NCBI GenBank assembly: GCA_964644305.1
Contig: CAZXVA010000002.1
Span: forward strand, 4,964-68,963
DNA from: an uncultured Oscillospiraceae bacterium
GTDB lineage: Bacteria; Bacillota; Clostridia; Oscillospirales; Oscillospiraceae
Direction of reading: 5' to 3'
DNA length: 64,000 bases
The number at the start of each line of letters is the position of its first letter. Positions within the stretch are counted from its first letter, which is position 1. This document shows, piece after piece, positions 1 to 64,000 of this stretch. The position numbers and the translations under genes were made by a program. The notes under the pieces were generated by a model, which was not told the origin of the DNA, made no database searches, and saw only the letters and a list, made by a program, of their open reading frames with translations.

Positions 1-821
1 TCTGCGACTGTGCGCGAAACGAACGGATAATCAAAGTTTTCGAGGAAATGAAAGCCGAACATGCGCCCCATGCCGATGGCCATATCGGAGTAGCCGCCGA
101 AATCGAAATAGACCTGCAAGGCATACGCCACCGCGCCAAGCCATGCCAAGCCCACGCTGAGGCTTTCGGCGGAGAAGGCGATGTGGACAAGCTCGGCCAA
201 GACGTTGGCCAGCAGCATCTTCTTGGCAAGGCCGGTGAAAAAGCGCAGGCCGCCCTGAACAAAGTCCTCGCGCGTGGCGCGGCGGGACATAATCTCGTCC
301 ATCACGGTGGTATAGCGCACGATGGGGCCGGCGATGAGCTGGGGGAAGAAGGATATGTACAGGCCGAGATAGGCGATGTTATGCTGGGCGGGGATGCCGC
401 GGTAAACGTCGATGATATAGCTCATCGTTTGGAAGGTGAAAAACGAAATGCCTATCGGGAGGGTGATGTAAGTCTTGTGGATAAATGCGCCGGTGGAGGG
501 GGCGATGGAGTGCAGGGTGTTGATGGTGAAATTGAGATATTTGAAGACAAAAAGCAAACCGATATTCATCGCGACGCCGAAGGCGAGATACGCCTTTCTC
601 GCGCGCGTACCCGGTGCATGGCGCTCAAGGCAAAGCGCAATGACATAGCTGAACGCAATTGACCCCATCATCACGAGGACAAAGCGCGGCTCGCCCCACG
701 CATAAAAGAAGAGGCTGGCCAGCAGCAGCCAGTAGTTGCGCGCGCCCTTCGGCAGCGCGTAACACACACCCAAGGTTATCGGGAAAAAGAGGAACAGAAA
801 TTCCATACTCGCAAAAAGCAT
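1..821 (-). CDS. MBOAT-family membrane O-acyltransferase (DltB/AlgI-like), N-terminal part only; the C-terminus lies beyond the window start
   Basis: Absent from the ORF track because it runs off the window. My reverse-strand translation from ATG 821-819 gives MLFASMEFLFLFFPITLGVCYALPKGARNYWLLLASLFFYAWGEPRFVLVMMGS..., a typical MBOAT N-terminus. GGAGAG RBS upstream. The listed + ORF 48..662 is its antisense shadow. Confidence 0.8.
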   Translation of the reverse strand, partial: MLFASMEFLFLFFPITLGVCYALPKGARNYWLLLASLFFYAWGEPRFVLVMMGSIAFSYVIALCLERHAPGTRARKAYLAFGVAMNIGLLFVFKYLNFTINTLHSIAPSTGAFIHKTYITLPIGISFFTFQTMSYIIDVYRGIPAQHNIAYLGLYISFFPQLIAGPIVRYTTVMDEIMSRRATREDFVQGGLRFFTGLAKKMLLANVLAELVHIAFSAESLSVGLAWLGAVAYALQVYFDFGGYSDMAIGMGRMFGFHFLENFDYPFVSRTVA

Positions 822-898
822 AAGAAGTCTCTCCGAAATGACAAATAATAATAGTTAATTATATCGCATCGGGTGCGGAAACACAAGTAAAAGCTGCA

Positions 899-931
899 TA
901 AAAAACTTCCCGACGATTTCTCGCCGGGAAG
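899..931 (-). terminator. Rho-independent terminator (minus strand)
   Basis: Minus strand reads CTTCCCG-gcgagaaatcgt-CGGGAAG followed by TTTTTTAT. Arms are at 925-931 and 906-912, with the T-run at 900-905. Confidence 0.75.
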
Positions 932-1165
932 GCCCCCGCAAATGCCGTGCCGACCCGATTATAACCTGCACGAACGGGCAGGTGGGTCGCCTAAGTTCTG
1001 TTTCGCTGCTTCCAACGTCCGGCGTGAGCCGGGAGGCCTGCAATCCGCAGATTCAAATCGGCATCCCTTATAAGAGATGTGGGTTTAACGGGTCGTAAAG
1101 CTTCAACAAAGCTACACGCACACAGCAGGAGTTTTCTTATCTGGTAAGCTATATGTTCCTTTGAC
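932..1165 (-). ncRNA. Candidate structured RNA (independent sRNA, long structured 3' UTR of the DUF1292 gene, or leader of the MBOAT gene); family unassigned
   Basis: About 235 nt with no credible ORF between the stop at 1171 and the terminator at 899-931. Nested helices pair by eye: 1121-1127 with 943-949, 984-989 with 951-956, hairpins 965-969/978-982 and 1019-1023/1028-1032. Confidence 0.3.
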
Positions 1166-1170
1166 GGAAC

Positions 1171-1455
1171 TTATTCCTCGTCCTCGTCGTCAAAGAGGAG
1201 AACCATGAAGTGCTCATAGACGTCATTAAGCTCGTCCTCATCGTCGATGGACTCGTATATTTCCTCGCCGTTTTCGTCAAGCTGAGAGCGGAGGATTATC
1301 ATGCCGTAGTCCGGGTCGTCCTCCGACATATCCGCCGGGAGAAAGGCCGTGAACGTCCCGCCGTTATAATCCATGGTGTCGAGCACTTCAAGCTCGAACT
1401 CCTGTCCGTCATCGTCAACTATGGTGACAAAATCGCTGCCGAATTCCTCGCTCAT
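1171..1455 (-). CDS. DUF1292 (UPF0473/YrzB-like) small acidic protein
   Basis: 94 aa: MSEEFGSDFVTIVDDDGQEFELEVLDTMDYNG...DDEDEE, the characteristic DUF1292 pattern. GGAGGT RBS upstream. Confidence 0.85.
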   Translation of the reverse strand: MSEEFGSDFVTIVDDDGQEFELEVLDTMDYNGGTFTAFLPADMSEDDPDYGMIILRSQLDENGEEIYESIDDEDELNDVYEHFMVLLFDDEDEE

Positions 1456-1524
1456 ATCATTTACCTCCGGTAAGTTATGCCCTTATTCTAACCCATTGCA
1501 AGAGATAAATCAATAGCCAATTCA

Positions 1525-1866
1525 TCACGACCCCAAATCCTCCAGCAGCTCCAAAAGCTCCTGCCGATCGGAAACGGGTATGCCGCGGGCAATCATGGCG
1601 CGGTCGGCCGAGCGCAGAGACGCCAGCTCAATGGCCGTGACGGCCTCCGGCGCGCGCCCCTTTGCCCCCTTATAAATCGCGACAAAGCCGTCACAGCCCT
1701 TGATGAAATATTCCGCGCCCTCCTCGCGCCCGGCATAGCGGGCGTATATCTCCGCCGGGAGAACGTCGCGCGCGGCGGGGCGCAGGCTCTTCATCGCGCC
1801 GAGCGAGGCGCACAGCGCCCCCGCCGCGAGCACGCCGAGTGCCGCCGCCCTGAGCTTCACGTTCAT
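1525..1866 (-). CDS. Small signal/anchor-bearing protein, possibly BofC-like
   Basis: The ORF track gives 1525..1875. The internal ATG at 1866 sits 6 nt after GAGGTGG. N-terminal hydrophobic segment AAALGVLAAGALCASLG. The C-terminal pattern GCDGFVAIYKG...GIPVSDRQELLELLEDLGS resembles BofC-type domains from memory only. Confidence 0.6.
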   Translation of the reverse strand: MNVKLRAAALGVLAAGALCASLGAMKSLRPAARDVLPAEIYARYAGREEGAEYFIKGCDGFVAIYKGAKGRAPEAVTAIELASLRSADRAMIARGIPVSDRQELLELLEDLGS

Positions 1867-2109
1867 CTTCCCCACCTCGTTGAATGTTTTGTGCAGGTAT
1901 AATTATTTCTCATATTTGGGAAAATATACACATTGGTCAAGCGGTGAAAACGCGAAAAGAAAATTTACATTTGCTCTACCGCTTGTTGACAATGTGTGCT
2001 ATAATGTCAATTTAGTATAATAAGTGTTACTATGCCCAAGCCGCATTACGGCTTGGTGGTTTCCCGCGGCGGCAGAGCACCGCCGGGGCATGGAGGTGTC
2101 CGCCGGACA

Positions 2110-4443
2110 ATGAACAACAACGACAAAAAAAGCAGCACCGGGCGCATCCGCAGCGGAAGCACCGGGCGCGTAAACGCCGACGGCGGCGCGCCGCGCCAGA
2201 GCGAGCGCACCGAACGCACCGGCAATATCAACCCCAAAACCGAGGCAGGACGCAAGGCAAAGCCGGACAAAAAGCCCATTGCACTGCGCGCGGCCGACGT
2301 GACGGTTGAGCTTGTAAGCTCGGCGATGAGCGGGGTGTTGAAAACGGTGGGCACGATTTTGCTGATATTCGCGATAACGGGCATGCTGTTTGCCTGCGTG
2401 TTCGCCTACTACGTCAAAACCTGCCTGACGCCGAACCTCGACCTGTCGCTGGAGGACTTCAAGCTGAACCAGTCGAGCACGATATATTATCAGGACGCGG
2501 GCGGCGAGTGGCGCGAGCTGGGGCTTTTAAGCGGCAAGGAAAACCGCGTTTGGGTCGACTATGCCGACATTCCGTGGTATATGGAAAAGGCCGTCGTCGC
2601 CATTGAGGATAAGCGCTTTTACGACCACAAGGGCGTGGACTGGTACCGCACGTCGGGCGCGTTCATAAAAATGTTCGCCACCATGCAAAACAGCTACGGC
2701 GGCTCGACAATCACCCAGCAGCTCATCAAAAACCTGACCGGTCAGGATCAGGTGACGGTTCAGCGCAAGCTGACCGAGATTTTCGGCGCGCTGGAGCTTG
2801 AAAAGCGCTATGACAAGCAGGAGATAATAGAATGGTATCTCAACGCGGTGTATTTCGGCGAGGGCTGCTGGGGCGTGCAGACGGCGGCGCAGACCTATTT
2901 CGGCAAGGACGTGAAGGATCTTTCGCTGGCTCAATGCGCCTCGATAGTCGGCATCACGAACATGCCGACGTATTATGACCCCTTCTACAACGAGCAGAAC
3001 AACAAAGAGCGTCAGGAGACCATACTGCGCGAAATGTACGAGCAGGGCTACATCGACTACGACACGTACAAAGACGCCGTGGCCGAGGAGCTGGTGTTCA
3101 TCCACAGCGCAGAGCAGGAGAGCACCCAGCGCGTATACAGCTATTACGAAGAGGTCGTGATAAGCGACGTCATCCGTGATTTGATGGATCGCAAGGGCAT
3201 AAGCCGCGAGACAGCGCAGCACCTTGTGTATAACGGCGGGTACAAAATCTATTGCTGTCTGGACGTGAGCGTGCAGTGGGCAATTGACGCGGTGTACACC
3301 GACCTGACGGCCATACCGCGCACGGGCGGCAATTCACAGCTTCAAAGCGCCATCGTGGTGATGAACCCGTATGACGGGCGCATACTCGGCCTGTCGGGCG
3401 GCGTGGGCGTGAAAGACACGAATTTCCCGCTCAACCGCGCAACGGGAACTTTTCGCTCTCCCGGTTCGTCTATTAAACCGTTGGCGTCCTACGGCCCGGC
3501 GGTGGACACGGGGCTGATCACCCCCACAACGCTTGTCAACGACCAAGCCGGAATGCACCTGAGCGGCACGGACTGGTTCCCCGCGAACGACAGCAACATC
3601 TATTACGGCGTGGTCACGATTTATCAGGCGCTGCAATACTCGCTCAACACCGTCGCGGCGCAGATTGTGGATAAGCTGTCCCCGCAGACGTCGTATAATT
3701 ATCTCACGACGAAGCTGGGCTTCACAAGCCTTGTGCCGGCGGATGCAAACTACGCCCCCATGGCGCTCGGCCAGCTGACAAACGGCGTGACCGTGCGCGA
3801 AATGGCGCAGGCCTATTGCGCGTTCGTCAACGACGGCATATTCACCTACGGCCGCACCTATTCCCTCGTCACGGACTTTGACGGCAACACCGTCATCGAC
3901 AATTCACCCACCAGCATCTCCGCCTTCAAGCCCAACACGGCCTACACCATGACCTATATGATGCAAAACGCCGTTGAAAACGGCACGGGCAAGGAGGCGC
4001 GGCTGTACAGCGTGCCCGTGGCGGGCAAGACCGGCACTTCGGGCGATTATAAGGACCGCTGGTTCTGCGGCGTGACGCCGTACTACGTCGCCGCGGTGTG
4101 GACCGGCTTTGACACCCCCGCGACCATCAACGTGTCCGGCAACCCGGCGGCTCAGCTTTGGAAAAAGGTGATGCAGCCGCTGCATGACGGCGTGGAGTAC
4201 AGATCCTTCACCTATCCCTATATCGGCGAAAACACCGGGATTTTCGGCATTCAGGACACGCTTTACCCCTCTGACGATTTCGGCGACGGTATCGGCTGGG
4301 GCACGGACGACAACACGTCCATCGCCGACCAGTGGATGACCGACAACGGCTGGGGCAACGACAACTCCACCACCGACTGGGGCAACACCGGCACTGACGA
4401 CTGGGGCGGCATCGGCTGGGGCGGCACAACCTATCTCGGCTGA
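2110..4443 (+). CDS. Class A (PBP1A-type) penicillin-binding protein: GT51 transglycosylase plus transpeptidase
   Basis: GT51 motifs AIEDKRFYDHKGVD, GGSTITQQLIKN and RKLTEIFGALELEKRY. Transpeptidase motifs SPGSSIKP (SxxK), YSLN (SxN) and KTGTS (KTG). The longest ORF starts at 2032; I prefer ATG 2110 (MNNNDKK, GGAGG 13 nt upstream) because an extended -10 TGCTATAAT near 2000 leaves no RBS for 2032. Confidence 0.9.
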   Translation: MNNNDKKSSTGRIRSGSTGRVNADGGAPRQSERTERTGNINPKTEAGRKAKPDKKPIALRAADVTVELVSSAMSGVLKTVGTILLIFAITGMLFACVFAYYVKTCLTPNLDLSLEDFKLNQSSTIYYQDAGGEWRELGLLSGKENRVWVDYADIPWYMEKAVVAIEDKRFYDHKGVDWYRTSGAFIKMFATMQNSYGGSTITQQLIKNLTGQDQVTVQRKLTEIFGALELEKRYDKQEIIEWYLNAVYFGEGCWGVQTAAQTYFGKDVKDLSLAQCASIVGITNMPTYYDPFYNEQNNKERQETILREMYEQGYIDYDTYKDAVAEELVFIHSAEQESTQRVYSYYEEVVISDVIRDLMDRKGISRETAQHLVYNGGYKIYCCLDVSVQWAIDAVYTDLTAIPRTGGNSQLQSAIVVMNPYDGRILGLSGGVGVKDTNFPLNRATGTFRSPGSSIKPLASYGPAVDTGLITPTTLVNDQAGMHLSGTDWFPANDSNIYYGVVTIYQALQYSLNTVAAQIVDKLSPQTSYNYLTTKLGFTSLVPADANYAPMALGQLTNGVTVREMAQAYCAFVNDGIFTYGRTYSLVTDFDGNTVIDNSPTSISAFKPNTAYTMTYMMQNAVENGTGKEARLYSVPVAGKTGTSGDYKDRWFCGVTPYYVAAVWTGFDTPATINVSGNPAAQLWKKVMQPLHDGVEYRSFTYPYIGENTGIFGIQDTLYPSDDFGDGIGWGTDDNTSIADQWMTDNGWGNDNSTTDWGNTGTDDWGGIGWGGTTYLG

Positions 4444-4481
4444 TTTGACGCCGTTTCGGCGGCCTGTCCAAGTTTTTCTTG

Positions 4482-4510
4482 TTGACATTTCCATTGCATT
4501 GCGTTACAAT
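4482..4510 (+). promoter_or_regulatory. Sigma-A type promoter
   Basis: TTGACA (4482-4487), exactly 17 nt, then TACAAT (4505-4510), upstream of the 4538 ORF. Confidence 0.65.
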
Positions 4511-4537
4511 TTGATTACAATACTGGAGGTTCGTATT

Positions 4538-4819
4538 ATGGCAAAGACATTGGAGTACAAGGGGCATCCCCTCCAAAGAAAAGACAGCATCATCTACTAC
4601 GGCAGCTTTGCGGACAAATATATCGTCATGCTGCAAATTCTCGAATCGAAAAAGGTCAATGACCTTGACGTGCCGACGAAGGTGTCCGTCCAGCTTCAGC
4701 TGACCGACCCGTCGATAAAGTCGAGAGACCGCGTGGTCAAAAAGAGCGAGAAGGACAGCCTTTATCTCGCCATTGACGTCGCCGCCGTGTGGCTTGAGCG
4801 CGCACTTTCCTCCAGATAA
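4538..4819 (+). CDS. Hypothetical 93-aa protein
   Basis: In-frame ATG at 4538 is preceded by GGAGG (4525-4529); the track ORF begins at 4445. MAKTLEYKGHPLQRKDSIIYYGSFADKYIVMLQILES... No family recognised. Confidence 0.6.
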   Translation: MAKTLEYKGHPLQRKDSIIYYGSFADKYIVMLQILESKKVNDLDVPTKVSVQLQLTDPSIKSRDRVVKKSEKDSLYLAIDVAAVWLERALSSR

Positions 4820-4882
4820 GTCTGACACACCGCGGCTCATGCCGCCGCTGACAGACTAATAAAGACAAAGGATCTGTTTCAA

Positions 4883-6703
4883 ATGCGCAACAAATTGATA
4901 AGAACGCTGGCAGCCTCGCTTGCGATAAGCACGATGCTCGTCGTTCCGGCTTACGCCGAGACGGCGGTCGTCACGGGCAACAGCGTCAACATGCGCGCAG
5001 GCCCCGGCACATTTTATTATGTCGTGACGACCCTGACGCGCAACACCCCCGTCACCGTGACCGACCGCTCAAACGGCAGCTGGTACGCGGTGGAGGTCGG
5101 CGGGCAGACGGGCTTTGTCGCCTCGTCATATCTGAGTCTGGACTCCAACGGCGCGTCCTCCGCGCCCGTGTTCACGCCCGACTTCGTCCCCGCCGACACC
5201 GCCGCCCCCGCGCCGGACAATTCCGAGCTTTCCTTCACCCCCGCCGCCGAGGGCACGGGCGCTTACATCAATGCGATGTATGTGCGCTTTCGTTCCGGCC
5301 CCGGCTCCGATTACTCTGTGCTGGGTGAATATAACCGCGGCAAGGCCGTGACGACGATCGGTTCGGGCGACGGCTGGACGGCGTGCTTGATCGACGGCCA
5401 GCTTGGGTATGTTTACTCGCAGTATATCACCGCCGGCTCTGCCCCGACGCAGAACACCGGCTCTGCCTCCGGCAATGTGAGCCAAATTGAATTCACCCCG
5501 GCGGCAACACCGAGCTTTGCGATTCCCCAGCCGGATGAGGGCGCACTCGCCCCGGATCTCACGTTCACCCCCGCCGCGACGGTGACGCCCACCGCAACCG
5601 CAGCGCCCGCGCCCGTTCTGCCCAGCCCGAACGCAACCGAGACTCCGGCTTCCACCCCCGCACCCACCGCAACGCCCGCCCCGGTGCAGACCCCGGCGGC
5701 CACAAGCGGCAAGGGCGGCTACATAAACGGCACGTATGTGCGCTTCCGCTCAGGTCCGGGCACAAATCATTCGATTCTCGGCACTTATCACACGGGCAAG
5801 GCCGTCAGCGTGACCGCCGACGCCGGCAACGGCTGGTATCAATGCGTCATCGACGGCGTGACGGGCTATGTCTGCGCAAGCTATGTCCTCGTCATTGATC
5901 AGGCCAGCTTCGGCGGCATCAGCGTGGGCGAAGGTTCGGGCGCGTCCGGCACGATAACCGGCACGGCGCAGTCCCCCGCCGACACCCCGCAAGCCACCGC
6001 CGCGCCGGAGGCCACACCGACCCCGACGCCCGCGCCCACTCCCACCCCGGTGCAGACCACCGAGGCGTATATCTCCGGCAACAACGTGCGCTTCCGCTCT
6101 GCCCCGTCCATGACGGCGGCGGTGCTGGGTGAGTTCTTCTACGGCAACCCCGTCAAGCTCATCTCCGAAGAAAACGGCTGGGCGCAGGTCATCGCCGAAA
6201 ACGGCCAACAGGGCTATGTTTACGCATGCTATGTCCGCGAGGGTCGCTATTCCGTCGGCGGTGAAACCGCCGCAGGCAACACCGGCAGCGCCTCCCAGGG
6301 CGGCAACGCGGCGCAAGCGCCGTCCTCCTCCGCCACGGGGCAGGACATCGCAAACTACGCCTGTCAGTTCGTCGGGTATAATTATCAATGGGGCGGCACC
6401 TCCCCCGCCACGGGCTTTGACTGTTCGGGCTTGGTGCAGTATGTGTACAAGCAGTTCGGCTATTCACTCAACCGTGTGGCCGCCGATCAGGCCAAAAACG
6501 GCCGCCATGTGGACCCGTCCGAGCTTGTGCCCGGTGACCTGCTGTGCTTCTATTCCGGCAGCAGCTACATCGGCCACGTCGGCATTTACATCGGCAACGG
6601 GCAGTTTGTCCACGCTTCCAACTCCACCACCGGCGTCATCATTTCCAGCCTCGGCGGCTATTACGTCTCCCGTGGCTACGAAGCCCGGCGCATAATCGGG
6701 TGA
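4883..6703 (+). CDS. Secreted cell-wall hydrolase: four SH3b-like domains joined by Pro/Thr/Ala linkers plus a C-terminal NlpC/P60 endopeptidase domain
   Basis: Signal peptide MRNKLIRTLAASLAISTMLVVPAYA. Repeated V(R/N)(F/M)R(S/A)GPG...G(Y/F)V SH3b pattern, four copies. NlpC/P60 motifs GFDCSGLVQYVY and GHVGIYIGNGQFVHAS. Confidence 0.9.
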   Translation: MRNKLIRTLAASLAISTMLVVPAYAETAVVTGNSVNMRAGPGTFYYVVTTLTRNTPVTVTDRSNGSWYAVEVGGQTGFVASSYLSLDSNGASSAPVFTPDFVPADTAAPAPDNSELSFTPAAEGTGAYINAMYVRFRSGPGSDYSVLGEYNRGKAVTTIGSGDGWTACLIDGQLGYVYSQYITAGSAPTQNTGSASGNVSQIEFTPAATPSFAIPQPDEGALAPDLTFTPAATVTPTATAAPAPVLPSPNATETPASTPAPTATPAPVQTPAATSGKGGYINGTYVRFRSGPGTNHSILGTYHTGKAVSVTADAGNGWYQCVIDGVTGYVCASYVLVIDQASFGGISVGEGSGASGTITGTAQSPADTPQATAAPEATPTPTPAPTPTPVQTTEAYISGNNVRFRSAPSMTAAVLGEFFYGNPVKLISEENGWAQVIAENGQQGYVYACYVREGRYSVGGETAAGNTGSASQGGNAAQAPSSSATGQDIANYACQFVGYNYQWGGTSPATGFDCSGLVQYVYKQFGYSLNRVAADQAKNGRHVDPSELVPGDLLCFYSGSSYIGHVGIYIGNGQFVHASNSTTGVIISSLGGYYVSRGYEARRIIG

Positions 6704-6721
6704 AACCGAATAAAGCAAGAA

Positions 6722-6759
6722 CCGGGCGTGTGCCGCAAGGCCACGCCCGGTGTGTTTTG
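6722..6759 (+). terminator. Rho-independent terminator of the hydrolase gene
   Basis: CCGGGCGTG (6722-6730) pairs with CACGCCCGG (6742-6750), followed by TGTGTTTTGT. Confidence 0.75.
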
Positions 6760-6768
6760 TGGGTATAT

Positions 6769-6804
6769 GTCGCGAAACCTCGTCTAAAGACGAGGTTTCG
6801 CGAC
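6769..6804. terminator. Perfect 16-bp hairpin between convergent genes
   Basis: GTCGCGAAACCTCGTC-taaa-GACGAGGTTTCGCGAC. No clear U-tract on either strand; it lies 15 nt downstream of the minus-strand stop at 6820. Confidence 0.5.
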
Positions 6805-6819
6805 TGTGAAAGGGTTAAA

Positions 6820-7212
6820 TCAGAAGGTGTGCACTTCCGGCTCGGATGTGAAGGAGCAGAACGTGGCGACGGCGTTTTTGAAATAGAGGACTTGAGTGTT
6901 GTCGTCGTTCTCGTCGTACATGGCGCGGAGATTGGTGTAATCGTCGAGCATGGACTTTTTGGCCTCGACGCGATCATCCTCGACCAGCTCGCCGCTCAGA
7001 CGCAACCATGTGCCGTCCTTGAACGCGCAAATCTCGCACTTGGGGTTGGCCGCGAGCTGACGCGAAACGGACTTGGCCTTGCCGGTTTGAATATAGAGCT
7101 TGCCGTCGAAAATGTGGGCAGTGCCAAACGGGCGGACGCGCGGCCGGTCGCCCTCGACCGTGGCCAAAAAATAAGTCTCGGCGGATTTGAGAAATTCGCA
7201 TACCTTTTCCAT
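6820..7212 (-). CDS. Pyridoxamine 5'-phosphate oxidase-family (FMN-binding split-barrel) protein
   Basis: MEKVCEFLKSAETYFLATVEGDRPRVRPFGT...KLYIQTGKAKSVSRQL is the typical PNPOx-like pattern. ATG 7212 is preceded by GGAGGT; the track ORF extends to 7275. Confidence 0.8.
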   Translation of the reverse strand: MEKVCEFLKSAETYFLATVEGDRPRVRPFGTAHIFDGKLYIQTGKAKSVSRQLAANPKCEICAFKDGTWLRLSGELVEDDRVEAKKSMLDDYTNLRAMYDENDDNTQVLYFKNAVATFCSFTSEPEVHTF

Positions 7213-7352
7213 GGTTAATACCTCCGTTGAGTTTATTGCTTTTGCGGCATCGGTTGAAATTATAGTACCACACAAACGCCGCGCTTGTAAAGTGCATGCC
7301 GCGCGTGTCGCACGTTGTCACGGTGCGTCGGCAAAAAATATTTATTTAGGGG

Positions 7353-7381
7353 TTGACTAGGTGAGCGCGTTGTGCTATTAT
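7353..7381 (+). promoter_or_regulatory. Sigma-A promoter of the tRNA gene
   Basis: TTGACT (7353-7358), 17 nt, then TATTAT (7376-7381) with an extended -10 TG (TGCTATTAT). Confidence 0.7.
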
Positions 7382-7410
7382 ATATGAGCTAAAGAAAAGC
7401 AAGTGAATAT

Positions 7411-7486
<76 letters not shown>

Positions 7487-7490
7487 CTAA

Positions 7491-7524
7491 AACCACCGTT
7501 TCGGTATGCGAAACGGTGGTTTTC
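7491..7524 (+). terminator. Rho-independent terminator after the tRNA
   Basis: AACCACCGTTTCG (7491-7503) pairs with CGAAACGGTGGTT (7509-7521), followed by TTTTC. Confidence 0.8.
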
Positions 7525-7716
7525 TCGTGCTTTTTCATACATTTCAGCATTTGACGGGTGGGGACAATTCAGCTTCAATTCAACTCATCTAATAATTCAG
7601 GCTTTTTCAATGATGTCTTTGATTGACGAGGTAGACAACAGTCGAAAGAGCGTCCCCACCGTGCGTTCTGCGCGTCTTGATAAGTACACGGCAAAATATT
7701 TGAAAAAATGATTATC

Positions 7717-7742
7717 AGGGGCTGTAATGCCCCCTCTTTTTT
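7717..7742 (+). terminator. Rho-independent terminator of an orphan short transcript
   Basis: GGGGC-tgtaat-GCCCC followed by CTCTTTTTT. Confidence 0.6.
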
Positions 7743-7819
7743 ATTCCCGAATATAGCAAAGCCCCGCGCGGAGGTGCGCAGGGGCGGCGGGGGCGTTCGC
7801 TCAATATATTCACAAAGCC

Positions 7820-7851
7820 AAAAAATGAGGGCGGGAACAAGCCTCACCCTC
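7820..7851 (-). terminator. Rho-independent terminator of the TA operon
   Basis: Minus strand reads GAGGGTG-aggcttgttcc-CGCCCTC followed by ATTTTTTGG, 11 nt after the toxin stop. Confidence 0.7.
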
Positions 7852-7861
7852 AACCAAGACG

Positions 7862-8118
7862 TTAGTATTTGTTGTATATCTCTCCACGGTTTCCGGCGTC
7901 AATAACGCACACTATAAGCTCACCGTGATTGACAGTGTATATAATGCGATATGCGCCGACACGCAAGCGCATTAAATTAAATCATCATGGACGCGCAGTC
8001 GCTTTATATCCTCTCCGTTTGGCAAAAGCTCAATAGCCGCAATAATGCGCTTGCGTTCGTTTGCCGGGAGACGGTCAATGAACTTTTTCGCGGGCTTCTT
8101 GATGATGATTTTATACAT
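7862..8118 (-). pseudogene. RelE/ParE-family toxin gene disrupted by a 5-bp tandem duplication
   Basis: My translation gives MYKIIIKKPAKKFIDRLPANERKRIIAAIELLPNGEDIKRLRVHDDLI then a stop. The remainder, MRLRVGAYRIIYTVNHGELIVCVIDAGNRGEIYNKY, continues in another frame. The plus strand at 7971-7980 reads ATTAAATTAA (ATTAA twice); removing one copy restores a single 83-codon frame. The span is 257 nt, which is not a multiple of 3. Confidence 0.8.
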
Positions 8119-8327
8119 CAATCAATCCCCCATTCTGCTTTACAGGCTTCAAGGGTATACTCTTCGTCTTTTTCAGGGTCGTTCAAATAATTCTGATACA
8201 TACGTTCGCAAAAAGCGTTGTCGGCTTCTTCATCAGCGGCCACACCCTGCACATACGCCAACACATAGCCGATTTTATAATCCGGTATCTGGTCTAACAG
8301 GCTGATTATGCGTTCTTTGTTGCTCAT
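8118..8327 (-). CDS. Putative antitoxin of the RelE/ParE module
   Basis: 69-aa acidic protein with an AAGGGGG RBS. Its TGA overlaps the toxin ATG (TGATG, 1-nt overlap), the classic TA coupling. Family not recognised. Confidence 0.6.
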   Translation of the reverse strand: MSNKERIISLLDQIPDYKIGYVLAYVQGVAADEEADNAFCERMYQNYLNDPEKDEEYTLEACKAEWGID

Positions 8328-8623
8328 GGTTTATACCCCCTTTCGCGTGATAACAAGCTCATCTGTCAAAGATATTATAACACATGCAAGCTAAATACGC
8401 CATACGATTTTAGCATATTTAATATTATGTTCTTTTATGCTTCGGCCTTTCTCTTTACCGGGCTGAGGCTCATCTTGATCAATGCATAGTAATCTATTCA
8501 CCGTCAAGATGTTCGCAATTGCTTGAAACTTATTATTGAAAAGCAAATGAAAGGACGCGCGGTTTACTATAAGCTGAATACAGACGCGTTGGAAAATGAA
8601 TAATGCAATGCTTATTGCAGGGC

Positions 8624-8659
8624 AAAAACCGCCGCACGGTTTTCGGTGCGGCGGTTTTT
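8624..8659 (-). terminator. Strong, potentially bidirectional intrinsic terminator after the giant gene
   Basis: AAAAA-CCGCCGCAC-ggttttcg-GTGCGGCGG-TTTTT, about 40 nt downstream of the stop at 8701. Confidence 0.85.
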
Positions 8660-8700
8660 GTGTTTGATTGGGTTTTGCTTGTGTTTTGCTTTGCTCCACT

Positions 8701-11700
8701 TTACACCCTTGCGGTTAGGGTGCGGGTGGGGTAGTCGGGATTGGCGGTTGCATTGGGGTCAGCCTTGGGTGCGTCGGTGATCTCGACGGAGGCGGGGGTG
8801 TTGGCTGAGTCTGCTGCTTCGGCGGGGGTGGCGGTGGTTTTTATGGGGTTGGCGTCGGAGTCAACGAGGATTTGACGGCCGTCGGGGGTTGTGGCGACTT
8901 CATAGACGCCGTCGAGGAGGGTGTAGGCATAGAGGGCATCGGTATAGAAGCTGACGTAACCATTCTCGACGGTGAGGTGCATGACGCGGAGCTTGCCGCC
9001 GACGCAATAGGCCAGGGTGATGACCTTGCCCTCGTACTTGGCGTCAACGGGGATTTCGACGAGGAGCTGACCCCACCACTTGCCCGTGAGCTCAAGCTTA
9101 TACTGCGCGATGAGCAAGTCGGGGTGGACGGCGGCGAGATAGCCGCAGACGGGGCAATCGGCGTGGAGCATTTCACGGGTGACCTTGAGCACGGCGTCGG
9201 CGCTGATGAAGCCGGTGACGCGGATTCCGGCGGGAATGGCGACGACGGTGGCAGGCTCGGCAAAGAAGCTGTTGAGGAGGAAGTTGTGCCCGAACCCGGT
9301 GGCGATGACGAGCTTGCCGGGGACATGGACATTAAAGGGATTATCCTCTGTGCCTATCGCGCCGGCGGCGCTGATGTCAAGGTTGTCGGCGGAAACGGCG
9401 GGGTGAGAGCCGGTATCGGCGATGTTGCCGCCGGAGGAAATGGTGACGTCTTTGCCGGTGATGGTGTCGACGGTCATGTCGCCGTCGCTCTTGATAGTTA
9501 TGTTCTCACCCGTGGCGGAAATCGTGCCTGCCTCGATGTCAAGCGGGTCGTCGGACGCGCCGATGTTGCCGGTGGCATTGATGTCGACATTGCCGCCGAT
9601 GATGTCGTCCGTGGTGGGGTCGCCGTCGCCGGTGAGGTCGCCGTCGGCAGTGATGCCGACTTCGTCCGCGGCGGTGACGCCGTCGAGCGCGAGAGATTTG
9701 TCATTATCGAGCCAGACGTTCACGCCGGAGGCCGAAACGGTGTCGACGCTGATTTTCAGCGGGTTGTCGGCAGATGCGCCGACGTTGGAAAGGCTGTTGA
9801 TACCGGCGGTGGGTGCGACGATGATGCGGTCAACGGAGTTTGCGCCGGTGATGTAGCCCTTGGCGGAGATATCAACGCGGTTGTTTGCGCGGATGGGGTT
9901 GAGCACGAGGTCGCCGCCCGCTTCGAGGAAGACACTATCGAGCGCCGTGCCCACGCCGCCGGAGACGGTGAGCTTGCCGCCGGGGGTGACGCCGAGGGCG
10001 TTGTCGCGCGTGCCGACGTTGGCTTTGCCGTCGGCGCGGTTGAGCTGAAGGGTGATGTCGCCGTCGGAAGTGATGCCGGAGGGCGCGGCGGCGGAGGCGA
10101 GGGCGTCTGCCTCGGCTCTGCGGGCGGCCGCGTCGGCCTTGGCGGCGTTCAGGCCGGGTTCGAGCTTGGCAAGCTCGGCGGCCTTGGCGGCCTTTTCGGC
10201 GGCGAGGGCGTCAAGCGCCGAGGCCGCGTCGGAGGCGGAGTCGAGACCGGGAACTTTGTTGAAGGTGTCATAGCGCGCGGAGGCGAGCGCGGAGGCGAGG
10301 TCACTTTGCGCGCTGTTCAGGGCTTGCCGCTTGTCGGCGATGTCGCGGCGGGCGGCGTCGAGCGCGGCCTCGGCGGCGGCGACTTCGGCGCGCTTTTGCG
10401 CGAGGTCGCCGGGGGCGGCGGCGCTGTTTTCAAGCGCGGCAAACTCGGCGCGGCGGGCGGCAAGGCCGCTTGCGGCGTCGGCCTCGGCGGCCTTGGCCGC
10501 GTTGAGGTCGGCCTCGGCCTGAACCTTGGCGGACTCGGAGCTTGCAATGTCGTCACGCGCCTTGTCGAGGGCGGCGACATAGTTTTCAAGGACGTTGAAT
10601 TGGTCTTGCAGGGCGTCGGCCTTGGCCTGAGCCTTGGCGGCCTCCTGCGCGGCCTCGACGGCCTTGCGGAGCATGTCGTCCTGCGCCTTGGCGGACTCGG
10701 CGATGTCGCCGTTGACGGTTTCGAGGGTGACAGCGCTGTTGCTGCCGGTGGCGGATATCGCGCCGACGGTCATGTTGTCGGAAACTTCGACGATGTTGAC
10801 CGTGCCGTTGACGGCGGAGGCGTTGAGGACGCCGCCGGGGTTCGTGTCGACGCGGAGAGGCCGGGCGGCTGTGCCGATGCTGCCGTTTGCGGCGGAGAGG
10901 GTGAGATTGTCACCCTTCACCTGCGCGTCGCGGCCAAGGCGGTCGCAGAGGGTGAAGCCGCCGGCGGCGCTGACGGTGACATCGCCGGAGGCGCTGACCG
11001 CGCCGAGGCGGAGATCGCCGCCGTTATACTTATCCGTGTTGGCAATGGTGAGATTGCCGTTGCCATCGACATTGAGCGCGCCGGTTTGCGTGTCGGCGAT
11101 GAGGGTGAGGTCGCCGCGCGCGACAAGGTTGGTGTCGAGGGCGCTGTCGGTGGTGAGGGCGTCTTCAATTTCCACGTCGATGCGCTTGTCGGCGCTCGCG
11201 CCGATTGCGCCGGTTTTCGCCGTGATTATGGCGGATTTTGTCTTGATGTTGGGGTTGGCATTCCCCTGCTCGCGCCCATCGAGGACGTTGCGCCCTGCGG
11301 TGAGGGCGGCGCTGTTGGCGGCGGCGAGGTTTGCGAGGATGATGTCACCGTCCGCTGTGAGCGCGGCGTCATTGCCGACTTCAAGCGCGGTCGCGGTGAG
11401 GTCACCGCCGGAGGTGAGGGTGGCGTCATTGTCGGCTTTGAGCTTGGTGACGTCCATCTTGCCGCCGGAGGTGAGGGTGGCGTCGTGGGCGGCGCTCAGA
11501 GTGGTGACGGTCATGTCGCCATCGGCCGTGAGGGTGGCGTCATTGCCGACTTGAAGCTCGGTGACGTCCATCTTGCCGCCGGAGGTGAGAGTTGCGTCAT
11601 TGCCGGCGGTCAGGTTGGTGACGGTCATGTCGCCGCTTGCCGTGAGGGTGATATCCTGCTTGGCGGAGACGGTTTGGACGGTCTGGCTGCCGTTCGGGGC

Positions 11701-14700
11701 GGCGAGGGTGACGCTGCCGTTTTCGGAGGCGGCGTTGGCGACGTTCTGGTCGCCGGTGAGCTCGGCGATGTTGATGTCATCCTTGGCGGTGACAGTCAGC
11801 TCAGTGCCGGAGGCAAGGTCGATATCGCGGACGGCAGTGAAGTCAAAGTCGAAGCTGAGCTTGATTTTGCCGTCGGCGTCGCGGGAAATGCTCCAGCTAC
11901 CGTTATTGGTTTTATTATACTCTGCGGGAGGAGTATTCTCATTATCTATGTTGGCGATGGTGCTGAGCTTCCATGTGCGCTGCTCGGTGAGGAGGCGGGT
12001 GGTCGCGCCGACGCCGCCGGCGGTGGCGGTGTAGGTATGCTTGCCGGCGTAGACGTTGGCCGCAGTGCCGTAAGCGCCGTTATTCTCGCCGACAAACTTG
12101 ACCTTGTAGGCATTGAGGACGTAGGCATCGGTTATATCAGCCTTGTCGGCAACGCCTTCGATCACGGGGGCGGTGATGGCGACGTCGCCATGGGTGGAGA
12201 CGAGCTCCCCGGCGGTGAAGGTGCCGGTTTCTTGCTCAACGGTGATGTCGCCGACGTTGAGGACGTAGGTTTCGCCGGTGGATTCGCCGATGTTGAGAAT
12301 CAGCGCACGCGGGGGTTTGGTTTCGTCCACGGGTGCGGGGTACCGGCCTTTGCTTTCGGTCCAGGCGAGGGCGAGAAGGTCTGCCTTCTGCTCATCGGAA
12401 AGGGACTTCCAATAGGCTGGGAAGAGCTCGGTCTCGTCGCTCATGATGACTTCGAGTTCATAGACGGGGGTGTTGGCCGCGCCGTCTGCGCCGGTCGGGG
12501 CAGTGGTGAGAGCGCCGTTTGCGTCGAGATAGAGTTTATCGCCGGTTTCGTCGGTCGCCTGAACGGGGGTATCGTCCGCGTCGGTTTTGACGCGGGTGGC
12601 CTCGATGGCGGCGGCGAGCAGCTCGGTGATGCCCGCGTCGCCCGCGGCGAGGGGCAGGATGGCGCTGACCTTGTCGCCGGTGAGGCGGGCGGTCGCATCA
12701 TCAAGCGAGGCGAGAATCGCGTCGGCAAGGGCGAGATAATGCGCTTGGCGCTTGGCGGCGTAAAGCCGGTCATAGCGCGAGGCAAGCTCGGCGGGCGTGA
12801 GGTCGGCGGTGTCAACACCGGCGGCGCTGAGCGCGGCCTTGATATCCTCGGCGTCGGTGAGCTTGGGCTCAAGCGCGGGGACGATTTGGTCGGCAGCGGT
12901 GGCGCTCCAAAGGACGGCGAACTCGGCGTCCGTCAGCTTTTCGAGCGTGGCGGCGGCGGAGGATTGGCTGATGCCGAGGGCGGACTTGACGTCAGCGCCG
13001 GTGAGCTTGCCGCCGATGAGGGCGAGAAGCTCATTATCATCGAGCTTGCCGGAGTTGACAAGCTGGGCGGCCAGCTCGGCGCCGGTCTGCTGAGGAACGG
13101 TGACCTTGATGGTCTTGTTTTCACCGGCAAGGCCGGATATCGCCTCGTCGTGCTCGGTGTTTGCCGGGTCGCCCTCAAGGTGGCCGATGGTCGGCAGGCC
13201 GTCAAGGGTGGTGGGGATATCCGTGAACTGGGTGATGAAGGAATTGTTGACCTTGGTGATGTTGAGGGTGAGGGACGGCTTATCGAGGCCGTCGGCGTAA
13301 CCTATCTTATAATAGAGGTCGGGCGCGCCGATGTCGCCGTCGATATTGAAGGTGCTGTTCTCATCGTCATAATCCTCGCCGAGGGTGTGTTTTGACTCGG
13401 CGTCGTGCATGAGGAGGTCGCCGCGCTTGGTGGTGATGTCGAGCTCGCCGTTGACGGTGAGATTGTCGACGGTGACGGGGCTGTTTTTGTCGGTGACGCT
13501 GTCGGCATTCTTGCCGCCCGCGTCGACGATGAGGTGGCCGCCTTGGCCGACGGTGACCTTGTTGAGGTCAATTGCGCCGACGCCGCTTGTGACGGTCATA
13601 TCGCCGTTGACGGCAACGGTGGTGCTCCCCTGCTGGGCGTTGTTGCCGAGGGAGATGTTGCCCGCGCCGGTGGTGAAGTTGAGCGTGCCGCCGGTGCTGA
13701 CGGTGATGTCATCAAGCGTGGCGTTGCCGGAATCTGTGCTGACGGTGAGGACGCCGTTGCCATTGACAGTGACGTCGGTGAGGTCGGCGTCGCCCTCGCC
13801 CTTGTTGGTGACATTGGCCGTGCCGGAGACGGCAAGCTTATCGAGGCTTATTGCGCCGTCGCCGTCGGAGGTGACATTGGCCGTGCCGGAGACGGCGGTG
13901 TCGGAGAGGGCGAGGTCGCCGGACTGCGTGGTGGCGGTGATGGTGCCGTCGGCGGTGACGGTGTTCATGGTGATGCTGCCGCCGTTTGCAATACTGAGTG
14001 CAAGCGAGGCGGAGGCGTCAACGGTGACATTGTCGAGCGTGGCGTCGCCCTTGTGCATGTCGAGCTTCAGCGAGCCGCCGGAGGCGAGCTGAGTGTCATG
14101 CAGGGTGATGTCGGCGTCGACGAGGGTCTTGGCGTAGGCCGTGCCGCCGTATGCGCCGTTATTGTTGCTGACGATTTTGATATTGGTCGTGTTTTTATCC
14201 TTGCTGAAGGGCTTGACGACGATGGGGTCTTCTTCCTCAAAGATGTCGCCGCTGTTCTCGGCGATGATGAGGAGATTGTCGGCAATGACGTTGGTCTTTT
14301 CGTCACTGACAATGTCGTCATTATCGTTGAGGCTGCTGCCGCTGAAGCGGATGGTGACGTCTTCGCCCTGAATGGTTTCCTCCATGTTGACGAAGGTGGG
14401 CGTGTCAAGCTCCTGAATTACACGCGCGGAATTTTGCTTGAGAATACCGGCAGTATTGTCGGAGGCGTACCACACGCCGTCGGGCAGGAGGATGATGGTG
14501 GTGGGGTCTGTGGTATCCGTGCCGTCCTTGCGCTCAATGACGTACATGACGACATCGCCATTAGAATCGGTGATGGCGCTGATGAATGCACCGGTGAAGA
14601 AGTCCTCCATGGCAGTGGTGGGATACGCAAAGCCCAGCTCGCCGAGTTTGGCGTCGTCGAGGGTTTCAGCATCGCCGCGAGTCAGCTTGACGAGGACGTT

Positions 14701-17700
14701 GCCGGCGGATTCGCCGAAGAAGTCACTCTTGAAGAGGTAGCTGACGGGGACGTCGGTATTCAGGGCAAGCAAGCTCGTCATGTCGAGGGTCTGCGGGAGC
14801 ATATACACGCCGGTGGCCGCGCGGTGGAGCAGCATTTTGGCGTTTGGCGTGAGGTGGAAGTGAGTGCTGTCAAACTCGGTGTAGATTCCCTCGGTGGTTG
14901 TGGTTACGGTGGTCGTCGTGCCGTCAGTCGCGATTGTGCCGAGCTTGGTGCTCTGCTCATAGACGCGGACTATGCCCTCCGGCGTGTAGGCGGCGACGAT
15001 GTTGCCGTCGGAATCGAGATAGAGGAGAGTGCCCTTGGGCATGCCGGTGGCGTCATCGTCACTGAGGACGACGCGGGTGAAGCGGTCGACAATGCCGTAA
15101 GCCCCGTCTTGGCCGATGGCAAAGGAGATGTTGATGTTCTCGGAATACGGCATGTAGGTGACTTCGATGCCGTCAGCGCCGGCGGGGGTGATGGTGACAG
15201 TGCCACGGGGGTAATAGTAATACGGGGTGAAGTTGCCGTGGGCGCTGAGGAGCGAGGCCATGGCGGCGCTGTCCTTTTCGAGTTGTTCATAGGAATACTT
15301 GGAGGTGAACAGAGTGCCGTTGGAGTCGACGTAGTAATAATACTTCGTGCCCTCAGTCGTGGTCTCGGACTTTTGCTCCGCGCCGGAGACGGCGTAAATC
15401 GGGAGGCTGGTGGTGTCGTAGACGTATTTGCCGTTTTCGGCTTTGACGGCTTTCAGACTCATTTCATACGAGTTGACGTTGTATTCACCGAGCTTTTCGT
15501 CGGCGGCAATGAGCTCTTTGAGGATTGACTGATAAGCTGCGTCCTTGCCGTCGCTGAAGAACTTCGTTATGGTGTCGCCATTGTCGGGGTCTTTGTACTC
15601 AAACTGCATGAGGGAGTACATATTGTCGCCGTTTTCGTCCTTTGCCTGGGTCATCTCCGGGCCGTACATGAGGGTGGCCTTGGAGATGTCGTCAATGACG
15701 TTGCCGCTTTCGTCGCGGGCATACTCGATGTTGATGAGGCGCAGCTCGCCGGAGGCGGTGAAAGCAACGGCCTTATTCTGAATGTAGTAAATGCCATTAA
15801 CGGCGTTGACTGCATCCACAAAGAGGAGGCCGCCGTCGGTCTTTTTATAACCGCCGTTGAGAGTGCTGCCGTTTACCTCGCCGCTGCTGCTTTGGGTAAA
15901 GGTGAAGTAGCCGATATTACCGCCATTATAGGTGAAGTAAAGGTCTTTAAGCTCATTGAAGCGGGCTTTGTAATAAGCGTTGGTTTTGCCGATATCTTTT
16001 ACCTTGTACGCTTTGAAGGTTTCGTCATACTCGGTGCTGAACTCGTAAATGCCGTATTTCACGGTCATTTTATTGTCGCTGATGGTCACTTTGCCGCTTC
16101 TCTTGAGATCGTCTTTCACCGTGAACTTCACGCCGAAGCCGCCGAGGGAGGCAGTGCCGGTGAGGTCGGTGGAATTAAGCTCGGAAGATGCCTCTGAGGT
16201 GTTCGTGAATAGTGCAGTTAGGCTCTTTGTTTTTGTTTCACTATCAGTCGCAGTGCCGGTGGATTTGAGCGTGAGAGAAATTGTAACCGAACTGCTGTTT
16301 GCCGCAATTGTATACTTGATGTCGGCTTTCCACTCATTGCTTATCGCGCCTTTGACAGCGGTATCAACAGCGTCTTTTATAGCCTCTAAATTATAGCACT
16401 TATCGTAGTCAACAGAACCAAGAGCCTCATCCACAGCGGTTTTGGCGTCATCAAAGGACTGTTTATCGTCATCTTTCAGATTCTTTGCTTCGCCGAGGTC
16501 ATATCCGGTTACCTTGTAGATATAGCCTTGCTTGAAAGTCTTCCCGTCGGGTTCAAGCTGAACAACATGGTAATCCGTGCGGTCGGTCGAAATCTCTTCG
16601 AGGAGATAGAGGTTATTAGCCACATCAAAGAGTTTGGGTTCAACTTCTATTGTGGTGTCGCCGGTATTGTCGATGAACGCGCCGGAGAGGTAGATGTGAG
16701 TGCCGTCGGGGAGCGTCCAAGAGGTGGCGTTGGAGTCGCGCTTGAGGTAGATTGTGCCGCCGGCCGCGCCGATGTTGATGGTGACGCTGCTGCCGGTGAA
16801 GTCAATCTCCTTGGAAAGCGTGTCGCCGTCCATGTAGGTGATTTTGCTTATTTCGCCGTTCGACGTCAGTTCAAAGCGGACGTCGCCGAAGTCATAGCTG
16901 ACGCCGTCTATGCCGCCGCTGACGCTTTGGAAGCGGAGAGTTCCGTCAGCGTCCTTGATGGCGCGGATGACGAGCTGGTTGGGCAGGAGGAAGTAGCTTG
17001 AGTCGGCGTCGGTATGGATGCAATAATCAGCGAGATTGAGGTAAGTGTCGCCGGAGGAGTTTTTGATTGTGCCGTCGGCGGAGATGACGTAATTGATGGT
17101 GTTGCCGTCATTGTCCGTGACCGAAATGGTCTTGTCGGAGGTGACGCCGTCAATCTCGGTGTAATTATCGGGCTTGCCGGGGGTGTGGACGTCTTTGTCG
17201 ACGATGGGGCGGTATTCCTCGACGACCTTGCCGGGGGAATCGAGCTTGACGTCGACCTCGCCGTTTTCGGAGACGATGTCACCGAGGTTGAGAGTGGGAT
17301 TGTTCGGCATGGTCTCGACGCCGTTTGCGTTCTTATTGCCGATGAGGACGTGCTTGAGATTAGCGTAAATATTGCCATCGGCCGCGAGGGAGACGAAGGT
17401 TTCGCGCTCGGCAATTGCGGGGAAGGGGGCGGGATAGACAACTTCGGCAAGCTCGGTGATGTTGGCGTTGAAGCGATTGCCCGCCGAGACGCCGATAGTG
17501 CCCGCGCCGGTGACGGTGAGGCGATTTGCCCAAATGGCCGTGCCCTGTGCGGTGGTGAGCGCGCCGCCGTTCATTTCGATGGTGACGATGCCCTCGGCCA
17601 CGTCTTGATCGACGGACGTGCCGTCTTTTTCGGCGTCAAAGATGACGTCGCCGCCGTTATCGGAGATGACTGTGAGGCGCGGGGTCTCGTGGTCATAGCC

Positions 17701-20700
17701 GTTGACCTTGATGCCGCCGATATCCAACGAGGGGCGGGGCTGGGGGTCATTGTTGGTGGTGATTTGGTTGATGTGCAGGGCTTTATCGGAGCGGTTGGTA
17801 ATCACGACGTTGGGGAGGAAGCTGTTGTCGAAAATGGTGATGCCGCCGCTGACGCTGACTTTGAGGGCGTCTTTATAATCCTTTTGGTTTTTGAGGGAAT
17901 TGGTGACGGTGCTGTCTCCGACGAAGGCGTCAACCGTGAGGAAGCCGCGATCGTAATTATAAAGCGGGTTGAGATAAATGCTGCTTGCGTCAATTGTGGC
18001 GACAGAGGCGTCGGTCTTGAATTCGTCGGAGAGGCCGGAGTAATAGAGCTTGCCGGTCTCGTCGATTTCGACGAACGAGCCTGCCGCGCCGCCGCCGAGG
18101 TGAACCTTGCCGCTGAGGGTGACTTTGCCGGTGGCGGCGAGGGTGGCGTTGGCATTGGCCTCTTCACTGCCGTCATCAGCCAAGCCGAAGGTGAAGATCT
18201 TGACGATCCACTTGGTGGCCGTTTTGGCCGAGGCGGTGGCGGCGCTTTCAACAAGCCGGTTGGAAAACACGTTCGGCGCGAGGGCGGTTATGTTGATTTT
18301 CTGCCCGGCGATGTGGGACTTATCGCTGAGATAGATTTCCGCGATGGCGGGGTGATTATCAATCGTATTGTTGATGTAAACATTGGATATCGCCGTGGCG
18401 CTGCCGGTTGCGCCCTGAACCGTGGCGGAGGCGGAGGAATTGTTGTCCATGGAGGAGGTGTGAATCTTGATGGTGAGGGAGTCAATGCCGCCGACAAAGG
18501 CGTTATCCACGCGGATGAACTGCTCGTTATCCATGGCGTAGATATTGGCATAAGCGTCGGTGGACGAACCGGCGGCGGTGGTGATGGAGGTGGCGTAGGC
18601 ATTGAGATTTTGGACGATGTCGGAGATAATCTCGGTGGTTTTGCCGTTGAGATACGCCTGATTGGCATCACCTGCGGTGGTGTCGCTTATCAGAATGTTG
18701 GAGGCAACCCAAGCGGTGACATTGGCTTGGCTGCGGTTGCTGCCGGCGAGGCCGCCCATGTTGCGGTAAGCGTCCGCGGTGGCGGCGGTGGCGTCGACGG
18801 TCTTGAGAGCGAGCGCGCCGAAGAGCGCAGTGACGGTTGCACCCTTGCCGACTTTGACGGTGATGGCGCTGTTGAGATTGATGTCGGCCTTGGGGCCCTT
18901 GCCGGAGACGATGACGCCGCCGCCGCCCATGTCGAGGTCAGCGCTGACGGTGGGCTTGGTGCTGTCGCCGCTGAGGAGGGAGAGATTGCCATAGCGCGAG
19001 ACGAGGCGGGCATTGTCGCCGATGCTAATCTCCTGAGTGCGCGTCCAATCGATGTCGATTTTGGCGGTGCTGCTTTCGGAGAGGCCGACGCTCGTGGTGT
19101 TGATTTTGCCGGTGAGTTTGGCGTTGTTGAGCGCGGTGAGCGTGACATCGCCGGTGGCCTCGATGTCGGCATTTGCGCCGAGATTGACCTTGGCGGAGGA
19201 TTTTTTGACGTTGATGGTGATGACGTTCTCGCCGGAGGTGACAGCGCCGATGGTGGTGCTGCTGAGGTCGGAGTTTGCGTTGACATTGCCGGTGGCGGTG
19301 GCGTTGAGATCGCCGTTGGCGAAGAGCGTGCCGTCGAGATAGACCTCGGCGTTGTGTCCGTTATTGCTGTCATCAACGATCATCTCGAAGCGGTAACGCC
19401 CGATGGTCAAGAAGCTGATACCCTTGATATTGCTTTTATCCGTTTTGGAGACGAGGGTGGTTGCGCTGTCGGCAATGATATCCGCATTGCTTAAGGAGCG
19501 CAGCTTTGCGCCGGAGGCAAGACCGGCCTTGGTGTTGCTGTCCAAAACATCAGCGAGGGCGTGGATTTCACTGACATTGACGCCGCTGACGGCCGTGTTG
19601 GGGACTTGGGGGGTAGAGGTGAGCTGAGTGCCAGTGGCCTCGGATTTGATGAGGATATAGTTTGTCACGATGTCAGCGCCCGCGCCGACGTAGGCCTGAG
19701 TGTCCAGCTTGGTGAGCCGGGCGTGAGTGTGCACCGCGCCGAGCGCCGCAACAGAGACGGCGGTATCGACAGCCTCCGCCTTGGCGGTGATATTTGTGCC
19801 GGTGGTCAGGGCCTGAACTGTCATGTTCCCGACCGATGTGAGCTTTGCGCCGGTGATATAGGCGTGGTTGGTGAGAGAGGCGTAAGCGTCGGCATACTGC
19901 TTGCTGTCATTTATAAGGCTGACATTAGTGCCGCCGTTGCTGCCGACCTCGGAGGTGGACTTGCCGTTTTCAAGCTTCGCCTCGACGGTCACTATGCCGG
20001 AGACGTCAATATCGGCGGTGGAGGTGATGTAGGCCTTTTGCGTGAGATTGAGCTGGGACTTGGCATAGTTGCGGCCGAGGGTGATGCCTTCAATTGTGAC
20101 TTTCTTGCCGTCGACGTCGGCATTGGCGGAGCTGCCGCTGCTCGTGACTGTGACAGTGATTGTCTTAGCTTTGACCGTGCCGCCGCTGCCGTTGATATAA
20201 GCGTCGGAGGTGGTGTCGGCGATGGCGTTGGCTTGGTTTTGGTTTGCGTTGACAAGGTTGATGCCTACGCCGCCGTCGGGCTGGGTGGATTTGGCGTCAG
20301 CGGTGGATTGATACTGCACCTTGACGCTGATATTGGCAACGTCGATGTTGGCGCCGGTGGTGTCGAGATAGGCGTCAAAGTCGCCGGTGGCGGTGGAGGT
20401 GGCCTCAACGAGACCGAGATTTGCGCCGTTGAGGGAGAATCTGCCGCTGTTGTACCCGGTTTTGGCGTAGCTGTTGCCCTTGGCGAGGATTTCAAGGTCG
20501 CCGGTCTGATTGTTATACGGGGAGAAGCTTGTGCCGGAGACGTGGGCATGGTTTTGGGCGGTCATGTTGGCCTTGACGGTGTTGACGGTGACTGTCGCGC
20601 CGGAGACGGCGTTGTAGGCCGCGCCGATTTCGGCCACTGCGCCTTGTTTATCGCCGTCGTTGAACCATGCGCAAACGCGCGTTTTCTTCGGGGCGGTGAC

Positions 20701-23700
20701 AGAGCCGCCGGAGATGTACGCGTGGTTTTCGCCCGCGACCTCGGCAAGGACGGTGCTGAGCAGGGCATTGCCGACCGAGACATACACGATGGGAGAGAGA
20801 ATGGTGGCAAAGGCCGTGGCCGTGCCGTCGGCGTAGATTCTTATGCTGTCGTACTTATTGTATTTGCCATCATAGGCAGTATTCACAAACGCATCTTTGA
20901 TGGTAAGATTTGAGTCGGAGACGAACGCCTTGTTGACAGCGCCGGTTTTGGCGGAGGCAGTGTTGGCCTCGACGCCATAAGCCGTGAAGCCGTACTTCGG
21001 CTGGTCAACGGCGGAGTGCGCGGTGGCGGTGAAGGCGCTGTTGACCTCAAGCGTATTTGCGGTGACGGTGCTGTTTTCAACAGAGGCGGTGAACGCGCCG
21101 TCGGCCCGGGCAAGCGCCGTGACCGCGCCGAGGTTCACAAGGCCGATGTAAACATCATTGTTGTTCTTTGTCGTGTCACCGGCGGTGTCCGCCTTGGCGT
21201 AGCTCTTGGCGGTGTTTTTGACGGTGACGGCGCCGGTGGCGGTGATTTTCGCACCGTTGACGGTGGCGGAGCTTGCGCCGGACATGGTGGCCGTGAGGGT
21301 GTTGACCTTGGCGGAATTCTCGGAGATTGTAATGGCTCCGTCAGCCGTGTTGTCGGTGAGGTTGCCGAGGACGGCGGATGCGCCCTCGTTGTCGCCGTCG
21401 TTGAACTTGCTTTCCACCGTGACGGACTCGCCCTCGACCGTGGCGCGGTTGAGCCGGGCAGTCTGGGTGGCGGATACGGTGGCGATGAGGGTGTTGACAA
21501 CGGCGCTTTGAATGGTGATATTTACAGGCTGCTTGGCGACGGCGGCGTCAGCGGTGGCGGTGCCGTCGGCCGAGATGATGAGCTTGGCGAGGATGGTCAA
21601 GTTGGGGTCGGCATCGGAGGAGTCGTCAGTGCCGGTTTTGTCCTGCCTATCTGTGACATTGGCGACGTTGACGCCGGTGTGGGCGGCGATGCCGGTTGTG
21701 GCGGAGGCGACGTTGGCATTGACCTCGGCCGCTTTGACGCTCGCGCCGTTTTTGGAGGCGGTTGTCTTGGCGGAGGATTTGGCGGTGTAGGTGTTGGTGA
21801 TTTTCAGCTCTTTGGCGGTGACGCGGCTGCTCGCGCCGTTGAGATAGGCGGAGTAATTGCCGTTTGCGTTGGCATAGAGCACGTTGACGCCGAGGGAGAC
21901 GAGGCCAACGTCCTCCGTGGGCAGGGCGATGTCCGCCGTGGCGTAAGAGGTGGCGTCGGACTTGATTTCCACCGCGCCGGTGCAGGTGAGCGCGGAGGCA
22001 GAGACGTAAGCGCTGCTTGTGGCAGCCGCCGTGGCGGTGGCGGAGTTGGCGTTTGCACCGAGGAGAGTGCAATCAACCATGGTGTTCGTCACGCCGCCGA
22101 GCTTGGCGGTTGCGCCGTCGGTCTTGTCTTTGTTCAGCTCGCTGATGACGGAGATGGTGCGCTCGGCTTCGGCGGTGCTTTCCCCGTCGACGGTGACGTC
22201 GGCGTTTTCAATGTAAGCAAACTGCTTCGCATTGAGCTGCGCCACGAGGATATTGGCGGCGATTTTGGTGCCGCTGAGGGTGACGGTGTTGGAAGTGACA
22301 CCGGCGTCGGCCGTGGCCGTGCCGCCGGCCTTGACGGTGACGCTGCCATTGTGCGCGCGGAGCGTGCCGCCGCGCACACCGGCCTCGGCCTTGGTGTTGA
22401 CGATGGCGGTGGCGACATTGGCCTCGACCGAATCGGCCTCGAGGTTGACGCCGCCGGTGGCCTGCATGGTTTTGGCATCGGCCTTGGCGATATAGGTGTT
22501 GGTGACATCAATGCTCGCGGCGTCGATGTCGTGGTTGGTGGCGTTGTCGATGAACGCGGCGAAGTCGCCGTTTGCAAGGGCGACGATGACGGTGACGCCG
22601 ACGGCCTTATAGCCGATATCGGCAGTGGGCGTTTGCACACCGGCCTCGGCAATGCTGTTTGCCTTGGAGGCGACTGTGACGGCCTTGGTTTTGGCGTTTA
22701 TCTTGGAATTGGTGATGGAGGCTTCGTTGACGGAGTCATTGCGCGCGACGGCGGCGCTGCCCTCGGCCTTGACGGCGCTGAAGCTGACGTTCGCACTCTT
22801 GGAAACACCGGCGAGCTTGGCGACGGCCTTGTCGTCCTCGCCGTCGTTGAGATTGGCGGTGACGGAGACGGAGGCATCATTGACCGTGCTGCCGTTGAGA
22901 CGGGCGTAATTCTCGGCGGAGACGAGCGCAACAAGGACATTCGCGCCGACGGAGACGGCCGTGAGGTCGACCGTGGGCGTGGTGAGGGTTGCGCTTGCGG
23001 TGGCCGTGCCGTCGGCGGAGAGCGTGAGCGCGGTGGCGGTTATCGTGCCGCCGGAGATTTTGGCGGTGGAAGTGCTCGCGGCGTCGGCGACGCCGACATT
23101 CACGCCGATGCCGATGTTGCCGACGCTCGCCGGGATTCCGGCGGTGGGCGTGAGCTGAGTGACGGCGTTGGCGGTGTAATAGGTCTTGACGGTGACGGCA
23201 TTCGCGTTGACCGTGTCGTCGGCGGCGAGGGTGAGATAGGCGTTGAACGCGCCCTGAGAATAGGCAAAGGCGGTCATCAGCCCGGCCTCGTTATACGCAA
23301 GGCCGAGGTCAACAACCTTGGCGAGGGTGTTGGCAACGTCGTTGGTGCGGATGTCAACAGTGCCGTTGCCGGTGACGTTGAGCGCGTCGGCCGCGATGCC
23401 CGCGGTGGACTTGGAGCGGCCGTAAGCCACGGCGATGTTGGCGTAATAGCTATTGATTGCGCCTGTGCCGATGTGCAGCGCCGCAGTGGCGGTGTTGTCG
23501 TCACCGGTGGGGGCGAAGAGCTTGGAATAAACCGTGAAGGACGCGGCCTCGGCCTTGCCGCCGACAAGCTCGGCATTCTGCGCGCTGCGCAGAACGGCAA
23601 CGGCGACGCTCGCCGCGACGGATTTGCCTGCGACATTCAGCCCGTAGACTTCGGCATTCGCCGAGGACTTGGCAAGGGCGATTATTTTGACATTGCCCGT

Positions 23701-26700
23701 GGCCGTGAGGCCGTTTTCACTGCCGCTGCCGAATATCTTGGCGATGTTGGCGCTGCAATTGTCGGCAATGGCGAGGTTGATATTGGCGGCGACTGAACCG
23801 GCCACTGCCGTGATGGACTTGGCCTCGGCCTTGGCGATGTTGGCGACCACTTCACTGTCAAACGGGGGCGGTGCGATTACGCCGACATCGGTGGATACGG
23901 GGTTGGGGTCGCGCTTGTCGGCATGGACATACACGTCGACAGCGTTGACGGCGACGCCGGTGGTGTCCATGAGCGCCTCACTGCGCGCGCCGAGGTGGGC
24001 ATAGCCGATGCTCGCGCCGACGGCCATGGAGGCCGCGGTCGCGCCGACGAAGTCGGCCACGGCGGTGGCGTCGGAGGCGGAATTGATTTCGATATTGTGC
24101 GCGGTGACGGGCTTGCGGAGAATGGCGGCGACGGAAACGGTGTCATTGAAGCTGAGGAGCAGCGTGCCCGCCGTGCTGAATGAGCCGCCTGCCGCGACGT
24201 TGATGGCGATGGGAGTGGAGCGGCTTGTGACCGCGTTGCGCACGAGGATATCCGCATTCGCGGCGGTGATTGCACCGGAGGAGGCGGAAGTGTCGGTGCT
24301 GTCGGGGCTGAGGCCGATGAAGGTGTGAACGGTGGGGGCGACGACGGTGACAGCACCGGCGATGCCAATGGCCTCGGAAGCCGCGCCGGAAACGGAGACG
24401 ACCCACGCCTCGGCGGTGAGGTTTGAGGTGTTGAGGGCGCTTATCTTTTTGAGATTGGCGTCGTTGATGACAACGGCGTCGCCGATGAAGGTGTCAATGT
24501 GCATACGGTTGACGGCGACGGCGATGCCCGCGTTGACGCCGACTCCGCCGACGGCGGCGGCCGCAGAGGCGGCGACGACGTTGACCGTGGCGACGGTGGC
24601 AACGTCAACGGCGGGGGTGACGTCGGCGGTCTGAGCGGCGAAGCCGCCGATGTTGGCATTGCCGCCGATGGAGGCGGAGAGTTTACCCTCGGAGTAGATG
24701 ACGGTGATGGGCGTGCCGACGGCGACACCGCCGCCGGAGGCCGCGCCGGTGACGGCGAGGATTTGGTCATAAACCGTTTCCGCCTTGACGGAGACGGATT
24801 TGACGCCCGTGGTGTATCCGCTGACGCTGCCGTTGAGAGAGGCGAGGGTGTTATTCTTGAGGATGACGACGGCCATCGGGACGGACACGCCCGCGATCGC
24901 CCCGCCCACCGCCGTGGAGACAGAGCGGATGGTGCGGGAGGAGAGGTTGAGCTTGCCGGTGTTTTCGCTGTCCGCGATGAGGCCGCTTATAAAGGCATTG
25001 TTATCTTTCTCGGTTTTGTCGTCACCTTGGGCGATGGACTTCGTGCCGGAGGTGGCCTTGACGGTGACATTGCCGTCGGTGATGAGCGAAGCGCCGGTGT
25101 CAACAGAGGCGATGACGTTGCTGTAAAGCACGTTGACGGCGATGTTGACCGCAACACCGGCATAAGCAGAACCGGCGACGGTGGCGGAAATCATGTCGGA
25201 ATTGAGGGTTTCATTGGCGAGGACGGTGATATCGCCGGTGGAGGTGATTTTGACGTTTTTGCCGATGGTGGCGGAAACGGCGTTTTTCGCCTCGTATTCG
25301 GGCGCACGAATTCCGGCGGCCGCCTTGATGTCGGCGCTCGCTGAATCGTCGTCTATTTTCCGGTCTTCGCCGCGGAGAGCGACGTTGCCGTCTTTATCCG
25401 CGTCGACTATATCGGTGTTGTTGAATTCGTCGCTGACATAGCCGGTTTGGGCGTCGAACTCGCCGTTTTCATCACCGAGCTTGATGTCGGACTGCTTGGT
25501 GCCGTCTGCGGCGAGCTTGGCGTCAAGGCCGCGGATATCGTCGGCGGCGGGGAGAGTGCCGAACAGGCGGATGAAGCCGTCGGAATCGAAGCCGCCGGAT
25601 TGGGACTTGGCGTATTGTTTCTGTTCGTCCTCGCTGAGTTTATCATAGTCTTCCTGAGACAGGCGCGTGCCGCTTGAAATGAGGGCGTCGCGGGTGTCCT
25701 GCGTGAGCTTGCCGCCGGCGACTGTGACCATGATGGTCGTGCCGACTGCGGCCGCGCCGCTGGCGGTGGTGTTCGCGGCGTAGCCGCGAATATCGCGCAG
25801 AGCGTCGGCGGCGACGTTGACCGCGCCGGAGGCGAGGGTGCTCTTTTTGAGATTGGCGTCGCTGTCGGCAAAGCCGGAGGTGACGGTGTTGTGCAGGACC
25901 GTGACCATGGCGGTGACGCCGACGGCGGCCGTGCCCGTGGCGGCGACGACGCCGACAACGCCGATGATCTCGGAATTATCGAGGGCGGCGAGATTGATGT
26001 TTTTGGCGCTGATGACGGCGTTCTTTCGGGCGAGGGCGGTGGTCTTCTGGTCGGAGATGATGAGGTCGACCGCGCCGGAGACGGCGACAGTGCCGCTGGC
26101 GGCGACGCCGAGGACATCAGAGGTGACAAACTCGTGAGAATCGGCCTTGACGGTGACATCGCCCTTGGCAGTGACGTCCGCACCCTCGGCGAGGGCGGCG
26201 TTGGTTTCGCCCTTGAACCAGGTGACGACGGCAACCGGGGTGACGGCGACAGTACCGCTTGCCGTTCCGGCGGCGGCGAGGTTATAAAGCGAGGAATCGG
26301 CGTTGGCGGTGACGTTGACCGCGCCGTCGGCGTCTATCGCGCCGCCGAGGGATGAATTGAGCTTGTTTTCAAACACAAGGGCGTTCGCGCCGACGCCGAC
26401 GCCGACATTGCCGAGTGCGCCGCTGAAGCTGACGGCGATGAGATAGAGATAATCCTCGGAGTTTGCGGTGGCGTTGACGCTGCCGCGGCTCTTGATCGTG
26501 CCGGATGCGCCGACTGCGGCGTCCATTTCCTTGTTATAAACCATGGAGACGACGGTGGCGCCGACGCCGACGGTGCTGCTGACGGAAACCGCACCGGCGA
26601 GATTATATATTTCGGTTTCGTCGTTGGATTCGACGGTGAATTCTATATCTTTGTTGGGGTCACCTGAGGCAGCCTCCTCGCCCTCACCGGTGTCGCCATC

Positions 26701-29700
26701 CGTGCCGGTGGCGGCAAAGTCACCGGCTTCGACGGTCGCGCCGGCGCCGACGATGGCCTTGACCTTGTTGGAGAGGACGAGCGTGTTGACCACGCCGGAA
26801 ACGCCCGCCACGGCAGACGGGGCAACCCCGGCGCAGACAGAGGCGAGAACGAGGCGGGTGTTAGCATCGGCGGAGACGACGACGCCGCGGCGCTTCGTCT
26901 CGCGATTGGGGAGCTTGACGCCGAGGTCGGTTGCACCGGCGGGCTTGGCGGCCTTGGCCTTGAGGACGGTGTTGTCGGCGACGATGGTGAAAACCTGATT
27001 GTTGACCACCATGGTGGACACGACCGCGCCCACGCCGACTTGGCCGGCCACGGCGACAGTGGCCGCACCGGCGGCGCTGTAAAGGCCGAGGTCGAGGTCG
27101 GTGTAAACGGCGATGGTGTCACCGGCTTCGACGGTCGCGCCCTTGCCGGTTGTGTCGGCGGCGTTTTCGACTGCGGCGTCTTTGCCGACGGTGGTGTAAA
27201 TCTTGCTGTTGGACACAACGGTGGGGACGATGCCGCCGACGGTGGCCACGCTTGCGGCGGTGCTGACCGTGCCCTCGGCACTGACGACGACGGTTTGGTT
27301 TTTGCCCGTCGCGGCGAGGGTGACGTTCTTTCCGGCGGTGAGCTTGGCGCTTTCGCCGACGGTGGTGGAAACGGTCTGCTCAAAGACGCCGACATTCACG
27401 CTCGCGCCCACGGCGACTTGGCCGCCGGAGGCCGCGACGCCGGTTTGAACGGCGATTTGGCGGACGTCATTGGCGGAGAGGACGGTGATGTTGCCCTTGG
27501 CGGCGTCGACGACGGCGCTCTTGCCGACGGCGGCGGTGGTTTTGCTCTCGGTGACGATGACGCCGAGCGTCCCGGCGACGGTGGCCGCGTTGGTGGCGGC
27601 GGGGGCGGCGGAGACGGAGGCGAGGCCGTTGATGAGCTGTTCGGCGCTGTTGGCGGTGATAACGACGTCTTTGGCGACATCCTTGGCCGCGATGGCCGAG
27701 GCGTTATCGCCGATGGAGGCGTTGGTTTTGTTCTTGGAGACGATGGTGGTGAACGTGCCGCCGACGGAGACTTGGCCGGAGGCCGTGCCGCTGCCGGAGG
27801 CGGCGATGTGCATCAGGTCGGAGACGTTGTCCGCCGTGACCTTGACGCCGCCCGCGACGGATTCAAGCCGCGAGGCATCGCCCGCAGAGGCGTTGACGGT
27901 GTTGCCGGTGACGATGACATTGACCGTGCCGCCGACGGCGACCTGAGACGACGCACCGGCGGAGGCGGCGGCCGCCGCCGCGACGGCGAGGACGTCATTT
28001 TTCGCGTCGGCTGTGATGGCGATATCATTTTGCGCTTTGAGGGTGGTGTTCTTGCCGACGGAGGCGTTGACCGAGCCGCGATCATCAAAGCCGGTGACGT
28101 TCGCGCCGACGCCGTTGGAGCCGGTGATGGCGAGCGCGCCGCTGATGAGGCGGGTGTGGGTTTCGTTGGCGGCCTCGACGGTGGCCTTGCCGCCGTCGGC
28201 GTCAAACGCGTCGCCCTCGGCGGGGGTGAGGTCGATGCGGGCATTGTCGCCGATTTCGGCGGAGAGGATGTTTTGGGCAAAGAGCATGGAGACACTGCCC
28301 GCGACGGCCGCGCCGGACTGCATGAGATCGGCATTTATCGCCCCGGCGATGGACTCAATGTAATAATTGACAGAGGCGAGATAGTTGAGCATGTCGACGA
28401 GGGCAAGGAGCTTGTCGGTGCTGAGATTGACCTCGATGCTGTTGTCATTCTTCTTGCCATTGGGGTCATCCCCGTCGGTTATATTTATATGGAAGAGACC
28501 CTTGTTGTTGGGGTCATCGTCTTTACTGCCGTTGCCGGCGGTGAAGAGATTCTTTTGGTCAAAGGGGAAGACGTAATCCGCGTCGGTCACGGGGAGCTTT
28601 TTCGCGGAAACGGTGAGGTTTTGGCCGGTTATCTTGGCGTAATCCCCCACGCGGGCTTGGGTTTGGTTGTTGTCATAAATGAGGGCGAAGGACGCGCCAA
28701 CGCCGACGGCCTTGCGCCCGGCGGTGAGGCCGCCCGCGCGAACGGAGAGCTTGGATTTTTCGCTTGCGCTGACGACGATGTCCTTGGCGATGATTTCAGA
28801 GGCGGGGATGGGGTTTTCGGCGGCGGAGGCTGTGCCGTCTTTGATGAGCGCGGTGGCCTTGCCGTTGGTTTTGACAACGGAAACCGCACCCGCGAGACCG
28901 AGGCCGCCGCGGCTGGCGTCAACCGTACCGCCGAGGGACTGCGCCGCGAGGAGGCCGGGGTACTTCCCATCGAGATTTTGAGTGAGCGTGGCGCCGACCT
29001 TGACCGCGCCGTCGGTGTTCTTGCCGGAGGGGCTTTTCAGACTGCCGCCGACGGTGGAGTTGGCCTCATTCTCGTTGACGCTGACAGCGACACCGAGGGA
29101 GACAGACGTGCCCTTGATGGTGGGATTTTGGGGAATGTTGACGGTCGCGCCGGTGGCGTAGGCGCGGTGATTGGCGTTGTTGATGGCCTGCGCGTCAAAG
29201 GCTTCGGCGGTGAAGTCGCCGTCGATGAGGGCGTTTGCCTTGTGGGCGGTGACGTTGACGGCGGTGGCGGCGGCGATGTTGATGGTGCTGCCGTTGGGCT
29301 TGGTGACCGTCTGGGCGCTCATGCCGCCCGTTGCACCGGCGGCGGTGGAGTTGGAGACGGAGGTGTCCGCCATGGGCAGGTCGATGCCCAGGGACTTGAG
29401 CACGGTGGACATGAGGGGCGCAGAGCCGACCTTGCCCGTGATTTTGTTGACAGTGCCAAAGCCGTTGAGCTTGGAGACGACAGTGTTGCTGAGCGAGCCG
29501 CAGGGCGGGTCATCAGTGGCGTTGAGAATGCCGACAACCATGCGGATTTTTTCAAACACGCGCTCAAGCATTGCGCCGTAGGTGAGGGCGAGAGCCTGCG
29601 CCTCATCCTCGTTGGCGGTTTCGGCGTCGACGATGACCTTGCCGGTCGACGTGCCGGAGCCGAGGAGCTTGGCATTGACGTCGGAGGTGGCGAGGTTGAC

Positions 29701-32700
29701 GGCGACGGCAGCGCCGACGGCGGCCTTGTTGCCGGTGGCGAAGCCGCCGGCACTTGCGTTGGTTTGGCCGCGCTGACGCGCGCGCAGGTAAAGATTCGCC
29801 TGCTCGTAAATATCCTGTTTTGTTTCTTCATCCTGTCCTGTGACTCGGGCGGTCTCGATGAGGTTGCCGCCGGTGAGCGTGAGGACGCAGCCCTCTTTGA
29901 CAAGGGCGTTGACGGTGTTGGAGATGATGTTGAGTGCCACGGAGGCATCGGCGGCGATGTCCTTGGTGGTGGTCATGCCCGCAGGGAGCGGCTGGCCGAT
30001 GACGGGCGTAATGCTTTCATAATCTTGGAACGACTGCTGTCTGCCGATGGGGTCTTGACCCGCGACGGAGGCGGTGTCAACATCGTTATGGACGATGGCC
30101 TGCTGTGCGAGCGAGGCGGCAGAGATGGTGCGCTTGGCGCCGGTTATCGCCTCGGCGGTGGCGTCGAGATTGGTCATGGCGAAGGACGCGCCCACGCCGA
30201 CGCTCGTGCCGGGGGCGGCTTTGCCGGTCTTATTCTTGACAGGGAGGCCGTTGTTGGCGGCGGAGGAGGTGGCGGTGGCATAAACCTTGTTGGCCGAATG
30301 GGCGTAAAGCTGAGCATCGCCGGTGAGAGAGACGGTGTCACCCTCGGCGGGGTCGGCGAGGTCGGCGAGAATGGCCTTGGCGGTGGCCTTGACGATGTTG
30401 AGGGCAAGGCTGCCCGCGACGCCGACATTTGCCCCGCCCGCGCCGGAGATGGCGATGGTGGAGATGCGGTTGCCGACATTGTCAAGCTCGCTGTCGGTGC
30501 CGTACTTGGTGGCGAGGGAGACAGCGACGGCCTCACGCAGGAGGTCAACGGTGACTTCAAGCTGCATGGCCTTTTGGTCGACAAGGGTGTTGAAATCGTT
30601 TTCGACCGAACTGTCACCGATTATAAATTTGAGAATGTTGGCAGGGTCGGAGAGCATGGCGATGAACTCATCGACCATGGCCTCGGCGAGGCCGCCCATG
30701 AGCGCGGTGGAGGTGTCCGTCTTTTTCTGTTGCAGGCTTTCAACGACGAGCTTAACGACAAGGTCTTTCAAAAGCTCTTCCTGCTTGGCCTTTTGCTGTT
30801 CCGGGGTAAGGTTCAGATAATCTTGCTCTTCTTTAGTGAGATTTCCGGCGTCTTTTTTCGCATTAAGACCGGCGATATACTCATCGTATATTTTCTTATA
30901 CTCTTCCTTATTGATGAGGTCTGTGAATGTGTCGACCCCATTCGCTTTGAGAAGAGCATCTACGAGTATTTGAATGTTGTTGACACCGGCAAGATAAGTG
31001 ACGAGCTCGGTGAGGATTTCCTCGACGGCGCGGAGGTTCTCCGCTTCGAGGACGTCGGCGCGGATGGTGAGGTCAGAGCCGATTATCTTTCTTGCGCCGA
31101 CGTAGGCGATGTTTTCATACTCGACATAGTTGACGGCCACGGCCGCGCCCACGCCGGTGCTGCTGTTGCTGGCGGTGGAGTCGGCGCGGATGACGGCGTC
31201 GGTGTCCTCAAGGGCGGTGACGGCGACGGGGCCGGAGCACTCGACGGTGAGGCCGTCGGCGATGGTGGCCTTGGCGCTGTTGAAGTGGACATTGGTGGCG
31301 ATGCTTGCCGCGACTTGGACACTGCCCTCGGTGGTCTGCATGGCGGGGCGCTTTTGCGTCATGGTGCTGACCTTCAGGGAGTTGAGGGTGGTGCTTTTGC
31401 CGGCGAGCGAGCCGAGCTGCCCGGCGAGCTTGGCAAGGACGCCCTCATTCTTCTTGGCGGTTTTTTCGGCCTCGCTGTTGGGGTTGAGGGAGTTGGTGGT
31501 GTCATGTTCGCCGCCGGTGACGTTGTCTCTCTCTTTGCCGATTTCTCCGGTGTCCTTCGTGAGCTCGTCAAGGCTTGCGCCGGTGGACGCGCCCGTTGGG
31601 GTGACTGGGCTGGGGGTCGCGCCGGTGGCGCCGGCATAAATGGTCTGCTCGATGCGGCTGATGGACTCGGAGGCGACGTTGACGCTTTTCGCCTTGACAC
31701 TGCGGGCGAGGAGCGCCTCGGCAGAGTCGGTGATGACGGAGAGGCCGACGGCCATGCCCGCGCCGGCTTTCGCGCCGACGGCCTTTGCGTTGACGTTCAT
31801 GACGCGGTCGGCAAAGGTGTTGGCCGTGACGGCGAGGTCACCGGCGAGGTGGGTGACGTAATTCTTCTTATCATAATTATAGTTGCCGACGGTGGCCTTG
31901 GTGTTGACGCTGCTGACCGTGACGGCCACGACGGGGACAACGCTCTTGCCGCCCATTGCGCCGGCCGCCGCTTCAAGATAGAAATCGGCACAATAGTCGG
32001 CGAGGACGGTGAGCGAGCCGAGGTAAACGACGGGGTTTTCCGCCGTGTTATATTTATTGTCGTTGGCATCCTGCTGCGCCTTGCCGAAGGAGGCATAGTC
32101 CACCACGGTGGCAAAGCAGTCAATGTTGATGACCTCGACCGCGACGCCTGCGCCCACGCCGACGGAATCGGCGGTCATTTTGAACGCGGGGGCGAGGGGG
32201 ACGGTGACAGGGCCGACGGGGATTTTGGCGGTGGTGCGCTTGCCGGAGGCGTCGCCCACGGTGATGTAATTGCCGCGCCCGGTCGCGATGACGGCGACGT
32301 CGCCGCCGTTGATGTTATAGGTGGCAAGGCCGAGGGTGGCGCAGTTGTTGACGTTGACCACGTGCACGGCGACAGCGCCGGTGATGGCTATTTTGACCTC
32401 AGGGTCGTTGGGCGAGTGGCCGGACTTGACCACCGCCTCGGAATCGGCCGCGAGAGTGTTGGCCACGACGTTGAGGGACTTGGCCTCGATATTGGGGCTG
32501 ACGGCCTTGTTGTCATTGATGTCCGTGTGGGAAATGATGGCCTCATTGCCGTGGATGAGAACTTCAATGCCGATGGCCGCGCCTATCGCGTTCTTGGGGA
32601 CTTGTTCCTTTGTCAGATAAGTACCCTGTATGAAATTGTCATCTCCAAGGAGAGACGGGGTGCGGTAAAGCGAGCCGTCGGACGTGAGGCGGGAGACGGA

Positions 32701-35700
32701 GGACGCCGTGGCGCGGAGATTGAGCGCACCGCCGGATTTGACGCTGCGGCTGTGAATCTTGGCGAGGTTATTATTCTCGACATAGCCGACGGCGAGCGCG
32801 CCCATGAACTGGCTCTTGCCCGGATTTTCCTCTTTTTCATCTGAGGAGGTCTTGCTCGCGTCGTTGAAGAGGGTTTTGTTTTTGTCAACTGCCTTGTCGA
32901 CGCCGGTTTTCTCGCTGTTCTCCGTGCCCAAGAGGGCGGGGATGAAGTCGAGCATGTTGAACGGGGTGATCTGCGCGGCGGCGTCATCGGCAGAGTTAAA
33001 GGGAATTGCAAGCGAGACGGTGCTTGCGCGCGCGTCGGCAAAGGAGACAACGTCAACATCATCCGCGGCTTCAACGCCCAGGGCGGTGTCGATGACGGCC
33101 TGAGTGTCATTGAAGATGAAGTTGCCCGCGACGTAAACGCCGGAGCGCGGGTTAACGTTCCACACGTCGGTGACTTTGCCCGTGGCGTAGCTGGTGGATT
33201 CCACGATGCTTGAGGCCAAGAGCTTCATGCCGCCGCCGGAGTTGACAGAGGCGTTGCCGGTGATTTTGGTAAGGGTTTCAAACTTGACGACGGTGAGGGA
33301 GATGGAGAAGTGGGTCGAGCCGCCGAAAGTGTAGGCAGTGAGGTCATTGCGGGAGTTGGCCGAGAGGAGCACGCCCGCGTTTGCGCGTTTGCTTGCATCA
33401 TCGGGGAAATAGCCGGACTTGACAATCGCGTTGCCGCCGACGACGACCTTGCTGTGGCCGGCGGAGACGGCCATGGTGATGGGAATGGCGACGGCCAAAA
33501 GCTCATTGCTGGCATCAATGGTGATGTCAACATCCGCCACGGCGCGGACATAGCCCCCGGCGTATATGTTGCCTTCTATTATAATATCCGCATTGCCGAA
33601 TTTGAGCGTGACGGGGTTGAACTCTTTGTCTATCAAAGAAGAGATATAATCCGCGCCGGGGATGAAGCCCTTGTTGAGCACGAGGAGCGCGGCAAGGTCA
33701 ACCGCCTGCGTGGTGACGATTTCGCTGCCCGCGAATATATTGATGGACACATCGCGCCCGGCGTTGTAAAGGCCGAGTTCGATTGTGACATCATTGTCGG
33801 AATTGAGGTCATCTTCATAGACCACCTCGTTCACGGCCTTGCCGTCATACGGCGTGTCCTCGCCGTAAACGGAGAGGATGAGGTTTTTGGCCGTGATGTC
33901 GACGGTTTCGTCATTGCCGTCGCCGAGGACGTCAATATTGTCCCCGATGATGACGACGTTCACCCCGTCGGCAAGCAGACGCTTGATGCCGATTCTGCCG
34001 GAGAACGGGTTGCTCATGTCCTCTTGCAGGACGATGTTGGTGAAAAGCAGCCCGCTCGCGGGGACGATGAAGTTACGGTCGGCAAGCGAGAAGTCGACCT
34101 GTTTATATTTTATGGGGTCTTTGCGTTCGCCCTTGTCGTCATACACTTCGCGCTCGGCGTCCGTGGTGGGGACGACGTAGTTGGTGAAGGATTGGAGAAT
34201 GCTGCCATTGGCAAGCGTGTCAACGTTGACGGTGGGCTTGTTCAAAAGCGCGTCCGTCAGGGCGTCGATGCGGTCAATGATGATCTTGAGGAGCTTGGTG
34301 AAGTCGATGCTGAGCGCGTCCGTCTCATCGGGGAGAATGCTGACCTGCGCAAGCGCCTGAATGTCGATTTCGGTCTGTTCGGAGTTTACTTTGATTCTCT
34401 CGGCTTCATCCTTATCTTTGTTGAGCTTGCCGGTCAGGTGGAGGCGGTCAAAGCCGTCATCGCCGTGCGCGTTGACATTGGCCTCGCCCCAGACGGAGAA
34501 AGCCGTGGTGGTGTCGACGGTGATGACATCGTCGCCCTTGCCGCCGGTGACGTCAACCGTCGTCGCGGGGAGGTCTGTTTTTGCATTAAGCTGTTCCTGC
34601 ACATAGTCAATGAACGCTTTGAGGAGATTGTTGGCAAAGCTGAGCTTGCGGCCGCCGGTGACGGTAATGGTGTCGTCGCCGTCGCCGCCGTCGATGTCGA
34701 TGTCCGCCGCGCTCAGATCAATGTCGAAGCCGAAGTTGTACGCAATGGGGAGCTCGGCCGAACCGGCCTCGGCAGTGCCGGAGGTGCTGACCTCGGTGGC
34801 CAAGAGAATGTCACTGCTGTCGATGAGCTTTATGTTCGCCCTGTCCTCGCCGCCGCCGAGCTTGATGTCGACGTCAACGGTGTGATTTTGGGTGACAGAG
34901 GACTCAATGCTCTTTGCGAGGTCTGTTTTGAGCGATTCGACAATTTTAGTGAGCGCGGTTTTGACGTCTCCCTCTTCAAGTTTGCTCAAATCATCGAAAG
35001 ATGCCAGTGCGCTGAATTGGTCGGAGATATCTTTAAGCGTTTCGACAGGATTGCCTTCACCGTTGATGCCAACCTTTGCGCCGGCGTTTGGCCGCTTTGT
35101 GATTTGCACGGTCACGGTGTCGTTGCCGCCGCCGCTGTCGACGGTCACGGCGGAATAGACGTCGGAAATGTCAAGGTCAATGACATCGTCCTGGCTCGTG
35201 CCGTAATAGGTGACGGTTTCGGCGTTGGCGATGGTGACCTTGTCGCGCGTGGAAAGATATATGCCCGCGAGCAGGGTGTTCAGGCCGTCAATGTCGATGT
35301 TGATTGCGCCCTCAACCTTGACGTTGCCCGCGGAGTTTGCGTTGAAGGTGATTTGTCCGTTTTCATCCTCGGCAATCGCGTCGTGCGCCACAATGCGAAT
35401 GGTCATTTCGGGCGCGGGCGTAGTGGATTCGGGATTGTTGCGAACGCCGAGAAGCTCCAAAAGAATATCGGCGAGGACAGAGTCAGTCGACTTGCTGCTC
35501 AAATCGACGCCGCCTTGATACACGCCGTCTTCAACGACGATGGTCGCGACGCGGTCTTTGCCGGCATTTTCTTCCGTGCTGCTCTCAATGTCCTTGAGAT
35601 AGGTGAGCGCATGCTCCAAGGCCGTGGTGATGGCGTTTTTCTCGGAGGTGTTGGTGTATTTGACTTCCTTGCTTATCTCGCGGATATACGCGCTGCCCGC

Positions 35701-36372
35701 GGGAATGGCGTAAGCGTCCGGTTCTTCGCCGGTGTCGGCGGCGACGGGCGGCTCTGTGCCGGGGTCACCGGCGGCGAAAGTCGTGGGAGTCATGGCAAGG
35801 GAAGTCACCATGGGAGTGTCAGATGCTGGCGTGGGTGCGCCGGTGGTGCCCGGCGTCGTGGACGTGGGTGTGCCGGTGGTGTCCGGCGTCGTGGACGTGG
35901 GTGCGCCGGTGGTGTCCGGCGTTGCGGGCGTGGGTGCGCCCGGCGTTGAGGACGTGGTCGTGCCCGGCGTTGCGGGCGCGGTCGTGCCCGGCGTTGCGGG
36001 CGTGGTCGTGTCCGGCGTTGCGGGCGCGGTCGTGCCCGGCGTTGCGGGCGTGGTCGTGTCCGGCGTTGAGGGCGTGGTCGTGTCCGGCGTTGCGGGCGTG
36101 GTCGTGCCCGGCGTTGCGGGCGTTGTGGGCGTATCCGTGCCCGGTGTTGTGGGTGGAGTGGGCGTGCTTGCGCCGACGCCGTCGGCAGGCGGCGTGACGT
36201 CTCCTCCTATTGAAGTTTGTTCTGGCTCTTGCACATTGTCGGTGGCATACGCCGCGCTGTGCAAGGGCGAGCAGAATGCAATCAGCATGCAAAAAACAGC
36301 AAAGAACACCACGGTGCAGATGAGCATCTGCATCGACTTGTTCGTTGCTGCTTTGTTACGCATGGTCATCAT
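8701..36372 (-). CDS. Giant secreted/surface fibre protein, 9,223 aa (about 0.9 MDa by rough estimate): signal peptide, Pro/Thr linker, very long beta-solenoid-like repeats with embedded helical, coiled-coil and non-repeat modules
   Basis: Single stop-free frame of 27,672 nt. GGGAG RBS 8 nt before the ATG. N-terminus MMTMRNKAATNKSMQM plus hydrophobic LICTVVFFAVFCMLIAFCSPL plus HSAAYA. A terminator follows the stop. Composition and periodic (V/A)GVGA(S/A)(V/F)A...N.T.A.(I/V)G repeats are typical of filamentous adhesin-like beta-helices. Confidence 0.9.
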   Translation of the reverse strand: MMTMRNKAATNKSMQMLICTVVFFAVFCMLIAFCSPLHSAAYATDNVQEPEQTSIGGDVTPPADGVGASTPTPPTTPGTDTPTTPATPGTTTPATPDTTTPSTPDTTTPATPGTTAPATPDTTTPATPGTTAPATPGTTTSSTPGAPTPATPDTTGAPTSTTPDTTGTPTSTTPGTTGAPTPASDTPMVTSLAMTPTTFAAGDPGTEPPVAADTGEEPDAYAIPAGSAYIREISKEVKYTNTSEKNAITTALEHALTYLKDIESSTEENAGKDRVATIVVEDGVYQGGVDLSSKSTDSVLADILLELLGVRNNPESTTPAPEMTIRIVAHDAIAEDENGQITFNANSAGNVKVEGAINIDIDGLNTLLAGIYLSTRDKVTIANAETVTYYGTSQDDVIDLDISDVYSAVTVDSGGGNDTVTVQITKRPNAGAKVGINGEGNPVETLKDISDQFSALASFDDLSKLEEGDVKTALTKIVESLKTDLAKSIESSVTQNHTVDVDIKLGGGEDRANIKLIDSSDILLATEVSTSGTAEAGSAELPIAYNFGFDIDLSAADIDIDGGDGDDTITVTGGRKLSFANNLLKAFIDYVQEQLNAKTDLPATTVDVTGGKGDDVITVDTTTAFSVWGEANVNAHGDDGFDRLHLTGKLNKDKDEAERIKVNSEQTEIDIQALAQVSILPDETDALSIDFTKLLKIIIDRIDALTDALLNKPTVNVDTLANGSILQSFTNYVVPTTDAEREVYDDKGERKDPIKYKQVDFSLADRNFIVPASGLLFTNIVLQEDMSNPFSGRIGIKRLLADGVNVVIIGDNIDVLGDGNDETVDITAKNLILSVYGEDTPYDGKAVNEVVYEDDLNSDNDVTIELGLYNAGRDVSINIFAGSEIVTTQAVDLAALLVLNKGFIPGADYISSLIDKEFNPVTLKFGNADIIIEGNIYAGGYVRAVADVDITIDASNELLAVAIPITMAVSAGHSKVVVGGNAIVKSGYFPDDASKRANAGVLLSANSRNDLTAYTFGGSTHFSISLTVVKFETLTKITGNASVNSGGGMKLLASSIVESTSYATGKVTDVWNVNPRSGVYVAGNFIFNDTQAVIDTALGVEAADDVDVVSFADARASTVSLAIPFNSADDAAAQITPFNMLDFIPALLGTENSEKTGVDKAVDKNKTLFNDASKTSSDEKEENPGKSQFMGALAVGYVENNNLAKIHSRSVKSGGALNLRATASSVSRLTSDGSLYRTPSLLGDDNFIQGTYLTKEQVPKNAIGAAIGIEVLIHGNEAIISHTDINDNKAVSPNIEAKSLNVVANTLAADSEAVVKSGHSPNDPEVKIAITGAVAVHVVNVNNCATLGLATYNINGGDVAVIATGRGNYITVGDASGKRTTAKIPVGPVTVPLAPAFKMTADSVGVGAGVAVEVINIDCFATVVDYASFGKAQQDANDNKYNTAENPVVYLGSLTVLADYCADFYLEAAAGAMGGKSVVPVVAVTVSSVNTKATVGNYNYDKKNYVTHLAGDLAVTANTFADRVMNVNAKAVGAKAGAGMAVGLSVITDSAEALLARSVKAKSVNVASESISRIEQTIYAGATGATPSPVTPTGASTGASLDELTKDTGEIGKERDNVTGGEHDTTNSLNPNSEAEKTAKKNEGVLAKLAGQLGSLAGKSTTLNSLKVSTMTQKRPAMQTTEGSVQVAASIATNVHFNSAKATIADGLTVECSGPVAVTALEDTDAVIRADSTASNSSTGVGAAVAVNYVEYENIAYVGARKIIGSDLTIRADVLEAENLRAVEEILTELVTYLAGVNNIQILVDALLKANGVDTFTDLINKEEYKKIYDEYIAGLNAKKDAGNLTKEEQDYLNLTPEQQKAKQEELLKDLVVKLVVESLQQKKTDTSTALMGGLAEAMVDEFIAMLSDPANILKFIIGDSSVENDFNTLVDQKAMQLEVTVDLLREAVAVSLATKYGTDSELDNVGNRISTIAISGAGGANVGVAGSLALNIVKATAKAILADLADPAEGDTVSLTGDAQLYAHSANKVYATATSSAANNGLPVKNKTGKAAPGTSVGVGASFAMTNLDATAEAITGAKRTISAASLAQQAIVHNDVDTASVAGQDPIGRQQSFQDYESITPVIGQPLPAGMTTTKDIAADASVALNIISNTVNALVKEGCVLTLTGGNLIETARVTGQDEETKQDIYEQANLYLRARQRGQTNASAGGFATGNKAAVGAAVAVNLATSDVNAKLLGSGTSTGKVIVDAETANEDEAQALALTYGAMLERVFEKIRMVVGILNATDDPPCGSLSNTVVSKLNGFGTVNKITGKVGSAPLMSTVLKSLGIDLPMADTSVSNSTAAGATGGMSAQTVTKPNGSTINIAAATAVNVTAHKANALIDGDFTAEAFDAQAINNANHRAYATGATVNIPQNPTIKGTSVSLGVAVSVNENEANSTVGGSLKSPSGKNTDGAVKVGATLTQNLDGKYPGLLAAQSLGGTVDASRGGLGLAGAVSVVKTNGKATALIKDGTASAAENPIPASEIIAKDIVVSASEKSKLSVRAGGLTAGRKAVGVGASFALIYDNNQTQARVGDYAKITGQNLTVSAKKLPVTDADYVFPFDQKNLFTAGNGSKDDDPNNKGLFHINITDGDDPNGKKNDNSIEVNLSTDKLLALVDMLNYLASVNYYIESIAGAINADLMQSGAAVAGSVSMLFAQNILSAEIGDNARIDLTPAEGDAFDADGGKATVEAANETHTRLISGALAITGSNGVGANVTGFDDRGSVNASVGKNTTLKAQNDIAITADAKNDVLAVAAAAAASAGASSQVAVGGTVNVIVTGNTVNASAGDASRLESVAGGVKVTADNVSDLMHIAASGSGTASGQVSVGGTFTTIVSKNKTNASIGDNASAIAAKDVAKDVVITANSAEQLINGLASVSAAPAATNAATVAGTLGVIVTESKTTAAVGKSAVVDAAKGNITVLSANDVRQIAVQTGVAASGGQVAVGASVNVGVFEQTVSTTVGESAKLTAGKNVTLAATGKNQTVVVSAEGTVSTAASVATVGGIVPTVVSNSKIYTTVGKDAAVENAADTTGKGATVEAGDTIAVYTDLDLGLYSAAGAATVAVAGQVGVGAVVSTMVVNNQVFTIVADNTVLKAKAAKPAGATDLGVKLPNRETKRRGVVVSADANTRLVLASVCAGVAPSAVAGVSGVVNTLVLSNKVKAIVGAGATVEAGDFAATGTDGDTGEGEEAASGDPNKDIEFTVESNDETEIYNLAGAVSVSSTVGVGATVVSMVYNKEMDAAVGASGTIKSRGSVNATANSEDYLYLIAVSFSGALGNVGVGVGANALVFENKLNSSLGGAIDADGAVNVTANADSSLYNLAAAGTASGTVAVTPVAVVTWFKGETNAALAEGADVTAKGDVTVKADSHEFVTSDVLGVAASGTVAVSGAVDLIISDQKTTALARKNAVISAKNINLAALDNSEIIGVVGVVAATGTAAVGVTAMVTVLHNTVTSGFADSDANLKKSTLASGAVNVAADALRDIRGYAANTTASGAAAVGTTIMVTVAGGKLTQDTRDALISSGTRLSQEDYDKLSEDEQKQYAKSQSGGFDSDGFIRLFGTLPAADDIRGLDAKLAADGTKQSDIKLGDENGEFDAQTGYVSDEFNNTDIVDADKDGNVALRGEDRKIDDDSASADIKAAAGIRAPEYEAKNAVSATIGKNVKITSTGDITVLANETLNSDMISATVAGSAYAGVAVNIAVNVLYSNVIASVDTGASLITDGNVTVKATSGTKSIAQGDDKTEKDNNAFISGLIADSENTGKLNLSSRTIRSVSTAVGGAIAGVSVPMAVVILKNNTLASLNGSVSGYTTGVKSVSVKAETVYDQILAVTGAASGGGVAVGTPITVIYSEGKLSASIGGNANIGGFAAQTADVTPAVDVATVATVNVVAASAAAAVGGVGVNAGIAVAVNRMHIDTFIGDAVVINDANLKKISALNTSNLTAEAWVVSVSGAASEAIGIAGAVTVVAPTVHTFIGLSPDSTDTSASSGAITAANADILVRNAVTSRSTPIAINVAAGGSFSTAGTLLLSFNDTVSVAAILRKPVTAHNIEINSASDATAVADFVGATAASMAVGASIGYAHLGARSEALMDTTGVAVNAVDVYVHADKRDPNPVSTDVGVIAPPPFDSEVVANIAKAEAKSITAVAGSVAANINLAIADNCSANIAKIFGSGSENGLTATGNVKIIALAKSSANAEVYGLNVAGKSVAASVAVAVLRSAQNAELVGGKAEAASFTVYSKLFAPTGDDNTATAALHIGTGAINSYYANIAVAYGRSKSTAGIAADALNVTGNGTVDIRTNDVANTLAKVVDLGLAYNEAGLMTAFAYSQGAFNAYLTLAADDTVNANAVTVKTYYTANAVTQLTPTAGIPASVGNIGIGVNVGVADAASTSTAKISGGTITATALTLSADGTATASATLTTPTVDLTAVSVGANVLVALVSAENYARLNGSTVNDASVSVTANLNDGEDDKAVAKLAGVSKSANVSFSAVKAEGSAAVARNDSVNEASITNSKINAKTKAVTVASKANSIAEAGVQTPTADIGYKAVGVTVIVALANGDFAAFIDNATNHDIDAASIDVTNTYIAKADAKTMQATGGVNLEADSVEANVATAIVNTKAEAGVRGGTLRAHNGSVTVKAGGTATADAGVTSNTVTLSGTKIAANILVAQLNAKQFAYIENADVTVDGESTAEAERTISVISELNKDKTDGATAKLGGVTNTMVDCTLLGANANSATATAAATSSAYVSASALTCTGAVEIKSDATSYATADIALPTEDVGLVSLGVNVLYANANGNYSAYLNGASSRVTAKELKITNTYTAKSSAKTTASKNGASVKAAEVNANVASATTGIAAHTGVNVANVTDRQDKTGTDDSSDADPNLTILAKLIISADGTATADAAVAKQPVNITIQSAVVNTLIATVSATQTARLNRATVEGESVTVESKFNDGDNEGASAVLGNLTDNTADGAITISENSAKVNTLTATMSGASSATVNGAKITATGAVTVKNTAKSYAKADTAGDTTKNNNDVYIGLVNLGAVTALARADGAFTASVENSTVTANTLEVNSAFTATAHSAVDQPKYGFTAYGVEANTASAKTGAVNKAFVSDSNLTIKDAFVNTAYDGKYNKYDSIRIYADGTATAFATILSPIVYVSVGNALLSTVLAEVAGENHAYISGGSVTAPKKTRVCAWFNDGDKQGAVAEIGAAYNAVSGATVTVNTVKANMTAQNHAHVSGTSFSPYNNQTGDLEILAKGNSYAKTGYNSGRFSLNGANLGLVEATSTATGDFDAYLDTTGANIDVANISVKVQYQSTADAKSTQPDGGVGINLVNANQNQANAIADTTSDAYINGSGGTVKAKTITVTVTSSGSSANADVDGKKVTIEGITLGRNYAKSQLNLTQKAYITSTADIDVSGIVTVEAKLENGKSTSEVGSNGGTNVSLINDSKQYADAYASLTNHAYITGAKLTSVGNMTVQALTTGTNITAKAEAVDTAVSVAALGAVHTHARLTKLDTQAYVGAGADIVTNYILIKSEATGTQLTSTPQVPNTAVSGVNVSEIHALADVLDSNTKAGLASGAKLRSLSNADIIADSATTLVSKTDKSNIKGISFLTIGRYRFEMIVDDSNNGHNAEVYLDGTLFANGDLNATATGNVNANSDLSSTTIGAVTSGENVITINVKKSSAKVNLGANADIEATGDVTLTALNNAKLTGKINTTSVGLSESSTAKIDIDWTRTQEISIGDNARLVSRYGNLSLLSGDSTKPTVSADLDMGGGGVIVSGKGPKADINLNSAITVKVGKGATVTALFGALALKTVDATAATADAYRNMGGLAGSNRSQANVTAWVASNILISDTTAGDANQAYLNGKTTEIISDIVQNLNAYATSITTAAGSSTDAYANIYAMDNEQFIRVDNAFVGGIDSLTIKIHTSSMDNNSSASATVQGATGSATAISNVYINNTIDNHPAIAEIYLSDKSHIAGQKINITALAPNVFSNRLVESAATASAKTATKWIVKIFTFGLADDGSEEANANATLAATGKVTLSGKVHLGGGAAGSFVEIDETGKLYYSGLSDEFKTDASVATIDASSIYLNPLYNYDRGFLTVDAFVGDSTVTNSLKNQKDYKDALKVSVSGGITIFDNSFLPNVVITNRSDKALHINQITTNNDPQPRPSLDIGGIKVNGYDHETPRLTVISDNGGDVIFDAEKDGTSVDQDVAEGIVTIEMNGGALTTAQGTAIWANRLTVTGAGTIGVSAGNRFNANITELAEVVYPAPFPAIAERETFVSLAADGNIYANLKHVLIGNKNANGVETMPNNPTLNLGDIVSENGEVDVKLDSPGKVVEEYRPIVDKDVHTPGKPDNYTEIDGVTSDKTISVTDNDGNTINYVISADGTIKNSSGDTYLNLADYCIHTDADSSYFLLPNQLVIRAIKDADGTLRFQSVSGGIDGVSYDFGDVRFELTSNGEISKITYMDGDTLSKEIDFTGSSVTINIGAAGGTIYLKRDSNATSWTLPDGTHIYLSGAFIDNTGDTTIEVEPKLFDVANNLYLLEEISTDRTDYHVVQLEPDGKTFKQGYIYKVTGYDLGEAKNLKDDDKQSFDDAKTAVDEALGSVDYDKCYNLEAIKDAVDTAVKGAISNEWKADIKYTIAANSSSVTISLTLKSTGTATDSETKTKSLTALFTNTSEASSELNSTDLTGTASLGGFGVKFTVKDDLKRSGKVTISDNKMTVKYGIYEFSTEYDETFKAYKVKDIGKTNAYYKARFNELKDLYFTYNGGNIGYFTFTQSSSGEVNGSTLNGGYKKTDGGLLFVDAVNAVNGIYYIQNKAVAFTASGELRLINIEYARDESGNVIDDISKATLMYGPEMTQAKDENGDNMYSLMQFEYKDPDNGDTITKFFSDGKDAAYQSILKELIAADEKLGEYNVNSYEMSLKAVKAENGKYVYDTTSLPIYAVSGAEQKSETTTEGTKYYYYVDSNGTLFTSKYSYEQLEKDSAAMASLLSAHGNFTPYYYYPRGTVTITPAGADGIEVTYMPYSENINISFAIGQDGAYGIVDRFTRVVLSDDDATGMPKGTLLYLDSDGNIVAAYTPEGIVRVYEQSTKLGTIATDGTTTTVTTTTEGIYTEFDSTHFHLTPNAKMLLHRAATGVYMLPQTLDMTSLLALNTDVPVSYLFKSDFFGESAGNVLVKLTRGDAETLDDAKLGELGFAYPTTAMEDFFTGAFISAITDSNGDVVMYVIERKDGTDTTDPTTIILLPDGVWYASDNTAGILKQNSARVIQELDTPTFVNMEETIQGEDVTIRFSGSSLNDNDDIVSDEKTNVIADNLLIIAENSGDIFEEEDPIVVKPFSKDKNTTNIKIVSNNNGAYGGTAYAKTLVDADITLHDTQLASGGSLKLDMHKGDATLDNVTVDASASLALSIANGGSITMNTVTADGTITATTQSGDLALSDTAVSGTANVTSDGDGAISLDKLAVSGTANVTNKGEGDADLTDVTVNGNGVLTVSTDSGNATLDDITVSTGGTLNFTTGAGNISLGNNAQQGSTTVAVNGDMTVTSGVGAIDLNKVTVGQGGHLIVDAGGKNADSVTDKNSPVTVDNLTVNGELDITTKRGDLLMHDAESKHTLGEDYDDENSTFNIDGDIGAPDLYYKIGYADGLDKPSLTLNITKVNNSFITQFTDIPTTLDGLPTIGHLEGDPANTEHDEAISGLAGENKTIKVTVPQQTGAELAAQLVNSGKLDDNELLALIGGKLTGADVKSALGISQSSAAATLEKLTDAEFAVLWSATAADQIVPALEPKLTDAEDIKAALSAAGVDTADLTPAELASRYDRLYAAKRQAHYLALADAILASLDDATARLTGDKVSAILPLAAGDAGITELLAAAIEATRVKTDADDTPVQATDETGDKLYLDANGALTTAPTGADGAANTPVYELEVIMSDETELFPAYWKSLSDEQKADLLALAWTESKGRYPAPVDETKPPRALILNIGESTGETYVLNVGDITVEQETGTFTAGELVSTHGDVAITAPVIEGVADKADITDAYVLNAYKVKFVGENNGAYGTAANVYAGKHTYTATAGGVGATTRLLTEQRTWKLSTIANIDNENTPPAEYNKTNNGSWSISRDADGKIKLSFDFDFTAVRDIDLASGTELTVTAKDDINIAELTGDQNVANAASENGSVTLAAPNGSQTVQTVSAKQDITLTASGDMTVTNLTAGNDATLTSGGKMDVTELQVGNDATLTADGDMTVTTLSAAHDATLTSGGKMDVTKLKADNDATLTSGGDLTATALEVGNDAALTADGDIILANLAAANSAALTAGRNVLDGREQGNANPNIKTKSAIITAKTGAIGASADKRIDVEIEDALTTDSALDTNLVARGDLTLIADTQTGALNVDGNGNLTIANTDKYNGGDLRLGAVSASGDVTVSAAGGFTLCDRLGRDAQVKGDNLTLSAANGSIGTAARPLRVDTNPGGVLNASAVNGTVNIVEVSDNMTVGAISATGSNSAVTLETVNGDIAESAKAQDDMLRKAVEAAQEAAKAQAKADALQDQFNVLENYVAALDKARDDIASSESAKVQAEADLNAAKAAEADAASGLAARRAEFAALENSAAAPGDLAQKRAEVAAAEAALDAARRDIADKRQALNSAQSDLASALASARYDTFNKVPGLDSASDAASALDALAAEKAAKAAELAKLEPGLNAAKADAAARRAEADALASAAAPSGITSDGDITLQLNRADGKANVGTRDNALGVTPGGKLTVSGGVGTALDSVFLEAGGDLVLNPIRANNRVDISAKGYITGANSVDRIIVAPTAGINSLSNVGASADNPLKISVDTVSASGVNVWLDNDKSLALDGVTAADEVGITADGDLTGDGDPTTDDIIGGNVDINATGNIGASDDPLDIEAGTISATGENITIKSDGDMTVDTITGKDVTISSGGNIADTGSHPAVSADNLDISAAGAIGTEDNPFNVHVPGKLVIATGFGHNFLLNSFFAEPATVVAIPAGIRVTGFISADAVLKVTREMLHADCPVCGYLAAVHPDLLIAQYKLELTGKWWGQLLVEIPVDAKYEGKVITLAYCVGGKLRVMHLTVENGYVSFYTDALYAYTLLDGVYEVATTPDGRQILVDSDANPIKTTATPAEAADSANTPASVEITDAPKADPNATANPDYPTRTLTARV
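10090..10700 (-). other. About 200-aa Ala/Glu/Lys/Asp-rich predicted coiled-coil segment inside the giant protein
   Basis: Translation AKAQDDMLRKAVEAAQEAAKAQAKADALQDQFNVLENYVAALDKARDD...AAKADAAARRAEADALASAA, with no Gly/Pro-rich coils and a heptad-like pattern. Confidence 0.7.
11357..11700 (-). repeat. Six tandem 57-bp (19-aa) repeats, FHA-like beta-helix coils
   Basis: GTGAG(G/C/A)G starts at 11357, 11414, 11471, 11528, 11585 and 11642, an exact 57-nt spacing. They encode QVGNDATLTADGDMTVTTL / SAAHDATLTSGGKMDVTKL and similar units. Confidence 0.9.
19400..23700 (-). repeat. Diverged super-repeats of about 230-250 aa within the giant protein
   Basis: The motif A(D/G)GTATA recurs near nt 23020, 22320, 21560 and 20820, with a degenerate copy near 20130 (spacing 690-760 nt). 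Each is followed by similar strings such as ...P..D.......G(A/V)NVL.A......A.(L/I).... Confidence 0.7.
35826..36170 (-). repeat. In-frame tandem repeats encoding a Pro/Thr-rich mucin-like linker
   Basis: Eight exactly phased 24-bp units (CGGCGTTG starts at 35941, 35965, 35989, 36013, 36037, 36061, 36085, 36109) encode TPATPGTT/TPATPDTT. They are flanked by 30-33-bp variants. Confidence 0.9.
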
Positions 36373-36449
36373 CGCTCACTCCCTTCTCGGATTAACCGGG
36401 TTAAAGACTGAAGATTATGCCTATATTCGTATGTATTTATCTGTAGTAA

Positions 36450-37757
36450 TTACGCCTTGGTTGTGGCTTTTCCGGCTTCATTATATGCGTCGATTTGGGA
36501 AATGATATCCTGCGCGGCCTCGATAAGCTCGGCATCCGAGCCGCTTTCGAGCGTCATTTTCATGTCCTGCGCGGCCTTGTCATAGTCCGCGAGGCGGACA
36601 TGGCACACGCCGCGATTATAATAGCCGAATTGAGGGAGATAGCCCTCCTCAATGGTTTTTGTGAAGTCTTCAATCGCCTCGTCATAGCGCTCAAGCGCCA
36701 TGAGGGACACGCCGCGATAATAAGCGTTGCCGGTCATGGCGGCGTTTTGCGCCTGCGCCGCGTCGAGGTATTCAACCGCCTCGTCATAGCGCTCAAGCAG
36801 CATGAGCGAGGCGCCCATGCGCTGATAATAAAGCTCCGGCGTGTTCAGCGCCGCGCCCAGCTCCGCCAGCTTTTCGCCGTATTCCACCGTTTGGCGGTAA
36901 TCCTCGCGCTCAAAGCAGCAGAGCATGATTTGCTCGATACACGCCGCCTCGTCATACCCGCTCTCCATCGCGCTTTCAAAGCCGGATTCGGCCTCGTCGA
37001 TTTGGCCGAGCTGCATCATGCATGCCGCGCGGAGAAAGACCGCGACGGGGTAATACGGCGCGTCGGCGGCGGTGTCGGCGATGTAGCGGTCAAAGTCGGC
37101 CACGGCGGAGGCATAATCCCCCGCGAGGAAGCGGCAGCGCAGGGCGTTGAGATAATGCGAGTCGTCGCTGTCGTCTTTGTCATAAAGGCGCTGATAGTCG
37201 CGCGCGGCGGCGTCATACTCCCCTGCCGCCTCGCGAAGCTGGGCAAGGGCGAGGGCGACCTCCATGTCATCGGGGCAGAGCGCGCAGTATTGCTCAAGGT
37301 CGGGCAGGGCCGAGGCGGCGTCGCCGCGCTCAATGGCAATCTGCGCGCGGAGCAGCAGCGCGTCGGTGGACTCAGCATCAAGCGCGAGCGCCTTGTCGAG
37401 ATACGCCACCGCGTCCCCCTTCTTGCCGAGGAGCACGCACACCGACGCGGTTTTGAGGTTGAGCCGCGCGGCCTGCTCATCGTCGCCCAGCTCGTCGGCG
37501 AGGGTCAACGCCTCTTTGAGGCAGACAAGCGCGTCCTCGTAGCTTTCCCCGGAAATGGAGACATCGGCAAGCTGTTCATAGCTGTTCATGGCGTCGAGCG
37601 TGAGGGAGGTCGTGGGCGCGGGGTCTTGCCGCGCCGTCACGACGGCGGAGGTGACAGCGGGCAGAACAAGAGAGAAAAGAATCGCGGCAACGAGCACAAG
37701 CGCCACTATTTTCAGCGGCAATATCCAGCCCTTTGTCTCTCTCCTTTCTTCGTCCAT
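36450..37757 (-). CDS. Membrane-anchored TPR-repeat protein
   Basis: Preferred start is ATG 37757 (GGGAGG 8 nt upstream); the track ORF extends to 37829. MDEERRETKGW plus TM ILPLKIVALVLVAAILFSLVLPAV, then about 390 aa of repeated ...Y..A...(L/Y)..A(L/I)......(A/P) TPR-like helices. The stop lies 77 nt from the giant-gene start. Confidence 0.85.
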   Translation of the reverse strand: MDEERRETKGWILPLKIVALVLVAAILFSLVLPAVTSAVVTARQDPAPTTSLTLDAMNSYEQLADVSISGESYEDALVCLKEALTLADELGDDEQAARLNLKTASVCVLLGKKGDAVAYLDKALALDAESTDALLLRAQIAIERGDAASALPDLEQYCALCPDDMEVALALAQLREAAGEYDAAARDYQRLYDKDDSDDSHYLNALRCRFLAGDYASAVADFDRYIADTAADAPYYPVAVFLRAACMMQLGQIDEAESGFESAMESGYDEAACIEQIMLCCFEREDYRQTVEYGEKLAELGAALNTPELYYQRMGASLMLLERYDEAVEYLDAAQAQNAAMTGNAYYRGVSLMALERYDEAIEDFTKTIEEGYLPQFGYYNRGVCHVRLADYDKAAQDMKMTLESGSDAELIEAAQDIISQIDAYNEAGKATTKA

Positions 37758-37876
37758 TCGCGTTTCCTCCCGCCGATTATTCCAATGTGAAGCCGCAAGT
37801 GGGTGCACTTCACGAATATACCTATACATCTGTCATTATACTCGAAATAAAGATTTTTGCAGTACCCATTTTCAAG

Positions 37877-37910
37877 AAAAATCAGCTATCCCCGCCGCAG
37901 TGCGGCGGGG
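37877..37910 (-). terminator. Strong hairpin after the regulator gene (terminator or attenuator)
   Basis: CCCCGCCGC (37890-37898), loop agt, GCGGCGGGG (37902-37910). On the minus strand it is followed by ATAGCTGATTTTTC, so the U-run is displaced by 8 nt. Confidence 0.5.
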
Positions 37911-37928
37911 ACGGACATTAGCGGTTTC

Positions 37929-39131
37929 TTAGCGGCCGACAAAGGCTTTCAGATCTTTTCGGCCGGAGATGTCGAGCTTTTGGTATATCACGGAGATGTA
38001 TTTTTTGACGGTGTGCACGGACAGGCCGAGGTGCGAGGCGATCTCCATGTTCGTCCAGCCGCGGACAGCCAGCGCGGCGATGATGCGCTCGGTCGTGCCG
38101 AGGGTTTCGGGCGCGTCGTCGGCGCTGAGCGGCACGGCGTGCAGCTTTTTGCGCCCGGCGTTGAACGCGTCCGCCACGGCGATCACGGCGCGGTAATCCT
38201 CCGGATAGCTTTTTTTCAGGCAGGATTCAATCAGACCCTGCAAGGCCGAATGGTGCTCGCCGAGGATGAAAATCAGCCCATCGGGGCGGGCGAGCGCCCA
38301 CGCGGCCATGAAATGCGACTGCGCCTCCGCCGTGCGCTTGAGTTCCATGAGCGTCATGGATATCAGCAGCTCCAGGCAGATGTCCATGATCGTGTAGCGC
38401 CGGGGGGACATGTTCAGCGCGGCCTTGGCCGTGCCCAGCGCCTCCTCATAATCGCCGCGCAGGAAGAGGATGAACGCGCAGATGTAATATCCCCACAGCT
38501 TCAGCCCCTCCGGGAGATGGCGGATGTACTGCTCCGGTTCGGGTGTGCTGGGGTGGTCGATGTGCAGCAGCACCGTGGGCGTCAGCAGGGTGAAAATGAC
38601 CGTGGCGCGCAGCTCGTCGGGCAAATCCGCGTCCTTGACGCGGTCGTAATAGGCGCTTATGCGGCGCACGGAGGCATAGGTTTTTTTCACGTCGCCGCAG
38701 GCGACCGAGGCCAACGCCGTCAGCAGCAGCGCCGAGAGACGCAAGCACACGTCATCCGCGTCGAGAAGCTCGGCGCACAGGCGCACGGCCTCGTCCGCGC
38801 GCGCGGTGTAAAGGCACAGCTCCGCCTCGGCGATGCGGCGGGCGGGGTCGGGCAGGGCGGCAATCGCCGCGCGGCATTTGCCCGCCTCGAACACGCCGCT
38901 CAGCAGCGGCATCGCGCAGCCCATGTCGTAAACGCGGTCGCTCTCCCCTGCCCGCGCGCGGCGATTTTGGCGGTTGTCCGCCGGTTTGTCCGCCGTGCAC
39001 GGAATCATCCAAGCGCGCCCGTGTCGGCGCGCGCCGGGGATGCGCTTTTCGGCGAGAAGCCGCTGCACCTGGCGGGGCGTCACGCCCCAGCGCCGCGCGG
39101 CCTCCGCGACTGAAATATAGTCCGTTTTCAC
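37929..39131 (-). CDS. LuxR/GerE-family transcriptional regulator with an additional N-terminal excisionase/MerR-like HTH and a central helical-repeat region
   Basis: N-terminus MKTDYISVAEAARRWGVTPRQVQRLLAEKRIPGARRHGRAWMIP (HTH_17-like). C-terminus ERIIAALAVRGWTNMEIASHLGLSVHTVKKYISVIYQKLDISGRKDL (LuxR-type HTH). GTG start. Confidence 0.85.
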   Translation of the reverse strand: MKTDYISVAEAARRWGVTPRQVQRLLAEKRIPGARRHGRAWMIPCTADKPADNRQNRRARAGESDRVYDMGCAMPLLSGVFEAGKCRAAIAALPDPARRIAEAELCLYTARADEAVRLCAELLDADDVCLRLSALLLTALASVACGDVKKTYASVRRISAYYDRVKDADLPDELRATVIFTLLTPTVLLHIDHPSTPEPEQYIRHLPEGLKLWGYYICAFILFLRGDYEEALGTAKAALNMSPRRYTIMDICLELLISMTLMELKRTAEAQSHFMAAWALARPDGLIFILGEHHSALQGLIESCLKKSYPEDYRAVIAVADAFNAGRKKLHAVPLSADDAPETLGTTERIIAALAVRGWTNMEIASHLGLSVHTVKKYISVIYQKLDISGRKDLKAFVGR

Positions 39132-39194
39132 TCACTCCATTCCACAAAAAAAGTGAAGCATACCCGTCGCCAAAGCGACGCATCGGATAATGTG

Positions 39195-39223
39195 ATTATA
39201 CAACCTTAACGGCGGCTTGACAA
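39195..39223 (-). promoter_or_regulatory. Near-consensus sigma-A promoter for the regulator gene
   Basis: Minus strand reads TTGTCA (39223-39218), exactly 17 nt, then TATAAT (39200-39195), about 60 nt upstream of the GTG at 39131. Confidence 0.7.
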
Positions 39224-39309
39224 GTGGGGTGTATACATATAATCGAACCCCCTGTGGGGTGCACCGGGGGTGACGGCTTTCCACGCGGGAAAAGCCGGTA
39301 TGCTTGGGA

Positions 39310-39561
39310 TTACTTGACGAAGAGCTTGGTTTTGCAGCTGCCGTCGGCAAAGACAAATTCGATTTCGTATTCGCCTGCGTCCAGCTTCTCCAAAACCTCG
39401 GCGGAGATGATGACCTCGCCGTTTTCGCCCGGCTCGAAGTCAACCTCAACGCCGTCGATGAGCACCTTGATGAGGTTATTCGCATCGGCATTGAGAACGT
39501 AGTTCAGCGCGTCGGTATTTGCGGACTTTGTCCGGGTCTGGTCTTTACCCTCGACGACCAT
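39310..39561 (-). CDS. Small 83-aa protein resembling an isolated Ig-like/X2-type beta-sandwich module; possibly a gene remnant
   Basis: ...LIKVLIDGVEVDFEPGENGEVIISAEVLEKLDAGEYEIEFVFADGSCKTKLFVK resembles C-terminal X2-like modules of clostridial surface proteins, from memory only. There is no SD, and no alternative start upstream in frame before a stop at 39652-39654. Confidence 0.4.
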   Translation of the reverse strand: MVVEGKDQTRTKSANTDALNYVLNADANNLIKVLIDGVEVDFEPGENGEVIISAEVLEKLDAGEYEIEFVFADGSCKTKLFVK

Positions 39562-39640
39562 GTACTTGAATACAGGGGCGTCGTAGGTGGTGGCAATGGT
39601 ATTTGCGGGGTGTGCCTTGTCGGGGCGGGCGTCTTGGTCA

Positions 39641-39775
39641 CATAATATTATTCACATATTATTGTTGACGTATTATATTTCACTTCATCTTGTTGTCATA
39701 TTACTGTTGACATATTTTCTTTTACTTCATTTGGTTTTCATATTATAGTTTACTCAATATTGTTTTCATAAAATA
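39641..39775. repeat. AT-rich block with three imperfect ~40-bp direct repeats (candidate operator or iteron-like control region)
   Basis: R1 39651-39688 TTCACATATTATTGTTGACGTATTATATTTCACTTCAT; R2 39689-39730 ...GTCATATTACTGTTGACATATTTTCTTTTACTTCAT; R3 39731-39769 ...TTCATATTATAGTTTACTCAATATTGTTTTCAT. About 75% AT in a GC-rich genome. Confidence 0.65.
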
Positions 39776-39777
39776 AT

Positions 39778-39810
39778 CCACATAACGTTTTAATCGTAAA
39801 CGTTATGTGG
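39778..39810 (-). terminator. Terminator hairpin downstream of tatD
   Basis: Perfect 12-bp inverted repeat CCACATAACGTT...AACGTTATGTGG with a 9-nt loop. The minus strand is followed by the T-rich ATTATTTTAT. Confidence 0.7.
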
Positions 39811-39880
39811 ACTGGATTTGGTTTTGTTATGTTTTTGTTGGAGTTAATCTGGGTTATCGGGGGGTGTTATCTGTTCTCGT

Positions 39881-40642
39881 TCAGGCGATGTCGAAGAGGG
39901 TTTTGCCGTTTTGGAGGGTTATTTCGGCGACGGCTTCGGGCGAGGTGGCTTTGACCTCGGCGATTTTGGCGCAGATATATTTGAGGTTGGCAGAGCTGTT
40001 TCGGCGGCCGCGCATGGGCACGGGGCTGAGATACGGGCTGTCGGTTTCAATCAAAATGCGGTCGAGGGGGCAGATTTCAAGCACTTCGAGGGCGCGGCGG
40101 GCGTTTTTGTAGGTTATCGGGCCGTCAAAACCGAGATACCAACCGCGTTTGAGCAGCTCCTTGGCCATTTCGGCACTGCCGGAATAGCAGTGAAAGACGC
40201 CGCGAACGCCGTCGACGGCGCAGACGGCCTCAAACGCGTCGGCGTGAGCGTCGCGGTCATGGACGATGACGGGCTTGCCAAGCTCGCGCGCGAGGCGGAG
40301 CTGGGCATCGAACAGGGCGCGCTGCTCGGTTTTATGGGTGTCGTCCCAATAATAATCGAGGCCAATCTCCCCTATCGCGACGCACTTGGGGTGCTGCGCC
40401 AGCTCACGCACGGCGGCGAGGGCGGTCGGCTCGGCATGGGTGAGCTCTTCGGGGTGAATGCCCACGGCGGCATATACAAACGGCCAGCGCTCACTGAGCG
40501 CGATGGCGGCGCGGCTGCTCGGCTCGTCACAGCCGGGATTGATGACCAGCTCCACTCCCTCTCCCGCAAGCGAGGAAAGCAGCGCGTCGCGGTCGGGGTC
40601 AAAGGCGGTGTCGTCATAATGGGCATGAGTGTCAAAATACAT
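39881..40642 (-). CDS. tatD: TatD-family metal-dependent hydrolase/DNase
   Basis: MYFDTHAHYDD... start at ATG 40642 with a GAGGT RBS (the track ORF extends to 40705). Typical TatD motifs HPE..., GEIGLDYYWD and HDRDAH. Confidence 0.9.
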   Translation of the reverse strand: MYFDTHAHYDDTAFDPDRDALLSSLAGEGVELVINPGCDEPSSRAAIALSERWPFVYAAVGIHPEELTHAEPTALAAVRELAQHPKCVAIGEIGLDYYWDDTHKTEQRALFDAQLRLARELGKPVIVHDRDAHADAFEAVCAVDGVRGVFHCYSGSAEMAKELLKRGWYLGFDGPITYKNARRALEVLEICPLDRILIETDSPYLSPVPMRGRRNSSANLKYICAKIAEVKATSPEAVAEITLQNGKTLFDIA

Positions 40643-40848
40643 AGTCGGTTTACCTCGCGATGTGATGAGGCTATTATACCCCATTAGGCAGGGGTTTTTC
40701 AACATTTCTTGAGCTTGGGTTGAGAATACCTTGAGACAACCGGAATATAATAAATCAGTTATAATCTATTATTAACAGAGTGTTTTTTAATTTGAACCGG
40801 GCGCTTGATATAATATAAAAAAAGCATGAGACAAAGGAGAGAGCCGGA

Positions 40849-42363
40849 ATGGGCAAGTTCAAACGGATTGTGAGGAGGGTGCTGGCCGTGCTGCCGGCGG
40901 TGGCGGTGCAGGTGCTGTTGCTGTTTGTGCTGATTGAGTGGTTGAGCCCGTATGCGGCGGTGATAAACTTCGTGCTGTCAATACTGTCGCTGCTGCTGGT
41001 GCTGTACATCATCATAAAGCGCGACGAGCCGGCGTACAAGACGCTGTGGCTGCTGGTGATACTGCCGTTCCCGCTGGCGGGGGCGGTGCTGTATCTGCTG
41101 TTCGGCGACCGGCGCACAGCGCGCCCCCTGGCAAAGCGGCTGAACGCCGCCGCGCCCGTGGTCATGCCCAATGACGGCGAGATACTGTGCCGCATACGCG
41201 CGGAAAAGCCGCGCCTGGCGCAGACCTTTGCATACCTCCGGGGCAAGACCGGCTGCCCGGTGCTGGCAAACAAAAGCGCGAAGTATTATCCCCTCGGCGA
41301 TGACATGTTCCCCGACATGCTCGACGATTTGCGCGCGGCGGAGCGGTACATCTATGTGGAATACTTCATCATTCAGCACGGGAAGTTTTTCGACACGATT
41401 TTGGACATTTTGTGCGAAAAAAGCCGCGAGGGCGTGGATGTGCGCGTGATATACGACGATCTGGGCAGCATTTCGACCTTCTCGCTGTTTGACAGGCAAA
41501 GGCTTGTCGAAAACGGGATACGCTGCATCGCGTTCAACCCCATGCTCGCCATCGGCGGGACGCTGAATTATCGCGACCACAAAAAGATTCTCGCCATTGA
41601 CGGGCGCGTGGCGTACACGGGCGGGGTCAACCTCGCGGACGAATACATCAACGAGGTGGAGCGCTTCGGGCATTGGAAGGACATCGGCTTTCGCATAACG
41701 GGCGAGAGCGCGGCGGGCTTTGCGGACATGTTTTTGCTTTTTTGGAACGCGTTCGGCGAGCGCTCGCCTGAGCCGCTGGCGCTGCCGGAGAGCGTGCCAG
41801 CCCCGGCGGGCGAGCCGGACGGCTACGCGCTGACATACATGGATTCGCCGCTCAGCTATGACGCGCTGAGCAACAATCTGTTCATCGACCTGCTGTCGCT
41901 CGCGGAGGATTACGCGTGGTTTTTCACGCCCTATCTCACGCCCGGCGACGAGCTGCAGGAGGCGTTCATCCGCGCGGCCTCGCGCGGGGTCGACGTGCGG
42001 ATAATCATGCCGGGCATTCCGGACAAGAAGGTGATTTTCCGCATGTCGCGCAGCTATTACCAGACGCTTTTGGAGGCGGGCGTGAAAATCTATGAGTACA
42101 CGCCGGGGTTCGTGCACGCCAAGGCGTGCCTCGTGGACGACATTGTGGGCACGGTGGGCACGGTGAATCTCGACTATCGGAGTCTGTTTTTGCATTTTGA
42201 GAACAACACGCTTTTTTACAAGGCGTCGCTGCTGGGCGATTTGAAAAAGGACTTCATCGACACGCTTTCCGAATGCGCCGAGCAAAAGCCCTACGACAAG
42301 CGCCGCTACATGCGCCGGTGGATAGTCGACGGGATACTGCGGATAATCGCGCCGCTGTGCTGA
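40849..42363 (+). CDS. cls: Cardiolipin synthase (PLD superfamily, two HKD motifs)
   Basis: Two N-terminal TM helices. HKD motifs HKKILAIDGRVAYTGGVNL and HAKACLVDDIVGTVGTVNLDYRS. AAGGAGAG RBS. Confidence 0.92.
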   Translation: MGKFKRIVRRVLAVLPAVAVQVLLLFVLIEWLSPYAAVINFVLSILSLLLVLYIIIKRDEPAYKTLWLLVILPFPLAGAVLYLLFGDRRTARPLAKRLNAAAPVVMPNDGEILCRIRAEKPRLAQTFAYLRGKTGCPVLANKSAKYYPLGDDMFPDMLDDLRAAERYIYVEYFIIQHGKFFDTILDILCEKSREGVDVRVIYDDLGSISTFSLFDRQRLVENGIRCIAFNPMLAIGGTLNYRDHKKILAIDGRVAYTGGVNLADEYINEVERFGHWKDIGFRITGESAAGFADMFLLFWNAFGERSPEPLALPESVPAPAGEPDGYALTYMDSPLSYDALSNNLFIDLLSLAEDYAWFFTPYLTPGDELQEAFIRAASRGVDVRIIMPGIPDKKVIFRMSRSYYQTLLEAGVKIYEYTPGFVHAKACLVDDIVGTVGTVNLDYRSLFLHFENNTLFYKASLLGDLKKDFIDTLSECAEQKPYDKRRYMRRWIVDGILRIIAPLC

Positions 42364-42425
42364 CGGGGGCTTGTATACGCGGGATAATTATGTTGTAATA
42401 AAGCCGCGAAAGGAGCTGAGCACGT

Positions 42426-42708
42426 ATGCCGCACATCATCCCGATACGTGATTCGAAGGACACCGCCGCAATTTCGCAAATTCCACAGCGGCAAGCGCTT
42501 TTTTGCACGGCGTTGCGGATTGCTATGCAAAACTCGCCGAAATGCCGATGATGTATGAACGTTGTCACGACGCGCAGCTGCAAGAGCGCGGATACCGGCG
42601 CTGCGTCATCAAAGACCATGTCATGGTTTACAGAGTTTCAGAAGGTGAGCAGTGCGTATACTACTGCGCTATTACTACGGCGCGCGTGATTACGAAAAGC
42701 TGATATAA
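42426..42708 (+). pseudogene. Decayed Phd/YefM-like antitoxin plus ParE-like toxin remnant
   Basis: ATG 42426 (AAGGAG RBS) gives MPHIIPIRDSKDTAAISQI, an antitoxin-like N-terminus, then nonsense. A second frame (track ORF 42503..42703) gives ...LQERGYRRCVIKDHVMVYRVSEGEQ, and a third frame continues VRILLRYYYGARDYEKLI with a stop at 42706-42708, which is a ParE-like C-terminus. Confidence 0.6.
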
Positions 42709-42717
42709 AAGCAATAA

Positions 42718-42750
42718 GACGACGAATGCGCAAGCTGTTCGTCGTCTTTT
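42718..42750. terminator. Hairpin terminator between convergent units
   Basis: GACGACGAA (42718-42726) pairs with TTCGTCGTC (42738-42746), followed by TTTT. Confidence 0.7.
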
Positions 42751-42759
42751 AACGTGATT

Positions 42760-44178
42760 TTATACTGTGGTGGGTTCTTTTTCGGTGTTGAGCTTTTCTT
42801 TGTTGAGCATGCCGCCGAAGGCGGTGAGGAAGAGGATTTTCAGGTCGAGCCAGGGGGACCAGTTGTCTATGTACCATATATCGTACTCAATGCGCTTTTC
42901 GATGCTGGTATCGCCGCGATAGCCGTTGACCTGCGCCCAGCCGGTTATGCCAGGGCGGACCTGATGCTTGACCATGTAAAGTGGGATGGTCTCGCGAAAG
43001 CGCTCGACGAAATACGGCAGCTCAGGGCGCGGGCCGATGAGGCTCATTGAGCCGGTGAAGACGTTCCAAAGCTGGGGCAGCTCGTCAAGGCTGCATTTGC
43101 GGATGAAGCTGCCGAACTTGGTTTTGCGGGGGTCATCGTCCGTCGTCCAGCCGGTGTTCTGCTCGGCATTGACGCGCATGGAACGGAACTTGAGCATCAT
43201 GAAGGTTTTGCGGTTATAGCCCACGCGCTCTTGCTTGAAAAGGACGGGGCCGGGGCTGGAGAGCTTGACGCCGACGGCAATGACCAAAAGCAGCGGACTG
43301 AGCACGACAAGGCCGAGGCCGCTGGCCACAATGTCGAACACGCGCTTGAGAAACGCAAAGCCGACGTTATCAAGGGCGTTTGTGCGCAGGCGCATGAGCT
43401 TGCTGCGGCCGATGACCTCGATTTTGGGGTGGGCGGAGAGAACGTCATTATAAAACGGAATGACGCTGTAGCGCACGCCGTTTTTCTCGCAGGCGGAGAT
43501 GAGGTCATAAATGCGCTCGGTCTCGTGCGAGTTTATGGCAATGACGACCTCGTCGATGGACTTGGAGTGGAGGAACTCGTCCACCCCGTCAAAATCGCAG
43601 ACGGGGGGCACGTCGAAATACTTGCCGGGCTCACCGGCGTATCCGACGACGTTAAAGCCGACGCGGGGGTTGGCCTTGATATCGTTGCAATACTGCTTGG
43701 CAAGGCGGCCGGAGCCGACGACGAGCACATGCTTGAGGTTGCGGCCACGCGAGCGGAAGTGGTTGGACAGCATACGCATGGCGATATATTTGGCGCAGAG
43801 AATCCCGGTGCTGAGGGCATAAAAGCAGAGAATAACGCCGCGCGAAAAATCCAAAAGACGCAAGGCAAAGAGAATGCCGCTGGCGGCGACGATGGTGACG
43901 GTGCTGGCAAGGACGATGAGCCACACCTTTTGGCGCAGACGGCGGAGGCGGTCGGTATTATAAAAGCCGAGGAGCGCGAGAAGAAGCCACAGACAAAGCG
44001 CGTAAACCACCGCGGCAAGGCGGATGTTGCCCTGTTGCTGCCAAAGGGCAATGTTTTCGGCATTGTGGGCGATGAGGAAAAGATAGAAAAAGGACGCCGC
44101 GATATAGGCCACGATGACGATGACAATGTCGAGGAGCATATTGACGATGTTGAAAAAGACCTGATTTTTCTTAATCAA
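42760..44178 (-). CDS. Undecaprenyl-phosphate hexose-1-phosphate transferase (WbaP/CpsE-like bacterial sugar transferase)
   Basis: Multi-TM N-terminus, central CoA-binding-like domain, and C-terminal hallmark [12 protein letters not shown]...[38 protein letters not shown]...[11 protein letters not shown]. Preferred TTG start at 44178 ([28 protein letters not shown]); the track ORF extends to 44253. Confidence 0.88.
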
Positions 44179-44290
44179 AACGGCACTTCCTTTTGCGCAT
44201 AACTTCGTTTGGATTATAACACAGTTTTCTGCGTTGCACAAGGTTTTTGACAAACTTTTGCAGGGTTGAGAGCGGAAAAGAGTGTAAATA

Positions 44291-44320
44291 AAAATCGCCG
44301 TCGGTTGACGGCGATTTTTA
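44291..44320 (-). terminator. Intrinsic terminator after rpsU (potentially bidirectional)
   Basis: AAAA-ATCGCCGTC-ggtt-GACGGCGAT-TTTT. Confidence 0.8.
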
Positions 44321-44336
44321 CGTTAATCAGTTTGAA

Positions 44337-44522
44337 TCAGTAGTACCGCTTGTTCTTGTTCTTGCGGGCGGCCTCGGACTTCTTGCGGCGTTTGACGCTG
44401 GGGCTCTGATAGTATTCTTTCTTTCTCAGGTCAGCCAGAACGCCGGACTTTGCACAGCTTCTCTTGAATCTCTTAAGAGCGTTGTCCAAAGACTCGTTTT
44501 CCTTGACGTAAATTTCAGACAT
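44337..44522 (-). CDS. rpsU: 30S ribosomal protein S21
   Basis: [64 protein letters not shown] 44522 follows GGAGGGAGGG. Confidence 0.93.
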
Positions 44523-44622
44523 GTATTTCCCTCCCTCCAGACACGCCTTGCGGCGCTTCAAGGGCCAACAATCGGCTGTTTAACAGGTGTATTATACTCA
44601 CTTTCATGCCGCTTGTCAATAA

Positions 44623-47049
44623 TCAGTTTGCGCTCTTGAGTATCAAATTTATCAATTTATTTTTGACGACGATGGTTTTGACGAGCTGCATGCCCTCCAT
44701 TTGGCGCTTCACCTTCTCGTCGGCCATGGCGGCGGCGAGAATATCGTCATCGGAGGCGTCGGAGGGGACGGTGACGGTGGAGCGCAGCTTGCCGTTGACC
44801 TGAACGGCCATTTGGCGCACGGCGTCGACGGTCTTGGCCTCGTCATACTCCGGCCAAGGCATCTGCATGGCCATTTTGCCGTACTTTGCGGCAAAGCCCT
44901 CAAGCTCCCACATCTCTTCGACAATGTGCGGGGCAAACGGGCTGAGGAGCATTAGAAGCTGCTCCAGGTCGCCCTTGGAAAGGCCGTTTGCGTAAAACTC
45001 GTTGACCATGGTCATCATGGCGGCGATGGCGGTGTTCATCTTGAGCCCGTCAATGTCCTCGGTGACCTTTTTGATGGTCTTGTGGACAATGGACTCGTTC
45101 TTGGCGGAGATTTCGGCATCGTCCGTGGCGATGTCCATGAGACCCCAGCAGCGGTCAAGGAAGCGCTTGCAGCCCTTGACGGCCTCGTTCGACCAGATGA
45201 CGGCCTTTTCAAAGTCGCCGATGAACATGATGTACATGCGCATGGTGTCCGCGCCGTATTGGGCGACGATGTCATTGGGGTTGACGACGTTGCCGCGGGA
45301 CTTGGACATCTTGATGCCGCCCTCGCCGAGGATCATGCCGTGGGAGGTGCGCTTGGCGTAGGGCTCGGCGGTGTGGACAACGCCGATATCATAAAGGAAC
45401 TTGTGCCAGAAGCGGGAATAGAGCAGATGCAGGGTGGTGTGCTCCATGCCGCCGTTGTACCAGTCGACAGGCCCCCAATAGTTTTCCGCGTCCTTGCTGA
45501 CAATCTCATTGTCATTGTCGGGGTCCATATAGCGCAGGAAGTACCAGCTCGACCCTGCCCACTGGGGCATGGTGTCGGTTTCGCGCTTGGCCGGGCCGCC
45601 GCAGCAGGGGCAGGTGGTGTTGACCCAGTCGGTCATCTTGGACAGGGGGCTTTCGCCGTCGTCCGTGGGCTCATAGGAGTCGACCTGCGGCAGGACAAGG
45701 GGCAGCTCGCTTTCGTCAACGGGCACCCAGCCGCACTTCGGGCAGCTGACAAGGGGGATGGGCTCGCCCCAATAGCGCTGGCGGGAGAAGACCCAGTCGC
45801 GGAGCTTATAGTTGACCTTTTCGTGGCCGATGCCCTGCTCGGTGAGCCATTTTTTCATGACGGGGATGGCCTCGCGGACGGTGAGCCCGTCGAGGAAGCC
45901 GGAGTTGACCATGATGCCGGTGTCATCCTTGAGAGTGAATGCGCCCTGCTCGATGTCGCCGCCCTTGACGACCTCGACGATGTCACAGCCAAACTTTTTG
46001 GCAAACTCCCAGTCGCGGTCATCGTGCGCGGGGACGGCCATGATGGCGCCCGTGCCGTAGGTGACGAGGACGTAATCGGAGATGAAGATGGGAATCTCTT
46101 TGCCGTTGACGGGGTTGATGGCGCGCACGCCCTCAAGGCGAACGCCGGTTTTCTCCTTGTCGAGCTCGGCGCGCTCAAAGTCGGACTTGTGCGCGGCCTC
46201 GTCAACATAAGCGTTGACGGCGTCGGCATTGGTCAAAAGGCTCTGCCACTTTTTCACCAGCTCGTGCTCCGGCGCGAGAACCATATAGGTCGCGCCGAAA
46301 AGCGTGTCGGGGCGGGTGGTGTAGACGACGATGTCATCACCGGCGGTGGTATTAAACGTAACCTCTGCGCCGGTGGAGCGGCCGATCCAGTTTTTCTGCT
46401 GAATCTTGACGCGCTCGATATAATCCAAATCGTCCAAATCGTCGATGAGGCGCTGGGCGTACTTGGTGATGGCGAGCATCCACTGGCTCTTTTCCTTGCG
46501 CACGACCTCGCTGCCACAGCGCTCGCACACGCCGTTGACGACCTCTTCATTGGCCAGAACGCACTTGCAGCTGGTGCACCAGTTGACGGGCATGGTGGTC
46601 TTGTAAGCAAGACCCTTCTTGAAAAGCTGGAGGAAAATCCACTGAGTCCATTTATAATACTTGGGGTCGGTGGTATCGACGACTCTGTCCCAATCGAAGC
46701 CGAAGCCGAGCATTTTCAGCTGAGAGGTGAAGTTTGCGATGTTGCGCTCGGTGACGACGGCGGGATGGATGTGGTTTTTGATGGCGTAGTTCTCCGTGGG
46801 GAGGCCGAACGCGTCAAAGCCGATGGGGAAAAGGACGTTGTAGCCCTGCATGCGCTTTTTGCGGGCGATGATGTCCATGGCGGTGTAGGGGCGCGGGTGG
46901 CCGACGTGAAGCCCCTGCCCGGAGGGGTACGGGAACTCGACAAGCGCGTAGAACTTGGGCTTGTCGCTGCCGGTTTGGGCGGCGTAGGGCTTGGTTTCTT
47001 CCCAGCGCTGCTGCCATTTTGTTTCAATTGCGGTGAAATCGTATTTCAT
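44623..47049 (-). CDS. leuS: Leucine--tRNA ligase
   Basis: 808 aa with a HIGH-type motif (LHVGHPRPY), KMSKS (KMSKSRGN) and the CP1 editing region. Confidence 0.95.
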
Positions 47050-47121
47050 GGTGAATCAATCCCTTTTCATATTAAATATAGTGGTGTTTCGGGAAGCCCT
47101 CACGAACCGGGGGGGGAGATA

Positions 47122-47493
47122 TCACTCCTCGGTCTGAGGGCGAGGAAGGGATGAGACAGCCACCTCTTCGGAATCGCTCCAAAGGCGTTCGAGATTATAA
47201 AACTTTCGCGCCTCATCGGTGAAAACATGGACTATGACGCTGCCGAAGTCCATGAGCACCCAAATATCCGAACGAAGACCCTCGCGGCGGATGGGCGGCT
47301 CACCGGCCTCGGAGAGCTGCTTGTCGACCTCGTCGACCAGCGCCTTGATGTGCGTGGAGGACGTGCCGTTGCAGATGACAAAATAATCGGCGATGACCGT
47401 TTGCTCGGCGGTGCGCAAGACCTTGACGTCTCTGGCCTTTTTGTCGTCAAGGGCTTTGGCGGCGATTCCGGCGATTTCGGCGGGAGTAAGCAT
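47122..47493 (-). CDS. rsfS: Ribosome silencing factor RsfS (iojap-like)
   Basis: 123 aa: ...DKKARDVKVLRTAEQTVIADYFVICNGTSSTHIKALVDEV...WVLMDFGSVIVHVFTDEARKFYNLERLW. Confidence 0.92.
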   Translation of the reverse strand: MLTPAEIAGIAAKALDDKKARDVKVLRTAEQTVIADYFVICNGTSSTHIKALVDEVDKQLSEAGEPPIRREGLRSDIWVLMDFGSVIVHVFTDEARKFYNLERLWSDSEEVAVSSLPRPQTEE

Positions 47494-47505
47494 ATTATTT
47501 CTCCT

Positions 47506-48672
47506 TTATTGTGATTCGTTGGTGTACCATTCGTAGGCGCGGCGGGTGTCTTCATGCAGGGCGGCACCGGCGGAGTTGACGTCCTCGATGCTCATTTCGA
47601 GCCCCAGCGCCATGGCCGCGTCGAGATCCTTATAAGCAAGCTCGCGCAGGCGCTCAACGCCGGGGAAATCGCGCGTGGGCTCGATATAATCGGCCATGTA
47701 AATAATCTTTTCCAAAAGCGACATGTCCGGCTTGCCGGTGGTATGCCAGCGGATGGCCTCATAAACCTCATCGGACACACCGAACACATCGCGCGCGAGA
47801 GCGGCGCCTGTGACGGCGTGGAGGAGCTTGTTGTTGGCAAGCTGAACTTCATCGCAGATAATATCATATTTTTCGCACAATATCAACTGCTCATCGCGGG
47901 TGAGCTTTTTGGTGATATCATGGAGTATGCCCGCTTCGGCGGCGTTTTCGGCGTTCTCGCCGTAGTGCATGGCAAGGCGCACGGCCTCGCTTTCGCACCC
48001 GGCCACGTGCGCCACGCGCTTGGCCGTGAGATAGGGCTTGACCGCCTCGCGCAGCCAGCACAGCTCCGGCAGAGCGTCATAATAGCGGCGGCGGATTATC
48101 TCGGCATAGACCTCGCTGTCCAAAAGATCCGAGCCGAGGCGCAGACGCAGCCACACGCGAATTTCGCTTGAACTCATGGGGAGAGGCGCATGCTCCAAGA
48201 GCGTCACGCGCGCGCCGTATTCGCGCGCGAGATGGTCACGATGGGCGCGAAGAGTGTCCAAATCGTCCTCCTCACGCGAGACCACAGCCAAGCGGCAGGT
48301 GTCGAGGAGGAAGCGGAAATCATACCACTCTTCAAAGGTCAAAAGCATGTCCGAGCCGACGACGAGGCACAGCTCATCATCGGGATAAGCCAATTTCAGC
48401 TCGCGCACGGTGTCGGCGGTGTAGCTTTTGCCTTGGCGGTTTATCTCCATGTCGGAAATCTCCGCGTTTTCAAGCGAGCGGAAGTTGAGGCGGCACAGCT
48501 CAAGCCGCTGCTGCGGCGTGGGGCAGTCCGGCTCCATGCTTTTGTGGGGCGGGATATTGTCGGGAATGATCAAAAGCTTATCGGGGGCAAGCTCGGCCAC
48601 GACCGAACGCGCGGCCTCCAAATGCCCCAAATGCGGCGGGTTGAAGCTGCCGCCGTAGATGGCAAGCGTCAT
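47506..48672 (-). CDS. nadD: Fusion protein: nicotinate-nucleotide adenylyltransferase (NadD) N-terminal half plus YqeK HD-domain phosphohydrolase C-terminal half
   Basis: The N-terminus IYGGSFNPPHLGHLEAA is the NadD signature. The second half has the HD motif (AGILHDITKK) and matches the YqeK pattern. It is one 388-aa frame. Confidence 0.85.
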   Translation of the reverse strand: MTLAIYGGSFNPPHLGHLEAARSVVAELAPDKLLIIPDNIPPHKSMEPDCPTPQQRLELCRLNFRSLENAEISDMEINRQGKSYTADTVRELKLAYPDDELCLVVGSDMLLTFEEWYDFRFLLDTCRLAVVSREEDDLDTLRAHRDHLAREYGARVTLLEHAPLPMSSSEIRVWLRLRLGSDLLDSEVYAEIIRRRYYDALPELCWLREAVKPYLTAKRVAHVAGCESEAVRLAMHYGENAENAAEAGILHDITKKLTRDEQLILCEKYDIICDEVQLANNKLLHAVTGAALARDVFGVSDEVYEAIRWHTTGKPDMSLLEKIIYMADYIEPTRDFPGVERLRELAYKDLDAAMALGLEMSIEDVNSAGAALHEDTRRAYEWYTNESQ

Positions 48673-48977
48673 TTCTTTTTGTCCTTTACAAGCTCGATTT
48701 TCGGCTCTTTGGGGTTGCGTTTATAAAGCACGAACTTCGTGCCGATGACCTGAACCTGCTCGGCCTTGCAGGCCTCGCTGAGGGCATCGCACGCTTCGCG
48801 CGCGGTGAGCATGGAGTTTTCGAGCACCTTGCCCTTGACAAGCTCTCTGGCGCGCAGGGCGTTGGAAACGGACTCGATGACGGTATCCGTCACGCCGCCC
48901 TTTCCGATTTGGATGATGGTGTCCTCGTGCATGGCGAGGGAGCGGAGCTGCGCCCGCTGTTTACTTGTTATCGGCAT
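48669..48977 (-). CDS. yhbY: YhbY/YqeI-like CRM-domain RNA-binding protein
   Basis: MPITSKQRAQLRSLAMHEDTIIQIGKGGVTDTVIESVSNALRARELVKGKV... There is a 4-nt overlap with the downstream nadD start. Confidence 0.88.
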   Translation of the reverse strand: MPITSKQRAQLRSLAMHEDTIIQIGKGGVTDTVIESVSNALRARELVKGKVLENSMLTAREACDALSEACKAEQVQVIGTKFVLYKRNPKEPKIELVKDKKK

Positions 48978-49566
48978 TGATATGCTCCTTTAAGACAATC
49001 ATGAATTTTTGCAGCGCCTTGCCGCGGTGGGATATGGCGTTTTTTTCGTCCGGGGTGAGCTCGGCCATGCTGACAGCATAGCCCGCGGGGCGAAAAACGG
49101 GGTCATAGCCGAAGCCGTTTTCGCCGCGGGGGGCGAAGAGAATGTCGCCCTCGCACTCCCCTCTTGCGCGCAAAACCGCGCCGTCGGGGAAGGTGCAGCA
49201 GATGCAGGAGACAAAGCGCGCAGTGCGCTTTTGCTCATCGCCGAGCTTGGAGAGGAGATATTGATAGCGCTCGGCGTCGGTTTTGACCTCGGGCGCGCCG
49301 TAGCGCGCGGAGTATATGCCCGGCTCGCCGCCGAGCGCGTCCACCACGAGGCCGGAATCGTCCGCCACGGCGGCGCAGCCCGTCGCGGCGGTGACGGCGG
49401 CGGCCTTGAGGTAAGAGTTTTCCTCGAAGGTGGTGCCGGTTTCGTCGACCTCGAAGTCACAGCCGGCCTCGCGTTGGGAGATGAGGGCGATATCCAGCCC
49501 CTCGGTCATGGCGCGAAACTCGGAATATTTATGCGCGTTGTTGCTTGCAAGAATCAGCTTCATCAT
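48961..49566 (-). CDS. rdgB: XTP/dITP diphosphatase (RdgB/HAM1 family)
   Basis: KLILASNNAHKYSEF..., FEENSYLKA, GENGFGYDPVF and ISHRGKAL motifs. Confidence 0.92.
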   Translation of the reverse strand: MMKLILASNNAHKYSEFRAMTEGLDIALISQREAGCDFEVDETGTTFEENSYLKAAAVTAATGCAAVADDSGLVVDALGGEPGIYSARYGAPEVKTDAERYQYLLSKLGDEQKRTARFVSCICCTFPDGAVLRARGECEGDILFAPRGENGFGYDPVFRPAGYAVSMAELTPDEKNAISHRGKALQKFMIVLKEHINADNK

Positions 49567-50468
49567 TTGAACAGTGCCTCTACGTAATTTTTCGCGTCGA
49601 AGGGAATCAAATCATCCGCGCCCTCGCCGACGCCGACAAGCTTGACGGGGACGCCGAGTTCGGCGGCGATGGGAAAGACGATGCCGCCCTTGGCCGTGCC
49701 GTCGAGCTTGGTGAGGACGATGCCGGTGAGCCCGGCGGTGTTTTTGAACTCCTTGGCCTGAATGAGGCCGTTTTGCCCGGTGGTGGCGTCGAGCACCAAG
49801 AGGGTTTCGACGGCGGCGGCGGGCAGCTCGCGGTCGATGATGCGGCGGATTTTGGCCAGCTCGTTCATGAGATTGGCCTTGTTATGAAGCCGGCCGGCGG
49901 TGTCGATGATGACAATGTCGCTTTTGCGCGCCTTGGCGGCGGAAAGCGCGTCGAACACCACGGCGGCGGGGTCACTCCCCTCTTCATGGCGGACGATGTC
50001 CGCCCCGGAGCGCTCAGCCCATATTCCGAGCTGCTCGGCGGCGGCGGCGCGGAAGGTGTCCCCCGCGCAGAGGAGAACCTTTTTCCCCTCGGCGACAAAA
50101 CGCTTGGCGAGCTTGCCGATGGTGGTGGTTTTGCCGACGCCGTTGACGCCGACCATGAGAATGACGGCGGGCTTGGTGTCCAGCTTCAGGGAGGGGTCAT
50201 TGACCGAGAGCATGTCGGAAAGCAGCTCAACAAGCCCCTCGCGCGCCTCATAGCCCTTGCGGAAGCGCCGCTCCCACGTCATTTTTTTGAGCGCCTGAAT
50301 TATCTTGTCCGCCGTGACGGCGCCCACGTCGCTCATCACGAGCAGGTCTTCAAGGTCGTCATAAAAGGTGTCACTGTCCGGCTGATAGTCTTGGAAAAGC
50401 TCTTCAAGCTCGGCCATGTTGTTGCGGGTTTTCGTCAGGCCGGAAAAAATCTTGTCGAATAAGCCCAT
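49563..50468 (-). CDS. ftsY: Signal recognition particle receptor FtsY (short NG-only form)
   Basis: [16 protein letters not shown]-loop, [19 protein letters not shown]. Confidence 0.95.
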
Positions 50469-50483
50469 GGGTTGCCTCCTAAG

Positions 50484-53400
50484 TTATTCCTCAATTGTTT
50501 TCTGCGCGGCTTCAAGGTCAAGCTCGATGACGCTTGAAACGCCCTTTTCCTGCATGGTGACGCCGTAAAGCATGTCGGCCTCTTCCATGGTGCCGCGGCG
50601 GTGGGTGATGACGAGAAACTGGGTTTTGTCGGCCATGCGGCGCATATACTGCGCGTAGCGGTCGACATTGGCTTCGTCCAGTGCCGCCTCGATTTCGTCC
50701 ATGACGCAAAAGGGCGTGGGGCGGACTTTCAAGATGGCAAAGTACAGCGCGATGGCCACAAACGCCATTTCGCCGCCGGAGAGCAGGCTGATGTTGGAAA
50801 GCGCCTTGCCGGGGGGCTGGACCTTGATGTCAATGCCGCAGTTGAGAACGTCGTTTTCGTCCTCCAATATGAGCGCGGCCTTGCCGCCGCCGAAAAGCTC
50901 CAAAAACGTTTGGCGGAAGCAGGTGTCAATCTCTTTGAAGCGCGCGGTGAACACGGACTTCATTTCGCCCGTGATGTCGCTGATGATGCCGACAAGCTCT
51001 GACTTTGCCTTGTTGACGTCGTCGCGCTGCTCGGCGAGGAACTCATAGCGGGTGTTGACGCGCTCATATTCCTCGATTGCGCCGAGGTTCGGGCTGCCGA
51101 GGGCGGAAATGTCCCGCCGAAGCTCGTTGATGGCGCGGTTGGCCTTTTGCAGATTCGGCACCTCCTGCCGGAGGGCGTTTGCCGCGCTGTGGCTGAGCTC
51201 GTAATTATCCCAAAGCTTGTCGAGAATCGACTTTTCCTCCAGCTCAGAGGCGAGGCGCTTTTGCTCAATGCGCGCGTTTTGGCGCTCAAGCTCCAAAATG
51301 TCGGCATTGCGCTGTTGGGCGGTTTTGTCGTTTTGAGTGCGCTTGCCCTCCAGCTCCAGCTTGCGGGCGGAGATATCCGCGATTTCGGCGCGGATGAGGG
51401 CGATTTTCTCATTCATGCCTTTGAGCTGAAGCTCTTTTTCGGCCTGACGGGCGCGGAAATCGGCAATGCGCCGCTCGTGCGTTTCTACGAGCGCGCGGCG
51501 CTGCTCGCTGTCGCCGGAGAGGCCGGCGAGCAGGGTGTTGAGCTGGGCGGCGGAGTTCTCCGTGGCGCGCATTTCGGCCTCGAAGGAGGAACGGCGGCTT
51601 TTAAGCTCGGCTTGATCTTCAAGCGCCATGTCCAAGTCATAGCGCACCTTGGCGAGGTTGGACTTGGCGCGCTCGGCTTCGTCGGCGTATTCCTTTTCGC
51701 GCGCGGTCAGCTTTTCGCGCTGCTTTTTCAGCTTTTCAAGCTCATTGGCGCGGGAGAGAATGCCGCTGCCCTTGGCGGCACTGCCGCCGGTCATTGAGCC
51801 GCCGGCATTTATGAGCTGACCGTCAAGCGTGACAATGCGGAAGGCGTTGCCGCTTTTTTTGGCCATGCGCACGGCGTCTGCGAGCGATTCCGCGACGACG
51901 GTGCGCCCCAAAAGATTGGTGAAAACATTTTTATATTTCTCGTCATAGCGCACAAGCTCAGACGCGATGCCGACGAAGCCGGGGTCGGCTTCGGGCGCGT
52001 TTGAAAGGACAGAGCCGCGAATCGCGTCGAGCGGGAGGAAGGTGGCGCGCCCGGCGTCCATGCGCTTTAGAAGCTCGATGGCACTGCGGCCGTCATTTTG
52101 CGAATCGACGACGATGTTCTGCGCCGCCGCGCCGAGGGCGGTTTCGATGGCGAGGGCGCACTCGGCGTCCGCGCGCACGAGGTTGGCCGCAGGGCCGTGA
52201 ACGCCGCGCAGATTGCCGCGCGCGGATTCACGCATGACGGTTTTGACGGCCTTGGAATAGCCCTCGAAGTCCTTTTCCATCTCGGTGAGCATGGCGATGC
52301 GCGAGTCCATGCTGCGCGCGTCGATTTGCAGCTTGGTGGCGCGCTCGGTTGCCATGGCGAGGGCGTCCTCGCGGCTTTTGAGCTTCATGCGGCAGCCGTC
52401 GAGCACGTTTTTGTTCGACTGCTCGTCCTCGGCGAGGGCGGCAAGCTCGTTTTTCAGCTCTCTTATGCGCGCCTCGGCGGCGGCGAGATTGCCGCGCAGC
52501 TCGCCGACGCGGCTTTCCTGCTCGTCAAGCTCTTTGAGCATGCGCTCTTTGCTTTCGATGCTGCTTTCGACATTGGCCTTGATGACGGCGACGTTGGCCT
52601 CGCATTCGGCCGCCGCGCTTTCGGCGGCGGAAAGACGCTCGCGCGCGGCCTCGCTTTCAATGTCTTTTTGGTGCATGCGCTCGGAAATGCCATCGGAGGA
52701 GGCATAAAGCGCCTCCAGCTCGCGCCGCGCCTTGTCAAGCGCTTGGGAAAGCTGGGCATATTCAAGGTCAACCGCCGCGGACTGCTCATGGAGCTTATCC
52801 AGCGTCGTCATCCAGACGGAGATTTCCTGAATTCGCAGCTCGTCGCGGAGCTTGAGATAGCGCTTGGCGGTCTCCGACTGCTTTTTCAGCGGGCCGACCT
52901 GCATTTCAAGCTCTTCGATTTTGTCATTTATGCGAAGGAGGTTTTCCTCGGTTTTGGCGAGCTTGTGCTCGGCCTCTTCCTTGCGGTAGCGATAGCGCGA
53001 GATGCCGGCGGCCTCCTCGAAAATCTCGCGCCGGTCGGCGCTTTTGGAGGAGACAATGTCGGCAATGCGCCCCTGGCCGATGATGGAATATCCGTCGCGG
53101 CCGAGGCCGGTGTCCATCAAAAGGCTGTTAATGTCCTTGAGGCGGACGGGCTGCTTGTTGATGTAATACTCGCTGTCGCCGCTGCGGTAATAGCGGCGGG
53201 TGAGCATGATTTCGCTGCTGTCACTCTGGAAAATGTGGGCGGAATTGTCGATGATAAGGCTGACCTGCGCAAAGCCGAGTGCGCCGCGCTTTTCCGTGCC
53301 GCCGAAGATGACATCCTCCATCTTGCTGCCGCGCAGTGCCTTGGTGCGCTGCTCGCCCATGACCCAAAGAATGGCGTCGGAAATGTTCGACTTGCCCGAG

Positions 53401-53501
53401 CCGTTCGGACCGACGATGGCGGTGATATCCTTTTCAAATGTGAGGCGGGTCTTCTCCGCGAAGGATTTGAAGCCCTGAATCTCCAATGCTTTTAAGTACA
53501 A
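50484..53501 (-). CDS. smc: Chromosome segregation protein SMC, about 1,005 aa
   Basis: TTG 53501 (GAGGT RBS) gives MYLKALEIQGFKSFAEKT. Walker A GPNGSGKSN, hinge region, signature LSGGE, Walker B FCVMDEIEAALD. The maximum ORF is only 1,016 aa. Confidence 0.92.
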   Translation of the reverse strand: MYLKALEIQGFKSFAEKTRLTFEKDITAIVGPNGSGKSNISDAILWVMGEQRTKALRGSKMEDVIFGGTEKRGALGFAQVSLIIDNSAHIFQSDSSEIMLTRRYYRSGDSEYYINKQPVRLKDINSLLMDTGLGRDGYSIIGQGRIADIVSSKSADRREIFEEAAGISRYRYRKEEAEHKLAKTEENLLRINDKIEELEMQVGPLKKQSETAKRYLKLRDELRIQEISVWMTTLDKLHEQSAAVDLEYAQLSQALDKARRELEALYASSDGISERMHQKDIESEAARERLSAAESAAAECEANVAVIKANVESSIESKERMLKELDEQESRVGELRGNLAAAEARIRELKNELAALAEDEQSNKNVLDGCRMKLKSREDALAMATERATKLQIDARSMDSRIAMLTEMEKDFEGYSKAVKTVMRESARGNLRGVHGPAANLVRADAECALAIETALGAAAQNIVVDSQNDGRSAIELLKRMDAGRATFLPLDAIRGSVLSNAPEADPGFVGIASELVRYDEKYKNVFTNLLGRTVVAESLADAVRMAKKSGNAFRIVTLDGQLINAGGSMTGGSAAKGSGILSRANELEKLKKQREKLTAREKEYADEAERAKSNLAKVRYDLDMALEDQAELKSRRSSFEAEMRATENSAAQLNTLLAGLSGDSEQRRALVETHERRIADFRARQAEKELQLKGMNEKIALIRAEIADISARKLELEGKRTQNDKTAQQRNADILELERQNARIEQKRLASELEEKSILDKLWDNYELSHSAANALRQEVPNLQKANRAINELRRDISALGSPNLGAIEEYERVNTRYEFLAEQRDDVNKAKSELVGIISDITGEMKSVFTARFKEIDTCFRQTFLELFGGGKAALILEDENDVLNCGIDIKVQPPGKALSNISLLSGGEMAFVAIALYFAILKVRPTPFCVMDEIEAALDEANVDRYAQYMRRMADKTQFLVITHRRGTMEEADMLYGVTMQEKGVSSVIELDLEAAQKTIEE

Positions 53502-53553
53502 ATGAATAACCTCATTATCATAATCGCTTAACAAACGCTAACGATATATTATA

Positions 53554-54588
53554 CTATACTTCTTCGCCTGTTTCAACCGAAAGTATTACGATTTCGCCGG
53601 GTTTGACATCGGCGGGGCGGATTTTGAGCGAGGCAAGGTCAAATTGAGCCGTGAGGGCGGCGATATTGCCCCGGTGCTGACCCGCCATTTGGCTGATTTG
53701 CTTTGAATTGACGCCGATGGTGACGGCGGAACGGGGTGCAACGGCGGCGGCGCGGAGTTTATCGCGCGCGGCGTCGAGCATGATGCGCGCCTTGACGAGC
53801 TCGCCCAAGGCGGGATGATATGCGCCCCCCGCCGCCGCGCCGCCGGACAGCTCGTCCGTGGGGTTGAGCCCCATGCGGATTATGGGAATGCCCGCCCTTT
53901 CAAACAGCGGCACGAGCGCGGCGCAGTAATCCACGGCGGCGTCCACCGTGTGCTCTTGATAAAGCCCGGCTTGCCACAGGTCATATAGCGCGGTGTCGCG
54001 GACGATGACGGTGGGGTAAATGCGCACACCGTCGGGGTTTAAGGCGATAATGCGGCGCGCGGTGTCGATTGCGCGCGCCTTCGTGTCGCCCGGCAGGCCG
54101 GTCATCATCTGCAAAATGAGGCGAAAGCCGGCGGCTTTAATCATTCGGGAGGCGTTTTCAACATCAATCGCGGTGTGCCCGCGCCCGGAGAGGGCGAGAA
54201 CCTCATCGCACATTGACTGCGCGCCGAGCTCGATGGTCTCGACGCCGTAATCACGCAGGCGGTTCAAAATCGCGCCGTCAATGGCGTCGGGGCGGGTGGA
54301 AAGACGCAGGGCGTCAATGTCGCCCGCGTCGAGGCGGCGCTTTGCCGCCGACAAAAGGGCGAGCTGCTCCGGCACGGGAATGGCGGTGAAGCTGCCCCCG
54401 TAAAACGCCAATTGCCGCTTTGCCCCGACGGGGAGCAAGGCGGCGGCGGAGTCTATGGCTTTGTTGACATCGTCGGCGGTGGCGGGCTTGGTGCTGCCGG
54501 AAATGCGGCGCTGGTTGCAGAACACGCAGTCATTCGGGCAGCCCAGATGCGGCACGAACACCGGGATGACGCACTCGCGCGCGCTCAT
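53554..54588 (-). CDS. Radical SAM protein (ELP3-like radical SAM domain family commonly found between rnc and smc in Clostridia)
   Basis: The N-terminal CPNDCVFC cluster (CxxxCxxC) lies in VFVPHLGCPNDCVFCNQRRISG. 344 aa. Confidence 0.8.
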   Translation of the reverse strand: MSARECVIPVFVPHLGCPNDCVFCNQRRISGSTKPATADDVNKAIDSAAALLPVGAKRQLAFYGGSFTAIPVPEQLALLSAAKRRLDAGDIDALRLSTRPDAIDGAILNRLRDYGVETIELGAQSMCDEVLALSGRGHTAIDVENASRMIKAAGFRLILQMMTGLPGDTKARAIDTARRIIALNPDGVRIYPTVIVRDTALYDLWQAGLYQEHTVDAAVDYCAALVPLFERAGIPIIRMGLNPTDELSGGAAAGGAYHPALGELVKARIMLDAARDKLRAAAVAPRSAVTIGVNSKQISQMAGQHRGNIAALTAQFDLASLKIRPADVKPGEIVILSVETGEEV

Positions 54589-55262
54589 GCGTTCAGCGCC
54601 TCCAGCGCGCAGCCGGCGGCCATCTGCTCGGCCTCTTTTTTGGTGCGGCCGCTGCCCTCACCGGCGGGCTTGCCGTTGACGAGGACGCGATAAGAAAAGG
54701 TTTTGCAATGGTCGGGGCCGGTTTCGCCGATGAGCTCATAGCTGACGTGACCCCCGGCGGTTTGCTGAACAAGCTCTTGCAGGCGGGTTTTATAGTCGGC
54801 GGAGCGGTGCTTTTCGTCAAGCTCGGCATGGGCGAGAATGCGCTCAAGAATGAAGCGGCGGGATTCGTCCATGCTACCGGAATCAATGTACATCGCGGCG
54901 ATGACGGACTCGACCATGTCGGCCAAAATCGAGGCGCGCTTGCGCCCGCCGGTGTGCTCTTCACCCCGGCCGAGGCGCATGTATTCCCCCAGTCCAAGCT
55001 CCAGCGCGACGGCGTGGAGATTCGCCTCGCACACAAGCTCGGCGCGCAGACGCGTCATGCGCCCTTCGGGCAGCTTCGGCTCATGGTGATAGAGAAAGTC
55101 CGCCGTGACAAGGCCGAGGATGGAGTCGCCCAAAAACTCCAGCCGCTCATAGCTTTGCACATCGCCGTGGTGCTCGTTGGCATAGGACGAGTGCGTGAGC
55201 GCGGTTTGGAGGAGGTGTTTATTGTTGAAAGTATAGCCGATTTTCGCTTCAAGCCTGTTCAT
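54585..55262 (-). CDS. rnc: Ribonuclease III
   Basis: The signature ERLEFLGDSILG and a C-terminal dsRBD (GPDHCKTFSYRVLVNGKPAGEGSGRTKKEAEQ). Confidence 0.95.
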   Translation of the reverse strand: MNRLEAKIGYTFNNKHLLQTALTHSSYANEHHGDVQSYERLEFLGDSILGLVTADFLYHHEPKLPEGRMTRLRAELVCEANLHAVALELGLGEYMRLGRGEEHTGGRKRASILADMVESVIAAMYIDSGSMDESRRFILERILAHAELDEKHRSADYKTRLQELVQQTAGGHVSYELIGETGPDHCKTFSYRVLVNGKPAGEGSGRTKKEAEQMAAGCALEALNA

Positions 55263-56277
55263 TTTCGCCGTCGCCCTTCAGCTTCATGTATTCAATGTTC
55301 TCGTTTATATCGGCGATGAGGCCGGATTCGGCAAACTTGACCGCCTGACGCACAGCGGAGAATATGCTCGCGGCATTGGATGAGCCGTGCGCCTTTATCA
55401 CCGGCTTTGAAATGCCGATGAGCGCCGTGCCGCCGACCTCATTGACGTCCATGGATTTTTTCATGGCGGCAAGGTTGTTTTTCAGCACTGCGGCGGCGAG
55501 CTTGTTGACGGTGTTTTTATAAAACACGCCCTTGAGCGCGCCCATCATGAATTTTATCGCGCCCTCGGTGGTTTTCAAGAGGACGTTGCCGGTGAACCCG
55601 TCGGAGACTATGACATCGGCCTTGCCGGCGAAAGCATCCGTCCCCTCGACGTTGCCGATGAAGTTGATTCTGCCCTCTTCGTGCGCCTTTTTCATGAGCG
55701 CGAACGCCTGATGCTGCAAGGCGCCGCCCTTTGAGTCCTCGGTGCCGACGTTCAAAAGGCCGACGCGGGGAGAGTCACAGCCCATGAGCTTCTTTGCGTA
55801 AAAGCTGCCCATGAAGGCAAACTGCAAGAGGTATTCCGCCGTGCATTCGACGTTCGCCCCGCAGTCGATGAGCATGGTGCCGTGCTCCCCCGCCGGCAAA
55901 ACCGGCGCGAGTGCGGCGCGGCGAATGCCGCGAATGCGCTTGACGGTGAGCGTGGCGCCGGTCAGGAGTGCGCCGGTGCTGCCGGCGGAGACAACCGCGT
56001 CGCCCTTGCCGTCTTTCAGCATGGTGAGCGCAACGGCCATGGATGAATCCTTTTTGCGGCGCGTGGCGGTGCTGGGGTCGTCGGACATGGTGATGACCTC
56101 GGTGGCATTGACAACGTCGATGCCGGTTTCGTTTTCGGCGGCGAGGCAGGCGCGAACCTTATCCTCAATGCCGACGAGCGTGACGTCCACGCCCAGCTCG
56201 CGCTTGGCGCGCACTGCACCCTTTACGATTTCCTCCGGGGCGTTGTCGCCGCCCATGGCGTCGATTATTATCCTCAC
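55249..56277 (-). CDS. plsX: Phosphate acyltransferase PlsX
   Basis: MRIIIDAMGGDNAPEEIVKGA... is a typical PlsX N-terminus. 342 aa. Confidence 0.93.
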   Translation of the reverse strand: MRIIIDAMGGDNAPEEIVKGAVRAKRELGVDVTLVGIEDKVRACLAAENETGIDVVNATEVITMSDDPSTATRRKKDSSMAVALTMLKDGKGDAVVSAGSTGALLTGATLTVKRIRGIRRAALAPVLPAGEHGTMLIDCGANVECTAEYLLQFAFMGSFYAKKLMGCDSPRVGLLNVGTEDSKGGALQHQAFALMKKAHEEGRINFIGNVEGTDAFAGKADVIVSDGFTGNVLLKTTEGAIKFMMGALKGVFYKNTVNKLAAAVLKNNLAAMKKSMDVNEVGGTALIGISKPVIKAHGSSNAASIFSAVRQAVKFAESGLIADINENIEYMKLKGDGENEQA

Positions 56278-57593
56278 AGCGCGAAAACCTCCTTAGTCAT
56301 GAGCTTATCTATGATTTCAAGCGAACGCCGGGATATCTCGGCGTTTTTGTTGCGCTTGCCCTTGACGCGATAACCCAGCGGGGTGATGATGCCGAAGTTG
56401 ATGTTCATGGGCTGGAAGTCGCCCACAGAGCCGCCGGAAATATACTCGGCGAGCGCGCCGATGGCCGTTTCCTGCGGAAAGTCGACGCTGTCAAGCCCCA
56501 GCACACGCGCGGCGGTTTCGATGCCGACGAGCATGCCGGAGGCGGCGGACTCCACATAGCCCTCAACGCCCGTCATCTGCCCGGCAAAGCTGATGCGCGG
56601 GTCAGAGCGCAGGCGGTAATACTTATCCAAAAGCTTGGGGCTGTTGAGATAGGTGTTGCGGTGCATGACACCGTAGCGGACGAAGTCCGCATTTTTGAGC
56701 GCGGGAATCATGGAGAAAACGCGCTTTTGCTCGCCCCAGGTGAGGTGCGTTTGAAAGCCGACGAGGTTATATATCGTGCCCTCGGCGTTGTCGCGGCGAA
56801 GCTGCACCACGGCGTAATTTTCGCGCCCGGTGCGCGGGTCGATGAGGCCGACGGGCTTGAGGGGGCCATAGCGCAAGGTGTCCACCCCGCGGCGCGCCAT
56901 GACCTCAACGGGCATGCACCCTTCAAACACGCCGCCGTCGTCAAAGCCGTGAACCTCGGCCTCTTTGGCCGAGACAAGCTCGCTGACGAAGGCCAGATAT
57001 TCGTCCTTGTCCATCGGGCAGTTTGCATAATCCGCCGTGCCCTTGTCGTAGCGCGAGGCGAAGAAGGCGCTGTCCATGTCCACGCTATCGAGTGTGACGA
57101 TGGGGGCGACGGCGTCATAAAAATGCAGGTCGCTGTCCGGGCAAAGAGCGGCGATTTTGTCGGCAATGGCGTCGCTTGAAAGCGGGCCTGTCGCGATGAC
57201 GACCTCGCCGTCGGGGATTTCGGTGGCCTCGGCGCGGATAATCTCGACATTTTCGGCGTTTTCGAGCTTGGCGGTGATATAGCGGGAAAAGCCCTCGCGG
57301 TCAACGGCGAGCGCGCCGCCCGCGGCCACGCGGTTTGCGTCCGCGCTTTCCATGATGAGCGAGCCCATGCGGCGCATTTCGGCCTTCAAAAGGCCGACGG
57401 CGTTGGAAAGCTCGTCACTGCGCAGGGAGTTGTAGCAGACAAGCTCGGCAAAGCCGTCTGCGGAGTGGGCGGGGGTCTTTTTTTCGGGCTTCATCTCGAC
57501 GAGGCGAACCTTGACGCCGCGTCGGCTGAGCTGCCAGGCGCATTCGCTTCCGGCAAGCCCCGCGCCGAGAACGGTTACTATTCTATCATTCAT
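56274..57593 (-). CDS. trmFO: Methylenetetrahydrofolate--tRNA-(uracil-5-)-methyltransferase TrmFO
   Basis: VLGAGLAGSECAWQL FAD-binding fold. 439 aa with Gid/TrmFO-like sequence throughout. Confidence 0.9.
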   Translation of the reverse strand: MNDRIVTVLGAGLAGSECAWQLSRRGVKVRLVEMKPEKKTPAHSADGFAELVCYNSLRSDELSNAVGLLKAEMRRMGSLIMESADANRVAAGGALAVDREGFSRYITAKLENAENVEIIRAEATEIPDGEVVIATGPLSSDAIADKIAALCPDSDLHFYDAVAPIVTLDSVDMDSAFFASRYDKGTADYANCPMDKDEYLAFVSELVSAKEAEVHGFDDGGVFEGCMPVEVMARRGVDTLRYGPLKPVGLIDPRTGRENYAVVQLRRDNAEGTIYNLVGFQTHLTWGEQKRVFSMIPALKNADFVRYGVMHRNTYLNSPKLLDKYYRLRSDPRISFAGQMTGVEGYVESAASGMLVGIETAARVLGLDSVDFPQETAIGALAEYISGGSVGDFQPMNINFGIITPLGYRVKGKRNKNAEISRRSLEIIDKLMTKEVFAL

Positions 57594-59910
57594 CTGTTGC
57601 TTTCTTTTTCACTGTTGTTTTTGCGGCGGGCTTTTTGGCCGCCGTTTTCTTCGCGGCGGGCTTCTTCGCCGCCGTTTTTGCGGTGGTTTTGGTTTTGGCT
57701 TTCGGCTCGGCCTTGGCTTTGGTCTTGGGTTCGGCCTTGGTGTCGGTTTCGGTGTCGGCGGGGGTGTCGCCGCCGTCGGTTTCGGCGGGGGCGGCGGACT
57801 TTTTCTTGTAGCCGCGCTGATCCTCCGGGACGAACTGGGTGCAGTCCGGGTTTTCGCAGAAGGGCTTGGCGTAGCCGCGCCCGCTGCGCTTGAACATGGT
57901 TTTGCCGCAGGCGGGGCAGAAGTCCTTGGTGGGGACGTCCCACGTGATGAAGCCGCAATCCGTGCCGCGCTCACAGGCGTAAAACACATAGCCCTTTTTC
58001 GACGTGCGCTTTAATATCCTGCCGCCGCACTTGGGGCATTTGCCCGGCATCTCGACGACGATGGGCTTGGTGAAGGTGCACTCGGGGAAGTTCGGGCAGC
58101 CGAGGAAATAACCGAATTTGCTTTTTTTCACGACCATTTGAGCGCCGCAAACGTCGCAGTATTCGTCGCTCAAAACATCGGGGACTTTGATTTTGACGCC
58201 GTCGAGGGCTTTTTCGGCCGCATCGAGCTCGCCGCCGAAGTCCTTGTAAAAATCCTCGAGCACGTCGCGCCACTCGGCCTTGCCGCTTTCGATTTCATCA
58301 AGCTCGGCTTCCATGTGGTTGGTGAACTTCAAATCCACAATGTCGGCAAAATGCTCGCGCATGAGGCCGGTGACGACCTCGCCCAAGGGGGTGGGGCGGA
58401 GATATTTGCCCTCTTTGATGACATAGTCATGGGAGGTGATGGTGGATATGGTGGGGGCATAAGTGGACGGGCGGCCGATGCCCTTTTCCTCCATGGCGCG
58501 GATGAGGGTGGCCTCGGTGTAACGCGCGGGAGGCTGGGTGAACTGCTGGTCGGGCGTGAACGACGTGAGAAAAACGCGCTGACCCTCGCTGAGGCTGGGG
58601 AGAGGGTTGGCAAGCTCGGCGCTTTCCTCGTCGCGCTGCTCCTCATACACCGCAGTATAACCGGCGAATTTCAGCTCGGAATAATTGGCGCGGAAAATGT
58701 GGCCGGCGCTTTCGGTGTCGACGGAGATGTTGTCATAAACGGCGTTGGCCATTTGGCAGGCGGTGAAGCGCCCCCAAATCAGGCGATAAAGCCGATACTG
58801 CTCTTGCGTGAGATCCTTGCGCACGCTCTCGGGCGTGAGGTTGACGTCGGTGGGGCGGATGGCCTCGTGCGCGTCCTGCGCGCCGGCCTTGGTCTTGAAG
58901 CGGCGCGGCACGGCGGGGCAATACTGCGCGCCATAGCGCGCGGTGATGAACGAACGCGCGGCGGCAATGGCCTCGTCGGAAAGGCGGAGAGAGTCGGTGC
59001 GCATATAGGTGATGAGGCCGACGCTCCCCTGCCCGGCAAGCTCGACGCCCTCATAAAGCTGCTGGGCGATGGACATGGTGCGGCGCGGCGTCATGCCCAG
59101 ACGGCGGGACGCCTCCTGCTGCAAGGTGGAGGTGATGAACGGGGGCGAGGGGGATTTTTGCTTTTCGCCGCGCTTGACGGTTTTGATGATGAAGGGGGCA
59201 TTCTCCGTGGCGGAGATGACGGCGTTGACGTCGCCTTCGCTTTTGAGCTCGGCCTTTTTGTCATTGGCGCCGTAATAGCGCGCGGTGAAGGCGGCCTTGG
59301 GCGAGCCGCAGTTGAGATGCGCGTCCAAAAGCCAGTATTCCTCGCTGACGAAGGCTTTTATTTCTTCCTCGCGGTCGACGACCATGCGCGTGGCGACAGA
59401 CTGGACGCGCCCGGCGCTCAGCCCCTTTTTCACCTTGCGCCAGAGAAGCGGAGAGAGCTTATAGCCGACAATGCGGTCGAGAATGCGGCGCGCCTGCTGC
59501 GCGTCGACCAAGTCCTGATCGATGGCGCGCGGGTTTTGGATGCTCTCGGTGACGACCTTTTTGGTGATTTCATTAAAGGTGACGCGCTTGGCCTTGTCGT
59601 CATCAAGCTCCAACAGCTCTTTCAAGTGCCATGAAATGGCCTCGCCCTCGCGGTCGGGGTCGGTCGCGAGATAGACGGTGGAGGCGCTTTTGGCGTCCTT
59701 TTTCAGCTCGTTGATGAGCTCGCGCTTGTCCTTGACGGGGATATACTGCGGCTCAAAGCCGTTTTCGATGTCCACGCCGAGCTTGCTTTTGGGCAGGTCG
59801 CGCAGATGACCCATCGAGGCGCGAACCTTGTAATTCGTGCCCAAATATTTCTCTATTGTTTTAGCCTTTGCCGGGGACTCAACGATGACGAGTTCCTTTG
59901 CTTTTGCCAT
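57586..59910 (-). CDS. topA: DNA topoisomerase I with Zn-ribbon repeats and a Lys/Ala/Pro/Thr-rich C-terminal tail
   Basis: Toprim LVIVESPAKAKTIEKYLG, active-site region GLITYMRTDS, CxxC...C Zn ribbons (CDVCGAQM, CPKCGGRI, CPACGKTM), and the tail ...KAEPKTKAKAEPKAKTKTTAKTAAKKPAAKKTAAKKPAAK. Confidence 0.95.
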   Translation of the reverse strand: MAKAKELVIVESPAKAKTIEKYLGTNYKVRASMGHLRDLPKSKLGVDIENGFEPQYIPVKDKRELINELKKDAKSASTVYLATDPDREGEAISWHLKELLELDDDKAKRVTFNEITKKVVTESIQNPRAIDQDLVDAQQARRILDRIVGYKLSPLLWRKVKKGLSAGRVQSVATRMVVDREEEIKAFVSEEYWLLDAHLNCGSPKAAFTARYYGANDKKAELKSEGDVNAVISATENAPFIIKTVKRGEKQKSPSPPFITSTLQQEASRRLGMTPRRTMSIAQQLYEGVELAGQGSVGLITYMRTDSLRLSDEAIAAARSFITARYGAQYCPAVPRRFKTKAGAQDAHEAIRPTDVNLTPESVRKDLTQEQYRLYRLIWGRFTACQMANAVYDNISVDTESAGHIFRANYSELKFAGYTAVYEEQRDEESAELANPLPSLSEGQRVFLTSFTPDQQFTQPPARYTEATLIRAMEEKGIGRPSTYAPTISTITSHDYVIKEGKYLRPTPLGEVVTGLMREHFADIVDLKFTNHMEAELDEIESGKAEWRDVLEDFYKDFGGELDAAEKALDGVKIKVPDVLSDEYCDVCGAQMVVKKSKFGYFLGCPNFPECTFTKPIVVEMPGKCPKCGGRILKRTSKKGYVFYACERGTDCGFITWDVPTKDFCPACGKTMFKRSGRGYAKPFCENPDCTQFVPEDQRGYKKKSAAPAETDGGDTPADTETDTKAEPKTKAKAEPKAKTKTTAKTAAKKPAAKKTAAKKPAAKTTVKKKATDE

Positions 59911-59919
59911 TATCTTTCC

Positions 59920-61131
59920 TCATTTCCTCGCTGTATTCAATAAAAAGCGTCTGCCGGGGAGACGGCCGACAAAGCCCTTGAGCTCCAAAAAAGTGAGCTG
60001 GGCAAGCACGGTGGCGGCGTTGAAGCCGGTGCGCTCGATGATGTCATCGATATGCGTGCCGCCGGGGTCAATCGCGCCGATGATTTTCAGCTGCGTTTCA
60101 TTCAGGCCGTCAAGCTGCGCTTTCAAGTCAATATAGCCCTTGTTCTTTTGCTTGTCAATGACTTTTTTTGAATTTTTGCGTCGAGAGGGCTTGGCGGCGG
60201 ACTCATTTTCGCCCGATACGGGACGCGGAGTGGCCTTGACCTCGGCAAGCTCAGGGCGGCGGACAGAGTCCGGAAAGCGCCATTCAAACTCACTCATCAC
60301 GTCCCAGCCGTTGGTGACGAGCTTCGCCCCGTCTTTGAGCATGCCGATCGTCCCGGCGCTGTTGAAAGCGTCGGCATTGGCGGGGACGGCGAAGATTTCT
60401 TTGCCCTGCTCGGCGGCCTCGGCGATGAATAAGCGCGTCCCGCTTTTCTCCGGCGCTTCGACGGCGACCGCGCCGACGGACAGCCCCGCCGTGACGCGGT
60501 TTCTGTCGCGGAAAAAGCTGCGCTTGGGCTTGACGCCGGGCGCATACTCGCTCACCACCGCGCCCACGAGGGACACCTTGTGCGAAAGCTCGGTCAAATC
60601 GCCGTCGATGGCCGTGCCGAGGACGCCGACACAGCGCCCACCGGCGGCAAGCGCGCCCTCGGCCGCAGCGGCGTCAATGCCGTCGGTCAAGCCGGAGACG
60701 ACGATACCGCCGCACTGTACGATTTCAAAGGCAAGCTCGCGCGCCATTTTCAGCCCGTAGGGCGTTGCCCTGCGTGTGCCGACGACGGCGATGGCAGCGC
60801 TCTCGTCCAGCGGCGGTAGCTTGCCCTTGACATACAGCACCGGCGGCGGTGCAAAAATGTTTTTAAGGCGCACGGGATATGCGCGGTCTTCAAGCGTGAC
60901 AATGGCAACATCAAGCGCGTCACACTCGGCGATGATGCGCTCGCTTTCTTTGAGCGAGCGCGCTTCCAAAAGCTCGGCCTCCTGCGCGCCGACGCCGTCG
61001 GTGGCGGCGATTTCGCCCGCAGGCGCGAAAAAGGCGCGCTGCGCATCTCCGTAACGGCGCAGCAACGCCGCCTTTGCCCGCGGCGACACCGCCGCATCGG
61101 CAAGCCATATCCAATATTTCAACGCCGCCAT
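59920..61131 (-). CDS. dprA: DNA-processing protein DprA (Smf)
   Basis: Rossmann-like core ...IVVSGLTDGIDAAAAEGAL...FAVPANADAFNSAGTIGMLKDGA plus a C-terminal winged-helix-like extension. 403 aa. Confidence 0.9.
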   Translation of the reverse strand: MAALKYWIWLADAAVSPRAKAALLRRYGDAQRAFFAPAGEIAATDGVGAQEAELLEARSLKESERIIAECDALDVAIVTLEDRAYPVRLKNIFAPPPVLYVKGKLPPLDESAAIAVVGTRRATPYGLKMARELAFEIVQCGGIVVSGLTDGIDAAAAEGALAAGGRCVGVLGTAIDGDLTELSHKVSLVGAVVSEYAPGVKPKRSFFRDRNRVTAGLSVGAVAVEAPEKSGTRLFIAEAAEQGKEIFAVPANADAFNSAGTIGMLKDGAKLVTNGWDVMSEFEWRFPDSVRRPELAEVKATPRPVSGENESAAKPSRRKNSKKVIDKQKNKGYIDLKAQLDGLNETQLKIIGAIDPGGTHIDDIIERTGFNAATVLAQLTFLELKGFVGRLPGRRFLLNTARK

Positions 61132-61170
61132 TGCCGCACCTCATTTCTCTCTACTATTATATATGCCGCG

Positions 61171-61920
61171 CTATCGCGCCATTTCCCACATGATTATCGC
61201 CGCCGCGACAGCGGCGTTCAAGGACTCGCTGCACGGGCGCATGGGGATTATCACCTCGCCGGCGCACACATCGAACAACGCGCGGGAAAGCCCTCTGCCC
61301 TCGCTCCCGACGGCGACGGCGGCGTTTTTGACGTCCACCGTGCGGATATCCGAGGCTCTTTCGGACAAGGCCGCGCCGTAAAGCGGGAGGTTATTTTTAT
61401 CAAGCAGCGGGGCAAGCTCATCGAGCTTGCAGGTGACGACGCGCTGGCGGAAGATCGCGCCCATGGTGGCGCGGACGGTTTTGGGGTGATATATATCGGC
61501 GCAGTCACCCGTGAGGATGACGGCGTCAACGCCGAGGGCATTGGCCGTGCGGATGACCGTGCCGACGTTGCCGGGGTCTTGAACGGTTTCAAGGACAAGG
61601 GCGTTTTCAAGCGCCGCGTCGGCGCACGGCGTCGGCATGGCCACGGTGAAAACCGGGCCGGGGCTGTTCTTCATGGGCGAGGCATAGTCAAAAAGCTCAT
61701 CGTCGGCAAGATACTGCGCGGCGGAATCAAGCCCCGCGAGGTTCTCCGCGCCGTTGCGCCACAAAACGCTCGTGACGCGCGCGCCGGAGGATAGCGCCTC
61801 GCGCAAAAGCTTCAGGCCGTCGGCAAGGTATTCGCCGCGCTCGCGGCGATAATCCCCCTCGGCGGCGAGGCGGCGAAGTGAGCGGATATATTCATTTTTG
61901 CGTGAAGTCAGTTTTTCCAT
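61171..61920 (-). CDS. TrmH/SpoU-family RNA 2'-O-methyltransferase
   Basis: Start at ATG 61920 (MEKLTSRKNEYIRSLRRL). SpoU motifs VQDPGNVGTVIRTANALG, AVAVGSEGRGLS and IPMRPCSESLNAAVAAAIIMWE. The track ORF extension to 62280 is an Arg-rich overlap with the upstream gene. Confidence 0.88.
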   Translation of the reverse strand: MEKLTSRKNEYIRSLRRLAAEGDYRRERGEYLADGLKLLREALSSGARVTSVLWRNGAENLAGLDSAAQYLADDELFDYASPMKNSPGPVFTVAMPTPCADAALENALVLETVQDPGNVGTVIRTANALGVDAVILTGDCADIYHPKTVRATMGAIFRQRVVTCKLDELAPLLDKNNLPLYGAALSERASDIRTVDVKNAAVAVGSEGRGLSRALFDVCAGEVIIPMRPCSESLNAAVAAAIIMWEMAR

Positions 61921-63389
61921 GCACGTTTCCCGTCGGGCGCGATGCGCCCCAAGGCCGCTGCCGCCATGACAAACACGAAGGGCAGGGCAAATAATCTGTA
62001 TCTGGGCTGGATTTCGATGAAAAGATAAGCAAGAACCGTGCCGCAGAGCACCGCCGCGACACAAAGCGGCGCGACAGAGCCGCCGACCACGCGCCCGGCG
62101 GCGGACTTGCGAGCATAATGCGCGCAGGCAACGGCGGCAAAAAGATACGCCGCCGTGCGCAGGGCAAGCTCCGCGGACGCGAAGGAATAAACCATTTCCG
62201 TCACGCTGAGCGCCCCGGCGGCCATTGTCCATTCCGGGACACCGGCGAGGGTGAAGGTGGTGTCCTCCATGCTCGTCCAAAAATATTTGAGCTTTTCAAA
62301 GAAAAAGGCGGGGTGCTTCGCCGCCTCGGCAAGCTGGGCGGCGATGACGGCGCGGATGGCCGCCGTGCGCTCGGCAGGGTCGGCAATGTCGAGGAGGGAG
62401 GCATAATTCTGCGAGACAGTGCCGCCGCTTTCAAGGTCAAGGCCGACAATCAGCTTCCACTCCGGGACGGAGTTTCCAAGCCCATAGGGGGCAACGCCAA
62501 TCGCGGCGAGAATAAGCTCCGCCGCCTTTTGCACGGCGAAATACGCCAAAAGCGTGACGGCGAGGGCAAGAAGAATATGGCCGAGGCTCTTTTTCGAGGG
62601 AGTGGCGAGGAAGGCATAAAGCGCGACGCAGCACAGCGCCGCGATGACGATGGCCGCCTCCGGGCGCATGAGATTGCCCAGCGCCATGAGCGCCCCCGCC
62701 GCGGCACAGCCGAGGATTGAGCGCGCCTCGATGAGCACGACAAGCGCGAGGAGAATGAAAAAGAGCGAAATATGCTGATTGGTGAGGACAGATGAATACA
62801 TGACAAACGCCGGGCACACCGCGGCGAAAAGCGCCGCGCCGAGGGCGGAATAATCCCCGGCAAAGGCGCGGGTGAGGCGAAAAACGAGATACACCGTGCC
62901 GACGCCCCACACGACGTTCAACAGCTTCAGCGCGGCCACGGAGTGCGTCAGCTTGATGACGGCGGCCTCATAAAGCACAAAGGGGATTTGATAGCGCCAC
63001 CAGGCAAAATAACCCTCGGTGACGTTTGCCCATGAAAAATCGCCGTTCGCGGCGGCCTCGGCGGAAGAATAAAGCAGGGCGAAATCGCTCACGGGCTCGC
63101 TGGGCACAGTGAAAACATACCACACGCGCACAGCCGCCGCCACGGCGAGAATCGCCGCGAGCGCCGCCCTTTTACTTGGCACGCGCCACAGCACACAGCA
63201 CAGCGCCACAAAAAGCACAGCGGTCAAAAGCGCGGTGAGCACGGACGAGGGCGAAGAACACAGCCGCACGGCGCACAGCGCGCCCACAACGGCGAAAAAG
63301 AGCGCGGCGAGGCCATATACCGCCGCCCCGATATATCTGCCGGCGGCGTTTATGCGCGGGGGCAGGTCAAATGCAGCGTGGTGCCTCAT
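61908..63389 (-). CDS. Polytopic membrane protein, candidate GT-C (ArnT/PMT-like) glycosyltransferase
   Basis: About 12 hydrophobic segments. ATG 63389 follows AAAGGAGAG. The general layout resembles the GT39/GT83 families; the assignment comes from topology and composition only. Confidence 0.6.
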   Translation of the reverse strand: MRHHAAFDLPPRINAAGRYIGAAVYGLAALFFAVVGALCAVRLCSSPSSVLTALLTAVLFVALCCVLWRVPSKRAALAAILAVAAAVRVWYVFTVPSEPVSDFALLYSSAEAAANGDFSWANVTEGYFAWWRYQIPFVLYEAAVIKLTHSVAALKLLNVVWGVGTVYLVFRLTRAFAGDYSALGAALFAAVCPAFVMYSSVLTNQHISLFFILLALVVLIEARSILGCAAAGALMALGNLMRPEAAIVIAALCCVALYAFLATPSKKSLGHILLALAVTLLAYFAVQKAAELILAAIGVAPYGLGNSVPEWKLIVGLDLESGGTVSQNYASLLDIADPAERTAAIRAVIAAQLAEAAKHPAFFFEKLKYFWTSMEDTTFTLAGVPEWTMAAGALSVTEMVYSFASAELALRTAAYLFAAVACAHYARKSAAGRVVGGSVAPLCVAAVLCGTVLAYLFIEIQPRYRLFALPFVFVMAAAALGRIAPDGKRAWKN

Positions 63390-63418
63390 TCGCACTCTCC
63401 TTTCGTTGTTATCACGTT

Positions 63419-64000
63419 TTAATTATCAAGCAAGATGTCCGCAATGCGTTCGGCGGCGTGGCCGTCGCCGTAGGGGTTGGCCGCGACGGACATGGCGCGG
63501 TAAGCCGTTTCATCCGTCAAAAGGCGGTTGAACTCATTATAAATGGTCTCTTCATCCGTGCCGACGAGGCGGAGTGTCCCGGCGGCGATGCCCTCCGGGC
63601 GCTCGGTGGTGTCGCGCATGACGAGGACGGGCTTGCCAAGGGCGGGCGCTTCTTCCTGAATGCCGCCGCTGTCGGTGAGTATGAGGTGGCAGCGCGCCAT
63701 GAAATTGTGAAAGTCCAGCACGTCGAGGGGCTCAATGATGTGGATGCGGTCACAGCCGCCCAGCTCCTCATCCGCCGCGCGGCGCACGACGGGGTTCATG
63801 TGGATGGGGTAAACGGCCTTGACGTCCGGGTGCTGCTCGACAATGCGGCGAATGGCGCGGAACATATGGTGCATCGGCTCGCCCAGGTTTTCGCGGCGGT
63901 GCGCCGTGATGACGATGAGGCGGCTGCCGGCCGCCCAGTCAAGCTCCGGGTGGGTGTAATCGGCGCGGACGGTGGTTTTCAAGGCGTCGATGGCGGTGTT
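63419..64000 (-). CDS. wecB: UDP-N-acetylglucosamine 2-epimerase (non-hydrolysing), C-terminal part; the N-terminus lies beyond the window end
   Basis: ...HRRENLGEPM..., DSGGIQEEAPALGKPVLVMRDTTERPE, NPYGDGHAAERI. Confidence 0.9.
   Translation of the reverse strand, partial: NTAIDALKTTVRADYTHPELDWAAGSRLIVITAHRRENLGEPMHHMFRAIRRIVEQHPDVKAVYPIHMNPVVRRAADEELGGCDRIHIIEPLDVLDFHNFMARCHLILTDSGGIQEEAPALGKPVLVMRDTTERPEGIAAGTLRLVGTDEETIYNEFNRLLTDETAYRAMSVAANPYGDGHAAERIADILLDN

What the first reader, a model, noticed from the sequence alone, without database searches (positions are those of the whole stretch)
36373..39775. Co-directional upstream module: membrane TPR protein, dual-HTH LuxR regulator, orphan beta-sandwich ORF and repeat-rich control region, a candidate dedicated regulation/assembly system for the giant protein
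Immediately upstream of the giant gene, on the same strand, I read these elements in order:
- An AT-rich triple direct repeat (39641-39775).
- An 83-aa ORF with no SD.
- A near-consensus promoter, TTGTCA-17-TATAAT (39223-39195).
- A 400-aa regulator that combines an excisionase/MerR-like HTH, a helical-repeat sensor-like middle and a LuxR HTH.
- A 9-bp GC hairpin (37890-37910).
- A perfect TATAAT (37840-37835), though I see no good -35 for it.
- A 435-aa single-pass membrane TPR protein, whose stop is only 77 nt from the giant-gene start with no terminator between them.

TPR scaffolds often act as chaperones or docking platforms. A membrane-tethered one that is transcriptionally linked to a signal-peptide giant lacking any wall anchor is a plausible retention or assembly partner. 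This gene combination is not a system I recognise.
Basis: inference. Interest (0 to 1): 0.72.

Follow-up and report, generated by a model that had tools for sequence, protein, structure and literature searches.

The report
Giant surface protein with dedicated TPR partner
A 9,223-residue secreted protein of an uncultured gut Clostridia bacterium is always encoded next to one particular repeat-protein partner gene, an undescribed conserved pair, and in this lineage a local two-headed regulator probably switches the pair on.

Summary
All listed elements are at the stated coordinates.

**Conserved core.** The core is the TPR gene (36450-37757, minus strand) plus the giant gene (8701-36372, minus strand).
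- All 25 TPR homologues found in reference genomes (28-95% identity; Christensenellales and relatives) lie next to a giant-type gene. In 23 it follows 41-100 nt downstream.
- Starting from distant giant homologues (24-36% identity), 21 of 27 loci have a TPR-family gene directly upstream. Only two informative loci lack it.

**Regulator.** The HTH_17/helical/LuxR regulator is a separate transcription unit.
- It has its own conserved promoter and a conserved terminator.
- It accompanies the pair only in the closest clade, plus two truncated or expanded relatives. Other lineages carry TetR, ToxR-like or PrsW-protease genes at that position.
- An invariant block, AAATGGGTACTGCAAA, sits at the -35 position of the TPR-giant promoter. 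GGGT lies at the same offset from a -10 element downstream of regulator homologues in 5 of 8 lineages. This is a candidate operator.

**Not part of the system.** The 83-aa ORF and the AT-rich array occur only in near-identical strains.

**Open.** What the TPR protein does outside the cell (anchor, chaperone or assembly) is inferred, not shown. The gene pair appears undescribed.

The parts
8701..36372 (-). Giant gene (9223 aa). The product has an N-terminal Sec-type signal peptide, then a Pro/Thr-rich low-complexity linker (about aa 60-200). A conserved N-terminal region follows, starting ...DAYAIPAGSAYIREI, with five GxGxD motifs at aa 414-817. It has no LPXTG motif and no late hydrophobic anchor.
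   Evidence: ORF. No Pfam hit in any part. No NCBIfam hit above cut-off. No PDB relative by sequence. No LPXTG; the only strong hydrophobic segment is aa 12-41. Homologues show 26-60% identity over more than 3000 aa in 16 loci. The family is small: 94 clusters at 50% identity among 1.84 billion representatives, with full-length members of about 7900 aa.
36373..36449 (-). 77-nt TPR-giant spacer with a conserved Shine-Dalgarno (SD) sequence (GAGAAGGGAGTG) and no terminator. It indicates co-transcription of the two genes.
   Evidence: Sequence. No terminator-like site on this strand. SD block conserved in alignment A5. The equivalent gaps are 41-100 nt in 23 other loci.
36450..37757 (-). TPR partner gene (435 aa). 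The product has a short basic N-terminal tail and one hydrophobic helix (aa about 17-35), which is either a signal anchor or a cleavable signal peptide. About 10 TPRs then form one continuous superhelix that is predicted to lie outside the cytoplasm.
   Evidence: Pfam TPR families. Alignment of 23 homologues, with 61 invariant columns. K+R count is 3.9 on the N-flank against 1.4 on the C-flank. AlphaFold2 pLDDT is 89.6, with 20 helices after the TM helix. The best PDB match is the OGT TPR superhelix 1w3b, E = 5e-11, TM 0.51.
37835..37871 (-). Promoter of the TPR-giant unit. It has an invariant -10 TATAAT (37840-37835) and an invariant block AAATGGGTACTGCAAA (37871-37856, with GGGT at 37867-37864) covering the -35 position. 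The block is a candidate binding site for the regulator.
   Evidence: Alignment A4 of four loci from three species-level lineages. Exact TGGGTACTGCA occurs only in loci that carry the regulator, always between the regulator and the TPR gene. GGGT lies 27-29 nt upstream of a -10-like hexamer downstream of regulator homologues in 5 of 8 independent lineages; Poisson-binomial P = 8e-7 from shuffles, with a pattern chosen post hoc.
37874..37912 (-). Intrinsic terminator of the regulator gene: an 11-bp GC stem followed by a T-run.
   Evidence: Scan. Folds of the window, L021, L012 and L022 give -20.5 to -24.5 kcal/mol and z = -3.0 to -4.4. The stem sequences differ while pairing is kept, and a U-tract follows directly in L012 and L022.
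37929..39131 (-). Regulator gene (400 aa). The product has an excisionase-type winged HTH (HTH_17, aa 5-46), a disordered linker (aa 55-65), a TPR-like helical domain of 13 helices (aa about 75-330) and a LuxR/GerE HTH (aa 343-394).
   Evidence: Pfam and NCBIfam. AlphaFold2 pLDDT is 88.8. The family is small, with 17 clusters. The alignment is A3. Residues 223-393 align with the C-terminal part of MalT below cut-off. L060 carries an AAA_22 + GerE relative of 836 aa.
39165..39223 (-). The regulator's own promoter, TTGTCA-17-TATAAT (39223-39195), and a conserved leader hairpin, GCGTCGC...GCGACG (about 39181-39165).
   Evidence: Scan, 11 of 12 matches. The same arrangement occurs in L012 (TTGCAA-17-TATAAT) and L022 (TTGCCA-17-TATAAT), each with the same leader hairpin.
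39310..39561 (-). 83-aa ORF. It is probably the remnant of a 110-aa gene, and it is not part of the conserved system.
   Evidence: GC by codon position (0.58, 0.27, 0.75) looks coding. The only family match is a sub-threshold CBM_X2 hit. A strain in L004 has a 1-nt difference that gives a 110-aa GTG-start ORF. No match in L012-15 or L022, or in any other locus.
39638..39777 (.). AT-rich array of about ten 14-nt units (minus-strand consensus ATGWnAACAATAAT; equal to 3 x 42 nt). It creates phased -35/-10-like hexamers. It is specific to this species and its function is unknown.
   Evidence: Repeat finding. Promoter-like hits ATGACA-16-TATAAT and ATGAAA-16-TATAAT. Found only in near-identical contigs L001-L004. 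Absent upstream of the regulator in L012 and L022.
39775..39813 (-). Terminator hairpin of the upstream TatD gene (39881-40705). It marks the upstream boundary of the region.
   Evidence: 16-bp stem followed by a T-rich tail. TatD_DNase, E = 2e-81.

Best explanation
The region holds three separate things.

**1. A conserved two-gene operon: the TPR gene followed by the giant gene.**
- The giant protein is exported by Sec through an ordinary signal peptide. It has no sortase motif, no C-terminal anchor and no recognisable wall-binding domain.
- The TPR protein places a continuous superhelix of about 10 repeats on the outer face of the membrane.
- Because the two genes are inseparable across deep divergence, the TPR protein most likely acts directly on the giant protein after translocation. 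It would hold, fold or dock it at the cell surface. This role is inferred.

**2. A lineage-specific regulator gene.**
- It has its own sigma-A-type promoter and its own terminator.
- Its product most likely activates the downstream TPR-giant promoter. That promoter has a perfect -10 but no -35.
- Activation would occur by binding the invariant GGGTACTGCAAA block that overlaps the -35 position, through the LuxR-type HTH.
- The TPR-like middle domain would be the signal-sensing part.
- The role of the extra N-terminal excisionase-type HTH is unknown.

**3. Unrelated DNA.** The decaying small ORF and the AT-rich 14-nt array are specific to this species and are not part of the system.
For: **Shown: TPR-giant adjacency.**
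- All 25 true TPR homologues from the GTDB genome scan lie next to a giant-type gene. In 23 it follows 41-100 nt downstream on the same strand. In L042 and L043 the C-terminus of a giant homologue lies immediately upstream instead.
- Identities co-vary between TPR and giant: 78/60, 53/49, 42/38 and 28/26 percent.
- In the reverse test from the giant N-terminus, 21 of 27 metagenome loci have a TPR-family gene directly upstream (HMM E = 1e-39 to 1e-191). Four of the remaining six have no usable upstream DNA.
- There is no terminator between the genes, and the Shine-Dalgarno (SD) sequence in the gap is conserved.

**Shown: location of the TPR domain.** The positive-inside rule places it outside the cytoplasm. 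The model is a superhelix with pLDDT 89.6.

**Shown: the giant protein lacks known anchors**.

**Shown: the regulator is a separate unit.**
- Its promoter and leader are conserved.
- Its terminator is conserved, with compensatory stem changes.

**Supporting regulation of the pair.**
- The regulator, the TPR gene and the giant gene stay together in three species-level lineages although the flanking genes differ: TatD, a 570-aa gene or rplL.
- Relatives sharing the middle and LuxR domains sit upstream of the pair in L027 and directly upstream of a giant homologue in L060.
- The candidate operator occurs only where the regulator occurs.
- GGGT at a fixed offset from a -10 element recurs downstream of regulator homologues in 5 of 8 lineages.
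- Distant regulator homologues (38-40% identity) precede other surface-protein genes. These encode a 3091-aa Flg_new/PT protein, a 749-aa LPKTG protein and a 635-aa Big_2/LPXTG protein.
Against: - No experiment or expression data exist. Co-transcription, activation rather than repression, and any physical TPR-giant contact are all inferred.
- The N-terminal hydrophobic segment of the TPR protein is followed by signal-peptidase-like sites, for example P-A-V-T-S-A|V. The protein may therefore be released rather than tethered.
- Two giant homologues (L068, L069) have more than 5 kb of upstream DNA without a TPR gene.
- Most lineages carrying the pair lack this regulator. It is therefore dispensable for the system as such.
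- The GGGT pattern was defined after looking at the data. It is absent in L005 and L079, and L006 has only a near miss.
- Structure searches gave only generic TPR matches, so they say nothing specific about function.
Confidence: 0.7

Rival explanations
1. The TPR protein is a regulated tether or release device rather than a chaperone. It holds the giant protein at the membrane, and proteolysis of the TPR protein or of the giant protein's N-terminus frees the giant protein. This would be functionally analogous to LapG/LapD control of the LapA adhesin.
For: - In at least six contigs from Lachnospiraceae-type lineages, a PrsW-family intramembrane protease gene lies directly upstream of the TPR-giant pair on the same strand. 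The loci are L045, L062, L063, L065, L070-72 and L074. Pfam PrsW-protease E values are 3.8e-15 to 3.2e-14.
- PrsW is known to cleave single-pass N-in/C-out membrane proteins (established for RsiW). This is the predicted topology of the TPR protein.
- The variable low-complexity linker follows the giant protein's signal peptide directly. This suggests that the N-terminus stays close to the membrane.
Against: - No PrsW homologue exists in this 64-kb window or in the Christensenellales loci.
- The TPR protein's cytoplasmic tail is only about 15 residues.
- No cleavage site or interaction has been shown.
Confidence: 0.2
2. The whole upstream block, from the repeat array through the 83-aa ORF, the regulator and the TPR gene, is one dedicated multi-part regulation and assembly system. 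The repeats would serve as the regulator's binding array.
For: - All elements are co-directional and contiguous.
- Excisionase-type HTH domains are known to bind tandem direct repeats (general knowledge of the Xis family), and the regulator carries such a domain.
Against: - The array and the ORF occur only in near-identical strains. They are missing upstream of the regulator in L012 and L022, where other genes and terminators sit.
- The ORF is frameshifted between strains and has no Shine-Dalgarno (SD) sequence.
- The candidate operator motif is not present in the array.
- The regulator gene is terminated before the TPR gene.
Confidence: 0.07
3. The regulator's position next to the pair has no functional meaning. 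It controls other targets, and the conserved block at the TPR promoter is a promoter element for an alternative sigma factor.
For: - Most TPR-giant lineages lack this regulator.
- Two distant regulator homologues are followed by genes that are not surface proteins. These are an OmpR-type response regulator in L079 and a small ORF in L010.
Against: - The motif co-occurs exactly with the regulator.
- GGGT recurs at a fixed offset immediately downstream of regulator genes in unrelated contexts.
- The three-gene block is kept while its flanks change.
- The block does not resemble the sigma-54, D, E, F, G, H or K consensus sequences (recalled from memory, not scanned with a tool).
Confidence: 0.15

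Closest known systems
LapA giant adhesin with LapG protease and LapD (Pseudomonas; type I secretion with surface retention)
   Same: - A giant, acidic, repeat-poor surface protein whose fate depends on dedicated accessory genes encoded next to it.
- GxGxD-type motifs occur in the giant protein.
- Some lineages add a protease gene (PrsW) to the cluster.
   Different: - This is a Gram-positive-type lineage.
- Export uses a Sec signal peptide, not a C-terminal T1SS signal.
- There are no ABC, MFP or TolC genes and no LapG or LapD homologues.
- The partner is a TPR protein.
- No Pfam RTX repeat is detected.
Two-partner secretion (TpsA exoprotein plus TpsB transporter)
   Same: A very large secreted filament-like protein is encoded in a two-gene operon with one dedicated partner.
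   Different: - The partner gene comes first, and its product is an alpha-helical TPR protein, not an Omp85 beta-barrel.
- The giant protein has no TPS (Haemagg_act) domain.
- No outer membrane is expected in these organisms.
TPR assembly factors and chaperones (PilF/PilW pilotins, BamD, PrsT of PEP-CTERM systems, SycD/LcrH)
   Same: An all-TPR protein dedicated to one export or assembly substrate. NCBIfam gives sub-threshold matches to PrsT, PilW and LcrH.
   Different: - All scores are far below the family cut-offs: 62.9 against 312, 41.6 against 154 and 48.9 against 104.8.
- There is no lipobox.
- The domain is extracytoplasmic in a monoderm-type lineage.
- The client is a Sec-exported giant protein.
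LAL/MalT-type LuxR regulators (STAND ATPase, TPR sensor and LuxR HTH)
   Same: - The TPR-like sensor and the C-terminal LuxR HTH align with the C-terminal part of MalT.
- They also align with an AAA_22-containing relative next to a giant homologue in L060.
   Different: - The ATPase module is replaced by an excisionase-type winged HTH, which gives the protein two DNA-binding domains.
- The protein is only 400 aa.

Membership tests
LuxR/GerE family of transcription regulators | C-terminal GerE-type helix-turn-helix (PF00196) | tested here: met
   PF00196 scores 35.8 bits against a cut-off of 23.5, at residues 343-394. The model shows a four-helix bundle at residues 346-399.
LAL / MalT (large ATP-binding LuxR) regulators | N-terminal STAND/AAA ATPase domain | tested here: not met
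   There is no AAA hit. The N-terminus is HTH_17. The relative in L060 does carry AAA_22.
LAL / MalT (large ATP-binding LuxR) regulators | MalT-like TPR sensor region | tested here: inconclusive
   PF17874 scores 21.5 bits against a cut-off of 45. The NCBIfam MalT model scores 23.5 bits against a cut-off of 537. The model shows 13 TPR-like helices, and Foldseek gives only weak generic matches with E above 1e-3.
MerR / excisionase-type HTH proteins | HTH_17 or excisionase winged-helix domain | tested here: met
   PF12728 scores 42.9 bits against a cut-off of 27. TIGR01764 scores 29.8 bits against a cut-off of 28.8. MerR proper (PF00376) scores 15.1 bits against a cut-off of 28.2, so the protein is not a MerR-family member.
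RNPP quorum-sensing receptors (Rap, NprR, PlcR, PrgX, AimR) | XRE-type HTH plus TPR peptide pocket, with an adjacent gene for a secreted signalling peptide | tested here: not met
   The HTH is of a different type. Foldseek matches to Rap, AimR and NprR have E of about 1e-2 and TM 0.33-0.38. The adjacent 83-aa ORF has no signal peptide and is not conserved.
Tetratricopeptide-repeat proteins | Multiple 34-residue helix-turn-helix repeats | tested here: met
   TPR_2 scores 82.8 bits and TPR_1 66.5 bits, both above their cut-offs. The model has 20 paired helices and matches the OGT TPR domain with E = 5e-11.
SycD/LcrH type III secretion chaperones; PrsT (PEP-CTERM); PilW | Score above the NCBIfam equivalog cut-off | tested here: not met
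   Scores against cut-offs are 48.9 vs 104.8, 62.9 vs 312.2 and 41.6 vs 154.
Sortase-anchored (LPXTG) surface proteins | C-terminal LPXTG motif, hydrophobic segment and charged tail | tested here: not met
   The giant protein has no LPxTG, LPxSG, LPxAG or NPxTG motif. The only strongly hydrophobic window is the signal peptide.
Two-partner secretion exoproteins | N-terminal TPS (Haemagg_act) domain and an Omp85-type partner | tested here: not met
   No Pfam family matches any part of the giant protein. The partner is all-alpha TPR.
RTX / type I secreted adhesins | Tandem GGxGxDxUx nonapeptides (HemolysinCabind) and adjacent T1SS genes | tested here: not met
   There is no HemolysinCabind hit. 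Only five isolated GxGxD motifs occur, at aa 414-817, and the whole-protein count equals the chance expectation. No ABC or MFP genes lie nearby.

The most novel reading that the evidence does not exclude
The TPR protein and the giant protein form a previously unrecognised Sec-dependent system of monoderm Clostridia for displaying giant surface proteins.
- An extracytoplasmic TPR superhelix would serve as the dedicated docking or folding platform in place of sortase, S-layer-homology or choline-binding anchors. It might bind the invariant AYAIPAGSAYI motif that follows the giant protein's N-terminal stalk.
- Different lineages would plug in different control modules. These are the HTH_17-LuxR activator with a GGGTAC operator, TetR, a ToxR-like protein, or PrsW-mediated proteolytic release.
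Probability: 0.3. Interest if true: 0.75.

Novelty: new variant of a known kind. Interest (0 to 1): 0.58.

Why it matters
- **Unknown biology in common gut bacteria.** Christensenellales and their relatives are common, mostly uncultured members of animal gut and digester communities. How they attach to particles, hosts or other cells is unknown.
- **A large cost with no annotation.** A protein of 8,000-9,000 residues with no recognisable domain takes up about 1% of a small genome. It is kept across lineages that have diverged to 25-35% identity.
- **A way in for experiments.** The giant protein is too large to handle. An obligatory partner of about 435 residues is a tractable handle, through the TPR ectodomain and a short conserved N-terminal motif.
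- **A possible new retention principle.** The pair may point to a way for Gram-positive-type cells to retain or assemble surface proteins without known anchors.
- **A defined regulatory test.** The regulator is a small family with two DNA-binding domains. Its predicted operator gives a concrete, testable regulatory circuit.

Tried and rejected
- **Pfam, NCBIfam and PDB-sequence searches of the giant protein.** Nothing scored above threshold. The only matches were a sub-threshold LktA_tand_53 repeat and a low-complexity MAdCAM hit.
- **Self-BLAST of the giant protein for internal repeats.** None at E below 1e-10.
- **Word-indexed homologue search with the giant protein's C-terminal 449 aa.** It returned a single hit, P0138, so no alignment or structure of that domain could be made.
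- **Structure prediction plus Foldseek for the regulator and the TPR protein.** The models are confident, but only generic TPR neighbours were found. This adds nothing specific about function.
- **PrsW in the window.** None found.
- **Operator motif elsewhere in the window.** The only match, allowing up to 3 mismatches, is the site itself. It is not in the array or in the regulator's own promoter.
- **Similarity of the 83-aa ORF to the giant protein or to any fetched locus.** None.
- **Rfam scan.** It found only a tRNA-Met and a 6S RNA elsewhere in the window. There is no riboswitch or leader in the region.
- **Sigma-54 reading of TGGGTACTGCA.** Rejected by inspection, because the GG-to-GC spacing is 6-7 nt rather than 10.
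- **Literature searches.** The terms were 'giant' with Christensenellales, 'giant genes' with tetratricopeptide, and 'giant protein' with Clostridia. They found only the Omnitrophota giant-gene preprint (10.1101/2023.11.21.568195). Its Clostridia examples are RCC1, Listeria-Bacteroides-repeat and dockerin proteins, not this family, and it mentions no TPR partner.
- **RNPP-type peptide signalling with the 83-aa ORF as pro-peptide.** Considered and rejected, because the ORF has no signal peptide and is not conserved.

Full report
**Layout**

All genes of interest lie on the minus strand. In the direction of transcription the order is as follows.
- A TatD DNase gene (40705-39881) with its terminator hairpin (39813-39775).
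- An AT-rich array (39777-39638).
- An 83-aa ORF (39561-39310).
- A promoter, TTGTCA-17-TATAAT (39223-39195).
- A 400-aa regulator gene (39131-37929).
- A GC hairpin (37912-37888).
- A TATAAT hexamer (37840-37835).
- A 435-aa TPR gene (37757-36450).
- A 77-nt spacer.
- A 9223-aa ORF (36372-8701).

The wider window is ordinary chromosome. Upstream lie genes for cardiolipin synthase, a sugar transferase and LeuRS. Beyond the giant gene lie a tRNA-Met, an NlpC/P60-SH3 hydrolase gene and a class A PBP gene, the last two convergent with it. The 'triple repeat' is really about ten 14-nt units, equal to 3 x 42 nt.

**The conserved core is the TPR-giant pair**

*Starting from the TPR protein.*
- The TPR protein has many full-length homologues of similar size.
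- A scan of one genome per GTDB species with an alignment of 23 of them found 25 true homologues at 28-95% identity. All come from uncultured Christensenellales (Pullichristensenella, Aristaeellaceae), from MAGs labelled Oscillospiraceae, Clostridia or Bacillota, and from one Lachnospiraceae MAG.
- In every locus with enough downstream DNA, a homologue of the giant protein follows on the same strand. It shows 26-60% identity over 1,400 to 3,500 residues and runs off the fetched DNA.
- The gap between the two genes is 41-100 nt.
- Loci with only a few hundred downstream bases still show, 41-87 nt after the TPR stop, an ORF with the typical giant N-terminus. It has a basic n-region, a signal peptide and an acidic or Ser/Thr/Pro-rich low-complexity linker.
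- In two Bacillota MAGs (L042, L043) the order is reversed. The C-terminal end of a giant homologue precedes the TPR gene.
- TPR and giant identities fall together: 78/60, 53/49, 42/38 and 28/26 percent.

*Starting from the giant protein.*
- An alignment of giant N-termini was used to scan metagenome contigs. It returned 27 loci at 24-36% identity.
- Twenty-one have a TPR-family gene immediately upstream on the same strand, with HMM E values of 1e-39 to 1e-191. Four of these carry two tandem copies.
- Four loci lack usable upstream DNA. L068 and L069 have more than 5 kb of upstream DNA without a TPR gene.
- The giant family itself is rare. It has 94 clusters at 50% identity among 1.84 billion representatives, and full-length members are about 7,900 residues long.

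**What the two proteins look like**

*Giant protein.*
- It has no Pfam match anywhere, no NCBIfam match above cut-off and no PDB relative by sequence.
- It begins with a Sec-type signal peptide, followed by a linker whose length and composition differ between species. The repeats are PT, GS, GEEP or DPV.
- A conserved region follows, opening with a nearly invariant AYAIPAGSAYI motif and carrying five invariant GxGxD motifs.
- It has no LPXTG motif and no later hydrophobic segment.

*TPR protein.*
- It has a short basic tail and one hydrophobic helix.
- Across 23 homologues the N-flank carries 3.9 Lys+Arg against 1.4 on the C-flank. By the positive-inside rule, the TPR domain therefore lies outside the cytoplasm.
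- Small-residue motifs after a conserved proline could be signal-peptidase sites. I cannot distinguish tethered from released.
- The AlphaFold2 model has pLDDT 89.6 and forms one continuous superhelix of about 10 repeats. It most resembles the O-GlcNAc transferase TPR domain (E = 5e-11, TM 0.51), which is a generic match.

**The regulator**

*Architecture and family.*
- It combines an excisionase-type winged HTH, a TPR-like helical domain of 13 helices and a LuxR/GerE HTH.
- The family is small, with 17 clusters.

*Distribution.*
- The regulator accompanies the TPR-giant pair only in the closest clade (L012-15, L021, L022; 74-95% identity).
- There the flanking genes differ (TatD, a 570-aa gene or rplL) while the three-gene block stays intact.
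- A relative without the first HTH precedes the pair in L027.
- An 836-aa relative with an AAA_22 ATPase in place of the first HTH (MalT/LAL type) sits directly upstream of a giant homologue in L060.
- Other lineages have a TetR gene (L016, L024-26, L030), a ToxR-like membrane regulator (L064), a PrsW intramembrane protease (L045, L062, L063, L065, L070-72, L074) or unrelated genes.
- Regulator homologues at 38-40% identity precede other surface-protein genes in three of five cases.

**Transcription units and a candidate operator**

*The regulator's own unit.*
- The regulator's promoter and a leader hairpin are conserved in three species.
- Downstream of the regulator gene, a hairpin followed by a T-run is conserved in structure. 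Its stem sequence differs between species. Free energies are -20.5 to -24.5 kcal/mol and z = -3.0 to -4.4. The regulator gene is therefore monocistronic.

*The TPR-giant promoter.*
- Next comes an invariant block, AAATGGGTACTGCAAA, then 14 nt, then an invariant TATAAT.
- The hexamer at the -35 position (ACTGCA) is far from consensus, as expected for an activator-dependent promoter.

*The motif tracks the regulator.*
- Exact TGGGTACTGCA occurs in the fetched loci only where the regulator occurs, and always at this place.
- Downstream of regulator homologues from independent lineages, GGGT lies 27-29 nt upstream of a -10-like hexamer in 5 of 8 cases. These are the window clade, L027, L060, L010 and L080.
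- From 5000 shuffles per sequence, the Poisson-binomial probability of five or more is 8e-7. The pattern was chosen after inspection, so this number overstates the evidence.
- L027 and L060 lack the first HTH. The shared LuxR HTH is therefore the likely reader of this site.

**What does not belong**
- The 83-aa ORF and the 14-nt array are found only in near-identical contigs (L001-L004). They are absent from the next species.
- The ORF has coding-like base composition but no Shine-Dalgarno (SD) sequence.
- A 1-nt difference in another strain restores a 110-aa GTG-start ORF. This suggests a decaying remnant.
- The 'beta-sandwich' label rests on a sub-threshold CBM_X2 match.
- The array creates phased promoter-like hexamers. 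I have no evidence for a function.

**Mechanism and comparison**

*Shown.*
- The TPR and giant genes form an obligatory pair.
- The TPR domain is predicted to lie outside the cytoplasm.
- The giant protein lacks every known anchor.
- The regulator gene is a separate unit.

*Inferred.*
- The TPR protein handles the giant protein after Sec export, as an anchor, holdase or assembly platform.
- The regulator activates the pair through the GGGTAC block.

*Comparison with known systems.* The arrangement works like known 'giant exoprotein plus dedicated partner' systems, such as two-partner secretion, LapA/LapG/LapD, and TPR pilotins or chaperones. It fails the defining features of each (see membership table). 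PrsW genes in other lineages suggest a proteolytic release variant.

*Literature.* I found no paper describing this pair.

*Verdict.* I rate it a new variant of a known kind, of moderate to good interest.

Noticed in passing
L045:8648-9304; L062:98-811; L063:2975-3628; L065:1295-1921; L070:931-1572; L074:2884-3540: In Lachnospiraceae-type lineages, a PrsW-family intramembrane metalloprotease gene sits directly upstream of the TPR-giant pair on the same strand. This forms a recurrent three-gene arrangement. No PrsW gene occurs in the window.
   Followed up: partly
L062:1237-4199; L065:2396-5403; L075:3-2807; L076:99-3199: Some distant loci carry two tandem TPR-family paralogues upstream of the giant gene.
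   Followed up: no
L042:1-3607; L043:3-3033: In two Bacillota MAGs the gene order is reversed. The C-terminal region of a giant homologue (matching window giant aa 8814-9039) ends just before the TPR gene. This C-terminal domain is therefore conserved across very distant members.
   Followed up: partly
window 8701-36372 (giant aa 414-817): Five GxGxD motifs (GGGND, GGGED, GDGDD, GKGDD, GDGND) are invariant across homologues at 25-56% identity. They may be calcium sites. No RTX Pfam match is found.
   Followed up: partly
window 8872-35949, plus strand: Very long antisense ORFs (up to 1934 aa, for example 27040-32844) lie opposite the giant gene. They are by-products of its skewed composition (GC skew of about +0.2 along the whole gene) and not genes.
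   Followed up: no
L014:2156-4307: One strain of the 77%-identity species has a rearranged allele. The gene upstream of the regulator is shortened (373 aa against 570 aa). The regulator is called as 325 aa without the HTH_17 part.
   Followed up: no
L005:11346-11678; L010:8176-8313: Downstream of two distant regulator homologues, just after the promoter, lies a small ORF with weak mutual similarity (32% over 44 aa, E = 0.002). The L005 copy is Cys-rich. It may be a conserved small target gene of this regulator family.
   Followed up: partly
window 929-1134 (-) and 7411-7486 (+): A 6S RNA gene (53.1 bits; gathering score 46.4) and a tRNA-Met gene. The tRNA lies between the 3' end of the giant gene and a convergent NlpC/P60-SH3 gene.
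   Followed up: no
window 39165-39181 (-): A leader hairpin, GCGTCGC...GCGACG, lies between the regulator's promoter and its start codon. It is conserved in L012 and L022 and may be an autoregulatory or stability element.
   Followed up: no
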